Shown here: positions 1-64,000 of the stretch, piece after piece
Layout: each line of letters opens with the position of its first letter
How positions within the stretch are numbered: position 1 is the first letter of the stretch
Assembly: GCA_016936665.1 (NCBI GenBank)
Contig: JAFGXI010000010.1
Coordinates: 5,868-69,867, forward strand
Source: Bacteroidales bacterium
GTDB lineage: Bacteria > Bacteroidota > Bacteroidia > Bacteroidales > JAFGXI01
DNA: 64,000 nucleotides
Direction of reading: 5' to 3'
The notes under the pieces: model-generated
Seen by the model: the letters and a program-made list of their open reading frames with translations, nothing else
Databases searched by the model: none
What the model was told of the DNA's origin: nothing
Translations under genes and position numbers: made by a program

Positions 1-2232
1 CGTTCTATCGAGCATTCTGTTGTTTTCCCATATTTGCATATCCCAAACATCGGAAATCGACTCAGCGTTTTTCTGTAAATTAATAGTACTAATTAAATTA
101 ACAAATTTGGAATATTCGTTGGAACTAATAATGACACTATCTAACGGGAGCCCATTAGTTGTTAAATGCATAGCTTTGAAGGTCAAATGCCTGTTCAATT
201 TTTGATCTTGAAGAAAATAAACCGCAATTTTACTATTCTGAGGTACTACGGCAATCCGTTCGTTTTTAAAAGCTCTTCCAGCATAATAATACAACGCTTT
301 AGGTCTCAAGAAATAATCGACCGACGACCACGATGTTACTGGCCAACTATCGTTAAACTGCCAATAAAGACTGCCCATGCAATTTGGTCTGTTTACTCGG
401 TGCGCATCGATGGCTGTTTTAATGCCATAGGCTTGAGTTAACTGACTCAAATAGATATATTCTTTCAAGTTTTTTGGTTTTGGAAAAAATTCCGACAAGT
501 ACTTATCGATTGTTTCGAATCCCCTAGCATGTTTTTGATGCCACAAAATTGAGGAGGAGCCTATCGTCAAATCTGAATCCGGAGCAAATGCTTTAATTGT
601 TTTTAAATCGGGCAAAGCTTGGAATCCGTATTCACTCATAAATCGGCCAACATTATTAGCATATGCAATAAAAGGTTCTTCTCCCCACCAAACGCCCCAG
701 TAATGAGCATCGCCTTCTAATAAATTCTCCGGATGTCCCCAGCCCCAGAGTGGTGAACTTGGGTAATACGACACATCTTTTTGAAATTGCTCGACTATAT
801 CCGGTATCTTTTCTTCGAACAAATGAGCATTGGCTTGCCATAGTTGATTAGCATCGTGTTCGGAATACTGTTTCTTCCATCCCCAATCGTGCCATGCATT
901 TGAAACTTCGTTATTGCCACACCAAAGTGCTAATGATGGGTGATTTCGTAATCGTTTAACTTGGTATTCGACTTCTTTCGAAACTCCTTTTTCGAACGCC
1001 TCGGTTGGCGGGTACATCGCGCCTGCAAACATAAAATCTTGCCAAATCATTAATCCTTTACTATCGCACAAACTATAAAATTCATCTTCAGGATAAACAC
1101 CACCACCCCAAACTCTTAACATATTCATATTAGAATTAATTGCCATATTTAATAAGCTATCCATTTTACTGCGATTTTGAAATGGATTAAAATGATCGTC
1201 AGGAATGAGATTAGCACCTTTGGCAAAGACAGGCTCTCCATTGAGTTCGAAATAAAACGTTCGACCTGTACTATCTTGGTTTTGAATCAATTGTATAGTT
1301 CTGATACCTAAATTTTGTTTTTGAGAAAACAATAAACGATTCTCCCGATATACATCCCATCGAAGCTGATATAAATTAGGCTCACCCATGCCATTACACC
1401 ACCACAATTGGGGGTTTTTCATCGTAAACTGGCCATTAAGCAAAGTATCGGAACTAATTCGATAATGCTTCGAAAACAAGGTGTCAGCAGATATTTCGTC
1501 GATAATAAATAATTGATACACAGAAACTTCTCTTTCGCATACATTTAACGATACGTTTAATTCAGCTTTATCTTGCTCTATTTTAGAAGTATAAATATAT
1601 GGGGAAAACACCTTAGCATCGTTCCAAAAATTAAAATAAAACGACTCATTAATTCCGACAGAAATAAAACGAGGTCCCCAATCCCAGCCCGATTGATAGG
1701 GCGGTTTTCTTATCCAAGCTCTTTCGTCAGGCAAGCGGTAGTTTAACGTTTTACTGGCAGAATCGATATACGACTGAATTGGAGGAAACACTATTTTCAA
1801 ATGGTTGTCTTTCAATTTTAGAATCCCAACAACAGAAGTTCGCCAATCGTGAAACATATTATTGGAAACGAACAATAGCGAATCGTTCAAATAAACATTA
1901 GCGTAAGTATCAATCTGTTCGAAGACTATTTCTTGATTTGAATAAAACGAAATAGAATCGGCATCGAATTGTGTTTCGTAAACCCATGTTTGGTCTGCTA
2001 TCCATTGCAAGCTTTTCTCATTATCAGCAAAAAAAGGGTATGGAATAAGGACATCGTTTTGTAGTAAGGTAAATAAATTTTCTAATCGACTCGTACGAAC
2101 GGTAATCGCAGTATCCGAAGCGCTAATATTCCATAATAAATCTGGTTTCCAAGTATTTATTATTGAAATATCGTCTGCATTCCTTACGCAACTCATCGCA
2201 ATAAATGCGGCAAGAATAATTATATTTCTCAT
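1..2232 (-). CDS. Glycoside hydrolase family 2 beta-mannosidase-like enzyme; N-terminal 744 codons, C-terminus runs off the left window edge
   Basis: Absent from the ORF track because there is no in-window stop. My translation from the ATG (complement of 2230-2232) gives MRNIIILAAFIAMSCVRNADD (signal/lipobox-like). In frame further on are FYSLCDSKGLMIWQDFMFAG and VKRLRNHPSLALWCGNNE, typical GH2 beta-mannosidase motifs that include the NE acid/base. Confidence 0.8.
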   Translation of the reverse strand, partial: MRNIIILAAFIAMSCVRNADDISIINTWKPDLLWNISASDTAITVRTSRLENLFTLLQNDVLIPYPFFADNEKSLQWIADQTWVYETQFDADSISFYSNQEIVFEQIDTYANVYLNDSLLFVSNNMFHDWRTSVVGILKLKDNHLKIVFPPIQSYIDSASKTLNYRLPDERAWIRKPPYQSGWDWGPRFISVGINESFYFNFWNDAKVFSPYIYTSKIEQDKAELNVSLNVCEREVSVYQLFIIDEISADTLFSKHYRISSDTLLNGQFTMKNPQLWWCNGMGEPNLYQLRWDVYRENRLLFSQKQNLGIRTIQLIQNQDSTGRTFYFELNGEPVFAKGANLIPDDHFNPFQNRSKMDSLLNMAINSNMNMLRVWGGGVYPEDEFYSLCDSKGLMIWQDFMFAGAMYPPTEAFEKGVSKEVEYQVKRLRNHPSLALWCGNNEVSNAWHDWGWKKQYSEHDANQLWQANAHLFEEKIPDIVEQFQKDVSYYPSSPLWGWGHPENLLEGDAHYWGVWWGEEPFIAYANNVGRFMSEYGFQALPDLKTIKAFAPDSDLTIGSSSILWHQKHARGFETIDKYLSEFFPKPKNLKEYIYLSQLTQAYGIKTAIDAHRVNRPNCMGSLYWQFNDSWPVTSWSSVDYFLRPKALYYYAGRAFKNERIAVVPQNSKIAVYFLQDQKLNRHLTFKAMHLTTNGLPLDSVIISSNEYSKFVNLISTINLQKNAESISDVWDMQIWENNRMLDRT

Positions 2233-2345
2233 AGTTTAATCTAAGATAATTAAAATTCAGTCATTAAATATTGAACCTGCTCAATAATATAAAAACGACA
2301 AGAAATAAATTTGTAATGGTAAGAATAACGAACCTATAATTGACA

Positions 2346-2353
2346 TACATTTG
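2346..2353 (+). promoter_or_regulatory. Candidate Bacteroidota -7 promoter box (TAcaTTTG) upstream of the SulP gene
   Basis: Matches TAnnTTTG about 64 nt upstream of ATG 2417. No well-spaced -33 TTTG was seen. Confidence 0.25.
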
Positions 2354-2416
2354 CAAAATATTTAATGGATTTAAAACGCCTCAAAACGACGTTTAAGTAG
2401 CTTAATATTTAAACAA

Positions 2417-4057
2417 ATGCAATCAATCTTTAAGCCGAAGTTTTTTAGTTTACTGAAAGCCGGCTATAGCAAAAAACAAACACAAACCGATGTTCTATCA
2501 GGAATAGTTGTTGGTATTGTTGCTTTGCCTTTAGCAATAGCTTTTGCCGTTGCTTCGGGTGTTTCTCCCGAAAAAGGAATAATTACAGCCATAATTGCCG
2601 GATTTATAATCTCACTTTTAGGAGGCAGTAGGGTTCAAATTGGAGGTCCTACTGGAGCTTTTATCATTATTGTTTATGGAATCGTTGAAAAATATGGCTT
2701 AAACGGATTGATGATTTCTACCGTGATGGCCGGAATTTTATTGATTGTTTTTGGGTTATTAAAACTTGGTAATATTCTTAAATATTTTCCTCATCCCTTA
2801 ATTGTAGGTTTTACAAGCGGTATAGCAGTCGTAATTTTTTCAACTCAAATTAAAGATGCTCTTGGATTATCCATTCAAAATGTGCCATCGGAATTTATTG
2901 AGAAATGGCAGACTTATTTTACAAATATCAATTTGTACAATGGATATGCAATAATCATCACTCTTCTTAGCATTTTTATCAGCATCTATTTTAAAAAATT
3001 AACTCAAAAGATACCAGGCTCATTTGTTGCGATTTTAGTATTAACAACATCGGTATATTTTTTGAAAATTCCGGTTAGCACCATCGAAACTTTTTTTGGA
3101 ACCATTCCAAATAATATTTCCGTTCAAATGCCCTATTTTGACTGGACTGAAATAAAAGTTTTAATTGCACCTGCGTTAACCATCGCCTTATTAGGCGGCA
3201 TTGAGTCCCTTTTATCGGCAGTTGTTTCCGATGGGATGATTAGCGGAAAACATCGTTCGAACACCGAATTAATTGCCCAAGGCATCGCTAATATTATCAC
3301 CCCATTTTTTGGTGGAATTCCGGCAACCGGAGCCATTGCACGTACAGCAACCAATGTGAAAAATGGTGGTCGCACGCCTATTGCTGGTATGGTACATGCC
3401 TTAACATTATTATTAATTATGCTCTTTTTAGCCCCATGGGCAAAGCTTATACCCATGTCGTGCTTAGCCGGAATATTAATCGTTGTTGCATATAATATGA
3501 GCGAGTGGAGATCATTTGTCTCAATTTTAAAAGGTTCATTTTTTGACATCATCATATTAATAAGCACTTTTTTGTTAACAGTTTTAGTCGATCTAACCAT
3601 TGCTATTGAAGTTGGAATTGTGCTTTCTGCAATATTATTTATGAAAAGAATGTCAGATATTGCCGACAAAAGAATAGAAACTTTTATCGATTCCGATTTA
3701 ATTGACGATTACTCCGATCTTCCTAAAGAGGTTTCTATTTACGAAATAAGTGGCCCTTTATTTTTTGCATCGGCTAAAACCTATTCAAAAATTATTGAAG
3801 ATATTGGCTTAAAAAGTAAAATCATCATTATAAGAATGAGGTACGTTTCGTTTATCGACGAGACCGGAGCGCACAATTTAAAAAACAGTATTCTAAGCTT
3901 AAAACAACAAAATGTAAAAATATTATTGTCGGGTGTGAATAAAGAGGTTTGCAAATCTTTAACCGATTATCACCTAGTTGAGTTAATTACAAAAGATCAT
4001 ATTTTCGATCAGTTCGACAAAGCTATAGAACACGCTAAATTGCACCTTAAAAAATAA
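2417..4057 (+). CDS. SulP family inorganic anion transporter with C-terminal STAS domain
   Basis: 546 aa. The N-terminus has the SulP-type region SGIVVGIVALPLAIAFAVASGVSP, followed by many hydrophobic segments. The C-terminus is STAS-like (IIIIRMRYVSFIDETGAHNLKNSILSLKQQNVKILLSGV). Confidence 0.9.
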   Translation: MQSIFKPKFFSLLKAGYSKKQTQTDVLSGIVVGIVALPLAIAFAVASGVSPEKGIITAIIAGFIISLLGGSRVQIGGPTGAFIIIVYGIVEKYGLNGLMISTVMAGILLIVFGLLKLGNILKYFPHPLIVGFTSGIAVVIFSTQIKDALGLSIQNVPSEFIEKWQTYFTNINLYNGYAIIITLLSIFISIYFKKLTQKIPGSFVAILVLTTSVYFLKIPVSTIETFFGTIPNNISVQMPYFDWTEIKVLIAPALTIALLGGIESLLSAVVSDGMISGKHRSNTELIAQGIANIITPFFGGIPATGAIARTATNVKNGGRTPIAGMVHALTLLLIMLFLAPWAKLIPMSCLAGILIVVAYNMSEWRSFVSILKGSFFDIIILISTFLLTVLVDLTIAIEVGIVLSAILFMKRMSDIADKRIETFIDSDLIDDYSDLPKEVSIYEISGPLFFASAKTYSKIIEDIGLKSKIIIIRMRYVSFIDETGAHNLKNSILSLKQQNVKILLSGVNKEVCKSLTDYHLVELITKDHIFDQFDKAIEHAKLHLKK

Positions 4058-4086
4058 AAAAGGGTAGATTACCTCACATATTTATT

Positions 4087-5055
4087 TTAAAAATGAAATC
4101 CGGCTTTCAGAAAATCAACTTTATCTTCTTCAACCCCCGAAGAACCTGTTGTCGTTAGTAAATCGCCAACCACAGCAGCACTAATACCAGTTCGTAAAGC
4201 CTCTTCTTGATACGACTTTAACAAATTTCGCCCCCCGGCAAAACGAATGTTGGCTTTTGGATTGATTAAGCGCACAATAGCTATAGAGCTTAAAACTTCC
4301 TCTTTACTCAAGGTGATACTGTTTTGTAGAGGCGTTCCTTCTATCGGGTTTAAAAAATTGATTGGAATAGATTGTACACCTAAGTCAGCCAAATCGATGG
4401 CCATGTCGATTCTATCTTCCATCGTTTCTCCCATACCAAAAATACCGCCACTACAAATTTTCATTCCAATTGATTGTGCTGTTTTGATAGTTTCAATTTT
4501 TTCATTGTAAGAATGTGTACTGCAAAGTTCCGGAAAAAACCGTCTTGATGTTTCCAAATTACAGTGGTAGTGTTCTACACCGACATTCTTAAGCTTTTCA
4601 AGTTTCGCTTTATCCAACAAGCCCATCGAGGCACAAAAACTGATTTCAGACGATGATCGAATGGTTTTGTAGGTTTCACACAGCTGGTCAAGATTTTTAT
4701 TTGATACAGCCCTCCCACTGGTCACTAAAGAATACCTTTTTACTCCGTAAGACTCATTTTTTATGGCTTGCTTAACCGCAACAGAAGATTCAACCAGTTC
4801 GTAAACATCAACCTTTGAATGATGATGTATTGATTGAGAACACCATTTACAATCTTCGGAACACGCACCGGATTTAGCATTTTCAATGGAGCATAAATCG
4901 AAATAATTCCCTAAAAAATACTTACGAACTTCGTTCGCCGCCTCATATAAAGATTCTTTATCTGAGGTTTCCACCAAAGCCAAAGCTTCTATTTTTGTAA
5001 GCTGATGGCCCTGTTTTATTTGCTCAACAATATTAAATATTTGGTCTTTATTCAT
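4087..5055 (-). CDS. bioB: Biotin synthase (radical SAM)
   Basis: Contains the CxxxCxxC radical-SAM motif (CSEDCKWCSQS) and the BioB-like motifs YHCNLETS and KICSGGIFGMGET. The ATG at 5053-5055 (MNKDQIF) is preferred over the TTG at 5088 used in the ORF track. Confidence 0.9.
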   Translation of the reverse strand: MNKDQIFNIVEQIKQGHQLTKIEALALVETSDKESLYEAANEVRKYFLGNYFDLCSIENAKSGACSEDCKWCSQSIHHHSKVDVYELVESSVAVKQAIKNESYGVKRYSLVTSGRAVSNKNLDQLCETYKTIRSSSEISFCASMGLLDKAKLEKLKNVGVEHYHCNLETSRRFFPELCSTHSYNEKIETIKTAQSIGMKICSGGIFGMGETMEDRIDMAIDLADLGVQSIPINFLNPIEGTPLQNSITLSKEEVLSSIAIVRLINPKANIRFAGGRNLLKSYQEEALRTGISAAVVGDLLTTTGSSGVEEDKVDFLKAGFHF

Positions 5056-5084
5056 TATTATATTGTATAAAAAAAGCTGATGCC

Positions 5085-5375
5085 TCAAATAGACACCAGC
5101 TTTGTGTTAATATTATAAAACTGCAAAATTGCTTTGCTTCCTTTTGAAAAATTAGGAATAAAATTTAATATCAGTAATTGATTATACTGATCTATTCGTT
5201 CGAATAAATCTTTTCTATTTAGATTATTAAGACATAATTGTATCGAGCTAAAAAAATCGTAATTTAGCTTTGCTATTTTAATTTGGTTGCCTAAACTCGA
5301 CATCACGGCAAACGCTTTTCGCGACCATTGTCTAAATACAATAACACTTAAACCGGATGCAATCTTAACTAACAT
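5085..5375 (-). CDS. Hypothetical 96-aa protein between the SDR gene and bioB
   Basis: An open frame fills an otherwise ~320-nt gap in AT-rich DNA. Its ATG overlaps the SDR stop as TAATG. I recognise no domain. Confidence 0.3.
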   Translation of the reverse strand: MLVKIASGLSVIVFRQWSRKAFAVMSSLGNQIKIAKLNYDFFSSIQLCLNNLNRKDLFERIDQYNQLLILNFIPNFSKGSKAILQFYNINTKLVSI

Positions 5376-6193
5376 TATTTTAAAGGAGAATTGGGTTCTT
5401 TTGCCAGACTTTTATAAACCATTTTATCGACAAATCGAGGAAAAAACTTATTGATTAACACTGTGGCTTTACCGATAGGAGTTAAAATTACTTGTCTTTT
5501 TCGTTTAAGTAAACCCTTAATCAAATGCTGAGCTACCTCTTCTGCAGTCATCATTTTCTCCTCTTTTCGAGGCGAATCGCCTTGTGGTGTTCCATCGGCC
5601 AATAAAGCAGTATTTCGAATATTCGACGCTGTAAATCCTGGGGCTAGCAACATTACATGTAAGCCTTTATTAATATTTTCAGTTCTAAGAACCTCTAAAA
5701 ACCCGTGCAAAGCATACTTACTAGCAGTATATCCTGCCCTCGCCGGTAAACCTTTAAAACCCGCTATTGATGACACCCCGACTACAGAGCCTTTAGACTT
5801 TAATAGATAAGGCATTGCAAATTTCGTACAGTAGACCGCTCCCCAAAAGTTAACATCCATAAGTTGCCTCATAACCGATAATTCAACGTCTTCAAATAAA
5901 GCTCTCATTGACACTCCAGCATTGTTAACTAAAACATCAATGCCTCCAAAAACATCAACTGTTCTACGAATTAGCAAGCGACAATCTTCTTCTTTAGAAA
6001 TATCTGTTTTGAGCAATAAATACTGATTTCGATATGGTTCTATAACTTTTGTGTTTATAGATTCTATTGATCTTGCCGCAAACACCACCCTTGCTCCTTC
6101 TTTTAAAAGAGCAATAGCAGAAGCTAAACCTATCCCGGATGAAGCTCCGGTAACTATTACAACTTTATTGTTCAAATTAGTCGACACAATCAT
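5375..6193 (-). CDS. SDR family oxidoreductase (short-chain dehydrogenase/reductase)
   Basis: Has the TGASSGIG Rossmann motif, NNAG, and a YxxxK catalytic motif (YTASKYAL). The ATG at 6191-6193 (MIVSTNL) is preferred over the TTG at 6220. Confidence 0.85.
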   Translation of the reverse strand: MIVSTNLNNKVVIVTGASSGIGLASAIALLKEGARVVFAARSIESINTKVIEPYRNQYLLLKTDISKEEDCRLLIRRTVDVFGGIDVLVNNAGVSMRALFEDVELSVMRQLMDVNFWGAVYCTKFAMPYLLKSKGSVVGVSSIAGFKGLPARAGYTASKYALHGFLEVLRTENINKGLHVMLLAPGFTASNIRNTALLADGTPQGDSPRKEEKMMTAEEVAQHLIKGLLKRKRQVILTPIGKATVLINKFFPRFVDKMVYKSLAKEPNSPLK

Positions 6194-6335
6194 ACCAAAC
6201 AGATATTTCTTTTGATGCAATTAGAATACAAAGGTAATATTTCATTAAAAAATGTAGTAGAAAAATTAAATTAATAAATATAATATTGATATTAAGCCGG
6301 TTACCAAATTTAGGCCAAAAAAGTTTAAAAAAAGA

Positions 6336-6366
6336 TTTGTATAAGATAAAAATGTCTTTATCTTTG
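6336..6366 (+). promoter_or_regulatory. Candidate Bacteroidota promoter for tRNA-Lys (-33 TTTG and -7 TAtcTTTG)
   Basis: TTTG lies at 6336-6339 and TAtcTTTG at 6359-6366, with 19-nt spacing. The -7 box ends 20 nt before the tRNA 5' end. Confidence 0.5.
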
Positions 6367-6385
6367 CATCGCTTTTTAAAAGGAT

Positions 6386-6461
6386 GATCGAGTAGCTCAG
6401 CCGGTAGAGCATCTGCCTTTTAAGCAGAGGGTCCCGGGTTCGAATCCCGGCTCGATCACCA
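6386..6461 (+). tRNA. tRNA-Lys (anticodon UUU), CCA encoded
   Basis: Folded by hand: acceptor GATCGAG/CTCGATC, D arm GCTC-AGCCGGTA-GAGC, anticodon arm TCTGC-CTTTTAA-GCAGA, variable loop GGGTC, T arm CCGGG-TTCGAAT-CCCGG, discriminator A, then CCA. Confidence 0.92.
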
Positions 6462-6466
6462 CTCAA

Positions 6467-6497
6467 AACCTCACTTTCTTAGTGAGGTTTTTTTTAT
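6467..6497 (+). terminator. Rho-independent terminator after tRNA-Lys
   Basis: Stem AACCTCACT/AGTGAGGTT with loop TTCTT, followed by a T-run. Confidence 0.75.
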
Positions 6498-6621
6498 TCA
6501 ATCAGCTATTATTTATATACTTTTTTGGGGATCAAGCATAAAAGTTGTGTTTAAGCAAAATTTTTCTAGCTTGTTAATAACTTCTTATACGATTTTTTAA
6601 AATATATTTTTTGCTTTGTAT

Positions 6622-6663
6622 AAAATGTATATTTTTGCATTCAAAATGTATATTTATGCACAA
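6622..6663 (+). promoter_or_regulatory. Tandem 21-nt direct repeat overlapping a TAttTTTG -7 box (6630-6637) and the argR start; candidate ArgR operator
   Basis: AAAATGTATATTTTTGCAT (6622-6640) and AAAATGTATATTTATGCA (6643-6660) match at 17 of 18 positions with a 21-nt period. The second copy contains the argR ATG at 6656. Confidence 0.35.
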
Positions 6664-7132
6664 CAAGCAAGATAGACTAAACGCAATTATTAGAATCCTT
6701 GAAGAAAATAATATTTCAAAACAAGAAGAATTATTATTAAAAATCAACACTTTAGGCTTCGATGTTACACAAGCTACATTATCAAGAGATTTAAAACTGC
6801 TCAATGCTGGGACGACTTACGATGCAACAAAAGGACACATTTATACATTACCACAAACAAAAATTAAACAAACTCCAAGCTTCAGCAATAAATTACTCGA
6901 TGCAATAATAAGTATCGAATGTACCAACACCATGGTAGTGATAAAAACACAATCCGGTTTTGCTAACAGTGTGGCTGCTCAAATTGATGCATCGGACATT
7001 CCTTCTGCCGCAGGAAGTATTGCAGGAAACGACACCATTTTCATTGCTGTTAAAAGGGACTCAACGCCTCAATCGATTATTGAGGATCTGAATAAAAATT
7101 TTAATTCGATTGCATATGTTTTGAAGCCTTGA
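6656..7132 (+). CDS. argR: Arginine repressor ArgR
   Basis: The N-terminal winged-helix region reads DRLNAIIRILEENNISKQEELLLKINTLGFDVTQATLSRDLKLL, and the C-terminus is an oligomerisation/arginine-binding type domain (GTIAGDDT-like SIAGNDTIF). The ATG at 6656 is preferred over the TTG at 6611 and gives about 158 aa. Confidence 0.85.
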   Translation: MHNKQDRLNAIIRILEENNISKQEELLLKINTLGFDVTQATLSRDLKLLNAGTTYDATKGHIYTLPQTKIKQTPSFSNKLLDAIISIECTNTMVVIKTQSGFANSVAAQIDASDIPSAAGSIAGNDTIFIAVKRDSTPQSIIEDLNKNFNSIAYVLKP

Positions 7133-7156
7133 TATTTTTCAAGGCTTTTTTTTTTG
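7124..7156 (+). terminator. Rho-independent terminator overlapping the argR stop
   Basis: Stem AAGCCTTGA (7124-7132)/TCAAGGCTT (7139-7147) followed by a run of about 10 T. Confidence 0.6.
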
Positions 7157-7166
7157 ATTTTAAACT

Positions 7167-8264
7167 ATGGAACAAGAAAAGAAAAAAGCTAAACTAATGT
7201 TAAAAGACGGCTTACATTTCGAAGGATATGCTTTCGGACATCTAAGTTCAAAATCTGGGGAGATTGTTTTCAACACAGCAATGACCGGATACCCCGAAAG
7301 TTTGACGGACCCATCGTACAAAGGACAGATTTTAGTAGCCACCTACCCTCTAATAGGAAACTACGGCATACCGGGCAACAGCGAAAAAAATAAGCTCTAC
7401 GAATATTACGAATCCGATGCCATTCAAATTTCGGGTTTGGTTATCTCTGAATACTCAGAAAAATACAGCCACTGGAATGCCGAATTGAGTTTAGATGAAT
7501 GGATGAAGAACAATAAAGTTCCCGGAATTTATGGCATAGATACTGCTGCGCTTACAAAGCATTTGCGCGAAAACGGAGCAATGTCTGCAAAAATTGTAAT
7601 TGATGAAGACATTCCGTTTTACGATCCTTCGAACGATAATTTAGTTGCTCAGGTAAGTATTTCCCAAAAAACAACATACGGCGATGGACAATACAAAGTG
7701 CTTCTTATCGATTGTGGCGTTAAAAACAATATTATACGTCATTTAATTGATAGAAATTGTACGGTAATTAGAGTTCCGTGGGATTACAATTTCGATAACG
7801 AAGAGTACGATGGCTTGTTTATTTCCAACGGGCCCGGCGACCCAACCCATTGCAAAGCAACCATCGATAATTTAAGTAAAGCTTTCGATAAAAATGATCC
7901 AATTTTTGGAATTTGCCTTGGAAATCAATTAATGTCTTTAGCAGCAGGTGCGTCAACCTACAAGTTAAAATACGGACACAGAAGCCATAATCAGCCTGTT
8001 TTGGATTTAAGAACACAAAGAGCCTATATAACCTCTCAAAATCATGGTTATGCAGTAGATAGCAAAAGTTTACCTGATGATTGGTCTGTTAATTTTGTGA
8101 ATTTAAACGATCGAACAAACGAAGGATTTTATCACAATAATAAGCCGTTTTTTTCGACACAATTTCACCCGGAAGCTTCAGGAGGTCCAACAGACACCGA
8201 ATTTCTATTCGACGAATTTATCGACCTGATTAAAAAAGCTAAACAATCTGAAAATATTAAATAA
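7167..8264 (+). CDS. carA: Carbamoyl-phosphate synthase small (glutaminase) subunit
   Basis: 365 aa. The N-terminal CPSase small-chain domain contains VFNTAMTGYPESLTDPSYKGQI. The class-I amidotransferase domain has GICLGNQ (Cys nucleophile) and FSTQFHPEA. Confidence 0.95.
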   Translation: MEQEKKKAKLMLKDGLHFEGYAFGHLSSKSGEIVFNTAMTGYPESLTDPSYKGQILVATYPLIGNYGIPGNSEKNKLYEYYESDAIQISGLVISEYSEKYSHWNAELSLDEWMKNNKVPGIYGIDTAALTKHLRENGAMSAKIVIDEDIPFYDPSNDNLVAQVSISQKTTYGDGQYKVLLIDCGVKNNIIRHLIDRNCTVIRVPWDYNFDNEEYDGLFISNGPGDPTHCKATIDNLSKAFDKNDPIFGICLGNQLMSLAAGASTYKLKYGHRSHNQPVLDLRTQRAYITSQNHGYAVDSKSLPDDWSVNFVNLNDRTNEGFYHNNKPFFSTQFHPEASGGPTDTEFLFDEFIDLIKKAKQSENIK

Positions 8265-8270
8265 TTTACA

Positions 8271-11200
8271 ATGACAATATCAGCATATAATATTTCAAAC
8301 TCGAAAATTAAAAAAGTATTGATTCTCGGCTCAGGCGCCTTAAAGATTGGAGAAGCAGGCGAGTTCGATTACTCCGGATCTCAAGCGATTAAAGCCTTAA
8401 AGGAAGAAGCAATTGAGGTTGTGCTTATCAACCCAAACATTGCCACAGTTCAGACTTCTGAGGGCTTAGCTGATAAAGTATATTTCTTACCGCTTACCAC
8501 AGAATTTGTAGAGAGAGTTATAGAAAAAGAAAAACCACAAGGTATTTTATTGGCTTTTGGTGGACAAACCGCCTTAAATTGTGGTGTCGATTTGAACGAT
8601 AAAGGTATTCTGGCAAAACACAACATAGAAGTTTTAGGCACTCCCATTTCGGCTATTAAAATGACTGAAGACCGCGATTTGTTCGTCAAACAACTCAACA
8701 GCATCGATGTAAAAACAGCCAGATCTATCGCGGTAAATTCAGAAAACGAAGCTATTGTAGCCGCTCAAACCATAGGCTACCCAATAATTGTACGAGCAGC
8801 CTATACATTAGGCGGGCAAGGCAGTGGTTTTTGCAACAACGACGAAGAGCTTATTCAATTGGCAAAAAATGCTTTTTCTTATGCGCCTCAGATATTAATT
8901 GAAGAATCGCTTAAAGGCTGGAAAGAAATTGAATACGAAGTTGTTAGAGATAGCAATGGCAATTGCATTACCGTTTGTAATATGGAAAACTTCGATCCTC
9001 TAGGTATTCATACCGGAGAAAGTATTGTGGTTGCACCATCGCAAACCCTTAATAATAGCGAATTTCATAAATTAAGATCTATCGCCATAAAAATTATTCA
9101 ATCCATAGGAATAGTTGGGGAGTGTAATGTACAATACGCACTAGACCCAAAGTCGGAAGATTACCGAGTCATTGAAGTCAATGCAAGACTTTCGCGTTCA
9201 TCAGCTTTAGCATCAAAAGCAACAGGTTATCCACTGGCTTTTGTAGCAGCAAAACTGGCTTTAGGTTATCATTTACCAGAATTAAAAAACGCTGTAACTA
9301 AAACCACACCTGCATTTTTCGAACCTGCATTAGATTATATCGTTTGTAAAATTCCTCGTTGGGATTTGGGTAAATTTAATGGTGTTAATCGTCAAATTGG
9401 TTCATCGATGAAGAGTGTTGGCGAAATAATGGCCATTGGTAAAAGTTTCGAAGAAGTGATTCAAAAAGGTTTAAGAATGATTGGGCAAGGCATGCACGGC
9501 TTTACGGCAAACAAAGCCTTTCGTGTCGATAACATTGAAAAAGCATTGAGCCAGCCTACCGACCAACGTATTTTTGTAATTGCTCAAGCTTTACAGGAAG
9601 GATGGAGCATTGGCGAGGTTCATCAATTAACAGGTATCGACCCTTGGTATCTTAACAAACTTCAACATATTTTGGATATTGAAAAGAACTTATCTAAGTT
9701 TAATAAACTTGAAGAACTAAATAAAGACATTCTAACGGAGGCTAAACAGAATGGTTTTTCCGATTTCCAAATTGCTCGAACGGTTTTAAAAAGTGGCAAT
9801 CTCGCTATTGACGATGATTTAATAAAAGTAAGAAATTACAGACAATCCATCGGCGTTAAACCCATTGTTAAACAAATAGATACGCTTGCAGGAGAGTTTC
9901 CTGCACAAACCAATTATTTGTACTTAACCTATCATGGTCGGCAACACGATGTAAGTTTTAATAATGACAAACAATCGGTCATTGTATTAGGTTCTGGGGC
10001 ATACAGAATTGGCAGCAGTGTAGAATTCGATTGGAGTAGTGTCAACGCATTACAAACGGCTCAAAAAGAAGGATATAACGCAATTATGATCAACTATAAT
10101 CCCGAAACTGTAAGTACCGATTACGATATTTGCGACCGATTATATTTCGATGAGTTAACCCTCGAACGCGTTCTCGACATTCAGGAATACGAGCAATCGA
10201 AAGGAATTATTGTTTCAGTTGGCGGTCAAATTCCAAATACGCTTGCTCCTAGGCTGAACGAACTAAATATCCCGATTTTAGGCACTTCTGCCTTATCTAT
10301 CGACCGTGCTGAAGACCGGCATAAGTTTTCGTCGATGCTAGATCAACTCAATATTGATCAACCACGTTGGAAAGAATTTACAGCCATCGAACAGATTGAA
10401 TCGTTTATCGAGGAAGTCGGTTTTCCTTTGCTAATAAGGCCATCTTACGTTCTTTCGGGAGCGGCTATGAATGTGGTTTCGAACGCCCAAGAGCTTCATC
10501 ATTTTCTAAATTTAGCTACTAAAGTTTCTAAACAACACCCTGTAGTAGTGTCTGAGTTTATTGAACAAGCGAAAGAAATAGAGTTCGACGCAGTTGCTCA
10601 AAACGGGATTATTAAACGTTATGCAATTTCTGAACACATCGAGTTTGCCGGCGTTCATTCGGGAGATGCGACATTGGTTTTCCCTCCACAAAAAGTATAT
10701 TTCGAAACCATCAGAAGGATTAAAAAAGTCGCCAAAAAAATTGCACAAGAGCTAAACATAAGTGGACCTTTCAATATTCAATTTCTAGCAAAAGACAATG
10801 CCGTAAAGGTTATTGAATGTAATTTAAGAGCTTCGAGAAGTTTTCCTTTTGTATCAAAAATATTGAAAGAAAATTTTATTGAAGTTGCTACAAAAATCAT
10901 GTTAGGCAAAACCGTTGATGATGCTCAAAAATCGATTTTCGATATTGATTATATTGGCGTAAAAGCATCGCAATTCTCGTTTTCGAGACTTAGTTTGGCC
11001 GATCCTGTATTAGGTGTGGATATGGCTTCGACCGGAGAAGTGGCCTGCTTGGGCGAAGATTATTACGAAACGGTTTTAAAAGCTATGCTTTCTGTGGGGT
11101 ATAAAGCCCCCCAAAAGGGCGTTTTAATTTCGAGTGGCGATGCTCGTTCAAAGGTTGAATTATTGCAAGCTTGCAAATTATTGATAAAAGAACAAATTCC

Positions 11201-11522
11201 AATTTTTGCTTCAAAAGGTAGTGCAAGTTACTTAAAACAACATGGTTTAGCGGTAACAGAAGTTGCTTGGCCTGACGAAGATTTACCAAATAATGTGATT
11301 GAATTGCTAAAAGAGAAAAAGGTCGATTTTGTTGTAAATATTCCAAAAAATTTGAGCGAATGTGAATTACAAAACGATTATAAAATCCGACGTACTGCCA
11401 TCGATTTGAATATTCCTCTTATAACCAACGCTAGACTGGCAAGTGCTTTCATTTTGGCAACAAGCTACAAAAAAATGAACGATTTATGTATTAAATCGTG
11501 GTCGGAGTATGGTACATCTTAA
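8271..11522 (+). CDS. carB: Carbamoyl-phosphate synthase large subunit
   Basis: 1083 aa with two ATP-grasp halves (VLILGSGALKIGEAGEFDYSGSQA and VIVLGSGAYRIGSSVEFDWS), an oligomerisation region and an MGS-like C-terminus. Confidence 0.96.
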   Translation: MTISAYNISNSKIKKVLILGSGALKIGEAGEFDYSGSQAIKALKEEAIEVVLINPNIATVQTSEGLADKVYFLPLTTEFVERVIEKEKPQGILLAFGGQTALNCGVDLNDKGILAKHNIEVLGTPISAIKMTEDRDLFVKQLNSIDVKTARSIAVNSENEAIVAAQTIGYPIIVRAAYTLGGQGSGFCNNDEELIQLAKNAFSYAPQILIEESLKGWKEIEYEVVRDSNGNCITVCNMENFDPLGIHTGESIVVAPSQTLNNSEFHKLRSIAIKIIQSIGIVGECNVQYALDPKSEDYRVIEVNARLSRSSALASKATGYPLAFVAAKLALGYHLPELKNAVTKTTPAFFEPALDYIVCKIPRWDLGKFNGVNRQIGSSMKSVGEIMAIGKSFEEVIQKGLRMIGQGMHGFTANKAFRVDNIEKALSQPTDQRIFVIAQALQEGWSIGEVHQLTGIDPWYLNKLQHILDIEKNLSKFNKLEELNKDILTEAKQNGFSDFQIARTVLKSGNLAIDDDLIKVRNYRQSIGVKPIVKQIDTLAGEFPAQTNYLYLTYHGRQHDVSFNNDKQSVIVLGSGAYRIGSSVEFDWSSVNALQTAQKEGYNAIMINYNPETVSTDYDICDRLYFDELTLERVLDIQEYEQSKGIIVSVGGQIPNTLAPRLNELNIPILGTSALSIDRAEDRHKFSSMLDQLNIDQPRWKEFTAIEQIESFIEEVGFPLLIRPSYVLSGAAMNVVSNAQELHHFLNLATKVSKQHPVVVSEFIEQAKEIEFDAVAQNGIIKRYAISEHIEFAGVHSGDATLVFPPQKVYFETIRRIKKVAKKIAQELNISGPFNIQFLAKDNAVKVIECNLRASRSFPFVSKILKENFIEVATKIMLGKTVDDAQKSIFDIDYIGVKASQFSFSRLSLADPVLGVDMASTGEVACLGEDYYETVLKAMLSVGYKAPQKGVLISSGDARSKVELLQACKLLIKEQIPIFASKGSASYLKQHGLAVTEVAWPDEDLPNNVIELLKEKKVDFVVNIPKNLSECELQNDYKIRRTAIDLNIPLITNARLASAFILATSYKKMNDLCIKSWSEYGTS

Positions 11523-12055
11523 GAAGAAAACGAGAGAATTTTTAGAAAATTTAACACGCCAATAATTACGATGATAAATAAAACTGTGAGGAAAATAGCT
11601 AAGGTTAATCGCGATTGTTTTTTCTTCTCTTTGATAACTCGCTCGCTAATAATCCACTTGATTGTGTTTTGAATTCTGATATACGAGTTCTCATTCTTTT
11701 TAATACAAACTTCAGCTCCCAACTTTTTCATTTTGTCTGAAACTGCTTGCGAAACAAAACCGGACAATATAATTACATGAACATCTTGAGAAATTTCTTT
11801 AATGTACTTAAGAATCTCTAAGCCGTCTTTAGAATTATTATCAGAAGTACTTAAGTTATAATCTAATATTACAATTTGAATCTGATTTTTTTTTACCTGA
11901 TTGCTAATGTAATAATGCAAAAAATCCTCTCCACTTCTGAAAGGCAAAACATTATACTGTGTTGTTTTTTTAAACTTATTATCGAGTATTTTCAGTAATA
12001 AAACATCATCGTCTACCAGATAGATGTTTACATCCGTTTCTTTAAAACCAAACAT
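11519..12055 (-). CDS. Stand-alone response-regulator receiver domain protein with a C-terminal transmembrane anchor
   Basis: Has a CheY-like fold signature (IYLVDDD acidic pocket, ILDYNL phospho-acceptor Asp, ILSG, KK). The C-terminal hydrophobic helix is LTLAIFLTVLFIIVIIGVLNFL, and there is no output domain. Confidence 0.7.
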   Translation of the reverse strand: MFGFKETDVNIYLVDDDVLLLKILDNKFKKTTQYNVLPFRSGEDFLHYYISNQVKKNQIQIVILDYNLSTSDNNSKDGLEILKYIKEISQDVHVIILSGFVSQAVSDKMKKLGAEVCIKKNENSYIRIQNTIKWIISERVIKEKKKQSRLTLAIFLTVLFIIVIIGVLNFLKILSFSS

Positions 12056-12063
12056 GTAACAGA

Positions 12064-13566
12064 TTAATTTTGATGTTCTTTACGAAGTAAATCATTAATT
12101 GTTTTAACCGGATTAAAAGTCTCTATGGGTATTTCTACAAATATAGTACTCCAATTGGCCATAGCTCCATTCCACAAGCCCGGATGCTCGAGCGCTAATA
12201 TATCTTTTCCTTGGTACGATTTACCGGAAATAAAAACTGCATCAGGATCGGTAAATGACTTTAAATCAATTTTTTTGCCGTTCACATCGCTCAAACTACA
12301 AACTAAATCGACAGGGTTAAAATGTGATGCATCTTTTAAAATTGAGGCTTGTTCTTCGTTTTTCAAATCGATTTGAGAACTTTCCACAATTTGCAAACTT
12401 ATTCTACCTAAATCGTCTTTTACCCAAAACGGGCCTCCACCCGGTTCTCCTTCGTTTTTAACCATTCCGCATACCCGAATTGGTCGATTTAATATTTCTT
12501 TAAAGTATTGTACTTTTTGTGCTGGCGTAAAAGCGCATAATCGCCGCCAAAAAACGCCTAAATCATGTTCTATAAAATCGCGGATTTTTAAATTAAATTT
12601 TTCGTCTTGTCCATCGTAATTTTCTAATGAAGACAAATGCTCGGCTATTTGATGTTTAATATCGATGAGTTTACCTGCAAGTATTTTTTTATAGGTACTA
12701 GTGTAACTGTAAACCGATTCGGCACACACGTTGTCTATGTTTTTCACAAAAACAATATCAGCTTCAATATCGTTTAAGTTGTCGAGTAAGGCGCCATGCC
12801 CTCCCGGACGCAGCAGAATTGTCTCATCTTCCAACACAACGGGGCTGTTATCTGCATAAACGGCAATTGTATCGGTATGGCTTTTCTGAAAGCTGATATT
12901 GTAAGTTATCTGATTGGCATTTAACTGTTCTTTCGCTTCTTCGATTGCGCTAATAAATGCATCTTTAAAATTTTCTTGTACTGTAAACTCAAGGTGAGCT
13001 TTTTCTCCCACGTAATCAATAGCTTCTTTAATATGTTCGTACACCGGAGTTACGGCTTTTGCCATGGAATTGATATGAAAACGAAGCAGTCCTTTTGGTA
13101 AATTACCATAAGACAAGCCTTTGTCGGTAACCAGATATTCTACAACTGTTTTATAATCTTTTGTTTTTAAAAGTTGATCAATTGAAAGCCCATCTTTAGC
13201 TATAACCAATTTTAAATCATTATAGAAAGCAAACTTTTTTATTCCCGAAATAAATTTTCCAACATCCGAATTTTCTTTTCCATCTTCTAAGAAAGAATAA
13301 AGAGATTTAAACATTCGTGTAGCTGCTCCCGAGGCTGGAATAAATTTAGCAATTTTATACTGTTTCTTTTGCTGATTATATACCTCAAGATAATTGCTGA
13401 TCCTTTGTTCATCTAAACGTTCAATTCCATCTACAAGTCTTGCAGGTCTTAATAAGTTTAAAAATTTAGTGCCTTTTTTAAATTGATCTAACTGATTAAA
13501 TATTGTGCTAATATCAAAACCTTTTTTTTCAAAAAATTTAATTTGCTGATCGGAGAATGTTTTCAT
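12064..13566 (-). CDS. DUF4301-type protein of about 500 aa; possible nucleotidyltransferase-like fold
   Basis: The size and overall sequence resemble the Bacteroidota DUF4301 family as I remember it. The PASGAATRMF and RPGGHGAL motifs resemble UDPGP-type pyrophosphorylase loops. Confidence 0.55.
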   Translation of the reverse strand: MKTFSDQQIKFFEKKGFDISTIFNQLDQFKKGTKFLNLLRPARLVDGIERLDEQRISNYLEVYNQQKKQYKIAKFIPASGAATRMFKSLYSFLEDGKENSDVGKFISGIKKFAFYNDLKLVIAKDGLSIDQLLKTKDYKTVVEYLVTDKGLSYGNLPKGLLRFHINSMAKAVTPVYEHIKEAIDYVGEKAHLEFTVQENFKDAFISAIEEAKEQLNANQITYNISFQKSHTDTIAVYADNSPVVLEDETILLRPGGHGALLDNLNDIEADIVFVKNIDNVCAESVYSYTSTYKKILAGKLIDIKHQIAEHLSSLENYDGQDEKFNLKIRDFIEHDLGVFWRRLCAFTPAQKVQYFKEILNRPIRVCGMVKNEGEPGGGPFWVKDDLGRISLQIVESSQIDLKNEEQASILKDASHFNPVDLVCSLSDVNGKKIDLKSFTDPDAVFISGKSYQGKDILALEHPGLWNGAMANWSTIFVEIPIETFNPVKTINDLLRKEHQN

Positions 13567-13697
13567 AATTGATTCGAATTGTTAAACAAATATATATTAA
13601 TTCCATTGTTTACAAAAGGCAGAAATGTGTTTAAGAGCTTTATCGTATCTTAAACTGCATTATTTTTTGTAATGTTTCGATTATAATAAATAAAATC

Positions 13698-13705
13698 TAC
13701 TTTTG
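13698..13705 (+). promoter_or_regulatory. Candidate -7 promoter box (TActTTTG)
   Basis: Matches TAnnTTTG 36 nt upstream of ATG 13741. Confidence 0.25.
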
Positions 13706-13740
13706 GTTTTAATTAACTATTTTTTAAAAAAATAATTACA

Positions 13741-14577
13741 ATGAATTTCAAATATCATTTCAACGCAAAAGGTGGTTTAAAGCTAGTTTTTGTGTTATTT
13801 TTTTCTCTAACTCTTTCGAACTGTACGCTTGAAAAAAGAACCTACCGTTCTGGCTATTACTTAGATGTTACGGCTCGTACATCGGCTAACGACATTAGCA
13901 ATTTAAATAAAAAAACATTTAAAAGAGCTTCAAAAAAGATTAATGCACAAAACATAGAGATTCCAACTAATTTGCTCAGCAGTAAAGACACAAACTGGGT
14001 AACTATAGAAAACACAGCTTCGTTTCCAAACACAAGCCCGCCCGATAGTTCAACAAATAGTGTCCCAGATAGTATTTCTACTTCTACTCAAGCCGAAGAC
14101 CCCTCGAATAAAATAAAACCCGATTTAATAATCTTGCAAACAGGAAATGAAATAAGAGGCAAGGTTTACGAAATTTCCGATCAATTAGTGAAGTATAAAA
14201 AAATTGAAAACATCGATGGACCAATGTATTCTCTTGCAAAAGGAACAGTCTTTATGATTCAATATTCCAATGGAACACGAGAATACATTAAACCTGTCGG
14301 CACAAACAGAGAGCAATCTACATATGATAGAAAAGAAGACAGCAATTCTCCGGTGAACAACAAACCTGCACATAAAAGTGGAGCCATGGGAGCAATATCG
14401 TTCACTTTGGGTATTTTGGGTTTATTTATATTTGGTTTGCTTGCTGGTATAGGCGCAATAATATTAGCCGTTTTAAATATCGGACAAAACAGAAAACTAA
14501 AAGGACTTGCTGTTGTTGGTTTGATTTTAGGAATATTCGACGTCCTAGCTGTTGTTTACATTTTATCGACGATGTAG
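13741..14577 (+). CDS. Hypothetical lipoprotein/membrane protein with a DUF4190-like C-terminal membrane region
   Basis: Lipobox-like LTLSNC, a Ser/Thr/Pro-rich linker, and two C-terminal glycine-rich TM helices (GAISFTLGILGLFIFGLLAGIGAIILAV, GLAVVGLILGIFDVLAVVYIL). Confidence 0.6.
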   Translation: MNFKYHFNAKGGLKLVFVLFFSLTLSNCTLEKRTYRSGYYLDVTARTSANDISNLNKKTFKRASKKINAQNIEIPTNLLSSKDTNWVTIENTASFPNTSPPDSSTNSVPDSISTSTQAEDPSNKIKPDLIILQTGNEIRGKVYEISDQLVKYKKIENIDGPMYSLAKGTVFMIQYSNGTREYIKPVGTNREQSTYDRKEDSNSPVNNKPAHKSGAMGAISFTLGILGLFIFGLLAGIGAIILAVLNIGQNRKLKGLAVVGLILGIFDVLAVVYILSTM

Positions 14578-14637
14578 TATTTATGAAAAACAAAAACAAG
14601 GTTTCATTTTTTTATATTATTTTAGATAAAAAAAAAG

Positions 14638-15171
14638 ATGAACACAAAAATACTATTAATCTCGCTTTCAATATTGTCGTTGTTAAGCGCCTGTCATAAA
14701 GATGAAACGGACACCAATACTTGTGGTTCTGACATATTTGAAACAACAATAAATTCAATACCAGACATTTCCTATTTTAGCTTGATAGATATTGATACAG
14801 CAAACAACACCTACACTATTGCATACAATGGAGATACATACAATAACATTTGTCCACAAAAAGAAGTAGAGGTAACAGTTAACACCACTGGCGACTATCT
14901 TTCCGTATCTGCTTCCATTTTTTGGTCGGAGAATAACCAAGAAGATTTGGTTCTTACTCAAGCTCATCCTATAGAAACATGGACAAGTACAACTAAAAAC
15001 TTCAGCATTGCCAATGTATATGGCGATAACGCAGGAAAGATATGGGTGAATGTTTACTTTAAAGTAGCTTACACCGACAACGAAACAGACTTAACGAGTA
15101 TTTACAATCATTTTAAAAATCATTTTTCGGGCTTATATATCAACCCTTACGCATTCGAGTACATCCCATAA
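14638..15171 (+). CDS. Hypothetical lipoprotein
   Basis: Signal peptide with lipobox LSLLSAC. I recognise no domain. Confidence 0.55.
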   Translation: MNTKILLISLSILSLLSACHKDETDTNTCGSDIFETTINSIPDISYFSLIDIDTANNTYTIAYNGDTYNNICPQKEVEVTVNTTGDYLSVSASIFWSENNQEDLVLTQAHPIETWTSTTKNFSIANVYGDNAGKIWVNVYFKVAYTDNETDLTSIYNHFKNHFSGLYINPYAFEYIP

Positions 15172-16461
15172 ATGATAAATAACGAAAAAATTGCTGTTTT
15201 TTGGTTTCGTAGAGATTTGCGTTTGGAAGACAACGTAGCACTTTATCATGCATTGACTTCAAATTTTTCAGTTCTTCCCATCTTCATCTTCGACCCAAAT
15301 ATTTTAAACGAACTAGATAGAAACGATTCGAGAGTCAGTTTTATATATCAAACTTTATTCACAATTAATTTCGATTTAAAGCAGTACAACAGCGGTTTAA
15401 AAATTTATTTCGACGAACCCCTCGATGCTTGGAAAAAAATTGTTAGTGAATTTAATGTCGCAAAAGTCTTCTACAATAGCGATTACGAGCCCTATGCAAA
15501 AGGAAGAGACACCGAAATAAATACATTTCTTGCTGCGTATGAAATTGAGGTTCAATCTTTTAAAGACCATGTTATTTTTGAAAAAAATGAAATTTTAAAA
15601 AGCGACGAAACCCCTTATACCATTTTTACGCCATACAAAAACACATGGCTTAATCGATTCTCTTCTGAGCTTCTAAAAACTAATAAATCCAGGCTCTCTG
15701 CTTTTATCAAACAACAATTTCATTTCCCGGAATTGTCTGAGATTGGTTTTGAATTATCATCAAAAAAAGTAAAACCATTTAATATTGACGAGCTAAGCAA
15801 TTACCACAACAGTAGAGATATTCCTTCAATAGAAGGCACCAGCAATTTAGGTCCTCACTTGCGATTTGGAACCATTAGCATTCGAGTATTAATTTCAAAA
15901 ATATTAGGAAACGACCTTTTTTTAAGTGAGCTTATTTGGAGAGAATTCTTTATGCAAATTCTATGGCACTTCCCGAGAGTTGTTCATAATAACTTTAAAA
16001 GGAAATACGACGGAATACAATGGCAAAACAATAAAACAGAATTTAAAAAATGGTGCAATGGCGAGACCGGTTATCCATTGGTCGATGCAGGTATGCGACA
16101 ACTAAACGAAACCGGATATATGCACAACAGAGTACGCATGGTAACGGCTAGCTTTTTATGTAAACATTTGCTTATAGATTGGCGGTGGGGCGAAGCCTAT
16201 TTTGCAAAACACCTTTTAGACTTCGATTTATCTTCAAACAACGGAAATTGGCAATGGGCAGCAGGCACAGGTTGCGATGCCGCTCCTTACTTTAGGGTTT
16301 TCAACCCTAGCGAGCAACAAAAAAAATTCGACCCGAAAGCTATTTATATCAGAAAATGGGTTAAAGAATTCGACAGCTTATGTTACCCTCAACCTATGGT
16401 CGATCATAAAGAAGCAAGAGATAGGGCCATCAGAACATACAAAGAAGGAATACTAAAATAA
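15172..16461 (+). CDS. Cryptochrome/photolyase family protein, probable deoxyribodipyrimidine photolyase
   Basis: The N-terminus reads FWFRRDLRLEDNVAL. The FAD-binding C-terminus reads NNGNWQWAAGTGCDAAPYFRVFNPSEQQKKFDP. Confidence 0.85.
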   Translation: MINNEKIAVFWFRRDLRLEDNVALYHALTSNFSVLPIFIFDPNILNELDRNDSRVSFIYQTLFTINFDLKQYNSGLKIYFDEPLDAWKKIVSEFNVAKVFYNSDYEPYAKGRDTEINTFLAAYEIEVQSFKDHVIFEKNEILKSDETPYTIFTPYKNTWLNRFSSELLKTNKSRLSAFIKQQFHFPELSEIGFELSSKKVKPFNIDELSNYHNSRDIPSIEGTSNLGPHLRFGTISIRVLISKILGNDLFLSELIWREFFMQILWHFPRVVHNNFKRKYDGIQWQNNKTEFKKWCNGETGYPLVDAGMRQLNETGYMHNRVRMVTASFLCKHLLIDWRWGEAYFAKHLLDFDLSSNNGNWQWAAGTGCDAAPYFRVFNPSEQQKKFDPKAIYIRKWVKEFDSLCYPQPMVDHKEARDRAIRTYKEGILK

Positions 16462-16599
16462 TTTTTCCAATTTTATTATAAGATGTTATCCTTTTGTAGA
16501 TAAAATCTTTTCGTAAATATTCACTTGATTTTCGGTTACACTGAAAATTATTTTTCTAATTTAGTTGTTCTTCAATGAATAACGATTAAACTCACTTAA

Positions 16600-17664
16600 A
16601 TGGCTCGTTTTGTCAAACTTAACAAAGAATCAATAGGAATATCTCCAGATGCCATCACATTTTTAGGCGATAAAAAAGTAGATACTGCTAAGTGCAGTCT
16701 TTTCTCATACAATTCTGAAGAATTAACAGAATCGCAAGAATACAACTTAAATCAGTTGTACAATAACGAAACTCAAAGCCTTGTCAATTGGATTAACATT
16801 CATGGGTTACACGATATTGAAATGATGTCGAAACTGCAACAATTCTTTAATATCGACCCATTAATTATTTCGAACATCTTAAACCCTAATACCCGCCCTA
16901 AAATACTCGAATACTCCGACAGTATGCTAATCACCCTAAAGATGATTCGCTTAGACCAGAAAACATATCGTATTTTCTCAGACAATCTAAGCTTGGTTAT
17001 TCATAAAAACTATTTAATTAGCATACAAGAGCAAAAAGCTGGAGTATTCGATGCAGTTAGAGAACGTCTTCGTCAAAACAAACCCAGAATTAGAAAAAAT
17101 GGCCCCGATTATCTTGCCTTTGCTCTTATGGACATTGTTATCGATAATTATATTTACATCATCAGCAAAATTGGCGAAAAAATCGAAGCCTTAGAAGATC
17201 AATTATACAAATCTCCTCATTCTAAAATAAACGAAGAAATCAACTTTTATAAAAGGGAAATTAATTACCTAAGAAAAATCGTACTACCTTGTAAAGAATT
17301 GATATATAATTTATTAAAGCTAGATACTGAAAAAATAAACGATCATATCGATGTGCACTGGAGAGAATTGCAAGACAACATTAATTTGGCGCACGAAACC
17401 ATCGAAAACTATAACGAGATTCTCAAAGACCAACTCAACATGTACCAAACATACATGAGTAATAAATTGAATGAAATCATGAAATTTTTGACAATTTTTT
17501 CGGTGATTTTTATTCCGCTCACTTTTATTGCCGGCATTTATGGTACAAACTTCGACTATCTGCCAGAGTTGCATTACCAATATGCTTACCCACTAATGTG
17601 GTTAGTTATGGTTTTGTTGGCACTTGGCATGCTGATTTATTTCAAGTATAAAAAATGGTTTTAA
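16600..17664 (+). CDS. corA: CorA-family divalent cation transporter with a non-canonical GTN signature
   Basis: 354 aa. A cytoplasmic funnel domain is followed by two C-terminal TM helices, with YGTNFDYLPE where CorA normally has YGMNF. Confidence 0.8.
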   Translation: MARFVKLNKESIGISPDAITFLGDKKVDTAKCSLFSYNSEELTESQEYNLNQLYNNETQSLVNWINIHGLHDIEMMSKLQQFFNIDPLIISNILNPNTRPKILEYSDSMLITLKMIRLDQKTYRIFSDNLSLVIHKNYLISIQEQKAGVFDAVRERLRQNKPRIRKNGPDYLAFALMDIVIDNYIYIISKIGEKIEALEDQLYKSPHSKINEEINFYKREINYLRKIVLPCKELIYNLLKLDTEKINDHIDVHWRELQDNINLAHETIENYNEILKDQLNMYQTYMSNKLNEIMKFLTIFSVIFIPLTFIAGIYGTNFDYLPELHYQYAYPLMWLVMVLLALGMLIYFKYKKWF

Positions 17665-17791
17665 TCAAATATTAAAACTTTAAAACAAAACATAGATAAG
17701 TAAAAAACAGACAACATCTGATGAATAGTAAAACTGCAAAACAACACTTTTTCATTATTATTTTCAGATATAGTCACAAAATTCTAATCCA

Positions 17792-20700
17792 ATGAAAAGA
17801 TGGTTCCACATTCTAGGAATGGCAGTATTATTATTTGCTTGTCAGTCTACAGATGTTACAAAAATTGAAATAGACCCGGGATTTACCGATTACGTCAATG
17901 CGTTCACATCGGGAGTAATTTCCAGTCAATCCACAATAAAAGTGGTACTGGCAGAACCCGTTGCAAATGCAAAAAAAGGTGATCCTTTGAATGCAGACAT
18001 TTTTACTTTCGAACCCTCTATCGAAGGACATGCCAAGTGGGCAGATGCTCAAACCATCGAGTTTATCCCAGAAAAAACCTTACCTTCCGGTCAATCATAT
18101 TTGGCTCAGTTCAAGCTAAAAAACATTAAAACTGTACCCGAAAACTTCGAAGTACTTAAATTCGGATTTATTGTAATACGCCAAAATATAATTGTTAAAA
18201 TAACAGGCGTAAAAACCAATAACGACAAAGATTACAGTTTACAAACCATTTTCGGAACCGTTCGCACCAACGATCCTATTGCTATCGATGCGCTAGCCAA
18301 TTGCTTCGAAGCAAAGCAGAACGGAAAAGCTGTAAAAATTGATTGGTCTCAAGCCAACAATAGTAAAAGCTATCAGTTTAGTATTCGCGATGTAGCTCGT
18401 AGCAAATCAAAATCGAACTTAACTTTAAGTTGGAATGCCGAAAAAATTGGCGCCGACATCGAAGATGAAATCGAATATGAAATTACACCATTAAACGAAT
18501 TTAAATTATTGAATATAGAAACGAACCGCGAAAACGGCTTGTACATTTCCTTGCAATTTTCCGACCCCATCGATCGTTTGCAAAACCTCGACGGCTTAGT
18601 CACTTTAAACTCAGGGAAAAGCTTAAAACTCACTATCGATGGCAACGAAATAAAAGCATATCCTTTAAGCAAATTCAGTGGCGACGAAACTATAAACATT
18701 TTTAAAGGCATTAAAAACACGCTTGGCAAAGCCTTCGAAAACAACGAACAACATTTATTAGTTTTCAACATGGCTAAACCGGCTCTAGAACTAGTTGGCG
18801 ATGGAGTAATTATACCTAGCACAGGGGCTCTAAATTTTCCTTTTAAGGCCATCAACCTTAAAGCCGTTAATCTTAGAGTGCTTCAAATCTTCGATAATAA
18901 CATCCCTCAGTTTCTGCAAGCCAATCAACTTAACGGATCGTCTGATTTAAAACGTGTTGGACGAATTATTTACGATGGTGTGGTCGATTTAGTATCCGAA
19001 GATGCTATTGATTACGGCGTTTGGAATAGTTTCAGCTTAGATTTGAATCAATACATTAAATCCGAGCCGGGCGCTATTTATCGTATTATGATGTCTTTTG
19101 AGCAATATCAGTCGCTTTATCCTTGTGCCGACTCCGGAGAAGTTGTAAAACCAATGGAGAAACGAGATATAAGTTTCGACGATGGCCGAGATTATTTCGA
19201 CGACGAAAATTGGTTCGAGGGATGGTACGAATACGAAGATCGCGATGATCCATGTACGCCTTCATACTATCAATATTGGGGAAGATCTATTAGTGCTAAT
19301 CTTATAGCCAGCAATTTTGGAATTATTTGCAAGTCGAATGGTCAACAAAACTACAATTGCATTGTTACCGACCTCAGAAACGCCAATGCCATTAGAGGGG
19401 TAGAAGTTGAAGCTTATAATTATCAAAACCAATTAATCGGAACAGGAAAAACTAACGACGATGGTGTTGCATCTATCCAAACAAAAGGTAAACCATATCT
19501 AATTATTGCACGCGACGGACAACAAAAAGGATACCTACGAGTCGATGAAGGCTCTGCCCTTTCGCTTAGTTTGTACGAAGTTAACGGACAGCAAATAAAA
19601 GACGGCATCAAAGGATTTATTTATGGTGAACGAGGTGTATGGCGACCCGGCGACACCTTATTCCTTTCTTTCATCCTAGAAGATCCTGAACAAAAAATTC
19701 CAGAAAGCTATCCTGTTGTGATTGAATTTTACAATCCTCTTGGTCAACTGTATTCAAAAAAGGTCAATACTAAAGGTATTTCAGGCGTCTACAGTTTTAA
19801 AATGCACACCCCAAGCGATGCCCCCACCGGCAACTGGAATGCTAAAATAAAAGTGGGAAATGCTGTTTTCAATAAAACTTTAAAAGTAGAAACAGTTAAG
19901 CCAAATCGATTAAAAATGAAATTCGACTTTGGCGAACTAATTCAAGCCAACAGACCGATAGAAACTGATTTAAAAGCCGATTGGCTATATGGTGCTCCGG
20001 CATCGAATTTAAAAATCGTTTCTGAAATGACAGTTGAAAAAACTAAAACATCTTTTAAAGGTTTCGAAAACTATCAGTTCGACGATTATTCAAAATCTTT
20101 TTATTTCGATGAACCTATCGAAGTCGAAAGCCAAACCAATGCAGAAGGGAAAGCCCATTTATACTTTCCGTACAGCAGACCTCAAGATGCTCCGGGTATG
20201 TTGAAACTGAAATTTAACACTAAAGTTTTCGAACAGGGAGGCGAATATAGTCAAGATTTCTACTCGGTTAAATGCTCACCATATTTAACTTATGCAGGTA
20301 TGAAAATAGACCAAGGCCAAAATTGGTTAAATGCAGTAGATACAGACAAACCATTAGCCATTGCACTAGCATCGGTCGATCAAGTGGGTAAGGGACTTAG
20401 TAAAGAGCTTAAAATAGAGTTGTATAAAATGAATTGGAACTATTGGTGGGAAAGCGATTACGAATCCGACTATTCGAGATATATTAATCGATCTTCCGCA
20501 GAACTACTACAAACCGAATACGTCAATGTGCAAAACGGGAAAACCAATTACAACTTAAAATTCGCTCAACAAGGATGGGGAAGATATTTGTTAAGAGTTG
20601 TCGATCCCAGCTCAAATCATAGTGCCGCAATTGAATTCTACGGCAGCTACTCTAGTTGGTACGACGACGCAGGGCAAAACGCCGATGCAGCCACTGCTCT

Positions 20701-23296
20701 CAGTATAGAAACAGAGAAAGAATCGTACCAAGTAGGTGAAAAGATTGGACTCAAAATACCATCCGGCGGGCAAGGTAAAATATACATTAGCATAGAAAAA
20801 GGAGATAAAATTCTAAAACAAATGTGGATCGATGCCGCAGCAGGAAACACACATATAGAGATTGATGCCACTAAAGAAATGTCGCCTAATATATATGTTA
20901 GTGCTTTTTTAATTCAACCCCACGGGCAAACCGAAAACTCTATGCCTATAAGAATGTATGGTGTTATACCGGTATCTGTAAACGACGAGAACACAAAACT
21001 ATATCCGCAAATTCGATCGGCAGATGTATGGCAACCAGAAAAGACCTTTAAAGTGAACGTCAGCGAAAAAACAGGCAAGCCTATGGCTTATACTTTAGCC
21101 GTTGTCGACGAAGGATTGCTTTCGCTTACCCGATTTAAAACGCCAAACCCTTGTCCATGGTTTTATGCTAAAGAAGCGCTAGGTGTCCGTTCTTGGGATA
21201 TGTACAAATATGTTCTTAACGCCGATATCGGTAAAATGACGCCTCTTTTGGCTATCGGTGGTGACGAAGGATTAGTTTACAAAGAAGACGCAGAGGTTAA
21301 TCGCTTTCAGTCTGTTGTAAGCTACTTAGGTCCTTTTTACTTAGATGCCAACGAAAAAGCTGAGCATCAAATTAAAGTACCAAATTACGTTGGTGAATTA
21401 AGAATTATGGTCGTGGCTGCTAAAGATAAAGCTTATGGATCGGTCGATAAATCGGTAACTGTAAAACAAAATTTAATGGTGCTATCAACCCTTCCACGCG
21501 TTTTAGGACCATCCGAGCAAGTTAAAATTCCGGTGAACGTAATCGTAATGGATGAACGTTTGAAACAAGTTACAGTGACTATAAAAACAAACGACATGCT
21601 TAAAGCAAAAAGTAGCTTGAGCCAAACTGTAAATTTTTCTAAGCCAGGCGAACAAACCATTTTCTTCGATTTCGAAACGGCAAGAAAGCTAGGTAAAGCC
21701 ACTTTCGAAGTAAACGTCAAATCGGGCAAAGAAAAAGCCAACGAAAAAGTTGAGTTGGAAGTGCGTGCACCGAACCCCGAAATAGCAAAAGCAGAATCTA
21801 AACTATTGGTCTCGAACGAAAGCTGGACGAGCGAAATAAATCCGGTTGGAATTAAAGGTAGCAATCGTTATACAATCGAGATTTCTACTTTACCGGATTT
21901 GAATTTAGACGAGAATCTAGAATATCTTATTCAATATCCTCATGGTTGCATAGAACAAACCGTGTCGTCTGTTTTTCCTCAAATATTTTTAGAAGAACTC
22001 GTTGAACTTAATCCGGCACAAAAACAAAATATTCAAAAAAACGTGACTGCTGCCATCGAAAAGCTACGACAGTTTCAACTTAGCGATGGCTCATTTTCAT
22101 ATTGGCCGGGAAGAAACTATCCTTCGCTATGGGGAACTAATTATGCCGGTCATTTTTTAATTGAAGCTAAAAATCGTTCTTACAAAGTTCCGGAAGAGAT
22201 GTTCGAAAATTGGTTAAAATATCAGAAAAAATCGGCTAATCGTTGGCAACGAAGCAGTTATAACGAGTGGGGCGAATTTGGAAGCGACTTAGAACAATCG
22301 TACCGTTTATATACCCTTGCATTGGCCGGCAATGCCGACATGAGTGCTATGAATCGCCTAAGAAAAGACCCATTATTAAGTTCGGTTGGCGCATGGCGAT
22401 TGTCGACCTCTTATGCTATTTCAGGTAAAAAAGATATTGCCGATGAACTCGCAAAAACCTCAATAGATTATTCCGATCGTTCGATGTACAGATACACCTA
22501 TGGCTCCGATTTAAGAAATATGGCCATGAATCTTGAAAGCATGGCTTATCTTGGGCAAATCGACAGAGGAATGGAATTGTTGAAAGACATCGCTGCCCGA
22601 CTTTCGAAGGGTTGGCACAGTACTCAAACTAGAGCCTATAGTTTAATAGCCATTAGTAAATTTATTAATAAAGCCAACTTTGTTGGTGAAATCTCAGCCA
22701 ACTTGAAATATTCCGGAAAATCTGTTAATATTCAAACCAAACAAAGCATTTGGAGAATTGAGATAGAAGAAGCAAACCTAGAACAATTATCGTTCGAATT
22801 GAAAAACTTAAACGCTCAAAATCTTTATGCGAAAGTCTATGCATATGGTATTCCTGTAGAATACAACCTTGCCGATGAGCAACAAAACTTAAATATGTTT
22901 ATTAAATATTACAACTTACAAGGAGAACGCCTAGATATTACTCAATTGAAACAAGGCACCGACTTTAAAGCAGTTGTAAGCGTTAGTCATCCGGGAATAA
23001 GAGATCAATACTCAAATATTGCTTTAAGTCAAATATTCCCATCGGGTTGGCAAATTGTTAACACGCGTGTTGGAGATGAAGACAGCGGTAATTCTAATTT
23101 CGATTATCAGGATATTAGAGACGATCGTGTTTACACATATTTCAACTTAAATAAATCGGAAACAAAAACGTTCGAAATATTACTAAACGCAAGTTATATT
23201 GGCAAATATTACCAACCTGCCGTAAGTTGTTCTGCCATGTACGACGAAACGATTAAAGCCATAGTTCCGGGGCAATGGGTTGAAGTTTTAAAATAA
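17792..23296 (+). CDS. Alpha-2-macroglobulin family lipoprotein (bacterial A2M, thioester type)
   Basis: 1834 aa. Lipobox LLFAC, repeated MG-like domains, and the thioester motif GCIEQT (CIEQ at 21947-21958). Confidence 0.9.
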   Translation: MKRWFHILGMAVLLFACQSTDVTKIEIDPGFTDYVNAFTSGVISSQSTIKVVLAEPVANAKKGDPLNADIFTFEPSIEGHAKWADAQTIEFIPEKTLPSGQSYLAQFKLKNIKTVPENFEVLKFGFIVIRQNIIVKITGVKTNNDKDYSLQTIFGTVRTNDPIAIDALANCFEAKQNGKAVKIDWSQANNSKSYQFSIRDVARSKSKSNLTLSWNAEKIGADIEDEIEYEITPLNEFKLLNIETNRENGLYISLQFSDPIDRLQNLDGLVTLNSGKSLKLTIDGNEIKAYPLSKFSGDETINIFKGIKNTLGKAFENNEQHLLVFNMAKPALELVGDGVIIPSTGALNFPFKAINLKAVNLRVLQIFDNNIPQFLQANQLNGSSDLKRVGRIIYDGVVDLVSEDAIDYGVWNSFSLDLNQYIKSEPGAIYRIMMSFEQYQSLYPCADSGEVVKPMEKRDISFDDGRDYFDDENWFEGWYEYEDRDDPCTPSYYQYWGRSISANLIASNFGIICKSNGQQNYNCIVTDLRNANAIRGVEVEAYNYQNQLIGTGKTNDDGVASIQTKGKPYLIIARDGQQKGYLRVDEGSALSLSLYEVNGQQIKDGIKGFIYGERGVWRPGDTLFLSFILEDPEQKIPESYPVVIEFYNPLGQLYSKKVNTKGISGVYSFKMHTPSDAPTGNWNAKIKVGNAVFNKTLKVETVKPNRLKMKFDFGELIQANRPIETDLKADWLYGAPASNLKIVSEMTVEKTKTSFKGFENYQFDDYSKSFYFDEPIEVESQTNAEGKAHLYFPYSRPQDAPGMLKLKFNTKVFEQGGEYSQDFYSVKCSPYLTYAGMKIDQGQNWLNAVDTDKPLAIALASVDQVGKGLSKELKIELYKMNWNYWWESDYESDYSRYINRSSAELLQTEYVNVQNGKTNYNLKFAQQGWGRYLLRVVDPSSNHSAAIEFYGSYSSWYDDAGQNADAATALSIETEKESYQVGEKIGLKIPSGGQGKIYISIEKGDKILKQMWIDAAAGNTHIEIDATKEMSPNIYVSAFLIQPHGQTENSMPIRMYGVIPVSVNDENTKLYPQIRSADVWQPEKTFKVNVSEKTGKPMAYTLAVVDEGLLSLTRFKTPNPCPWFYAKEALGVRSWDMYKYVLNADIGKMTPLLAIGGDEGLVYKEDAEVNRFQSVVSYLGPFYLDANEKAEHQIKVPNYVGELRIMVVAAKDKAYGSVDKSVTVKQNLMVLSTLPRVLGPSEQVKIPVNVIVMDERLKQVTVTIKTNDMLKAKSSLSQTVNFSKPGEQTIFFDFETARKLGKATFEVNVKSGKEKANEKVELEVRAPNPEIAKAESKLLVSNESWTSEINPVGIKGSNRYTIEISTLPDLNLDENLEYLIQYPHGCIEQTVSSVFPQIFLEELVELNPAQKQNIQKNVTAAIEKLRQFQLSDGSFSYWPGRNYPSLWGTNYAGHFLIEAKNRSYKVPEEMFENWLKYQKKSANRWQRSSYNEWGEFGSDLEQSYRLYTLALAGNADMSAMNRLRKDPLLSSVGAWRLSTSYAISGKKDIADELAKTSIDYSDRSMYRYTYGSDLRNMAMNLESMAYLGQIDRGMELLKDIAARLSKGWHSTQTRAYSLIAISKFINKANFVGEISANLKYSGKSVNIQTKQSIWRIEIEEANLEQLSFELKNLNAQNLYAKVYAYGIPVEYNLADEQQNLNMFIKYYNLQGERLDITQLKQGTDFKAVVSVSHPGIRDQYSNIALSQIFPSGWQIVNTRVGDEDSGNSNFDYQDIRDDRVYTYFNLNKSETKTFEILLNASYIGKYYQPAVSCSAMYDETIKAIVPGQWVEVLK

Positions 23297-23297
23297 G

Positions 23298-25601
23298 GTG
23301 AAACATCTTTTTAGAAAGATAGACACTTGGGTTTTATTGGGTCTTGTGGTAATGTTCATGTACTGGGCATTTCCTTCAAGGCTCTTCGACGAGCCGTTTT
23401 CTACTATTCTGAACGATAGGAATGGTAATTTAATTTCTGCACAAATTGCCGACGATGGTCAATGGCGATTCCCAATGGTAGAGCAAATTCCGAAAGAACT
23501 GGAAACAGCTACACTTATGTATGAAGATGAATATTTTAGATTTCATCTTGGTCTAAATCCTGTTTCTGTGTTTCGAGCAATAATTCAAAATTTTAAACAT
23601 CAAAAAATCACAAGTGGTGGTAGTACCATTAGCATGCAAGTAATTCGTCTATCCAGAAAGAAAAAGGCGAGAACTTACCTAGAAAAACTCATCGAAATGT
23701 ATTTAGCGTTTCGCATGGAATGGAGCTTCAGCAAAGATGACATTCTTAAATTATACTTATCGCATGCGCCCTATGGTGGCAATGTAGTTGGAGCAGAAAC
23801 CGCTGCTTGGCGATATTTCAATCGGCCTTTAAACCAATTGTCTTGGGCAGAGTATAGTATGCTTGCTGTATTGCCCAATGCTCCTTCGTTAATTCACATC
23901 AACAAAAACAGACCTTGGCTAAAAATTAAAAGAGATCGACTTTTAAAAAAATTACTCGAAAAAGATAAAATTGATTCGAATACATATTTATTGGCCATAG
24001 AGGAACCTATTCCCGACCGTCCATCTGCACTCCCAAATCAGACTTATCATTTATTAGAATTTGCTAAAAAAAATGGTTACGCCGAACAAAGAATACAGAC
24101 GACCATCGACATTCGATTGCAAAATCAATTGATGGCCATGGCTAATCAGTACATGGAAGCACTAGCAGGTAACCAAATAAGAAATGCATGCATATTGGTA
24201 GAAGATATTAGTCGAGGGGAAATACTTTGTTACATTGGCAATACACAAAACAAAAATAATCTAGCACCATATGTCGATTTAATTCAATCTGAAAGGAGTT
24301 CAGGTAGTATTTTAAAACCATTTCTATATGGCTTATCGTTCGAAGAAGGTTTAATTTACCCACCGACATTATTGGAAGATATCCCGATATCGTTTGGTGG
24401 ATTTACTCCTTTAAACTTTAATCAACGCTATTTGGGAGTTGTACCAGCAAAGCAAGCATTAGCTCAATCTTTAAACATACCGGCGGTTAATTTGCTTAAG
24501 AATTACGGCATTATCCCTTTTTACGATAGACTCAAATCACTAGGAATAAGTAGCTTGCATCGGCCAGTTGGCAACTACGGATTAAGTTTAATACTTGGTG
24601 GAGCGGAGGTAAAACTTTGGGATTTAGCCTCCATATATACTAAACAAGCTCAAGTATTGAATACTGCAACTAACGAAAGAGCACCGAGAGGAATACGTCT
24701 ATTTAATAAAATTTGTATAGATAGTACATTTTCCGATAGTATATCGGCTGGTGCATGGTGGTTGACCAGCCAAGCATTAACACAGGTGCAACGACCCGGT
24801 TTAGAAGAAGATTGGAAACGATTCTCATCATCAAAAAAAATTGCATGGAAAACAGGTACTAGTCAAGGTTTTCGCGATGCGTGGGCTATAGGCTATACTG
24901 CAAATTATTTGGTAGCAGTATGGGTTGGCAATGCCGAAGGCGACGGAAGACCAGGATTAACAGGCGTTTCTGCGGCCGCTCCTCTGATGTTTAAGTGCTT
25001 CCAACTATTGCCTCAAACGCATTGGTTCGAAAAACCGGAAGCTCAGTTAAAGTCTATAGAGCTCTGCTCCGAATCTGGGCGTTTACCACAAATCTATTGC
25101 CCAAAGAAAACAATAGAAGTACCTATAAACAGTCGTATGAACACGAGTTGTCAATATCACGAAAAAATATTAATTAACCCAAAAGGAGAACAAGTTTTTC
25201 GCCACTGTAGCGATGAGGCAAATAAAGATACTGTTTGGTTTAAACTCCCTCCCATTCCTGCATATTACTACAAGCAAATTAAACCGGACTTCATTAATCA
25301 TTTACCCGTTTCAAAAGCGTGCATTACCGAACATAAAAATGAGATGGCAATTATTTATCCTCAGCAAGGCGCTAAAATTCAGTTAGCCAAAGGATTCGAT
25401 GGTAAAATAAAACCGATGGTCTTAGAAGCAACGCACAATAATAATCGAGCAAAAATGTATTGGCATTTAGACGAGCACTACTTGGGAATGAGCGAGTCGC
25501 AACACAGAATAACAATACTGATAAATGCCGGGCATCATCGATTAAATCTAGTAGACGAACAAGGGCATCAAGTACAAGTAAGCTTCGATGTTTACGAATA
25601 A
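23298..25601 (+). CDS. pbpC: Penicillin-binding protein 1C (bifunctional transglycosylase/transpeptidase family)
   Basis: GT51 motifs EDEYFRFHLGLNP and GGSTISMQV, a transpeptidase SxxK region (SSGSILKP), and a KTGTS motif. The GTG start lies 2 nt after the A2M stop. Confidence 0.9.
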   Translation: MKHLFRKIDTWVLLGLVVMFMYWAFPSRLFDEPFSTILNDRNGNLISAQIADDGQWRFPMVEQIPKELETATLMYEDEYFRFHLGLNPVSVFRAIIQNFKHQKITSGGSTISMQVIRLSRKKKARTYLEKLIEMYLAFRMEWSFSKDDILKLYLSHAPYGGNVVGAETAAWRYFNRPLNQLSWAEYSMLAVLPNAPSLIHINKNRPWLKIKRDRLLKKLLEKDKIDSNTYLLAIEEPIPDRPSALPNQTYHLLEFAKKNGYAEQRIQTTIDIRLQNQLMAMANQYMEALAGNQIRNACILVEDISRGEILCYIGNTQNKNNLAPYVDLIQSERSSGSILKPFLYGLSFEEGLIYPPTLLEDIPISFGGFTPLNFNQRYLGVVPAKQALAQSLNIPAVNLLKNYGIIPFYDRLKSLGISSLHRPVGNYGLSLILGGAEVKLWDLASIYTKQAQVLNTATNERAPRGIRLFNKICIDSTFSDSISAGAWWLTSQALTQVQRPGLEEDWKRFSSSKKIAWKTGTSQGFRDAWAIGYTANYLVAVWVGNAEGDGRPGLTGVSAAAPLMFKCFQLLPQTHWFEKPEAQLKSIELCSESGRLPQIYCPKKTIEVPINSRMNTSCQYHEKILINPKGEQVFRHCSDEANKDTVWFKLPPIPAYYYKQIKPDFINHLPVSKACITEHKNEMAIIYPQQGAKIQLAKGFDGKIKPMVLEATHNNNRAKMYWHLDEHYLGMSESQHRITILINAGHHRLNLVDEQGHQVQVSFDVYE

Positions 25602-25602
25602 A

Positions 25603-26280
25603 CTAAGGTTTCTCTTTCATTCGAGCATTTTCAAAATCTATATTTTTGCCTTTTGTACCACGCCATCGCTCCATAAAAGACTCTCTTTCAGTTAGACTTG
25701 TAAAATTTTGTACAAAGGTTCCTGAAGTATCAATCTTAGGATCTCCTACATTCAAAACCTCAATTGTATCGATAATAGCAGGGATATAGTCAATATGAAT
25801 ATCGTGCTTTTCGTAAAACTTCATCATCCATTTCGACTGCCAAGGATCGGTGGCTAATGCAATCTTTTTAAAACCTTTAGACAGTGCCAAATAATACGAT
25901 AAAAAAACATTTTCTGTGGTATGCTCTGCGCGTTCTTCAGTATAAATAACCGAATCGGGAACCCCTAAAGCAAGGGCATAAGCCTTCATTATTTTACTTT
26001 CGACATACGGAGTATAAACAGCACTGCCCGAAAAAATAATGTTTTTTGTAATGTTTTGTTTGTACAAATGCGTTGCCCAAACCACTCTCAACTTAACGAT
26101 TTTATCCCATTGTACACCATCGAACGGATAACCGGGAACAATAATCGCATCGAACGGAGCTTGTTTAATCTCTTTTGCATATTGCTTTTTCGATCCTCTA
26201 TCGGCCCACTGACCAAAACAAGAGCTCATTAAAAAAACGGCAACAATACTTATAATGCTTACTTGTAATACTCTTTTCAT
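25603..26280 (-). CDS. DUF218 (YdcF/ElyC/SanA family) protein, probable lipoprotein
   Basis: DUF218 pattern: IIVPGYPFDG ... FSGSAVYTPYVESKIMKAYALALGVP ... EERAEHTTENV. The ATG at 26278-26280 gives a lipoprotein signal (MKRVLQVSIISIVAVFLMSSC) and is preferred over the TTG at 26322. Confidence 0.75.
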   Translation of the reverse strand: MKRVLQVSIISIVAVFLMSSCFGQWADRGSKKQYAKEIKQAPFDAIIVPGYPFDGVQWDKIVKLRVVWATHLYKQNITKNIIFSGSAVYTPYVESKIMKAYALALGVPDSVIYTEERAEHTTENVFLSYYLALSKGFKKIALATDPWQSKWMMKFYEKHDIHIDYIPAIIDTIEVLNVGDPKIDTSGTFVQNFTSLTERESFMERWRGTKGKNIDFENARMKEKP

Positions 26281-26462
26281 AAAAGCAATGATACTAATAA
26301 TATATTTGTCGACCATAGCCAAGTTTTAAAATTATCTCTGTTCTTGATGTTTTTTAGTATTTTAGCCAAACATAAACCTAAACAGTACAAATTTTATTTA
26401 ATCAACTGTTTAAAGCTTAGGTTTTTTAATGATTTATTCTTTCAATTTGATTTTTTAAATAC

Positions 26463-27350
26463 GTGAGTAAAACCTTTCAAACCTTTAACTATCAATCAAT
26501 CGACCGTTATCGATGGGATGCTTTGGTCGAAGCGTATGCTCATGGTTTACCCTATGCAAAAAGTTGGTATCTGGATGCCGTTTGCGAGGAATGGAGTGTA
26601 ATAGTCGACGTGGACTATACTTGTGGGCTCGCTTTTCAAATTAAAAAAAAATGGGGTTTAAAATATTCGCTACAAGCCTTTCTTACCCAACAATTGGGCT
26701 ATATTAATGCTACGGAAGAAGATATAATTAATATTGATGCAGAATTAGCCAAACAAGTCTTTTATAAATTACATTACCATAATTTTTTCAATCCGGTTAA
26801 CCTAAATAATCTTCGAGTTAACTGCATTTTAGATACCAACAAACCATACAAGGAATTATACCAAAGCTACAATCAAAACACAAAAAGAAATCTTAAAAAA
26901 GCCGAACAGAATAATCTAAAAATTATTACAAAAGAAATTTGGGATACAACTCAAACCGATTGGCTTTTAAAACAGAGTAAAATTGTATGGAACAAGCAAA
27001 GGGAACAACATTTTATAAAATTGATGGATAATGCACATAAGCATAATGCATTAATGGTTCAATCGGCTTGGAAAAACGACTCTTTATTGGCTATGGTGGT
27101 TTGGATTAAGCAAAGCGGGCGAATGCTCTATCTAATTGCAGCATCGAATAGCGAAGGCAACGAACTGAGGGCTAACTTTTTATTGGTAGATCAAACCATA
27201 AAACAAACAGAAAATCAAAACATTACCATCGATTTCGAAGGATCGAACATTGAGGGAGTCAAACGTTTTTACAAAGGGTTTGGGGCCAAAGAGCAGAACT
27301 ACAGCAGTCAATCAAAAACCTATGTATCAAACTTTTTTAGAAAATTTTAA
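26463..27350 (+). CDS. FemAB/GNAT-like acyltransferase-fold protein (tentative)
   Basis: 295 aa with a GTG start. The TKRNLKKAEQNNL and EGVKRFYKGFGA patterns resemble FemAB / acetyltransf_6 proteins. This is only a by-eye resemblance. Confidence 0.4.
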   Translation: MSKTFQTFNYQSIDRYRWDALVEAYAHGLPYAKSWYLDAVCEEWSVIVDVDYTCGLAFQIKKKWGLKYSLQAFLTQQLGYINATEEDIINIDAELAKQVFYKLHYHNFFNPVNLNNLRVNCILDTNKPYKELYQSYNQNTKRNLKKAEQNNLKIITKEIWDTTQTDWLLKQSKIVWNKQREQHFIKLMDNAHKHNALMVQSAWKNDSLLAMVVWIKQSGRMLYLIAASNSEGNELRANFLLVDQTIKQTENQNITIDFEGSNIEGVKRFYKGFGAKEQNYSSQSKTYVSNFFRKF

Positions 27351-27351
27351 A

Positions 27352-30141
27352 ATGCAAACACGAACACTAATTTTTTTAAATCTGATATTATTTATAAATC
27401 TCAACCTAAATGCTCAAAAAAGAGCACTGACAATAGAGGATACCAAATATTGGAACACAATTAACGAAGAAAGCATTTCGAACAACGGGCAATGGATCAG
27501 CTATATAGTAAAACCCAACAAAGGCGATGCAACTTTATATTTGTACAATACTGAAAATGCAAAAAAATGGTCTTTCGAACGAGGCGAAAATTCACAAATA
27601 GGATACAATAATAATCTATTGATTTTCAAAATTAAAGTTCAAGAAGATACTCTTAGGCAAAAGAAACTTGAAAAAGTAAAAAAAGAGGACTTCCCCAGCG
27701 ATAGCCTTGGTATTTATTTTTTCGACCGCGACAGCACCTTAAAAGTAGAGAAATTCGACCGATTCTTATTACCTAAAAAAAACAGTAATTGGTTAGCTTA
27801 TATGTATGAATACAAGGCTCCAAAAGATACTAGCGAAGCTTCAAAAGACAGTAGTAAAACCGAACAAGACAGCAGTAAAACAAAAAAACACGATCAAAAA
27901 GGACATCGCTTAGTTATTCTCGATACAAAAAACATGGCACAGTATATTTTCGATAATATCGATCAATGCGCTGTCTCCGAAAACGGGTTAAATTTCATTT
28001 ACACACAAAACATTACAGACTCTATCGACACAGCAAAAGTCTGGATTTTTAATACACAGAAATCCAAAGAAGAGTTGATTTTTCAACAAACCGGAAAATC
28101 GAATCAGATTAACATTAGCAACAATGGTGAAAAAATGGTGTTTCTATTTTCTCCGGACACCGGCAAAACGAAAAACTACAACTTATGGCTGTACCAATAT
28201 TCATCTAAGCAATTGCAATGTATTGCAAACTCAGGTCATTCATTTATGCCTCAAGACTTTGCCGTTAGTACAAATCAAAAACCTTACTTTTCCGATGCTG
28301 GCAACCGCTTATATTTTGGAATCGCCCCCAAAAATAAACCCGAACCTAAAGACAGTTTGACGGAGGACGAAAAAGTTATACTCGATATTTGGGCGTGGAC
28401 CGATAAGCGACTTCAACCACAACAACTCAAAGAATTAGACAAAGACTTAAAAGAAAGCTTTTTATATGCCTACGAAATAAAAACAAAACAAACTTTTGCC
28501 ATCGAAGACAGCACATGGAGAGCAAAAGTAAGTCGAAAAACCGAACCCTATTATTACCTAGCCGAATCTATTATTCCTTACCAAAAAACAACATCTTGGG
28601 AAGCCGATATTCCTTTCGATTTTAGTTTGATAGACGCAAAAACGGGCCTACGAAAAACACTAGCACTCAATGCTACTTGGGACATTAGAATATCTCCAAG
28701 CGGAATGTGGTCAATTGCCTGGGATCAGCAACTCGAAGAATGGTTACTCATCAACAATAAAACGCTATCAATAAAACATATCAGTAATAATATTGACGAT
28801 ATTTTCTATAACAACGACCACGACACTCCTTCTTTAAGATCTTCGTATGGTATAGTAGGTTGGTCAGAAAATGAAGACTTTGTGTACATCAATGCCAAAT
28901 ACGATATATGGCAATTCAGTACTAATGGCAAAACACAAGCAATATGTTTAACTAAAGGCGAAGGCAAGAAGAATAATACGGAATATCGATATCGAAGATT
29001 AGATAAAGAAGAAATCTACTTACCAAAAGAAGAATGGCTATTATACCATTTTAACGAAGAAACAATGGAAGCTGGTTTCGATCGAATGAACCCAAAAAGT
29101 TTAGAACGCACCATGCTTTTTGAAGGAAATTACACCTATTCTCAAGTTTTAAAAGCTCAAGCAGCCGACGCTCTTATTTGGACTAAAGCTAATTTCAATA
29201 CTTTCCCCGACTTAATATTCAGCAACACCAACTTTGAGTCTGCAAAAACCATTAGTCAAGCCAATCCTCAACAAAATCAATTTTGGTGGGGCAAAATAAG
29301 TTTAACAGAATGGATCGATTATAACGGCGATACGTTGAAAGGCTTATTAATCTTACCCGAAAATTTAGATGCAACAAAACAATATCCGGTTATCGTGTAC
29401 TTCTACGAAAAATATTCGCATCTTCTTAACGTGTATTGGACACCAAAGCCAAGCCATTCTACTATTAATTTTCCGTTTTATACCAGTAACGACTATATCG
29501 TTTTTGTACCAGATATTAACTACAATACCGGCACACCCGGCAGAGATGCTTACAATGCTATAATAAGTGGTGTAGCCCATATCGAGCGTTTACCTTATGT
29601 CGACAGCAAACATATGGGCTTACAAGGCCAATCGTGGGGCGGATACCAAGTTGCTTACTTAATTACACAAACCAATGCTTTTGCTTGTGCTATGGCAGGT
29701 GCTCCGGTTAGCAATATGACAAGTGCATACGGCGGAATCCGTTGGGAAAGCGGAATGAGTAGAATGTTTCAATACGAACATACGCAAAGCCGAATTGGAG
29801 GTACTTTGTGGGAACGCCGAGATAAATACATTGAAAATTCACCGGTCTTTTTTGCCGATAGAGTTAACACCCCACTTCTAATAATGCACAACGATGGCGA
29901 TGGCGCAGTGCCATGGAATCAAGGCATAGAATATTTTGTAGCGCTCCGTCGATTAAACAAACCGGTTTGGATGCTCAATTACAACGGCGATGAACACAAT
30001 TTAATGAAATGGCCAAACCGAGTTGATTTATCGATTAGGATGTTTTCTTTTTTCGAACATTATTTAAAAGGAAAAGAAGCTCCCGAATGGATGGTAAAAG
30101 GATTGCCTGCAACTTTAAAAGGCAAAACCCTCAGATATTAA
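27352..30141 (+). CDS. S9 (prolyl oligopeptidase family) serine peptidase, secreted
   Basis: The signal peptide MQTRTLIFLNLILFINLNLNAQ starts at ATG 27352. A long beta-propeller-like N-region precedes the C-terminal catalytic triad context GQSWGGY (Ser), HNDGDGAVP (Asp), GDEHNL (His). Confidence 0.85.
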   Translation: MQTRTLIFLNLILFINLNLNAQKRALTIEDTKYWNTINEESISNNGQWISYIVKPNKGDATLYLYNTENAKKWSFERGENSQIGYNNNLLIFKIKVQEDTLRQKKLEKVKKEDFPSDSLGIYFFDRDSTLKVEKFDRFLLPKKNSNWLAYMYEYKAPKDTSEASKDSSKTEQDSSKTKKHDQKGHRLVILDTKNMAQYIFDNIDQCAVSENGLNFIYTQNITDSIDTAKVWIFNTQKSKEELIFQQTGKSNQINISNNGEKMVFLFSPDTGKTKNYNLWLYQYSSKQLQCIANSGHSFMPQDFAVSTNQKPYFSDAGNRLYFGIAPKNKPEPKDSLTEDEKVILDIWAWTDKRLQPQQLKELDKDLKESFLYAYEIKTKQTFAIEDSTWRAKVSRKTEPYYYLAESIIPYQKTTSWEADIPFDFSLIDAKTGLRKTLALNATWDIRISPSGMWSIAWDQQLEEWLLINNKTLSIKHISNNIDDIFYNNDHDTPSLRSSYGIVGWSENEDFVYINAKYDIWQFSTNGKTQAICLTKGEGKKNNTEYRYRRLDKEEIYLPKEEWLLYHFNEETMEAGFDRMNPKSLERTMLFEGNYTYSQVLKAQAADALIWTKANFNTFPDLIFSNTNFESAKTISQANPQQNQFWWGKISLTEWIDYNGDTLKGLLILPENLDATKQYPVIVYFYEKYSHLLNVYWTPKPSHSTINFPFYTSNDYIVFVPDINYNTGTPGRDAYNAIISGVAHIERLPYVDSKHMGLQGQSWGGYQVAYLITQTNAFACAMAGAPVSNMTSAYGGIRWESGMSRMFQYEHTQSRIGGTLWERRDKYIENSPVFFADRVNTPLLIMHNDGDGAVPWNQGIEYFVALRRLNKPVWMLNYNGDEHNLMKWPNRVDLSIRMFSFFEHYLKGKEAPEWMVKGLPATLKGKTLRY

Positions 30142-30147
30142 AAAAAG

Positions 30148-30180
30148 AAAAGCCGAGTTTAACTCGGCTTTCTTTATTTT
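30148..30180. terminator. Bidirectional rho-independent terminator between convergent genes
   Basis: AAAAGCCGAG-TTTAA-CTCGGCTTT, flanked by an A-run upstream and T-rich sequence downstream. Confidence 0.7.
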
Positions 30181-30461
30181 TTTATAATCAGCTTACTTAA
30201 TTTTTCGAAAGCCTGGTCAGCATTTTCGGTAAGTTCTTTATAAATTTCTCTATAATATGCTCTAGTTGCCGATCTTGGTGCTTTAGTTTGTTGATTTACC
30301 TTATCGAACAATTCGTTCCTTTTTTGCAACGATCTTGAAATTAATCCCAAAACTTCGTCGTGTCTCTCATCATGACCATATTCTAAATGCAACATACAAT
30401 CGTGAACAATTGTGTAAGTTACATACTCAATATCTTTTTTAACATTACGCTTTGTTGCCAT
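30174..30461 (-). CDS. Hypothetical small protein (95 aa)
   Basis: Open frame with ATG at 30459-30461 (MATKRNVKKD). Charged, helical-looking composition and no recognised domain. Confidence 0.45.
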   Translation of the reverse strand: MATKRNVKKDIEYVTYTIVHDCMLHLEYGHDERHDEVLGLISRSLQKRNELFDKVNQQTKAPRSATRAYYREIYKELTENADQAFEKLSKLIIKK

Positions 30462-30669
30462 AACTATCAAATTAAAAATTTTGTCAAAGTTAAATGTTCT
30501 TTCTTAAATCGACCGCTTATTTTTCTTTTTTTATAACTATCCTAAATCTAGGAAAACTTTTCAAAAACAAAATGTAAATACCTAAAATAATATATTATTT
30601 GTTGAAAACCTTGTTAATAAAACTAATGATTTACAAGACGTAATCAAAGGCTATCCGTGCGTAATAAGT

Positions 30670-30677
30670 TATCTTTG
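30670..30677 (+). promoter_or_regulatory. Candidate -7 promoter box (TAtcTTTG) for gyrB
   Basis: Matches TAnnTTTG 68 nt upstream of ATG 30745. Confidence 0.3.
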
Positions 30678-30735
30678 TTTTTGCATATAAAAACACGAGA
30701 TTTAAGCTCATTTTAAGACATAGACAAAGAAATAA

Positions 30736-32691
<1,956 letters not shown>

Positions 32692-32719
32692 AAATGATTA
32701 TCTAAACAAAAAAATCCTA

Positions 32720-32760
32720 AAACAACCACTTGGCATTTGCCGGATGGTTGTTTTTTTTTA
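32720..32760 (+). terminator. Rho-independent terminator after gyrB
   Basis: Stem AACAACCA (32721-32728)/TGGTTGTT (32745-32752) with an inner GGCA..TGCC pairing, followed by a 9-T run. This also argues against the TTG start at 32737. Confidence 0.6.
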
Positions 32761-32769
32761 CCATACAAA

Positions 32770-35250
32770 ATGAGTAAAATTCTTAGCATATTTCTTTTAA
32801 TAATACCATTGGTTTTCTTCGGACAAACCCATATCGAAGGTGAAATAGTTGACAGCGAAACCAACCAGCCCTTACCCTTTGTTAATATTGTTTACAACAG
32901 CACACAACGCCTTGGTACAACCAGCGATTTGGATGGGAAATTTATTATAAATGCAAAATCAGCCATTCAAATCGTTGAGTTTAGCTTTATCGGATACCAA
33001 ACCCAATCCATTCGCATAGTTGCATCGAATCCTCACCTAAAAATCAAATTGATTCCCGAAGCATTAGAACTCCAAAGCGTCGATGTACTACCTGGAGAGA
33101 ATCCGGCTCATAGAATCATTAACAAAGCCATAGAAAACAGATCGAAGAACAACCCCGAATCGCTGTCTTCATTTAGCTATGAGACATACAGCAAGATGTT
33201 TTTTACCTTCGATATGTTCTTCTACAAAAATGGAGATACTTTAACCAGCGAGGAACTAACCTTTGGCGATACCTTAACACATGCCGATAGCAGTATTCAA
33301 GATATTAATCAGTTTAAAAACGATCAGTATTTGTTTTTAATGGAATCTATAACTGAAAAAAAATACAAAAGGCCAGGCAAAATAAGCGAAAAAGTGGTTG
33401 CTTCCCGAGTTTCAGGATTAAAAAATCCTGTTTTTGCTTTAATTGGCACCCAACTACAATCCTTCACCATTTACAAAGACTACATTAGTGTGGCCGGCAA
33501 AAACTACTTAAGCCCACTATCGATAAACAGTACACGGCAATATCTCTTTTTAATGGAGGATACATTGATAAACGAAACAGGCGATACCACTTATACCCTT
33601 TCTTACCGACCAAGAAAAAGCAAGAATTTCGATGGACTCGAAGGCGTTCTGCAAATCAACACCAAACAGTTTGCTGTCGAAAATTTTTCCACAAAGCCAG
33701 TTAGTCAAGAAGGCTACGAAGTCACCATTCGGCAGAAATATGAATGGTTGAGCGATAGCGCATGGTTTCCGACTCAGCTCGATGCCAACTTTACCTTTAA
33801 AAATTTAATTCAGCCCGAATTGCAGGAAACATTTTTAGAAAACGGAAAAACATCGAGCAGTGCCTATATCTACGGAAAAGCAAAAACCTACATCCGACAT
33901 ATCGACTTAAATCCGGAAGTAAAAAACAAGGAATTTTCTCACATCAATGTCGATTATAAAGAAGATGCAAATACAAAGGATACAGCTTTTTGGAATAAAT
34001 ATCGAATAACACCGCTAACACAAAAAGAAATTAATACCTATAAAACAATCGACAGCTTAGGCGACGAACTAAACTTAGATAAAAAAATGAGATGGCTGAC
34101 TTATTTAACCAAAGGCCAAATTCCTGTTGGGCCACTAGCCATTGAATTAAACCAATTAATGAACTACAATATTGCCGAAGGTTTTCGATTAGGCTTAGGT
34201 TTATCGACCAACGAAAAAGTAAGTAAACACGGTACAATCAATGCTTACTTTGCTTATGGTTTTGGCGACAAACAATGGAAGTACGGAAGCAAACTCAAAT
34301 TCAATCTACGCGACCAATACGATTCATATTTAGGATTTCAATACAAAAACGATATTTACGAAATTGGCTCTTTTAAATATTTAGAGGCCAATAGTATGCT
34401 CAGTCAAGACAATTTCAGAGATTATTTGATTCGCAATATTTATTACCACGAAACCGTAGAAGCCGATCTTGAACTAAGATTCTTATATTTCTTAAAAACT
34501 CGATTTTATGCGCAATATTCTAAAGTAGATTTAAGCCAAACACAATATGAACTGGACGCAAACACTTCGGAAAACAATCGTTTCGAAATTCCGGAGTACG
34601 GCCTTCAAATTCGTTATGCATATCAAGAAACCTATATCCGTACCCCCATGGGGATACAAGCATTAAAAACAAAATACCCCGTACTATTTTTAAACCTTAG
34701 TAAATCGTTGGTTTACGACAATTACACACTCGATTACACAAGAATTTGGGGGAAAATTGACAAGCGTTTTTTAATTAGAAATCTAGGAATAAGTACGATC
34801 AGCTTGCAAGCAGGGTATGTTTTTGGCGACATACCATATTTCAAACTCTTTAATGGTCGCGGAAGCTACTATCCTTTTTCAATCGTTGCATACAATAGTT
34901 TTGGAACGATGGGCGTAAGTGAATTTATCAATTCCGAATTTATTTATTTTTTTTATCGCCATAGCTTCGGAAAACTATTGTTTAAAACAGATTGGTTTCA
35001 ACCGGAAATTTCGATTGTTCAAAATATGGGTTGGGGTCGAATACAAAATCCGGAGCAGCATTTAGGACTAGGTTTTAAAAGTATGGAGCAAGGCTTTTTC
35101 GAATCCGGCTTAGTTGTCGACAATATTTTTGCTAGTAATTCCTACGGTTACGGTATAGCGGTATACTACCGTTACGGACCTTATGCGTTCAGCAAGCCCT
35201 TCGAAAATTTAGGGTTTAAATTAAGTTTAAAATTTAATCTTGCTCAGTAA
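32770..35250 (+). CDS. Carboxypeptidase-regulatory-like domain plus DUF5686-type outer-membrane protein
   Basis: Signal peptide MSKILSIFLLIIPLVFFGQ and a CarboxypepD_reg-like region (GEIVDSETNQPLPFVNIVYNS..GTTSDLDGKFII). The ~830-aa length is typical of the DUF5686 family as I recall it. Confidence 0.7.
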   Translation: MSKILSIFLLIIPLVFFGQTHIEGEIVDSETNQPLPFVNIVYNSTQRLGTTSDLDGKFIINAKSAIQIVEFSFIGYQTQSIRIVASNPHLKIKLIPEALELQSVDVLPGENPAHRIINKAIENRSKNNPESLSSFSYETYSKMFFTFDMFFYKNGDTLTSEELTFGDTLTHADSSIQDINQFKNDQYLFLMESITEKKYKRPGKISEKVVASRVSGLKNPVFALIGTQLQSFTIYKDYISVAGKNYLSPLSINSTRQYLFLMEDTLINETGDTTYTLSYRPRKSKNFDGLEGVLQINTKQFAVENFSTKPVSQEGYEVTIRQKYEWLSDSAWFPTQLDANFTFKNLIQPELQETFLENGKTSSSAYIYGKAKTYIRHIDLNPEVKNKEFSHINVDYKEDANTKDTAFWNKYRITPLTQKEINTYKTIDSLGDELNLDKKMRWLTYLTKGQIPVGPLAIELNQLMNYNIAEGFRLGLGLSTNEKVSKHGTINAYFAYGFGDKQWKYGSKLKFNLRDQYDSYLGFQYKNDIYEIGSFKYLEANSMLSQDNFRDYLIRNIYYHETVEADLELRFLYFLKTRFYAQYSKVDLSQTQYELDANTSENNRFEIPEYGLQIRYAYQETYIRTPMGIQALKTKYPVLFLNLSKSLVYDNYTLDYTRIWGKIDKRFLIRNLGISTISLQAGYVFGDIPYFKLFNGRGSYYPFSIVAYNSFGTMGVSEFINSEFIYFFYRHSFGKLLFKTDWFQPEISIVQNMGWGRIQNPEQHLGLGFKSMEQGFFESGLVVDNIFASNSYGYGIAVYYRYGPYAFSKPFENLGFKLSLKFNLAQ

Positions 35251-35262
35251 AAGAGCTTCATC

Positions 35263-35270
35263 TATCTTTG
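35263..35270 (+). promoter_or_regulatory. Candidate -7 promoter box (TAtcTTTG) for era
   Basis: Matches TAnnTTTG 24 nt upstream of ATG 35294. Confidence 0.3.
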
Positions 35271-35293
35271 CATAATATTTTCGATTGAATAAA

Positions 35294-36175
35294 ATGGCAC
35301 ACAAAGCAGGATTTGTAAATATCATTGGCAACCCCAATGTTGGTAAATCGACATTGATGAACGTTTTTGTAGGTGAAAAACTTTCTATCATCACATCTAA
35401 GTCTCAAACCACAAGGCACAGAATCTTAGGCATCGTCAACGGCGAAGATTTTCAGATTGTTTATTCCGATACGCCCGGTGTAATAAAACCGGCATATAAA
35501 CTGCAAGAAAGCATGCTTAGCTTTTCGAAGTCGGCATTATCGGATGCCGATGTTTTACTTTATGTAACTGATATCTACGAAAAGTCCGATAAAAATGCAG
35601 AATTTTTAAGCATGGTAAAGCAAGCTCAAGTACCTGTGTTATTAATTATTAACAAAATAGATCAAAGCACACCGGAACAGCTCGACGAGTTAGTAGATAT
35701 GTGGCACAACGAATTTCCGAATGCAGAAATTATTCCGACCAGCGCTATTAAATCTTTTAATACCGAAAATATTTTTAATCGCATATTGGAATTATTACCC
35801 GAAAGCGAGCCTTTTTACCCTAAAGATGCTTTAACCGATAAAACAGAGCGATTCTTCGTTCAAGAAATTATTCGCGAAAAAATACTCAAATACTACAAAA
35901 AAGAAATTCCTTACGCTACCGAAATCGAAGTCGAAGAATTTAAAGAAGATGCTAAAATGATTCGCATGCGTGCTATCATCTACGTCGAACGCGAGACACA
36001 AAAAGGCATTATTATAGGGCACAAAGGCATCGCAATCAAAAAAGTAGGCGTAGAATCGCGCAAAGATTTAGAGCAGTTTTTCGACAAACAAGTTCATATA
36101 GAATTATTTGTAAAAGTGCGTAAAGACTGGAGAAACAAAGAAGACGATTTACGTCAATTCGGATATCAAAATTAA
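35294..36175 (+). CDS. era: GTPase Era
   Basis: G1 motif GNPNVGKST, G3 motif DTPG, G4 motif NKID, and a C-terminal KH domain (VERETQKGIIIGHKGIAIKKVG). Confidence 0.95.
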   Translation: MAHKAGFVNIIGNPNVGKSTLMNVFVGEKLSIITSKSQTTRHRILGIVNGEDFQIVYSDTPGVIKPAYKLQESMLSFSKSALSDADVLLYVTDIYEKSDKNAEFLSMVKQAQVPVLLIINKIDQSTPEQLDELVDMWHNEFPNAEIIPTSAIKSFNTENIFNRILELLPESEPFYPKDALTDKTERFFVQEIIREKILKYYKKEIPYATEIEVEEFKEDAKMIRMRAIIYVERETQKGIIIGHKGIAIKKVGVESRKDLEQFFDKQVHIELFVKVRKDWRNKEDDLRQFGYQN

Positions 36176-36187
36176 AATTATACCATA

Positions 36188-37642
36188 ATGAGAATCTTAG
36201 ATCAATTAGAACCGAAAGAAATTTGGCAAATCTTCGAAGACATTTGTCAAGTTCCAAGGCCTTCTAAAAAAGAACATCAAATTATTGATTTTCTATTAAA
36301 TTGGGCTGAAGCCAACAATATAACCGCTAAACGCGATAAAGCAGGAAATGTTTTAATGAGCAAGCCTGCCACACCGGGTAAAGAACATGTAAGACCCGTA
36401 GTGATGCAAAGCCACATGGATATGGTTTGCGAAAAGAACAGCGATGTAGAATTTAATTTCGAAACCGATGCTATCGTTCCCCGCATCAATGGCGAATGGG
36501 TTAAAGCCACAGGCACTACATTGGGTGCCGACGATGGAATAGGAATGGCTGCTCAAATGGCCGTTTTATTGTCTACCGACATTACACATGGTCCTATCGA
36601 AGCTCTATTTACAGTTGATGAAGAAACTGGGCTCACCGGAGCCTTCGAGTTAGAACCTAACTTTTTCACAGCTAAAACATTAATTAATCTCGACTCCGAA
36701 GATGAAGGCGAACTGTTTATCGGTTGTGCCGGGGGAATAGACACCATGGCTACTTTCGATTTCGAAGAAGAAGCTGTTCCAGAAAATCATTCAGCATTTA
36801 AAATTGAAGTTAAAGGCTTAAACGGTGGTCATTCCGGCGACGATATTAATAAAGGTTATGGCAATGCCAATAAAATATTGACTCGCATACTATGGAATAG
36901 CGATCAGTTTGAACTACGCATTGCCGATATGCAAGGCGGAAATCTTCGAAATGCCATTGCTCGCGAAGCTTGGGCTATAGTGACTGTTCACAACAATTCA
37001 AAAGATGAGTTCAAAGCTTTATTCGAACAATACAGCTCAGATGTGAAAAACGAGCTAAAAGCCACAGAAAAGAATTTGAGTTTGACTTTAAGTGAAGTAG
37101 ATATGCCTGCTTGGGTTATCGACGAAGAAACACACTACAATTTGGTAAATGCCTTATACGCTTGCCCTCATGGCGTTATTGCCATGAGTCGCGATATGGA
37201 CAATATGGTTGAAACCTCTACAAACCTTGCCTCGGTAAAAATTTATAAAAAAGATCACGAAATAAAAGTAGCTACTAGTCAGCGGAGCTCTGTAGAATCG
37301 TCGAAACACGATATTGCGAGTATGGTCGAAAGTGTGTTTTTGTTGGCCGATGCAAAAGTGGAGCACGGCGATGGTTATCCGGGATGGGCTCCTAACACCA
37401 ACTCCGAAATCATGAAACACACCGCAAAATCTTATGAAAAGTTATTCGGTATTAAACCTATTGTGCGTTCGATCCATGCAGGATTGGAGTGTGGATTATT
37501 TCTCGAAAAATACCCCGACTTAGATATGATTTCCTTCGGACCTACGCTAAGAGCAGTTCATTCGCCCGATGAGCGTATCGAAATTAAAAGTGTAGAAAAA
37601 TTCTGGAAACATTTGAAAGATGTTTTAGAAACAATTCAATAA
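36188..37642 (+). CDS. pepD: Aminoacyl-histidine (Xaa-His) dipeptidase, M20 family
   Basis: Close by-eye match to the E. coli PepD N-terminus (PKEIWQIFEDICQVPRPS, MQSHMDMV, INGEWVKATGTTLGADDGIGMA). 484 aa. Confidence 0.9.
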   Translation: MRILDQLEPKEIWQIFEDICQVPRPSKKEHQIIDFLLNWAEANNITAKRDKAGNVLMSKPATPGKEHVRPVVMQSHMDMVCEKNSDVEFNFETDAIVPRINGEWVKATGTTLGADDGIGMAAQMAVLLSTDITHGPIEALFTVDEETGLTGAFELEPNFFTAKTLINLDSEDEGELFIGCAGGIDTMATFDFEEEAVPENHSAFKIEVKGLNGGHSGDDINKGYGNANKILTRILWNSDQFELRIADMQGGNLRNAIAREAWAIVTVHNNSKDEFKALFEQYSSDVKNELKATEKNLSLTLSEVDMPAWVIDEETHYNLVNALYACPHGVIAMSRDMDNMVETSTNLASVKIYKKDHEIKVATSQRSSVESSKHDIASMVESVFLLADAKVEHGDGYPGWAPNTNSEIMKHTAKSYEKLFGIKPIVRSIHAGLECGLFLEKYPDLDMISFGPTLRAVHSPDERIEIKSVEKFWKHLKDVLETIQ

Positions 37643-37648
37643 TAAATC

Positions 37649-37675
37649 AAGCCGAGTTTTTCTCGGCTTTTTTAT
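37649..37675 (+). terminator. Rho-independent terminator after pepD
   Basis: AAGCCGAG-TTTTT-CTCGGCTT followed by a T-run. Confidence 0.78.
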
Positions 37676-37782
37676 TGATATTCTGTGAGTTAATATAGCT
37701 TTAAAAATTATAAACTTAAAAAAATCGATTTTTTATTTCGAATGGATGTAATATTTTTATTCATGCTCGTCTACGCAGTAGA

Positions 37783-38289
37783 ATGAATAAGATAGAATAC
37801 CAAAATATTATCGATCAGTTAAAGCATAAAGTGTTTCGTTTTGCAAGAACACTGCTCAACAACAACACCGATGCCGAAGACATCACACAAGATGTAATGG
37901 AGAAATTCTGGAGACAGAAAGATCAACTAAAAGATATCAACAATATTGAATCATACGTCATTCAATCGACAAAGCATTTATGTTACGATCATCTTCGACG
38001 TAAAATGGTGATTGTGAAAAACAACGAATCTTTAATGCATACTCAGAATGTGAGTACAAATGATGACGAAAACGTCGAGAAACCTGAAGATATAAAAAAC
38101 ATTATACGTCTAGCAATTAACCAACTACCCGAAAAGCAAAAAACAATAATGCATTTACGCGATATTGAAGGTTACGATTTTGAAGAAATAGCAAGCATTA
38201 CCAATCTCGAAATCAATGCTATACGCGTTAATCTTTCGCGTGCAAGACAATCGGTTAGAGATGCCCTAATAAAAAATAAAAGCTTATGA
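37783..38289 (+). CDS. ECF-type RNA polymerase sigma-70 factor
   Basis: Region 2 reads DAEDITQDVMEKFW. Region 4 has an HTH (LPEKQKTIMHLRDIEGYDFEEIASITNLEINAIRVNLSRARQ). Confidence 0.85.
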   Translation: MNKIEYQNIIDQLKHKVFRFARTLLNNNTDAEDITQDVMEKFWRQKDQLKDINNIESYVIQSTKHLCYDHLRRKMVIVKNNESLMHTQNVSTNDDENVEKPEDIKNIIRLAINQLPEKQKTIMHLRDIEGYDFEEIASITNLEINAIRVNLSRARQSVRDALIKNKSL

Positions 38290-38747
38290 ACTCCAACAAA
38301 ATAAAAATATTATTAGAAAAATACTTCGAGGGTAATACCAATTTATCTGAAGAACAAATACTAAAAGCATATTTTAGCAAGACTGAATCTATACCTCAAG
38401 ACCTAGCCTATGCAAAGTCTTTTTTCAATTATCTTGAAGATGAAAAAAACATCCGATACGCTGAAAAGAAAAAGAAGAAGTATATTGGACTGTGGATTAG
38501 TTCGATAGCAGCTAGTCTAATATTAATTGGCCTCATCATTTTTCAGAATATAAATCCGGCACAAGAAAATACTATTGTTTATGCCTATGTAAACGGCAAA
38601 GCAATTACCAATAAAGCAGAAGCGATGGCTTATACGCGTGAAGCTATGGCAACTGTTTCTAAGAATTTAGATAAAGGTACCAAGCATCTAAATCAACTTC
38701 AACAATTCAACAAAGTAGAACAATTAATTAAAAAAGAAAGACAATGA
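38286..38747 (+). CDS. Putative single-pass membrane anti-sigma factor
   Basis: ATGA overlap with the sigma gene. A single TM helix (IGLWISSIAASLILIGLIIF) follows a short cytoplasmic N-domain. Confidence 0.5.
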   Translation: MNSNKIKILLEKYFEGNTNLSEEQILKAYFSKTESIPQDLAYAKSFFNYLEDEKNIRYAEKKKKKYIGLWISSIAASLILIGLIIFQNINPAQENTIVYAYVNGKAITNKAEAMAYTREAMATVSKNLDKGTKHLNQLQQFNKVEQLIKKERQ

Positions 38748-39262
38748 AAACAATAATTTTTATAGCAAGTTTGTTTATTATTCAGATAACAAGCGCTCAA
38801 ACTCCAGCCTCAATACTCTTCGAGAAACACAGTGGTCAAGAGGGATTTACGTCCATTTACATTACTCATTACATGTTCGATTTGTTTGCTAAAATTGCCA
38901 ACGACGAAGAGGATAAAGAATTTCATGATATCACTTCAAAATTAAAATCAATTAAGATTTTAACGGTCGACTCTGCCTTCGAAGGCAGTCATTCCAATCA
39001 GTTTTTAAAAGAAATCGATGCCTTAATAAAAGGGCAATACAACGAAATGATGATTATTAAAGATGGTAAAGAAACTGTAAAATTTTTGGTGTACGAGCGT
39101 AACGACAAAATCTCGGAATTTTTAATGTATGTTTACGGCGAAAGCGAGCCCGTACTCATTTTTATCGAAGGCGAGATTAACTTAAAAGACTTATCGAAAC
39201 TCTCTAAAACCATGGATGTAAAAGGGTTTGAACATCTCGAAGATATTGATAAAAACAAATAA
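38744..39262 (+). CDS. DUF4252-type secreted protein (copy 1)
   Basis: Signal peptide; about 170 aa. The pattern F.K....EGFTSIYIT..MF ... LKSIKIL ... YNEMMIIKDGKETVKFL ... IEGEINLKDLSKL is typical of DUF4252 proteins next to ECF sigma genes. Confidence 0.6.
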   Translation: MKTIIFIASLFIIQITSAQTPASILFEKHSGQEGFTSIYITHYMFDLFAKIANDEEDKEFHDITSKLKSIKILTVDSAFEGSHSNQFLKEIDALIKGQYNEMMIIKDGKETVKFLVYERNDKISEFLMYVYGESEPVLIFIEGEINLKDLSKLSKTMDVKGFEHLEDIDKNK

Positions 39263-39274
39263 TAAACCTGAACA

Positions 39275-39793
39275 ATGCGAAACTGGATAAATATCACTAT
39301 AATCAGCCTGTTATTGACGGGCTGTTTAGGAGCCAAGTACACCAAAGGTTATCACGATTTTTATAAAAAATATAAAGGTTCTCAGGAAGTGGTTTCCTTC
39401 AAACTTCCAAAAACTTTAATTTGGTTTTTCCTTTTAGACGAAGAGTCTAAAGAAGCCCGAAAGGCTTTAAAAAACGTCGATCATATCAACTTTTTTATTG
39501 CCGACGATAGCACAAAAACACTGCTGAAGATTCTTTACAATTATTTGCCGGAATCTGAGTATAAAGACGCGATGATTATCAAAGACGGGAACGACATAAT
39601 CACCTTTAAAGCACGAGAAAACGACAAAGGCATTACCGAAATGTTAATGTTGATAGAATCGGAAGATAGTTTTGTGGTGATGAACATAGAAGGCAAGTTC
39701 ACCTACGACGACATGAAAACTTTCACCCAATCTGTCGATGTAAAAAAAGTATCTTCAGCTGAAAGTTCTCAGGGCAAAGAGGATGATGAGTAA
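39275..39793 (+). CDS. DUF4252-type lipoprotein (copy 2, paralog of the preceding gene)
   Basis: Lipobox LLLTGC. Shares YKDAMIIKDGNDIITF and NIEGKFTYDDMKTF with the same positions in copy 1. Confidence 0.6.
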   Translation: MRNWINITIISLLLTGCLGAKYTKGYHDFYKKYKGSQEVVSFKLPKTLIWFFLLDEESKEARKALKNVDHINFFIADDSTKTLLKILYNYLPESEYKDAMIIKDGNDIITFKARENDKGITEMLMLIESEDSFVVMNIEGKFTYDDMKTFTQSVDVKKVSSAESSQGKEDDE

Positions 39794-39805
39794 ATTTATG
39801 TAGCT

Positions 39806-39851
39806 GTAGAGTCAATTCATGAATTGACTCTACTACATGGATTGACTCTAC
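39806..39851. repeat. Perfect 28-bp palindrome plus a third half-site copy between convergent genes
   Basis: GTAGAGTCAATTCATGAATTGACTCTAC (39806-39833) is its own reverse complement. ATTGACTCTAC recurs at 39841-39851. It probably acts as a bidirectional terminator hairpin. Confidence 0.7.
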
Positions 39852-39859
39852 ATAGTTTT

Positions 39860-40864
39860 TTAAGGTCTGTAACCGCTTTCGTTGAGTATAGCAATATAAT
39901 CTGTTTGATGCATCAAATCGTTCAAGCTTAGCTCAGGATGTTCTTCCATGTATTCGCTTACAATTCTCCAACCTAGCCAAACACCAATTTTAGCTGGCGA
40001 CTGATTACCAAACTGCTGTGTAAACGGTGCGTCGCTCATCATATTTTTAATTTTCATTCGATCGGTTTGGTACAGCATTTCTTGATCCAGCACCGAACTC
40101 CAAATTAGTTTTTCGTTTTTCAGTAACCAATTCCATTGTTCTTCAGAGTATGGAAAACAAGCGTTTTCGGGTAAGTTAGGAAATAAATAATTTAAGGCGT
40201 ACTGAATCATCCCTTCGTAAACCATATTAGCCGCTAAATATTCGTTTTCTTTAAATTCGAAATCGGACCACAACAATCCTCGCATCACGTCTAAAGCAAT
40301 GGTTTCTGTTACCATTTTCTGACGCATATAATTTGGCATAGCCAGTTGCTGATAAAATGCGTTGTCTTCGCCTAAAGACATATCCAATGCAACGGCAACA
40401 ACCCCACTATCGATAAACACACGCTGATTAAAACCCGATTGAAAATAAAACAATTGTGGCACTTCGTGCTTCGGAAAATAATAATGATAATGCGAAAAAG
40501 CTTCAGAAATGTCTTGACTTACTTGCTCAGTTTCAGGAAACTTGTTCTGGATTTCTAAATATACCGACCGCGAAATATCGTTAGCAATAAATGCTTTTAA
40601 ATAATCGAAAAACATTTTCTGCTGAGGTCCACCAATTCCCAAAACAGCATTCGTGTAAGTATTAAAAAACCTAGGATATAGATTTGAAACTGAGTCGACA
40701 AAAAAATCGATGTTTGAAGTATCGGCATGCATTAAAGCCCTATCGAATCGCACAGATTCCAATTGTATATTTTCTGCAATATCTATGGCTCTATGGTTGT
40801 TCTGACAAGCTGTAAAGAGCGAGATCATCAACACGAAAAAATAAACTTTAAATATGTTCGGCAT
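39860..40864 (-). CDS. gldB: GldB-like gliding-motility lipoprotein (tentative)
   Basis: Lipoprotein signal MPNIFKVYFFVLMISLFTAC from ATG 40862-40864. The overall layout and the C-terminal SPAKIGVWLGWRIVSEYMEEHP resemble GldB as I remember it. Confidence 0.55.
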   Translation of the reverse strand: MPNIFKVYFFVLMISLFTACQNNHRAIDIAENIQLESVRFDRALMHADTSNIDFFVDSVSNLYPRFFNTYTNAVLGIGGPQQKMFFDYLKAFIANDISRSVYLEIQNKFPETEQVSQDISEAFSHYHYYFPKHEVPQLFYFQSGFNQRVFIDSGVVAVALDMSLGEDNAFYQQLAMPNYMRQKMVTETIALDVMRGLLWSDFEFKENEYLAANMVYEGMIQYALNYLFPNLPENACFPYSEEQWNWLLKNEKLIWSSVLDQEMLYQTDRMKIKNMMSDAPFTQQFGNQSPAKIGVWLGWRIVSEYMEEHPELSLNDLMHQTDYIAILNESGYRP

Positions 40865-40947
40865 CGTAATTAATATTTTATTATTTTTGATACGTTTGTA
40901 AAAGTAACGAATAATCGATATTTCAGAACAAATTAACATTTCTTAAT

Positions 40948-41652
40948 ATGAAAAAATTAATATTAGTTGCAATTGCTATCGCATCGTTTACCATTAGTCA
41001 AGCCCAGAAAGTTGGTGGAGGTTTAGAAGCTGGTTTTAATTATAGCTGGTTAGGCACCGATAGTAAAAAAGCTTCGGTTGAGAAAGGTAATATCGGCTTT
41101 ACCTTTGGTGCATTTTTAGATTTAAATATGAGCGATAATTTTACCTTCACTACGGGACTAAACATGGTTCAATACGGTGGAAATATTAAATATGTCGATG
41201 CTATTAACCTAACATGGGACGACGCTAAATACACCGTTGCCCCCGATGGCATTGTGAAGTATAAAATTAATTATTTAGAGTTCCCAATCTCTCTGAAAGG
41301 GAAAACGCAAGAGATTGGATATATAACTTATTTTGGTCGTTTAGGTGCAAATCCGGCGATTGCCATAAAAACAAGAGCAGAAGTAGAAGGAATAGTTGTT
41401 GATGAAAGTCTAGTTGTTCAAACCGACCTTACAGATCTTAACATTAAAGAAAACATCAACTTTTTTAACGTCGGATGGCACGTAGGTGGAGGAATTGAAT
41501 ATTCTTTAGGTGGTTCTACAGCTGTAATTGCTGAAGTAATGTATTCTCAAAACTTTTTGAATATTGTTAAAGATAACGTTACAGGAATTAGTGGTAATAA
41601 TGTAGGCATCAATTCTAGTATGATTATCTTAAAAGCCGGTATTAAGTTTTAA
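40948..41652 (+). CDS. Outer-membrane beta-barrel (porin/PorT-like) protein
   Basis: Signal peptide ending in AQA, alternating hydrophobic beta-strand pattern, and a terminal aromatic (GIKF). Confidence 0.65.
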   Translation: MKKLILVAIAIASFTISQAQKVGGGLEAGFNYSWLGTDSKKASVEKGNIGFTFGAFLDLNMSDNFTFTTGLNMVQYGGNIKYVDAINLTWDDAKYTVAPDGIVKYKINYLEFPISLKGKTQEIGYITYFGRLGANPAIAIKTRAEVEGIVVDESLVVQTDLTDLNIKENINFFNVGWHVGGGIEYSLGGSTAVIAEVMYSQNFLNIVKDNVTGISGNNVGINSSMIILKAGIKF

Positions 41653-41730
41653 AACAACATAAAAATTAAATAGAATCCCAAAGCCTACAACTTTGGGATT
41701 TTTTATTTTTGAAAGTTAAAAAACAAGAAT

Positions 41731-43377
41731 ATGAAAATTGCATTGGCACAGTTGAATTATAAAGTTGGTGATTTCGATGGCAACACACAAAAGATGCTTG
41801 ATTATGTTCAAAAAGCAAAACAAGAAAATGCCGATTTAGTAGTGTTTTCCGAGCTGTCTGTTTGCGGATATCCCCCACTCGACTTTCTGGAAAATCGCGA
41901 TTTTATCCAAAGAACCGAAAAGAGTATTCGGGCCATTGCGAAAGTTTGCCAAGGCATCACAGCAATTGTTGGAGCGCCTGTGCTTAATCCCAATGCTAAA
42001 GGAAAAAAATTATTCAATTCAGCCTTGGTTTTAAGAAATGGTAAAATCGAAAATAAAGTCAATAAAACCCTACTGCCTACTTACGATATATTCGATGAAT
42101 ATCGTTATTTCGAACCCAACACCGAATTTAAAAGCATCGAAATAGACGGTTATAAAATTGCCTTAACCATTTGTGAAGACTTATGGGACGATCAGCCTGT
42201 TGAGAATTCATTTGCACAATCTAAATTATACACCGTTTCTCCATTGCAAAGGCTAAACGATCAATTCGATTTAATCATCAACATTGCGGCTTCGCCTTTT
42301 TCAACATTACAATCCGACACTCGAAAGCAAGTACTAATAAACAATGCAAAACGATACCAAAAGCCTTTGGTTTATGTAAATCAAACGGCGGCTAATACCG
42401 AACTTATTTTCGATGGTCAATCGATGTTTATCGATGCCAAAGGAACAGTGCTTTATCAGCTTAAACAATTTGAAGAAGATTTTGTGGTAATCGATACAAA
42501 AACCGAACAACAAGCTCAATTACCATGTTCTTTTACAGAAATTGAAAGTGTTTACCAAGCTATCAAATTAGGCTTGTCCGATTATTTCAAGAAAATGGGT
42601 TTTAGTAAAGCTGTGCTTGGCTTATCCGGAGGGATAGACTCCGCAGTTGTGGCAACCATTGCAGTTCAAGTTCTAGGAAAAAAAAATGTAGTTGGCCTGC
42701 TCATGCCTTCCAAATTCTCATCAGACCACTCGATTACCGATGCCGTTGATTTAGCAAAAAACTTAGGTATCGAACATCATATTATATCAATTAAAGAGGC
42801 TGTTTCGGCATTCGACTCAACTCTTATGCCTGTTTTTGATGGCACAGAGTTTGGCATTGCCGAAGAAAATATTCAAGCCAGAATTAGGGGCACTTTGCTC
42901 ATGGCTTATTCCAATAAATTTGGACATATCTTGTTAAACACATCCAACAAAAGTGAAGCGGCGGTTGGTTACAGTACTTTGTATGGCGACATGAACGGTG
43001 GGCTCTCAATTTTGGGCGATGTTTACAAAACTAAAGTTTTTGAGCTGGCGAATTGGCTTAACAGAGATCATGAGATAATTCCTCGCAATACAATCGTAAA
43101 ACCACCTTCGGCAGAATTGCGCCCCGACCAAAAAGACTCCGACAGTCTTCCGGATTACGATATTTTGGATCAGATATTAGTTCGATACATTGAAAAAAAA
43201 GAAAGCATCCAAAATATTATTGATGCAGGATTCGAAGAAACCACAGTTAAAAGAACCGTTCTAATGGTCAACCGTAACGAATATAAGCGATTCCAATCGC
43301 CCCCAATTTTAAGAATTACAGGAAAAGCTTTTGGTATGGGTAGAAGAATGCCTTTGGTAGCGAAATACGATTTTTAA
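41731..43377 (+). CDS. nadE: Glutamine-dependent NAD+ synthetase
   Basis: 548 aa. An N-terminal CN-hydrolase domain (KIALAQLN, FSELSVCGYPP, ICEDLW) is followed by a NAD synthetase domain with the SGGIDS PP-loop. Confidence 0.93.
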   Translation: MKIALAQLNYKVGDFDGNTQKMLDYVQKAKQENADLVVFSELSVCGYPPLDFLENRDFIQRTEKSIRAIAKVCQGITAIVGAPVLNPNAKGKKLFNSALVLRNGKIENKVNKTLLPTYDIFDEYRYFEPNTEFKSIEIDGYKIALTICEDLWDDQPVENSFAQSKLYTVSPLQRLNDQFDLIINIAASPFSTLQSDTRKQVLINNAKRYQKPLVYVNQTAANTELIFDGQSMFIDAKGTVLYQLKQFEEDFVVIDTKTEQQAQLPCSFTEIESVYQAIKLGLSDYFKKMGFSKAVLGLSGGIDSAVVATIAVQVLGKKNVVGLLMPSKFSSDHSITDAVDLAKNLGIEHHIISIKEAVSAFDSTLMPVFDGTEFGIAEENIQARIRGTLLMAYSNKFGHILLNTSNKSEAAVGYSTLYGDMNGGLSILGDVYKTKVFELANWLNRDHEIIPRNTIVKPPSAELRPDQKDSDSLPDYDILDQILVRYIEKKESIQNIIDAGFEETTVKRTVLMVNRNEYKRFQSPPILRITGKAFGMGRRMPLVAKYDF

Positions 43378-43412
43378 AAAAAGAGGAAGCAAACAAAATC
43401 TTCCTCTTTAAT
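43376..43412. terminator. Bidirectional terminator between nadE and the HMA gene
   Basis: AGAGGAAG (43382-43389)/CTTCCTCT (43400-43407), flanked by an A-run and a T-rich tail. Confidence 0.7.
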
Positions 43413-43422
43413 TGATCGATAA

Positions 43423-43749
43423 TCATTCCTGCGGTTTCTCTACTTTAGGTTCATCTGTAACTATTTCAGCCTCATAACCTAAATCCTTAAGGGCCTTTTT
43501 AAGTTTCTCGTCTGAATTTTTATCTGTTCGATAAGTTATTCTTACTTTTTGTTCATCTAAATCGGTCGTAACTGCTTTTACGCCTTTCTCAAAAGCCATA
43601 TTGTGCTCTATCTTTTCTTGGCACGACTGACAGTGCATATTACAGGTAAAAGTTACCGTTTTGAACGTCTTTTCTATTTTTTCATCCTGTCCAAATAAAC
43701 TCCCAATTAAGCCTAATGAGAGCATTAAAATTATTATTATCTGTTTCAT
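43423..43749 (-). CDS. Secreted heavy-metal-associated (HMA) domain protein
   Basis: Signal peptide, then an HMA fold with the M-H-C-x-x-C metal site (TFTCNMHCQSCQEKIE). Confidence 0.8.
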   Translation of the reverse strand: MKQIIIILMLSLGLIGSLFGQDEKIEKTFKTVTFTCNMHCQSCQEKIEHNMAFEKGVKAVTTDLDEQKVRITYRTDKNSDEKLKKALKDLGYEAEIVTDEPKVEKPQE

Positions 43750-43750
43750 T

Positions 43751-44152
43751 TTATTTATTGTTTATATTTAATTGTTGATCGAATAACATAACGTGCGTAG
43801 ACCACCACTCGTACAAAAAGTCGATAATTTTTAACATTTGATGATAATTGCCTCTTTCAAATTCTGAGTTAAACACTGCAACTTCATAGATAAATCTCTG
43901 ATGATCGATCTTGTGCTCTTTAAAATTTAAATTTGGAATATCCTTTGCCAACTCTTCTTCCATCTTAAAATGATTTAAGCTATAATCTGTGAGCTCTGAT
44001 AGTAACTCCGAAAACTTCGAAAAACTACCTTTTTCATTGTAAACTTCAACCAATTGATTATATGTACATAAAAGCTTCTGATGGTCTCTATCTACATTTT
44101 TTATGTTGACATTGAATATTGGATCCCATTGTAATATTTGCCTTCTTTCCAT
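43751..44152 (-). CDS. Hemerythrin-like metal-binding protein (bacteriohemerythrin family)
   Basis: WDPIFNVNIKNVDRDHQKLL, HFKMEEE, HKIDHQRF and WWSTHVMLFDQQL match the His/Glu/Asp di-iron ligand pattern. Confidence 0.8.
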   Translation of the reverse strand: MERRQILQWDPIFNVNIKNVDRDHQKLLCTYNQLVEVYNEKGSFSKFSELLSELTDYSLNHFKMEEELAKDIPNLNFKEHKIDHQRFIYEVAVFNSEFERGNYHQMLKIIDFLYEWWSTHVMLFDQQLNINNK

Positions 44153-44161
44153 GATTTTTTT

Positions 44162-46345
44162 TTAATTTCTAATTGAATAACGTAAACCTATATATATTTT
44201 TCTTCCGTGGATAGGTCCCCACACTTGGGAAGCATCAAATGTGTTTGAATAAGGTTGATCCGGAGCAATGATTGGGTTTTCTTGTACATAATCGAACAGA
44301 TTTTCTGCACCCAAATATACACTCCACTTTCTAAAAAATTTTGTAATTTGAATGTTGGTAAGTGAATACACAGGGAAACGTTCATTTATGCCATCTCTGT
44401 AACCCGGCAAACGACCATCGCCATTGATTTGCATATTAATATCGAACTGCCATTTTTTTAAATTTGTGGCATAAGACAAAGCAACTAAGCCTTTAAATCG
44501 ATTCACCAAAGGCACTTCCAATAAATCGCCTCGATAACTTGTTTTAACATCGTTATATCGATAAGCAATTGTAGCATCGAGTCTTTTTATTATTTCGGCC
44601 TGCCATTCTATCTGAAACGCATTGGAGTAAGATGCTCCATCGAGGTTATAAACTTCAATTCGATTCAATTGCTCACGATCTACAACCAATTGATTTTGAA
44701 AATCTGTTCTAAAGAAATCGACAATAAAAGTCCATTCTTTTTCGAAAACATGCAGCTTTTTAACATAGCTCAAGCCATAGTTAATAGCACGTTCCATTCG
44801 AAAATCGTCAGCGATAGACATTCTTGCTCCATTAGCCAACAAATAAGGTTGCTCTACTAAAACATTTGCCGTTCTATATCCCATCCCCGCCGAAGCACGC
44901 AATGTGTTATGTTCATTAATTTGATATCGCAAATGCCAACGAGGCGTAGCAAAGAAACCATATCTATTGTGGTAATTCGCTCTTAAACCTAGCATCATAG
45001 TCAACCAATTGGATTTAAGATAAGTATATTCGAAATACGCTCCCGGAACATATTCTGTTCGTGTTGCAGACGAGTCGTTAAACCATTCTTGAACCTGATC
45101 GAATCGGTAATCTAAACCTGTTGAGAACTGATGGTTAGCATTATTAATGATACCCTCGTACAATAAAGCCCCAAATGCACTTTTTTCTTCAGCATTGTAC
45201 GCTTGTAGCCCATAAAACGATTCGTGCATATGATAACTTGCATTCGATAAGAAAGCCACAGAAAACAGAGGTTTCGAAGGAAAAACATAACCACCTTTGG
45301 CAAATACTTCTGCCCTGTTGGTATGTATCCCAATGCCATAAGGAGAAGTTATATTTATCGCTTGAGCTTTTTCAAAATCTACCTGACCTCCTATCCTATC
45401 TTCTTCTATAACAGAAGCTCCAAATTGAAAAATATAATCATCCGACTTATATTTCCAGCGATTAAAGATTTGCAATCTGTTAATCAACGGTTGATCTAAA
45501 AAAGAATCATGATTACGATCGTGTTTCATTTGGTTTTGATGCCAATGCACAGCCAATAAAGCGCTCCATTTTTTAGATAATTTTTTCGCTACCACAGCAT
45601 TTGCTTCATAGCCAAAAGCATCGTTGGCCACTAAGTTCAGCAATAAAGGATCGGCTTTATCAGGCTTTTTATATTCAGCATTAATCTGACCAGAAATTGA
45701 TTGAAATCCATTTTTAACGGACGATGCCCCTTTCGAAACCTGAATGCTTTCCATCCAAGGGCCGGGTATGTAAGTCAAACCAAAAGAGGATGCTAAACCT
45801 GACATCGATGGAATATTTTCGGTTTGTATTTGAACATATTTTCCGTCCAAACCTAGCATTTTAATTTGTTTAGATCCTGTCAACGCATCGGCATACGAAA
45901 CATCCACAGAAGCATTAGTTTCGAAACTTTCCGATAAATTGCAGCATGCCGCTCTGTGAAATGCTTCGCCACTAATATTTTGACTCAAATTTGGACTCAT
46001 TCTTTCAATGGTCGAAGCCGATTGACGCTCGCTTACAAGTACTTCTTTCATCAATTCTGATTCTTTAAGATTGACGTCCAATTTTGAAGATGCACTTACA
46101 GCAATGGAGTCGGTTTTATAGCCAACGTATGAAAACACTAATATTTGGCTCTCATTTATCCTTTCAATTTGATATTCTCCTTTTGCATCGCTGGTCGTTC
46201 CTATGCTTGTTCCCGACCAATAAATATTTACACCAACTAAGGGGTGTTGATGTTCGCCATGTTGCTCATAAACTTTACCGGAAATAGATTGTGCTTTTGT
46301 AAAATTAACGAACATCGAAGCAAACAAAATAATATATATCTTCAT
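44162..46345 (-). CDS. TonB-dependent receptor with N-terminal carboxypeptidase-regulatory-like domain
   Basis: Signal peptide MKIYIILFASMFVNFTKAQ from ATG 46343-46345. The CarboxypepD_reg segment (GKVYEQ...GVNIYWSGTSIGTTSDAKGEYQI) is followed by a plug and a long beta-barrel. Confidence 0.88.
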   Translation of the reverse strand: MKIYIILFASMFVNFTKAQSISGKVYEQHGEHQHPLVGVNIYWSGTSIGTTSDAKGEYQIERINESQILVFSYVGYKTDSIAVSASSKLDVNLKESELMKEVLVSERQSASTIERMSPNLSQNISGEAFHRAACCNLSESFETNASVDVSYADALTGSKQIKMLGLDGKYVQIQTENIPSMSGLASSFGLTYIPGPWMESIQVSKGASSVKNGFQSISGQINAEYKKPDKADPLLLNLVANDAFGYEANAVVAKKLSKKWSALLAVHWHQNQMKHDRNHDSFLDQPLINRLQIFNRWKYKSDDYIFQFGASVIEEDRIGGQVDFEKAQAINITSPYGIGIHTNRAEVFAKGGYVFPSKPLFSVAFLSNASYHMHESFYGLQAYNAEEKSAFGALLYEGIINNANHQFSTGLDYRFDQVQEWFNDSSATRTEYVPGAYFEYTYLKSNWLTMMLGLRANYHNRYGFFATPRWHLRYQINEHNTLRASAGMGYRTANVLVEQPYLLANGARMSIADDFRMERAINYGLSYVKKLHVFEKEWTFIVDFFRTDFQNQLVVDREQLNRIEVYNLDGASYSNAFQIEWQAEIIKRLDATIAYRYNDVKTSYRGDLLEVPLVNRFKGLVALSYATNLKKWQFDINMQINGDGRLPGYRDGINERFPVYSLTNIQITKFFRKWSVYLGAENLFDYVQENPIIAPDQPYSNTFDASQVWGPIHGRKIYIGLRYSIRN

Positions 46346-46504
46346 TTTATTATTTTTAAATAATGTCGAAAAAAAAGATGTGCTCATTTCTTTGAGTATT
46401 ATAAAATCATCCGACATTAATCGATTCGACAATTATCAAAATTTGCTTTGTTAATAAACCCAATAGAATATAAAGACAAAACAAAAACTTGATAGCTGAT
46501 AACT

Positions 46505-46540
46505 AAAAAAGGGGAATAAACAACCAAGTCTAGGTTGTTT
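46505..46540 (-). terminator. Weak hairpin/possible attenuator between the Cys/His-rich gene and the TonB-dependent receptor gene
   Basis: AAACAACC (46518-46525)/GGTTGTTT (46533-46540). On the minus strand the stem is followed, after 7 nt, by TTTTTT. Confidence 0.3.
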
Positions 46541-46559
46541 AAATGACTTAATGAGGAGG

Positions 46560-47039
46560 TTAACAAATTAGCGTGCAAAATAACAAACCAAAAGGTCGCT
46601 TTTGCACAGCCTGTTCTATTTTAGGATGGTTTAAAAATAACTTTGAGTTTTTAACATCTATATATTCAATAGTGAGTAAAGAATTAAGTTTTAAAGGAAA
46701 TAAAACCCAAATTATTTGATTTTCTGTCTCATTATCAAAAGAAAATACAGGAGACTGAAAATACTCAGCATAGCATTGACAGTGATTGTTGCGTTGGTGC
46801 TCAACAGATGTTAAATCGCAAACATGATGTTTTACTTCGTTTAAATGACATGTGCTATGTTCTTGGCAACACGAATTTTGATGGTCTATGTCTCCAATCT
46901 CGCACATTCCTTCATAACAGGCATTGCACTCATGATGCTCCACAACAAAACCATGAATATTGAATAAAATAGCTAATAGAACAATCATTGCAACTGTTTT
47001 TCTATAAACTGTTCTAATATGTATAAGCTTTGAACTCAC
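46560..47039 (-). CDS. Cys/His-rich small membrane-anchored protein (putative metal-binding)
   Basis: An N-terminal hydrophobic helix is followed by a dense Cys/His block (HHECNACYEGMCEIGDIDHQNSCCQEHSTCHLNEVKHHVCDLTSVEHQRNNHCQCY). The start is uncertain: GTG at 47039 or ATG at 46988. Confidence 0.55.
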   Translation of the reverse strand: MSSKLIHIRTVYRKTVAMIVLLAILFNIHGFVVEHHECNACYEGMCEIGDIDHQNSCCQEHSTCHLNEVKHHVCDLTSVEHQRNNHCQCYAEYFQSPVFSFDNETENQIIWVLFPLKLNSLLTIEYIDVKNSKLFLNHPKIEQAVQKRPFGLLFCTLIC

Positions 47040-47148
47040 GAATTATTTAGATGCAATCTTAATTAAAAGGTTTAAAATTTTGGCATTTTTTAGCTCATTA
47101 TTTTTATATATTTTTAAAGTCAATTATTAACACAAACACTTTACTACG

Positions 47149-48771
47149 ATGAAAATCACCACTTTAACCTTTGCTTTAGCTTTAATGTTACTCACTGCTA
47201 AAGCGCAAACTGTGTACAATCAGTTTAAAGATGGCGTTGTTTATTTCAAAATTGAAAATGCAGCACATCTAAATTTACCTACTTATCATTACACTGTTCC
47301 CGATTTGAAGCTTTTCGAGAATTTTCCACAGTTAAAAAACATTATCGAAAACTGTCAAGTTAAACATTTGTATAAACCCTTTAAAACACAAAACGAAAGT
47401 GTGCAAAACATCTACAAAATTGAATTCTCAGATTTTGAAAAAGTAGACTATATTGTGAATACTCTAAAAACAATGAAAGATGTTGAGTTTGCAGAAAAAT
47501 CTCAACTTTTAAAATTATTTTCTACACCAAATGATCCATCGATATCAAATCAATGGTTTTTGACCAATATTCAAGCATACGAAGCGTGGGATTTAGCACA
47601 AGGCAATGCCAATGTGAAAAATGCAATTGTTGACGATGCCAGCAGGATAACTCATGAAGATTTAGCGGCCAATGTTTGGCATAACCCTAACGAAATTCCA
47701 GACAATGGAATCGATGACGATAATAATGGTTTTATTGACGATGTTAATGGTTGGGATGCTGCCGATACCGATAACGACCCTCTACCTCCTTCAGATTTAG
47801 GGTGGTTGGGAGAGCAAGCCTACACACATGGTACGCATTGTGCCGGTTTAGCGGCAGGTGTAACTAACAATGGTATTGGCATTGCATCGGTTAGCTACAA
47901 CGTTTCTTATATTCCTATTAAAACTGTTTCGGACGACTCGTTTTTTCCAATCGGTATTGAAGCTCCTGCAGAAGGTGTCGATTATGCAATAGCTGCCGGA
48001 GCCGATATTATCAGCATGTCGTTTGGAGGCGAAGACATCGCATCTTTTGGAACATTATCAACACTTATTGATGCTGCTGATGATTTAGGAAAAATTTGCG
48101 TTGCCGCTGCGGGTAATAATGGCGATGGTAGCGATCCTTTCAGCACCGAAAATGCAATTAATTATCCTGCAGGTCTCGAAAATGTTTTAGCTGTTGCCGC
48201 TTCCGATTCGGATGATAAAAAAACCTCATTTTCTCAGTTTGGCGATTGGATCGACATCATGTCTCCTGGAGCCTCAATGTACAGTACCTTAGCTCATAGT
48301 ACCCCATACGATAACATGGATGGCACTTCAATGGCTTGCCCCTTAACAGCCGGAGCTCTAGGCTTAATGAAATCGTATAAACCACAGGCCACAAAACAGC
48401 AATTGGTCGATTGTTTATTAAATGGGGCAGATAATGTTGACACCGAAAACACAGAGTATATTGGCAACATTGGGCACGGCCGATTAAACATTTATAATTC
48501 CTTAGTTTGTTTAGACCAAACAGTTGGGGTGCAAATTTTAAATAATCCAGATCAATTTAGAATATTTCCTAATCCGGCAAATGCTTCACTAACTGTTTCT
48601 TTAAATAAAAAAGCTGAAGTGGTTAAAATTTTAAACATTACAGGTCAAGTCGTTTATCAAACTAAAGTGAGTGGGTTAAATTTGAAACAGATTAACTTGA
48701 GTGCTTTTAAACAAGGTATTTACTTTGTTCAAATTGATAATGAGTGGACTAGAAAATTAATTATCGAATAA
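47149..48771 (+). CDS. S8 subtilisin-family serine peptidase with T9SS C-terminal sorting domain
   Basis: Signal peptide and catalytic motifs (D in IVDDAS, HGTHCAG, GTSMACP). The C-terminal ~80 aa are of the Por/T9SS type (FRIFPNPANASLTVSL ... GIYFVQIDNEWTRKLIIE). Confidence 0.9.
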   Translation: MKITTLTFALALMLLTAKAQTVYNQFKDGVVYFKIENAAHLNLPTYHYTVPDLKLFENFPQLKNIIENCQVKHLYKPFKTQNESVQNIYKIEFSDFEKVDYIVNTLKTMKDVEFAEKSQLLKLFSTPNDPSISNQWFLTNIQAYEAWDLAQGNANVKNAIVDDASRITHEDLAANVWHNPNEIPDNGIDDDNNGFIDDVNGWDAADTDNDPLPPSDLGWLGEQAYTHGTHCAGLAAGVTNNGIGIASVSYNVSYIPIKTVSDDSFFPIGIEAPAEGVDYAIAAGADIISMSFGGEDIASFGTLSTLIDAADDLGKICVAAAGNNGDGSDPFSTENAINYPAGLENVLAVAASDSDDKKTSFSQFGDWIDIMSPGASMYSTLAHSTPYDNMDGTSMACPLTAGALGLMKSYKPQATKQQLVDCLLNGADNVDTENTEYIGNIGHGRLNIYNSLVCLDQTVGVQILNNPDQFRIFPNPANASLTVSLNKKAEVVKILNITGQVVYQTKVSGLNLKQINLSAFKQGIYFVQIDNEWTRKLIIE

Positions 48772-48799
48772 AATATTTAATGTTCTGTTAAAAAATACT

Positions 48800-48835
48800 A
48801 GGAGCTATTCATTTTAGAATCAGCTCCTTTTTTTA
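48800..48835 (+). terminator. Rho-independent terminator after the S8 peptidase gene
   Basis: AGGAGCT (48800-48806)/AGCTCCT (48822-48828) with inner ATTC/GAAT pairing, followed by a T-run. Confidence 0.65.
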
Positions 48836-48883
48836 TCATCTTAAAAAATAAAAATGTAGTTTTGTTAATCAATCAATTCATTT

Positions 48884-49864
48884 ATGCAAAGCAGAATTAC
48901 AATTATCATACTTGGCGTTTTAGCTTTATTCTCATGTAAAAAAGAGAACGAAGACTATCCTCTTCCAAATAATAATTATCCTAACATTGCTGTCGATAGT
49001 TTAAATTATTCTTTTTGGTCGGAAGCAGGCCTCCCTTATTACGAAGGCTATTTCAATAGCGCTAATCAGGTTAAAAACTTTAATCTCAAACTTTATAAAA
49101 ATAAGCAATACCGCATTTTTTCATCTCAACAATTCGACGATACTACTTACGTTCGTCTAGCCCTTAAAAATGAAGATGGCAATACGATAACTCTATCGCA
49201 GGTTATAAACCATCAGTCCATTTTATATTTTAATAGTCCGTCTGATAAAACATACTTACTCAGCACGCAACTCGATGGAGATTATCATTTAAGTACCGAC
49301 TTTAAACTCTTTTTTGAAGAAAGACAATATAATACCTTGCTGTATAAACAATTCAATTGGAGTTATTACGGCAATTTTAAAGTCGAAGCAGATAGTTTGC
49401 ATTTTATACCTTCGGGAAGTTTTATGCAACGATGGTTACAAGTCGATTCATCAATAGAAAACAGTAAAAATATTAGCGTTGAGATATCTTCTGATAATGA
49501 ATTTACAAGCGAATTTGGATTTACATTTTCTGCATACAGAAACTCAGCTAATGGAGGGTATTCCGACGATAATATCGTACATGGCACACAAGTTTATTTT
49601 AAAAATGATAAGTTCTATGTTTACTATATTTCCGATAATGGCACATCGCTTTTATACAAAGGAAATTTAGGGAGTTGGTCTGCAATGCCTAATCGGCTGG
49701 TTTTAAATATTGAAACAGATTCTTCAGATTACTTACATAAACTCATCTACCTAAACAACATGTTGATTACTGAGGTGAACAATGTCGATTATAACGATTT
49801 TTATTTCGTATTTTCTGATCGAACTGAAGAAAGAATTTCAATTTCAGATCTTACAATAGAATAA
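48884..49864 (+). CDS. Hypothetical lipoprotein
   Basis: Lipobox LALFSC. 326 aa, with no recognised domain. Confidence 0.55.
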   Translation: MQSRITIIILGVLALFSCKKENEDYPLPNNNYPNIAVDSLNYSFWSEAGLPYYEGYFNSANQVKNFNLKLYKNKQYRIFSSQQFDDTTYVRLALKNEDGNTITLSQVINHQSILYFNSPSDKTYLLSTQLDGDYHLSTDFKLFFEERQYNTLLYKQFNWSYYGNFKVEADSLHFIPSGSFMQRWLQVDSSIENSKNISVEISSDNEFTSEFGFTFSAYRNSANGGYSDDNIVHGTQVYFKNDKFYVYYISDNGTSLLYKGNLGSWSAMPNRLVLNIETDSSDYLHKLIYLNNMLITEVNNVDYNDFYFVFSDRTEERISISDLTIE

Positions 49865-49900
49865 AAAAGCCTTCTGCAATTTGCAAAAGGCCAATCTTTT
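49865..49900. terminator. Imperfect bidirectional hairpin between convergent genes
   Basis: GCCTTcTGCA-ATT-TGCAaAAGGC, flanked by an A-run and a T-run. Confidence 0.5.
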
Positions 49901-49913
49901 AATTATTTATTTT

Positions 49914-50900
49914 TTACTTTCCGCTATCGGAAAAATATTTCATAAACTGAGCTCGCTCTAACATCATTGGATTTTTAATGTTTTTCTGATTCAATTTGCC
50001 TCTATATTCTTCAATTGAGGCATACTTTTTTTCATCCATCCATTGCTCTAATGCATGAACTGTTTCGGTAATATGAGAAGCTCCTTTTTCATAAATAGCA
50101 GAAACCATTTGTGTAGTAGTTGCCCCTACCAATAAATTACTAATCACTTCTTTAGCAGAGTGAACACCTGTGCTAGCCGATAAATCACAAGTAACTTTAC
50201 CGCTTAAAATGCTCATCCAGCGTAAAGTATTAGCGTTATCTTCTGCCTTTGAAAAGATTGGTGCAGCAACAATTTTTTCATGTTCGATATCTACAGCCGG
50301 GCTGTAAAATTTATTAAATAAAGTGATGCCTTTAATTCCCGTTTTTGACAATTCTAACATAAAATTGGCTAAACCAGAAAAATAACTGCTTAATTTAATT
50401 GCAACAGGAATTTTCACCACATTTAAAAGCTCTTTTACAATTCTTAAATAATTCTCCTCTAATGTTCTACCGTCTTTATCAAAGTCGGCAGGCATAACAA
50501 AAAGATTAACTTCTAGTGCATCGGCACCAGCTTGTTCTACATTTTTTGCAAAAGAAACCCATTCTGCATTGTCGAAACAATTAATACTAGCAATTACAGG
50601 AATGCTTACCGAGGATTTGGTATTTTTTATTAGCTGAATGTATTGATCTACAGAGTGCTTTTTCAAATAAAAACCTAAGTAATTTTCGATATGATCGAAG
50701 GTCCCTGACATGTTATTAACGCGCTCTGCATCAATATCCATCAAAATTTGCTCTTCAAATAAAGACTTTAAAATGATAGCTCCCGCACCGGCATCAGCCC
50801 ATTCTTTGTTTTTATCGGCATGATTAGTTAACTCCGAACTACCAACAATAATGGGATTTTTAAGCGTTAATCCTAAATATTTTGTTGTTAAATTAGCCAT
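49914..50900 (-). CDS. Dihydroorotate dehydrogenase-like FMN (TIM-barrel) protein lacking the canonical catalytic Cys/Ser loop; last gene of the Mrp-MBX-like operon
   Basis: DHOD class-1-like N-terminus (LGLTLKNPIIVGSSELT, IPVIASIN, GADALEVN). Where DHOD/DPD have N-L-S-C-P-N/H this protein reads NLFVMPAD. It has no C-terminal ferredoxin domain. Confidence 0.78.
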   Translation of the reverse strand: MANLTTKYLGLTLKNPIIVGSSELTNHADKNKEWADAGAGAIILKSLFEEQILMDIDAERVNNMSGTFDHIENYLGFYLKKHSVDQYIQLIKNTKSSVSIPVIASINCFDNAEWVSFAKNVEQAGADALEVNLFVMPADFDKDGRTLEENYLRIVKELLNVVKIPVAIKLSSYFSGLANFMLELSKTGIKGITLFNKFYSPAVDIEHEKIVAAPIFSKAEDNANTLRWMSILSGKVTCDLSASTGVHSAKEVISNLLVGATTTQMVSAIYEKGASHITETVHALEQWMDEKKYASIEEYRGKLNQKNIKNPMMLERAQFMKYFSDSGK

Positions 50901-50968
50901 TTTATATGTTTTTTAAGATTAAAAAAAGTTTGGCTAAGTTAAACTAGCTCAGCCAAACAATATAAAAA

Positions 50969-52774
50969 TTAACGTCCTTGATTTAAGAATTTATCAATAC
51001 CCATAGCTGCTCTGTGTCCGTTAGCAATACCATGAATTACGTCTGGTCCTTCAATAATATCGCCCCCTACAAATAACCAAGGTAAACCTTTAGCTTGGAA
51101 GTCTGCATCTACAACAATTCGACCTCTGTTATTAAATTCTATTTTAGATTTAATTTCTTCTGTTAAATAAGACAAGTCCATTCCTTGACCTATTGATTCG
51201 ATAACCATATCGCCTTCGAAAACGCGTTCTTCAGCTTGATCAAATTTTGGATTAAACATGCCTTTCTCATCGAATATCGATAGACATTTCCAAACTTTAA
51301 GCCCTTTAACTTTACCATCTTCGATGATGATTTCCTGAGGGCCGTATCCCGGAATTATAGAACAACCTTCTTCTCTTGCTTCAACAATTTCTTCTCTATC
51401 GGCAGGCATGTGCTCTTCGTCTTCTAGCGAAGTTGTAATCACATTAACTTTACCGAACTGTTGCATTTGAAGACGAGCCATAGAGCGAGTAATGTCCATT
51501 GCCACATTACCACCACCAATTACAACCACTCTTTCTTTTACAGGCACTGGTTTTTCGAGTACGATATCACGAAGTAAATCGACCGATTGGTAAACATTTT
51601 CGTTATCTGAACCGGGAATACGGGTCGAACGACCTAAATGTAAACCTGTGCCAGAGAATACTGCATCGTAATCTTTTTCTAACTGTTCCAGCGTGATGTC
51701 TGTTCCTATATTAACATTGTATTTAAATTCAACACCCAAGGCGGCGATATAATCCACATCTTTATCGATTTGGTCGTATGGTAAACGATATTCAGGAATA
51801 CCGTAACGCATCATACCCCCGGCTTTTGGTAATTTTTCGAAAATAGTACAAGAATACCCCAACAAGGCTAAATAATGTGCAGCTGATAATCCCGATGGAC
51901 CAGAACCAATGATAGCTATTTTTTTACCATTTTTAGCTAAATCGCCAGTACCTAGAATATCTTTATATTTATCGGTATCAGCCGGAATCTGATCGGCAAT
52001 ATAACGTTTTAACCAGCGGATCGATAATGCATCTCCAGTATGACCAACCGAACAAACATCTTCACATTTGTGCGTACAAATACGTCCACAAATTTCTGGA
52101 AGTGGATTAGTTTCGTATAACACACGCATACCTTCTTCCATATCGTCGTTACGAACTGCTTTAATGTATTCTGGAATACCCATATGCGCAGGACATGTTG
52201 CCGTACAAATACCGCAAGACACACATCTATCGGCCTCTTGCTGTGCCTGTTCTTTTGAATACCCTTTTACAAATTCTATAAATGAATCGCTACGCTCATC
52301 GGCATGTAATTCGCCCATATGAACGCGTTCTTTTCCGTAGAAGTTGTAATTTGGAACTGGCTTTCTCCAACCATCTTCTTTTTCGTACCAATCTTTAGGA
52401 TCAACTCCCGGAATAAATCTGAAGTTATCGGCATCGGTATCTACCCAAGTATATTCATTGGTTAATCGAAGCGAATCGGTTGTACAAATATCAACACAAA
52501 GCGCACACCAGCAACAACGACCATAATCAATCTTTGGTCTTAAGCCGCTGTCGCCACTTTTCGTGTCGATACCATCTACAGGTACCAAATCGATGGCTTG
52601 ATTTTCGCAAATTGCTTCACAAGTTCCACAACCAATACAAACATTGATGTCGTTATCGTGAAACCCCCTATATCTTGGTGCCGCTTCTCTTCCAATAGGG
52701 TTTTTAATGGTAACAGGATCTTTTAATACACCAGACCAAGCTGTAAACGGCGTAAATATATCTTTAATATTCAT
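50969..52774 (-). CDS. Fusion protein: NuoI/MbxN-like 2x[4Fe-4S] ferredoxin domain plus GltD/SudA/NfnB-like NAD(P)H-FAD oxidoreductase
   Basis: The N-terminal ~125 aa carry RYRGFH..CIGCGTCEAIC and CCWCALCVDIC (NuoI type). Next come the GltD-type Fe-S motifs CVSCGICTATCP and ICGRICTHKCEDVC. The FAD dinucleotide fold is KIAIIGSGPSGLSAA and the NAD(P)H fold is RVVVIGGGNVAMD. The C-terminus reads GGDIIEGPDVIHGIANGHRAA. Confidence 0.82.
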   Translation of the reverse strand: MNIKDIFTPFTAWSGVLKDPVTIKNPIGREAAPRYRGFHDNDINVCIGCGTCEAICENQAIDLVPVDGIDTKSGDSGLRPKIDYGRCCWCALCVDICTTDSLRLTNEYTWVDTDADNFRFIPGVDPKDWYEKEDGWRKPVPNYNFYGKERVHMGELHADERSDSFIEFVKGYSKEQAQQEADRCVSCGICTATCPAHMGIPEYIKAVRNDDMEEGMRVLYETNPLPEICGRICTHKCEDVCSVGHTGDALSIRWLKRYIADQIPADTDKYKDILGTGDLAKNGKKIAIIGSGPSGLSAAHYLALLGYSCTIFEKLPKAGGMMRYGIPEYRLPYDQIDKDVDYIAALGVEFKYNVNIGTDITLEQLEKDYDAVFSGTGLHLGRSTRIPGSDNENVYQSVDLLRDIVLEKPVPVKERVVVIGGGNVAMDITRSMARLQMQQFGKVNVITTSLEDEEHMPADREEIVEAREEGCSIIPGYGPQEIIIEDGKVKGLKVWKCLSIFDEKGMFNPKFDQAEERVFEGDMVIESIGQGMDLSYLTEEIKSKIEFNNRGRIVVDADFQAKGLPWLFVGGDIIEGPDVIHGIANGHRAAMGIDKFLNQGR

Positions 52775-52801
52775 CTTCTTAAATTTATTATTTATGAATT
52801 A

Positions 52802-53158
52802 TTATTTATTATTGTTCAAGACCATTGTTTTTCTGGATGCTATAAAAATGGATGTTAATGCCTTTGCTTCAGTTATTAATTCCTTAAGCAATTCTGGTTT
52901 AACTAATGCTTCATCTTTTATAAACTCTAACCAAAAAATACTTTCATCGGCCTCTTTAACGATATTTAATTTTGAAATAAAACTTTTCCCTGATTGTGCG
53001 ACACAAGCAACGCTATAAATATCTGCTACTGACGTTGAACATCTTATTATTTGACCACTGATATGTTTTCCTAAAGTATTTGTCGGCAAAGACAAACCCA
53101 ATTTAACACATCGGTGTGCAAATTCTTTTGTTCTCTCTATCAGTTCTTCTTTATTCAT
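52802..53158 (-). CDS. Four-helix-bundle protein (formerly 23S rRNA intervening-sequence protein family) inserted inside the operon
   Basis: 118 aa. The family pattern is ERTKEFAHRCVKL ... GKHISGQIIRCSTSVA ... SFISKLNIVKEADESIFWLEFI ... EAKALTSIFIASRKT. Confidence 0.8.
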   Translation of the reverse strand: MNKEELIERTKEFAHRCVKLGLSLPTNTLGKHISGQIIRCSTSVADIYSVACVAQSGKSFISKLNIVKEADESIFWLEFIKDEALVKPELLKELITEAKALTSIFIASRKTMVLNNNK

Positions 53159-53189
53159 TAATAAATATTCAATAATAAATAATCAATAC

Positions 53190-54386
53190 TTAGCGTTCGA
53201 TTTCCGGAGGACAAGTTTGTAATGAAACCATTAAGGCATGTATATCAGCAATATTAGTATTGACCAATAAATCTTCTAACAATGCTACTCCATGCGTATA
53301 GCTTGGCCCTCTTAAATTAACTCTTCGAGGTTTATCAGAACCATCTGTAACGTAGTACATTCCGTACTCTCCACGGCCACTCTCTATTCTAACATAAGTT
53401 TCGCCTTTAGGGATACGCCAGTTCAAAACGTTAGGCATTTGCGCTCTGATATCGCCTTTTTCCGGCATTTTAGCCATAATCTGACGAATAAGATCTACCG
53501 TTTGAATGAGTTCTTGCCAGCGTACAAAAGTACGTGCATATATATCGCCCTCCTCAGCTGTAGGAGGATCGAAATCTAATTGATCGTAAAATAAATATGG
53601 ATTATCTTTTCGCACATCTCGTTTTACACCAGAAGCTCGAGCGGTTGTTCCAACCACACCATATTTATCAACCATTTCCTTAGTTACAATGCCTTGGCCA
53701 ATCGAACGTTTTTTGAAAATAGCATTATCAAACATCAATTTTTTAATTCTAACAATAAAATCATCGATGTCTTTTAAATTATCTTCCATACGTGCTTTAA
53801 AACCTTCTGGTAATAAACCTCTAACACCGCCAGGAATAATATACATATGATACACACGAGCACCCGTTAATTCCTCGAAACGATCTAAAATAAGGTCTCT
53901 TAAATAAACACCCCATTGCACACCAATACCTAAAGAATAAGTCCCCGCTTGACCAGGTACTCCTCTAAGTAAACCTTGGAGACGCGCCATCTCTAAAGAT
54001 AACATTCTTAACCATTTAGCCATATCTGGTATTTGTTTATCATAACCAGAAAGCTCTTCGGTACAAGCTGCAATTAAATATTCGTTGGTGTCGGGCTCGG
54101 CCACACACATACGAATACTTGTAGGGAAGCCTTGAACGAACAAACGACGCTCAATTAATTTTTCGAAACCTCTATGTAAGTAACCCACATGCGTTTTACC
54201 TTCAACAATCTCATCACCATTTAGCGTTAGTTCCATTGCCATATTACCGGTAACTCCGGGGTGATTAGGCCCTAACCATAATTTTGTGTATTGGTGTGAT
54301 GACAAATCTATATTTAAACTGCCATCCTCATTGACAGAAGGATATTTACTTCTATCAGGTTTGAATCCAAAAAAATTATTCAACAT
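53190..54386 (-). CDS. NuoD / group-4 hydrogenase large-subunit homolog of MbxL/MbsL type (no complete NiFe site)
   Basis: LGPNHPG..., GYLHRGFEKLIE and the length match the Complex1_49kDa fold. The NiFe CxxC positions read RMCVAE and QTCPPEIER-stop. Confidence 0.85.
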   Translation of the reverse strand: MLNNFFGFKPDRSKYPSVNEDGSLNIDLSSHQYTKLWLGPNHPGVTGNMAMELTLNGDEIVEGKTHVGYLHRGFEKLIERRLFVQGFPTSIRMCVAEPDTNEYLIAACTEELSGYDKQIPDMAKWLRMLSLEMARLQGLLRGVPGQAGTYSLGIGVQWGVYLRDLILDRFEELTGARVYHMYIIPGGVRGLLPEGFKARMEDNLKDIDDFIVRIKKLMFDNAIFKKRSIGQGIVTKEMVDKYGVVGTTARASGVKRDVRKDNPYLFYDQLDFDPPTAEEGDIYARTFVRWQELIQTVDLIRQIMAKMPEKGDIRAQMPNVLNWRIPKGETYVRIESGRGEYGMYYVTDGSDKPRRVNLRGPSYTHGVALLEDLLVNTNIADIHALMVSLQTCPPEIER

Positions 54387-54948
54387 TTTTATTCTTTTTA
54401 GCAGTTACAGGTTGATTAGGATATAATTTCTCTCTCATATAAGTTGCAGGGTCGTTTGTTGTACGGCCACCACGTGGGAAGTATGTTTTTTCTGCATACT
54501 CATGAGTATCGAAATCTCGTAGCATATGAGGCTTATCTGTCCATCCTTCGAGTACGAAATTCTCTTCGACTCTCGGACTGCCCGGAAATTGGATTCCAAA
54601 GGCTTCTCTAATCTCACGTTGGTAAGTCCAAACCTGCTTCCAAAGATGATGTGCAGAAGTCATAGTAGGATTTTCTCTTTCGATCATCACTCGAAGTGCC
54701 ACATCACATCTTTGTTGAGGGTTATTAAGGATGTACGTTAATTGGAATTTGTTGTCTTCAATCCAATCGGCGCAGCTCATCATTACAAAATGAGCAAATC
54801 CTTCGTAGTCTCTCATGTAAGTAATGGCTTCGATAACCAATTCCTTACTTATGGTTGCAAACACCATGTTATCGCGCTGATAAATGATATCTTGCAAAGC
54901 ATATTTTGTATTTAATTTTTCAACTAATTCTTTCATCTTTACATCCAT
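54376..54948 (-). CDS. NuoC / MbxK-like 30-kDa subunit
   Basis: 190 aa, located between the NuoB-like and NuoD-like genes. Complex1_30kDa-like core (HLWKQVWTYQREIREAFGIQFPGSP). Its stop overlaps the NuoD-like start by 11 nt. Confidence 0.78.
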   Translation of the reverse strand: MDVKMKELVEKLNTKYALQDIIYQRDNMVFATISKELVIEAITYMRDYEGFAHFVMMSCADWIEDNKFQLTYILNNPQQRCDVALRVMIERENPTMTSAHHLWKQVWTYQREIREAFGIQFPGSPRVEENFVLEGWTDKPHMLRDFDTHEYAEKTYFPRGGRTTNDPATYMREKLYPNQPVTAKKNKNVE

Positions 54949-54951
54949 TAT

Positions 54952-55674
54952 TTACCAGTTATAATCAGGCATATTCCAATCTTTGATAATCTTTTTTTGA
55001 TTTGCCTTATACTCATCAAAGTTTCTAGCATACTCATTTGCTTTTTCTGCTTTTCCTTCTTTGATAAGCTCTTTTAATTTTCCGAAACCTGCTAATAGTG
55101 CTTCAGGACGTGGCATACAACCTGCAATGTAAACATCGACAGGAATGTATTTGTCTAATCGATTAATCGTGCTATAACTATCGTAATACATTCCGCCGTT
55201 AATGGTACAGCTACCAAGCGCTATCACATATTTAGGAGAAGGCATTTGCTCGTAACTACGAATCACCCTTTTCAAGGTTTTTACCGATAAGTATCCTGAA
55301 ATAATGAAAGCATTCGATTGACGAGGCGTAGGACGCATTTGAACGCCAAAGCGAAACATATCATAACGAGGAGTCACCAAAGGAGGAATTTCAATACTTC
55401 CACATCCTGTTCCAAAACCTAATACCCAGATACTCTCTGATCTTGCCCAGTTTAAAAATTTCTCAACAATGGCATTTTTTGGCTTTTCTTCTTTTGGACG
55501 CTCACCACTAAAATAGTCGTAAAGCGGGTTAATTTTTATGATAGAACCATCGGGTGCTACCACTTCTCTAACTTCATCTTCAGGTCTAACAAATGTTTTT
55601 TCGCTATTCTTTGCATTTTGCTCAGAACGCTCTAACATTTCTTGTACCTTGCTATTTATATTTAGTTCAGACAT
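54952..55674 (-). CDS. NuoB / MbxJ-like Fe-S subunit with only three cysteines
   Basis: Oxidored_q6 pattern: GFGTGCGSIE, RPTPRQSNAFIISG, LGSCTINGGMYY, PVDVYIAGCMPRPEAL. It has a ~70-aa N-terminal extension. Confidence 0.85.
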   Translation of the reverse strand: MSELNINSKVQEMLERSEQNAKNSEKTFVRPEDEVREVVAPDGSIIKINPLYDYFSGERPKEEKPKNAIVEKFLNWARSESIWVLGFGTGCGSIEIPPLVTPRYDMFRFGVQMRPTPRQSNAFIISGYLSVKTLKRVIRSYEQMPSPKYVIALGSCTINGGMYYDSYSTINRLDKYIPVDVYIAGCMPRPEALLAGFGKLKELIKEGKAEKANEYARNFDEYKANQKKIIKDWNMPDYNW

Positions 55675-55692
55675 TTTATAATCTTCTTAAAA

Positions 55693-56601
55693 TTAGAAAC
55701 TGTACATTAAAATGGCAATGAAACCTAATAGTAGCGGAATCTTGAAAAACCAAGCTACCGATTGTTCTATTCTGAAACGAGGGAAAACCATACCTACGAA
55801 CACAGCATAGAAATATATTAGGAAACTTTTAATGATTAATTCAAACCAATTCGTAGCACCACCAAAAACCAAATTCATAAATAAAATGGTTTCCATTACG
55901 CCAAGAATATTTCCGCTAGTCATTAATACACCTAGATATGTTCCATGGTACTCTGTAGGAGGTCCAATTGGAATTTCGTTTGGTGCTTTTACTAAGTTAA
56001 AAGGAGAATATCCGAAAGCTCCTAATGCAGATAACATAATTGCGGCAGAGGCTACAGGATTAGTAAAAAATGACCAATGAAGAAAACCGCCTTGTTGAGC
56101 AGCAACGATTTCTGAAATTGATAAGGTTTGGTACTGAATAGCTAAAGCAATAATACCCATAGTCATTGGCAATTCAACAGCTGCGTGTTGTGCCAAACCT
56201 CTGGAAATACCGATAGCCGAGTGAGGTTGTCCGCCTTCACCGGCACCTAAAGCCATACCTAACATTCCAAATAATTGAAAGTATAAGATGAGAACCAAAT
56301 CCCCTTCAAATGAGAAGTTCATCCAAGCTTCTTTTCCGAATAAAATTGGCATAAATAAAAATAAACCAACAGCACCGGAAAAACGGAAAACTGGTCCTAA
56401 ATAGAACATTACACCATGTGTTAAAGTTGTTCGAACAGCAATATTTTTAATTAAATCGATCCATGGCTGACGAAAAGGAACGCCGTGACGTCCGGCCATG
56501 CGAGCTCCAATTTTTCTGAAAGTAACTCGCATTAACATTCCCCAGTTTAACACAATCATTAAACCGAGAAATGTATAAGCTATTTTTACGTATATATTCA
56601 T
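55693..56601 (-). CDS. NuoH / MbxM-like membrane subunit
   Basis: A polytopic membrane protein with the NuoH-type N-terminal loop RKIGARMAGRHGVPFRQPWIDLIKNI. The ATG at 56599-56601 is preferred over the TTG at 56616. Confidence 0.8.
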   Translation of the reverse strand: MNIYVKIAYTFLGLMIVLNWGMLMRVTFRKIGARMAGRHGVPFRQPWIDLIKNIAVRTTLTHGVMFYLGPVFRFSGAVGLFLFMPILFGKEAWMNFSFEGDLVLILYFQLFGMLGMALGAGEGGQPHSAIGISRGLAQHAAVELPMTMGIIALAIQYQTLSISEIVAAQQGGFLHWSFFTNPVASAAIMLSALGAFGYSPFNLVKAPNEIPIGPPTEYHGTYLGVLMTSGNILGVMETILFMNLVFGGATNWFELIIKSFLIYFYAVFVGMVFPRFRIEQSVAWFFKIPLLLGFIAILMYSF

Positions 56602-56605
56602 GTTA

Positions 56606-59600
56606 TTATCCTCCAATAATTACAAGGTAAGTGACTAATACAAACAAAACGAGGTGAAGCATATATGCTTGTCCATTTCCGCTGTAGATACGACGGGTAA
56701 AGCCTGCTGTATCGTGTAGCATTTCTGTGACTTTATCCCAGAATTTTTCGACTAATGGTATCGTAGCTGGCCAAACAGCCTTGTAGAAACCGGCAAACAC
56801 ATTCCATGCAATGTGCGTTGTTTCTGGTCTATCGGGTCTTTCACCAGAAAATACAATATCAAATTGTTTAAGTTTATGAGCCTTTCTAGTAGAAATAGCT
56901 AGGAATGCAAAAGCAATTGCAAATACACCAACAACAGTAATAAAGACTTTGGTACCACTCCAGTAACCCAACGCTGTACTTGCACTACCAGCAACCCAAT
57001 TCACTTGTCCATTAGGGAAGTATGGTGCTAATATCTCTCCAAGAGGTTGTAATACCCACTCAGGCTTAACAGAGAATACCATGATTCCCATAATTAAAAT
57101 ATAAATCGGAATTGCAAACCAAATAGAAATATCTTTAACATTTCGATGATTATCTTTTAACTGCCCCAAGAAGATGGTGTGAATTAATCGCCACAAGTAC
57201 AAGAAGGCAATACCTCCGGCAAAGAAAACGATTATCCCTTGGAAGTACCATCCTTTATCTAAAACAGCGTTATAGAATAACCACTTACCTGCAAAACCAG
57301 ATAATGGTGGCACTCCAGAAAGTGCAATAATACCAATTAGTACTGCAATAAATGCAAATGGCATTCTTGAGATTAGTCCTCCCATTTTATACATATCGTG
57401 AGTGCCCACTCTTAGTACAACTGCTCCAATCGTTAAGAAGAGGATTGCTTTGTACATAAAGTGATTAATAGAATAGGTAAAAGCTGTTAACCAACCTAAA
57501 TGTGTCATAATGGCTAAAGCAAACACTATATATCCTAACTGACCGATAGAAGAGTATGCTAACAAACGTTTTGCATCTTCTTGGAAAACAGCCATTAAGT
57601 TACCAACTAAAGCGGTAATAGCACCTACCCAACCTAAAGTATAAGCTAAGCCCGAGAATTGATTATCGGCAGCCCCCATACCAATTAATGCGAGGACTAA
57701 ACCAAATACACCGGCTTTAAGTAAGATCGCAGAAACCATCGGAGAAACATCAGATTCAGCTTCGCCGTGAGCACCAGGCAACCAAATATGCAAGCCTACA
57801 GAAGCTGTTTTAGTTAAGAAGCCAGCGATTAATAAACCATAAGCCCACTGTGGTAAATAAGTAATATGATTAATAATATCTAAGTCGGAACTTATTTGAC
57901 TTACTTGAGCCATTCCGAAAGCTGCTAATAATGCATAAGCTCCTCCAATTGAAAACAACATGTAGCTCAAACCATGTGGCATAGAGCGTTTACCTCGAAT
58001 AATTAAGAAATACGAACCGGCTGTCATTAATTCCCAACCATAAAAGAACTCCAAAGTTGTGTTAGCTTCGATAATTCCAGTAAGACCGGCATACATTAAA
58101 ATAGCTACTGGATAAAAACCGGAACGAGTTCCCTTATATGCGTAACCAGCAATTAATGCTAAAATTCCACCAACCATGAATATCACTTCGAAGATCAACC
58201 TCAAATTATCTAAACTTGGATAGACTGTGTAGAAATAATATGCCATTCCGGCAATAGCTAAAGTGTTCTTTATAAAAATTGGTAAGAAATCTAAAGCTAA
58301 TAACACGGCAACAAATAAGAATGGAATAAAATTAATTCCTGAACCAATTTCAGAAAGTTGAGCTGTGTAATAACCTATGCCATATAAACTTAAAGCAGCG
58401 ATCCAAACAGGAATAATTTTTGACCATTCAATTTTAACCGGTTCGATATGGTCGTTTTCGGCTTTAATAGCGTAGCCTAACCAACGGAATAAATAAACAG
58501 CTTCCATCATTGAACCAAACAAAATGGCAACAACCCATGCTATATTACCAGTTGCTGTTAAGTCCATTACCAAAGTCCATTTTGCGAAGAAAGATGGAAA
58601 TGGAGGAAATCCGATTAAAGCAAAAACAAAAGTTCCCATCAAGAATAAGAAAAATGGATGCTTACGAACAACCGACCAACCTTTTAATCCTTTCGATTTA
58701 ATAATTCCAGATAGCCAAAACAATCCGGCTTTTGCCAAATAATGAGAGATTAAAATTCCAAACGCAATGTAAATGGTATTTTCTCCTAAAATATCTTTAA
58801 ATCCAATAATTAGGGTTAATAAACCAAGCTGACCTATTGATGAGTACCCAAGCATACGACGTGTATTTTCTTGTTTGATACCTAAAAGGTTGCTTCCTAC
58901 AAAAGTTATTGCTCCAAGTAAGGAGATATAATAATTCCACTCAGGACCGGCAATTGCCATCAATTTATATAAAACATATAATGAAGCTGATGCTGATGCT
59001 CCAGAGATTACCGCCGATAAACCGGCATCGGAACCTTCGTAAACATCAAGCCCCCAACCATTAGCAGGAAAAGGCTTTAACTCCAAGATAACAGCCATCA
59101 TTATTAAGAAGATCGCTATTGAACCGCCTTTTACTAAATGTAAGTTTGATGTAATTAAGTCATCGATATTTAATGAGCCCACAAAGTAATACGCAAAAAT
59201 AACTCCGATAAGTAAGAAGCTAGAAATAACACTGGTTGCTAATATATATTTGAATCCGGCACCCATCGAGCGAGTACCACTTTCCAATAAAATTAAACCA
59301 GCAATTGAGATACTCGCTATTTCCATGAAAACAAATAGGTTGAAAATATCACGAGTCATAATCATAACGTTCAAGCCCATCAATAGAATTAGATATACTA
59401 CTTGAGCATTTGATCCTCTCTCCTTCAGACTGTTAAACATATAAATTCCGCCGACTAAGCCTATCGCATTGACCATTAAAGAGAAGAATGCCTCAAATGG
59501 ACCCATTAATAAGTTAATCGACAAAGGAGGCTGAAAACCTGCTGTAAATATATATTCGGGCAATTGATTACCAGAGTAAAAACCGGCAAACCACTGGAAC

Positions 59601-59731
59601 GAAATAAAAGTCATAAACGCAATGGCTGTTAGCACTAATCCTCCGGTAAAATTTCTACCCAATTTATTCAATACACCAATGGCGAATCCTACGCCTAGAG
59701 CTGTGGCTACAATGTAAATAGGTGTTACCAT
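56606..59731 (-). CDS. Double antiporter-like subunit: two NuoL/M/N-MrpD (Proton_antipo_M) modules fused in one 1041-aa protein (MbxH-MbxH' equivalent)
   Basis: There are two separate Proton_antipo_M-like cores. The first lies around NLFVFMEIASISIAGLIL...YILATSVISSFLL. The second lies around WLPGAHGEAESDVSPMVSAILLKAGVFGL...LAYSSIGQLGYI, and LGYSSIGQLGLL also occurs in the first half. Confidence 0.85.
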   Translation of the reverse strand: MVTPIYIVATALGVGFAIGVLNKLGRNFTGGLVLTAIAFMTFISFQWFAGFYSGNQLPEYIFTAGFQPPLSINLLMGPFEAFFSLMVNAIGLVGGIYMFNSLKERGSNAQVVYLILLMGLNVMIMTRDIFNLFVFMEIASISIAGLILLESGTRSMGAGFKYILATSVISSFLLIGVIFAYYFVGSLNIDDLITSNLHLVKGGSIAIFLIMMAVILELKPFPANGWGLDVYEGSDAGLSAVISGASASASLYVLYKLMAIAGPEWNYYISLLGAITFVGSNLLGIKQENTRRMLGYSSIGQLGLLTLIIGFKDILGENTIYIAFGILISHYLAKAGLFWLSGIIKSKGLKGWSVVRKHPFFLFLMGTFVFALIGFPPFPSFFAKWTLVMDLTATGNIAWVVAILFGSMMEAVYLFRWLGYAIKAENDHIEPVKIEWSKIIPVWIAALSLYGIGYYTAQLSEIGSGINFIPFLFVAVLLALDFLPIFIKNTLAIAGMAYYFYTVYPSLDNLRLIFEVIFMVGGILALIAGYAYKGTRSGFYPVAILMYAGLTGIIEANTTLEFFYGWELMTAGSYFLIIRGKRSMPHGLSYMLFSIGGAYALLAAFGMAQVSQISSDLDIINHITYLPQWAYGLLIAGFLTKTASVGLHIWLPGAHGEAESDVSPMVSAILLKAGVFGLVLALIGMGAADNQFSGLAYTLGWVGAITALVGNLMAVFQEDAKRLLAYSSIGQLGYIVFALAIMTHLGWLTAFTYSINHFMYKAILFLTIGAVVLRVGTHDMYKMGGLISRMPFAFIAVLIGIIALSGVPPLSGFAGKWLFYNAVLDKGWYFQGIIVFFAGGIAFLYLWRLIHTIFLGQLKDNHRNVKDISIWFAIPIYILIMGIMVFSVKPEWVLQPLGEILAPYFPNGQVNWVAGSASTALGYWSGTKVFITVVGVFAIAFAFLAISTRKAHKLKQFDIVFSGERPDRPETTHIAWNVFAGFYKAVWPATIPLVEKFWDKVTEMLHDTAGFTRRIYSGNGQAYMLHLVLFVLVTYLVIIGG

Positions 59732-60105
59732 TTTAGATCGTTAAATTTGTTGATTTCTAATGATTTCTTAGCTTTATAAAGCTTCATAGCATAAGCCAAC
59801 ATTAATGCTGTAATACCAAAACCGATAACAATGGCTGTTAAAACCAAAGCTTGAGGAACTGGATCTACAATTTTATCTGCTACATTATAATTTCCTTCAG
59901 TAGCAATGGTTGCATCAATAATTGGTGCTGTTTTTCCTTTAACATAGCCTAAACTCACAATTAATAGATTAATACCTGTATTCAAGATTGAAAAACCGAT
60001 AATAATTTTAATAATATTTTTTTGAGTCAAGACTCCCCAAAAGCCTACAATAATTAGCAAAAAGCCAATTATCAAGCCGATATTTCCCAGATTTATAAAT
60101 TCCAT
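59725..60105 (-). CDS. MrpC/MnhC / NuoK-like small membrane subunit (MbxG equivalent)
   Basis: 126 aa with three TM helices and an MnhC-like tail (VDPVPQALVLTAIVIGFGITALMLA). Confidence 0.8.
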   Translation of the reverse strand: MEFINLGNIGLIIGFLLIIVGFWGVLTQKNIIKIIIGFSILNTGINLLIVSLGYVKGKTAPIIDATIATEGNYNVADKIVDPVPQALVLTAIVIGFGITALMLAYAMKLYKAKKSLEINKFNDLKW

Positions 60106-60106
60106 T

Positions 60107-60808
60107 TTATAACTCTTTTTGTGATTTTTGATACTTGTTGAGGATATTAGAAATCTCTGCTCCTACTTTTAACCCAACAAAACTGTATATAATAGGTATA
60201 GCACCTGCACTAAATAATTCGCCAAACTTACCCAAGCCAATAATTTTATTGTCGAGGAAACCTCCGGCTAATAAAATACCTAATATCCCAATTATTACAA
60301 ATGAAACCCCTGAAATACTCTCTACCCAGTGAATTACATTGTAATTTAATTTGATGTTTGGATTGGCTAATATCATTAAAGCAACACCCGTTGCGATAAT
60401 CGCTCCACCTTGGAAGCCTCCTCCAGGAGTTAAGTGACCATTTATGAACACATAAATTCCAAACAAGAAAATTACAGGAATAAGAATCTTTGATGCCGTT
60501 TCCAACAACTCAGAGGTATCTCTATGTTCGATGGTTTTTTCAAAATCCTCATCTTTAAGTTTTAAGAAGAATGCGATAATAGATGCTGTAAGGAATAAAA
60601 TAGTTACCTCACCAAGCGTATCGAAGCCCCTGTATGTTACAACTACAGCAGTAACTAAATTAGCGGCACCAACCTCTTCTGCACCTTTAGTTGCGAAATG
60701 CTCAGAAATTCCCGATAAAGAATCTCTAAGTTCGTATCCGTCGTACAAGCCGTAAAATAAATAGGCCATTACGAGCAATACTAAGGTCATTAATGTATTT
60801 TTAAGCAT
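60107..60808 (-). CDS. MnhB-domain membrane subunit (MbhE/MbhF-MrpB equivalent)
   Basis: Contains NLVTAVVVTYRGFDTLGEVTILF and GHLTPGGGFQGGAIIATG, both signatures of the MnhB family. Confidence 0.8.
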   Translation of the reverse strand: MLKNTLMTLVLLVMAYLFYGLYDGYELRDSLSGISEHFATKGAEEVGAANLVTAVVVTYRGFDTLGEVTILFLTASIIAFFLKLKDEDFEKTIEHRDTSELLETASKILIPVIFLFGIYVFINGHLTPGGGFQGGAIIATGVALMILANPNIKLNYNVIHWVESISGVSFVIIGILGILLAGGFLDNKIIGLGKFGELFSAGAIPIIYSFVGLKVGAEISNILNKYQKSQKEL

Positions 60809-61058
60809 TGGATCTTTTTATTTTGTTAAGTACATAAAAGAAAATCAAAGTCGACAATCCGCTACCAATAGAGGCTTCTGTCATAGCAACATCGGGAGCC
60901 GACATTAAAATGTACAAGACCGATGCAAATAATGACACAACTCCGGCAGCAATAACCGCAACCGAAAGTTTCTTATTCAGCATTGCTACAAAAGACAAAG
61001 CAAGACTTACAATGCCAAGTACAATTGCAATGATTATATAGAGTAACTCGCTATTCAT
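60801..61058 (-). CDS. MbhD-like small membrane subunit
   Basis: 85 aa with three TM helices and the APDVAMTEASIGSGLST motif typical of the MbhD / MrpA C-terminal region. Confidence 0.72.
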   Translation of the reverse strand: MNSELLYIIIAIVLGIVSLALSFVAMLNKKLSVAVIAAGVVSLFASVLYILMSAPDVAMTEASIGSGLSTLIFFYVLNKIKRSNA

Positions 61059-61425
61059 TTTCTGGTTCTTTTACTATGTTATTATTAATATCCTCTTTAA
61101 GCTTATCAGTTTTAGTAAGCTTAGTAAGCGGAACCTTCATAAAGTAAGCCGCACGCATTAAAACGTGAGATGATACGGGGTTTGTTAAAAGAATAAAGAT
61201 GATTAACACCAAAACTCTACCAACCCAGTTTCCATCGCCCCAATTTTCGTACTGATATAGTCCTACGCCAATAAACGAGACAATAGCGCCCAGCGTAGAG
61301 GCTTTCGTTCCGGTTTGTACACGATTATATACATCCGGCATCCTGAGCAATCCTATTGCTGAAACCAACAAGGAAAAAGCTCCCATGAGCAACATTACTG
61401 CTCCTAACCATTTAATCCATTCCAT
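61051..61425 (-). CDS. MrpG/MnhG subunit
   Basis: GLLRMPDVYNRVQTGTKASTLG is the MnhG signature region. Confidence 0.85.
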   Translation of the reverse strand: MEWIKWLGAVMLLMGAFSLLVSAIGLLRMPDVYNRVQTGTKASTLGAIVSFIGVGLYQYENWGDGNWVGRVLVLIIFILLTNPVSSHVLMRAAYFMKVPLTKLTKTDKLKEDINNNIVKEPENE

Positions 61426-61427
61426 AT

Positions 61428-61694
61428 CTACAAACCTTTTTGAATGTATTTAGCAACTACAATCACTCCTATAAAGCTTAATAAGCCATATACTATAGCC
61501 ACATCAAAGTAAATCATTCGATTACTAAGCGCAGCAACAATGCTTATAATCACTAAAGTGGTGATTGTTAACGAATCGAAAGCCACAACTCTATCAACGA
61601 TAGATGGTCCCTTCGAAAAACGAATCATAGCTAATAGCAAAGCGATAGTCATCATTGCTACAGCAACAAATACTAGAGTATCCGGACTAATCAT
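61428..61694 (-). CDS. MrpF/MnhF subunit
   Basis: MrpF pattern: LAMIRFSKGPSIVDRVVAFDSL. The ATG at 61692-61694 is preferred and overlaps the MrpE stop by 8 nt. Confidence 0.8.
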   Translation of the reverse strand: MISPDTLVFVAVAMMTIALLLAMIRFSKGPSIVDRVVAFDSLTITTLVIISIVAALSNRMIYFDVAIVYGLLSFIGVIVVAKYIQKGL

Positions 61695-62175
61695 AAAGCA
61701 CCTCCAAATATTTTTCAAATTTACTAACTAATTCTTTGGTTGCAGTTTCCACATCGGTGTGCTCAACATTAATCCAGTGAATGTAGAACGTGTCGCCTTC
61801 TACCTGCAATGTAAATGTGCCTGGCGTCAATGTGATTGAGTCTGCTAAAATTAATCGAGCCATTTTAGACTTTAATCGTGTTTTCACCTTAACAATACCC
61901 GGATTAATAGGTAAACTAGGACTCAACACACGTTTAGTGACATCGATGTTGGCTTTAATTAACTCAATTAAAAAAACACCTAAATACAAAAATGTGTATA
62001 AAAATGCCTTTGGCGTTAAGTTGATGCTTGTGAACAACTCACACTTAGAGCAAAAAATGAAGCTTAAGGCTATGGATAAACCGGAGCCAATCAATAGATT
62101 GATCGGGTCTAAAGTCCAATTAAGTAGCAGCCAAGCTATCATCAATACGACAAATGAAACGAACAAATTTTTCAT
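61687..62175 (-). CDS. MrpE/MnhE subunit; first gene of the operon
   Basis: Two N-terminal TM helices and the MnhE signature ARLILADSITLTPGTFTL. Confidence 0.85.
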   Translation of the reverse strand: MKNLFVSFVVLMIAWLLLNWTLDPINLLIGSGLSIALSFIFCSKCELFTSINLTPKAFLYTFLYLGVFLIELIKANIDVTKRVLSPSLPINPGIVKVKTRLKSKMARLILADSITLTPGTFTLQVEGDTFYIHWINVEHTDVETATKELVSKFEKYLEVLYD

Positions 62176-62204
62176 TGTTTAAGATTTATTAAAATTTCCC
62201 AAAA

Positions 62205-62212
62205 CAAAAGTA
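62205..62212 (-). promoter_or_regulatory. Candidate -7 promoter box (TActTTTG on the minus strand) for the Mrp-MBX-like operon
   Basis: The plus strand reads CAAAAGTA at 62205-62212, 30 nt upstream of the MrpE ATG (62175). Confidence 0.3.
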
Positions 62213-62466
62213 TACTCAATCGCACAGCTAATAAGCACTTCCAATTTATTTAAAAACAGTTTAAATAACTCCATAACATATCTAATTATCTATATTTCAA
62301 TAACCTAAGATGTATGTATGTTTTATAACACTATTAAATAACATATTAGACCATGTTTTTTGATACAAATCTTAATCTCTCATTTTCAGTATGTTAAAAA
62401 ACATATGTATATATCTATGTATTTGTATTTCAATTTATATGCATTGTGAAAAGTGTAAATAATATC

Positions 62467-62474
62467 TACATTTG
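62467..62474 (+). promoter_or_regulatory. Candidate -7 promoter box (TAcaTTTG) for the nqr operon
   Basis: Matches TAnnTTTG 18 nt upstream of nqrA ATG 62492. A partial -33 (ATTG) lies at 62443-62446. Confidence 0.3.
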
Positions 62475-62491
62475 CTCAAAATTTTGTTATT

Positions 62492-63841
62492 ATGAATAAC
62501 ATAAAGATTAATCGAGGTTTAAACATTAAGCTAAAAGGCATAGCTGAGAAGACCACCAGCGAAGCCGGAACTTCAGCTTTATTTGCAATTAAACCACCGG
62601 ATTTCGAAGGGTTAATACCTAAACTTGTTGTTAAAGTTGGACATGAAGTTAAAGCGGGCTCAGTTCTATTTTACGACAAGTACAAGACCGAAATTAAATT
62701 CACATCTCCGGTAAGTGGTAAAGTTGCAATGATTGAGCGTGGAGAACGAAGAAGAATCTTGGCTGTTGTTGTAGAATCCGACAACAAGCAAGAGTACGAA
62801 GCCTTTAAACAAGGCGATCCGAGCAACATGTCTAGAGAAGACATTGTTGAGAACCTACTTAACTCAGGCGTATGGCCTTTAATAAAGCAAAGACCATATG
62901 GTATTATTGCTAAACCTGACGTTACACCTAAAGCAATCTTCATTTCTGCTTACGACTCTGCTCCTTTGGGCGTAGATTACAACTACGTTTTGAAAAATGA
63001 AAGCGAAATGTTTCAAAAAGGGATTGACGTCCTAAAACAATTAACTTCAGGCAAAGTACATCTTGGTGTTAACGGACAAGAAGCGATTATCGACACTTTT
63101 AAAAATTGTAAAAATGTTGAGCTAACAGCCTATTCCGGAAGCCACCCTTCGGGTTTAGTTGGTACACATATTAATCGATTATGCCCTATAAACAAAGGTG
63201 AACATGTATGGCAAATCAACCCTCAAGACGTACTAATTATTGGGCGCTTATTTGCAGAAGGTCGTTTCGATGCCAAAAGAACGATTGCTCTTGCAGGTTC
63301 TGAAGTCGAAAAACCACAATACTATACAAGTATGCTTGGTGCATCCATCGATTCAATCGTATCTAAAGCCATAAAAGGGGAAAACGTTCGAATTATTTCC
63401 GGAAATGTTTTAACTGGAACAAAAGTTTGTAAAAAAGGTTATGTGGGTTTTTACGATGCATTAATCAGTGTTATCCCAGAGGGAAATCACCATCAATTCT
63501 TTGGGTGGTTAACTCCAAATTTCCACAAATTTTCGATGTCTAAAACTTATTTTTCTTGGTTAATGCCTAGCAAAACGTATGCTTTAGATACAAACTTTAA
63601 TGGTGGTCATCGTGCATTTGTCGTAAGTGGACAGTACGAAAAAGTGGTACCACTGGATATCTATCCTGTCGAGTTACTTAAAGCTTGTTTGGTCGAAGAC
63701 ATCGATAAAATGGAGCAATTAGGTATTTACGAAGTCATTGAAGAAGATTTTGCATTGTGCGATTATGTTTGTACTTCTAAACAAGAAACACAAGACATCC
63801 TTCGAAAAGGTTTACAATTAATGATCAAGGAGGTTGGATAG
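62492..63841 (+). CDS. nqrA: Na+-translocating NADH-quinone reductase subunit A
   Basis: 449 aa. The NqrA N-terminus reads IKINRGLNIKLKGIAEK, and the family pattern continues throughout (GSHPSGLVGTHI, NGGHRAFVVSGQYEKV). Confidence 0.93.
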   Translation: MNNIKINRGLNIKLKGIAEKTTSEAGTSALFAIKPPDFEGLIPKLVVKVGHEVKAGSVLFYDKYKTEIKFTSPVSGKVAMIERGERRRILAVVVESDNKQEYEAFKQGDPSNMSREDIVENLLNSGVWPLIKQRPYGIIAKPDVTPKAIFISAYDSAPLGVDYNYVLKNESEMFQKGIDVLKQLTSGKVHLGVNGQEAIIDTFKNCKNVELTAYSGSHPSGLVGTHINRLCPINKGEHVWQINPQDVLIIGRLFAEGRFDAKRTIALAGSEVEKPQYYTSMLGASIDSIVSKAIKGENVRIISGNVLTGTKVCKKGYVGFYDALISVIPEGNHHQFFGWLTPNFHKFSMSKTYFSWLMPSKTYALDTNFNGGHRAFVVSGQYEKVVPLDIYPVELLKACLVEDIDKMEQLGIYEVIEEDFALCDYVCTSKQETQDILRKGLQLMIKEVG

Positions 63842-63842
63842 T

Positions 63843-64000
63843 ATGAAAGCAATTAGAAAAATATTAGATAACATCAAGCCTCACGTTCAGAAAGGAGGTA
63901 AACTACATAAGTTTCATTCGTTTTACGATGCTGTAGAAACCCTATTTTTTGTCCCAGACCATGTGACAACAAAAGGAGCTCACATTCGCGATGCAATCGA
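63843..64000 (+). CDS. nqrB: Na+-translocating NADH-quinone reductase subunit B, N-terminal fragment (continues beyond the window)
   Basis: My translation is MKAIRKILDNIKPHVQKGGKLHKFHSFYDAVETLFFVPDHVTTKGAHIRDAI. The ATG lies 2 nt after the nqrA stop. It is absent from the ORF track because it lacks an in-window stop. Confidence 0.85.
   Translation, partial: MKAIRKILDNIKPHVQKGGKLHKFHSFYDAVETLFFVPDHVTTKGAHIRDAI

Follow-up and report, generated by a model that had tools for sequence, protein, structure and literature searches.

Organization of the locus

The window, meaning here the whole 64-kb stretch of DNA that was analyzed, contains a minus-strand operon of 14 genes (62175-49914) which are arranged collinearly with mbsABCDEGHH'MJKLN. 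[quoted passage not shown] As judged from Pfam matches, a Mrp-derived module (the homologues of MbsA, B, C, D, E and G) is encoded 5' of the genes for the redox subunits, in the same order as in mbs. The operon begins with the gene for a MrpE/MbsA-like membrane subunit (61687-62175, 162 aa; MNHE, 1.5e-38), which is followed by those for a MrpF/MbsB-like subunit (61428-61718, 96 aa as listed, with an uncertain start codon; MrpF_PhaF, 9.6e-16), a MrpG/MbsC-like subunit (61051-61425, 124 aa; PhaG_MnhG_YufB, 2.2e-26), a MbhD/MbsD-like subunit (60801-61058, 85 aa; MbhD, 7e-18), an MbhE+MnhB, or MbsE-like, subunit (60107-60808, 233 aa; MnhB, 6e-24, and MbhE, 2e-8) and a NuoK/MrpC/MbsG-like subunit (59725-60105, 126 aa; Oxidored_q2, 1.9e-25).

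The H' subunit of MBS is the one that bears the lateral helix. Here, the two antiporter-like subunits are fused into a protein of 1041 aa (56606-59731), with MbsH at aa about 1-460 and MbsH' at aa about 470-1041. The protein has two Proton_antipo_M stretches and matches NCBIfam PRK08377 over aa 5-462 and PRK08668 over aa 460-1036. Its top PDB matches are 6u8y_X (H', 2.9e-56) and 6u8y_H (1.5e-45), and in related loci the match is a single unbroken stretch of ~3.1 kb. The NuoH/MbsM-like membrane anchor (55693-56616, 307 aa; Pfam NADHdh, 1.1e-40) matches 6u8y_M at 1.1e-34, compared to ~1e-13 for NDH-1, MBH and complex I. Next come the genes of the NuoB/MbsJ-like (54952-55674, 240 aa), NuoC/MbsK-like (54376-54948, 190 aa; Pfam Complex1_30kDa, 1.3e-20) and NuoD/MbsL-like (53190-54386, 398 aa) subunits, an inserted gene (52802-53158), the gene of a 601-aa fusion subunit (50969-52774) and, in last position, that of a dihydroorotate-dehydrogenase-like (DHOD-like) FMN TIM-barrel protein of 328 aa (49914-50900). 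A terminator-like hairpin of 11 pairs followed by a T-run (49868-49892) marks the end of the operon.

The inserted gene encodes a four-helix-bundle protein of the 23S rRNA intervening-sequence protein family (PF05635, 1.6e-8; TIGR02436, 6.7e-15). It is missing in most orthologous operons, a few have it inserted at this very junction, and its product is probably not a subunit of the complex. An nqrA gene adjoins the operon. Neither hyp nor hycI-like maturation genes were found within the 64-kb window, and the search for dedicated sulfur-metabolism genes in the same window returned nothing except a SulP permease. Automated annotation now calls the genes of the operon 'NADH-quinone oxidoreductase'.

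All the genes are intact. More than 50 species share the operon, at 50-90% identity, and its cofactor ligands do not vary among them. The hosts of this clade are Bacteroidota, but also Neomarinimicrobiota, Cloacimonadota, Spirochaetales and Caldithrix; among the carriers are Draconibacterium and further Prolixibacteraceae or Marinilabiliaceae. The sites where relatives were sampled are anoxic ones, such as sulfidic caves and sediments. The family is common in metagenomes (2471 matches). As for sequencing runs, the sequence itself is present only in the source metagenome, and the single RNA run of that study gave 0.00 shared words.

The large subunit and the remnants of the NiFe site

The NuoD/MbsL-like subunit has three cysteines in total (94, 108 and 392). 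The original prediction stated that Glu replaces the second Cys of both NiFe-binding pairs, and the translation bears this out: the N-terminal motif reads R-M-C94-V-A-E97 (Cys94 is TGT, 54105-54107; Glu97 is GAG, 54096-54098) and the C-terminus reads QTCPPEIER-stop (Cys392 is TGT, 53211-53213; Glu395 is GAA, 53202-53204). The alignment, which had been made by eye, proved correct. Indeed, MAFFT aligns C94 and E97 with the Cys pair of HycE R-V-C-G-I-C, and likewise C392 and E395 with that of D-P-C-Y-S-C-T-D-R, in a set consisting of E. coli HycE and NuoCD, P. furiosus MbsL and one CxxC-bearing relative. Nor is the pattern fortuitous: the N-terminal motif, RMCVAEPD or RLCVAEPD, is present with its Cys in 111 of the 111 readable sequences among the 120 closest database homologues (the remaining 9 were missed by the search pattern), and the CPPEIER ending in 120/120.

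The vestigial cysteines of MbsL, C85 and C385, align with C94 and C392, and the C85 and C385 mutants of MBS remain active (PMC7684303). Cys94 is replaced by Ala or Ser in 5 orthologues and Cys392 by Tyr in 8. Since the cysteines can be lost in orthologues and the MBS mutants are active, C94 and C392 are best read as non-catalytic remnants of a lost NiFe site. The proposal of an active site made up of the Cys/Glu pairs has therefore to be abandoned, all the more so as Glu at position 395 is a residue state also seen in ordinary NuoD.

The original prediction also held that the complex is neither a hydrogenase nor an ordinary quinone reductase, and both statements stand. Two of the four NiFe cysteines are gone, the position of the proton-relay Glu of hydrogenases is occupied by Gly47 (a conserved replacement), the subunit has no C-terminal extension, and hyp genes are missing from the window. 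The group 4 hydrogenases (MBH, 6CFW; E. coli Hyc, 7Z0S) have the same peripheral-arm fold and subunit set, and the large subunit here stops exactly at the Arg of the hydrogenase cleavage site. In contrast with these enzymes, the second residue of each CxxC pair is Glu, the small subunit has one cluster ligand fewer, and there are no maturation genes nearby. A group 4 [NiFe] hydrogenase is thus ruled out by the ligands (RMCVAE and TCPPEIER versus RxCGxC and DPCxxC), by the proton-relay position and by the E-values, which for the large subunit are 9e-32 with MbhL and 2e-17 with HycE, far weaker than with 6u8y_L of MBS (1.3e-84); complex I gives about 1e-54 to 2e-54. Regarding the quinone site, the His38 and Tyr87 of Nqo4 are replaced by Thr46 and Val95, which are both kept in 78 orthologues. 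These residues, the lack of the tandem Cys of NuoB (see below) and the type of membrane arm rule out ordinary complex I or NDH-1.

The small subunit and its three-cysteine cluster

As predicted, the NuoB/MbsJ-like subunit contains exactly three cysteines, at positions 91 (GTGCGS), 156 (LGSCTI) and 186 (AGCMPRPE). It matches 6u8y_J at 4e-63 over 163 aa, and C91, C156 and C186 are the counterparts of C28, C93 and C123 of MbsJ. This alignment is gap-free, which indicates that the shortened N-terminal loop is retained. A second Cys is missing from that loop, where NuoB has CC, HycG C..C and MbsJ C25-x-x-C28: the sequence is GTGCGS, whereas NuoB has LSCCYV, and there is therefore no tandem Cys-Cys for cluster N2.

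Conservation of the three-Cys pattern was examined in 72 orthologues from other genomes. C91, C156 and C186 are invariant (72/72), and the residue aligned with MbsJ C25, here G88, is a Gly in every one of them. In MBS, C25 is too distant to ligate the proximal cluster (PMC7684303). A hidden fourth Cys ligand was considered and rejected: the sole recurrent extra Cys, in the motif DYF[S/C] (30/72 orthologues), sits in the N-terminal extension, at a site which is Ser in the window and Ser, Cys, Leu or Thr across orthologues. The invariance of the three Cys, the constant Gly at the C25 position and the dispensability of the NiFe Cys favor a three-Cys proximal cluster over a Cys/Glu active site. 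The suggestion of an open-coordination proximal [4Fe-4S] cluster made in the original prediction coincides with the published mechanism of MBS (PMC7684303), of which this protein is a clear homologue.

The flavoprotein fusion and the DHOD-like protein

The 601-aa subunit, which the original prediction did not mention, consists of an MbsN/NuoI-like 2x[4Fe-4S] domain (aa about 9-145; PDB 6u8y_N, 3.8e-21) fused to an NfnB/SudA/GltD-like flavoprotein domain (residues 148-599; best match NfnB/SudA, NfnI-L 4.5e-74). The latter matches Fer4_20 (2x[4Fe-4S], 8.6e-30) and Pyr_redox_2 (1.6e-22), with the FAD motif at aa 290-295 and the NAD(P)H motif at aa 420-427. NCBIfam NF010590 matches the whole subunit with 878 bits. 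The fusion is found in 74/75 loci; all 17 Fe-S cysteines are invariant and both dinucleotide motifs conserved, and within the flavoprotein domain the eight Cys, GxGxxG and GGGNxAMD show no variation among 74 orthologues. The domain has two [4Fe-4S], FAD and NADPH motifs in common with NfnB/SudA (5JCA, 4YLF), the large subunit of NADH-dependent ferredoxin:NADP+ oxidoreductase, but differs in being joined to a NuoI/MbsN-like domain within a membrane complex. The next-nearest 50%-identity clusters belong to classical Mbs/Mbh-type operons with a separate NuoI-like gene (P0122, P0125 and P0138) or to an Fpo/Nuo11-like operon (P0128). Thus, the fusion seems restricted to the window's own cluster and to the Thermotoga type known from the literature.

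The DHOD-like protein matches NCBIfam NF005741 ('DHOD-like protein') with 387 bits, above the cutoff of 303. It lacks the catalytic Cys/Ser loop which, together with an orotate-binding Asn, characterizes dihydroorotate dehydrogenase (N-L-F-V-M-P versus N-L-S-C-P-N in PyrD). The gene lies immediately 3' in 48/69 loci and is missing in 21/69, and its product is a putative accessory protein or partner of the complex. The last gene of the operon in this clade is usually a DHOD-like or a CBS-pair gene; some operons (L073, L074) end with a rubrerythrin/ferritin-like gene. No NfnA/PyrK-like partner gene was found within the 64-kb window.

Assignment to the MBS/Mbx family

Because 6U8Y is, by wide margins, the best solved relative of the core subunits L, J, M, H, H' and N, the region is assigned by homology to the MBS/Mbx family, as encoding the redox core of a bacterial complex of this kind in a freshwater Bacteroidales host. 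The complex would consist of an Mrp-type, ion-translocating membrane arm (MbsA-G homologues and the fused MbsH-H'), the MbsM anchor and the peripheral subunits MbsJ, K and L. The unusual Cys pattern is the known signature of this family. The resemblance to P. furiosus MBS (6U8Y, PMC7684303) includes the gene order, the Mrp-type arm, H and H', M, J, K and L, a three-Cys proximal cluster with a loop of equal length, two vestigial NiFe Cys, each with an acidic residue after it (CVPE/CPPD in MbsL, CVAE/CPPE here), and the absence of the quinone His and Tyr. The L subunits are 40% identical and the J subunits 55%.

The two complexes also differ. In the present case the host is mesophilic and bacterial, Gly takes the place of MbsJ C25, the H and H' subunits form one 1041-aa protein, the MbsJ-like subunit has a conserved N-terminal extension of ~65 aa, and the DHOD-like FMN protein is co-transcribed. 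The main departure is that MbsN, which stands alone in P. furiosus, is fused to the NfnB/GltD-like FAD/NAD(P)H flavoprotein. This fusion makes NAD(P)H the likely donor, rather than ferredoxin as in MBS.

In 2015, a gltD-type subunit was noted in the mbx-like operons that Thermotoga and some proteobacteria possess (PMC4758237). These operons (see also T. maritima MBX, PMC9431562) share with the present one the Mrp and NuoBCDH-type subunits, a gltD-related flavoprotein in place of plain NuoI and vestigial Cys in NuoD; the rubrerythrin/ferritin-like last gene described for them also closes some operons of the present clade. They differ in their hosts, which are here Bacteroidota and neighboring phyla, and in that the last gene is here usually DHOD-like or CBS-pair. 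The kinship to the Thermotoga form is based on the description in PMC4758237 and on the full-length match to NF010590. Our literature search returned no work on a Bacteroidota form of MBS/Mbx; the gltD-bearing mbx-like kind was already known, and the Bacteroidota operon is a further member of it.

Proposed function and alternatives

The best explanation, in which we have moderate confidence, is that the operon encodes an NAD(P)H-fed sulfane sulfur reductase of the MBS type, coupled to Na+/H+ translocation. From the homology, the architecture and the conserved cofactor-binding motifs, we infer the following scheme for its substrate and donor, for the direction in which electrons move and for the coupling to ions. 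Electrons from NAD(P)H would enter at the FAD of the NfnB/GltD-like domain and pass through the two [4Fe-4S] clusters of that domain, then through the two clusters of the fused MbsN-like domain, to the proximal [4Fe-4S] cluster of the MbsJ-like subunit, held by C91, C156 and C186 only. The free iron of this cluster, facing the hydrophobic MbsL/MbsM chamber, would reduce the S-S bonds of polysulfide or of another sulfane sulfur compound, and this reduction would be coupled to Na+/H+ translocation. Polysulfide is proposed as a substrate purely by homology; the mbx of T. maritima is induced by S0 (PMC9431562).

The electron donor of P. furiosus MBS is ferredoxin. The potentials are about -320 mV for NAD(P)H and about -260 mV for polysulfide; the driving force from NAD(P)H to polysulfide is small, and ion pumping with NAD(P)H would be near the thermodynamic limit. 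If the NfnB-like FAD were bifurcating, one electron would go to the low-potential [4Fe-4S] chain and the other to a high-potential partner such as the DHOD-like FMN protein, and the MBS module would receive a ferredoxin-like driving force for ion pumping, but we consider such bifurcation very doubtful.

The same architecture could be read in the opposite direction, as an ion-translocating ferredoxin:NAD(P)+ oxidoreductase analogous to Rnf, according to the older 'Mbx' model. Reduced ferredoxin would give its electrons to the MbsN-like clusters, the GltD/NfnB-like domain would reduce NAD(P)+ and the three-Cys cluster would only serve for coupling. This type of domain works reversibly in Nfn and glutamate synthase, and the fusion is conserved. 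The gltD subunit of mbx-like operons has been interpreted as the site of NAD(P)+ reduction (PMC4758237). However, coupling in the superfamily is driven by chemistry at the chamber beside the proximal cluster (PMC7684303, PMC8165549), which a route from ferredoxin to NAD(P)+ would bypass, the original Mbx model has been superseded by sulfane reduction for the archaeal enzyme, and a strict three-Cys site with Gly as the fourth position suggests a catalytic cluster. We therefore judge this reading unlikely. An alternative NAD(P)H:menaquinone oxidoreductase, with a GltD-type input and, in the MbsL/J/M chamber, a quinone site of non-canonical type, seems slightly less probable again. Bacteroidota use menaquinone, and the driving force from NADH to menaquinone would be ample for both antiporter-like pumps. 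In MBS this chamber is hydrophobic, and its width equals that of the complex I chamber (PMC7684303). Against this stand the conserved Thr46 and Val95, the lack of the NuoB tandem CC and the fact that MBS is more closely related than NDH-1, Fpo or complex I; the adjoining nqrA also suggests that Na+-NQR already covers the NADH:quinone activity.

The loss of NiFe ligands and the foreign small gene inside the operon might evoke the decaying, non-functional remnant of a group 4 hydrogenase operon. This is extremely improbable and is refuted by the conservation of the operon: the intact genes, the invariant ligands, the number of species at 50-90% identity and the abundance of metagenome matches speak against decay.

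Implications

The chemistry proposed for MBS, the reduction of S-S bonds at a site-differentiated [4Fe-4S] cluster, is so far based on one hyperthermophilic archaeal enzyme. Independent comparative support for this mechanism comes from the widespread, mesophilic clade described here, in which the three ligating Cys never vary, Gly always stands in place of the non-ligating fourth Cys and the vestigial NiFe Cys can be dispensed with. For experiments, this clade also provides a more tractable bacterial system that has an NAD(P)H module of its own. If the complex is active, complex-I-like enzymes that link sulfur respiration to NAD(P)H would be common in Bacteroidales of anoxic freshwater, caves and sediments.

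Homology to the P. furiosus MBS

The subunits of the operon resemble those of MBS, the membrane-bound sulfane sulfur reductase of Pyrococcus furiosus (subunits MbsA-N, PDB 6U8Y). The NuoD-like large subunit (53190-54386, minus strand, 398 aa on translation) matches MbsL much better than it does complex I 49-kDa subunits (~1e-54), MbhL (9e-32) or HycE (2e-17). The NuoB-like small subunit (54952-55674, minus strand, 240 aa) matches MbsJ without gaps over 163 residues (4e-63), and the NuoH-like protein matches MbsM (1e-34, versus 1e-13 for anything else). The 1041-aa antiporter-like protein is matched by MbsH in its N-terminal half and by MbsH' over residues 479-1034; the counterparts of these two subunits are thus fused, unlike in MBS. 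The N-terminus of a 601-aa protein (50969-52774, minus strand) matches MbsN (3.8e-21), and Pfam assigns the small membrane proteins encoded upstream to MrpE, MrpF, MrpG, MbhD, MbhE/MnhB and NuoK. Since these identities line up in this way, the genes between 62175 and 50969 (minus strand) follow the order of mbsABCDEGHH'MJKLN. A strong hairpin followed by a T-run (49892-49868) lies 3' of the last gene of the operon.

The cysteine pattern of the large and small subunits

Translation reproduces the predicted open reading frames, residues and codons: Cys94 (54105-54107), Glu97 (54096-54098), Cys392 (53211-53213) and Glu395 (53202-53204) in the large subunit, which ends with QTCPPEIER-stop, and exactly three cysteines (91, 156 and 186) in the small subunit. 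The original prediction had aligned these residues by eye. The placement was correct, since alignments of both subunits put them at the same positions. In the MAFFT alignment of large subunits, which included E. coli HycE and NuoCD, P. furiosus MbsL and other relatives, C94/E97 fall on both cysteines of HycE RVCGIC, and C392/E395 on those of DPCYSCTDR. In the small-subunit alignment, C91, C156 and C186 are invariant columns, and a single cysteine takes the place of the CC of NuoB and of the two spaced cysteines of HycG.

The structure of MBS shows that its proximal cluster is bound only by MbsJ C28, C93 and C123; C25 is too distant to be a ligand because its loop is three residues shorter than that of MBH (PMC7684303). 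MbsL retains two of the four NiFe cysteines, C85 and C385; polysulfide reduction is not lost when C25, C85 or C385 is mutated (PMC7684303). C91, C156 and C186 correspond to the three MbsJ ligands, and C94 and C392 to MbsL C85 and C385 (RMCVAE...TCPPEIER, compared to RICVPE...NCPPDIDR in MbsL). The position of MbsJ C25 is occupied by a glycine, G88. The odd cysteine pattern is therefore the known signature of the MBS/Mbx family; the observation was real, and its interpretation largely right.

Scanning a single genome for each species gave 80 loci. Most belong to Bacteroidales, Marinilabiliaceae, Prolixibacteraceae, Lentimicrobiaceae and Flavobacteriales MAGs, and a few to Neomarinimicrobiota, Cloacimonadota, Spirochaetales and Caldithrix. 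Sulfidic caves and sediments account for many of the loci, and the nearest genome locus (88% identity) belongs to a Bacteroidales MAG recovered from such a cave; the window itself originates from a freshwater metagenome. The three cysteines are invariant in 72/72 small-subunit orthologs. The loop always reads G-x-G-T-G-C-G, so the fourth-cysteine position is a glycine throughout. The only recurrent extra cysteine alternates with Ser, Leu and Thr (Ser in the window) and lies in an N-terminal extension. This extension of ~65 aa (residues 1-68, with the motif APDGSIIxxNPxxDYF[S/C]) is conserved across the clade and absent from P. furiosus MbsJ.

The conservation expected for the Cys/Glu pairs holds for half of each: Glu97 and Glu395 are invariant in 78 large-subunit orthologs, but five have Ala or Ser in place of Cys94 (L069, L071, L072, L073 and L077) and eight have Tyr in place of Cys392. 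Among representatives of 50%-identity clusters, the C..[DE]/C..[DE] state is characteristic of a group of relatives with Mbs/Mbh-like or Fpo-like contexts, where sampled; NuoD-type proteins have D/N-Y...E and true hydrogenases C-C-C-C. NuoD, too, normally has an acid at position 395. These comparisons argue against the proposal that the Cys/Glu pairs form the catalytic site and suggest that the feature under selection is the three-Cys cluster.

The fused flavoprotein subunit and the genes that follow it

Residues 9-145 of the 601-aa subunit resemble MbsN/NuoI and contain two ferredoxin-type cluster motifs. Residues 148-599 comprise a Fer4_20 domain, an FAD motif (GxGxxG, 290-295), an NAD(P)H motif (GGGNVAMD, 420-427) and a GGD motif; they are nearest to NfnB/NfnI-L/SudA (~1e-74), more remotely to glutamate synthase small chains (1e-53) and dihydropyrimidine dehydrogenase (1e-41). 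NCBIfam NF010590 ("putative oxidoreductase") spans the entire protein with 878 bits, slightly below its cutoff of 946. This fusion to an NfnB-like flavoprotein distinguishes the complex from MBS. Both parts form one ORF in 74/75 loci, and there is little or no variation in the 17 Fe-S cysteines or in either dinucleotide motif. Among the next-nearest clusters sampled, P0122, P0125 and P0138 have a stand-alone NuoI-like gene in their operons, and the operon of P0128 is Fpo/Nuo11-like. In Thermotoga and some proteobacteria, a gltD-type flavoprotein takes the place of NuoI in mbx-like operons (PMC4758237), and the mbx of T. maritima is induced by S0 (PMC9431562). For the Bacteroidota form, a literature search came up empty.

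The next gene (49914-50900, minus strand) encodes a dihydroorotate-dehydrogenase-like FMN protein (NF005741, 387 bits) without the catalytic loop (NLFVMP in place of NLSCPN). It directly follows the fused subunit gene in 48 of 69 loci (~70%). Elsewhere, that place is taken by a CBS-pair protein of ~156 aa (L003, L009, L015, L020, L025, L029, L034, L047, L050, L053 and L062), a rubrerythrin/ferritin-like protein (L073 and L074) or an NfnA/PyrK-like protein with a 508-aa ORF (L079). Because it is missing from some loci, where other genes replace it, the FMN protein is accessory rather than core. The variation between lineages at this position may reflect exchangeable partners with a regulatory or electron-exit role.

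A gene for a four-helix-bundle "23S rRNA intervening-sequence protein" (PF05635/TIGR02436; 52802-53158, minus strand) lies inside the respiratory operon. Homologs occupy the identical mbsL-like/mbsN-like junction in L034 and L038 (61-64% identical), L058 and L015 (another subfamily) and L002 (truncated); most loci have just a short spacer.

Elsewhere in the window, a cluster of four minus-strand genes (43423-47039) may serve in the uptake or sensing of metals. It encodes an HMA heavy-metal-associated protein, a hemerythrin-like protein, a TonB-dependent receptor and a Cys/His-rich ORF (46560-47039, 159 aa, no match in Pfam). On the plus strand (17792-25601), the gene for a PBP1C-type penicillin-binding protein comes after that for a bacterial alpha-2-macroglobulin of 1834 aa; this pairing recurs in bacteria and is unrelated to the MBS-like operon.

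Possible function

The complex is not a [NiFe] hydrogenase, as predicted: glutamate replaces the second cysteine of each pair, Gly47 aligns to the Glu of the GPxHxxxxEP motif, and the search of the 64-kb window found no hyp gene. The large subunit already stops at the Arg at which those of hydrogenases are cleaved, which makes a protease unnecessary. Nor is it an ordinary quinone reductase, again as proposed: His38 and Tyr87 of T. thermophilus Nqo4 align with Thr46 and Val95, which are conserved in orthologs (GP[NQ]HPG[VI]TG and CV[AP]EP). A non-canonical NAD(P)H:menaquinone reductase would be a rival explanation. The divergent neighbour of the operon is nqrA (62492-63841, plus strand, cut by the window end), the first gene of the Na+-translocating NADH:quinone reductase, which suggests that NADH:quinone activity is handled by another enzyme, and also suggests a sodium-based energy economy.

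The sequences establish the cofactor sites and the homology; substrate, donor, direction and coupling are inferred. In the best-supported route, NAD(P)H would reduce the FAD of the fused subunit, and electrons would pass through its four [4Fe-4S] clusters to the three-Cys proximal cluster, whose open iron would reduce sulfane sulfur inside a hydrophobic chamber. This reduction would be coupled to Na+/H+ movement via the Mrp-type arm. The only sulfur-related gene in the 64-kb window encodes a SulP permease. The main weakness of the NAD(P)H to polysulfide reading is energetic, as it yields little free energy compared to ferredoxin to polysulfide. The old Mbx model, a ferredoxin:NAD(P)+ oxidoreductase, is the other rival; a bifurcating arrangement using the NfnB-like flavin is the least likely. 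The locus adds a new, uncharacterised bacterial member to the MBS/Mbx family, one that carries a fused input module of the NAD(P)H type.
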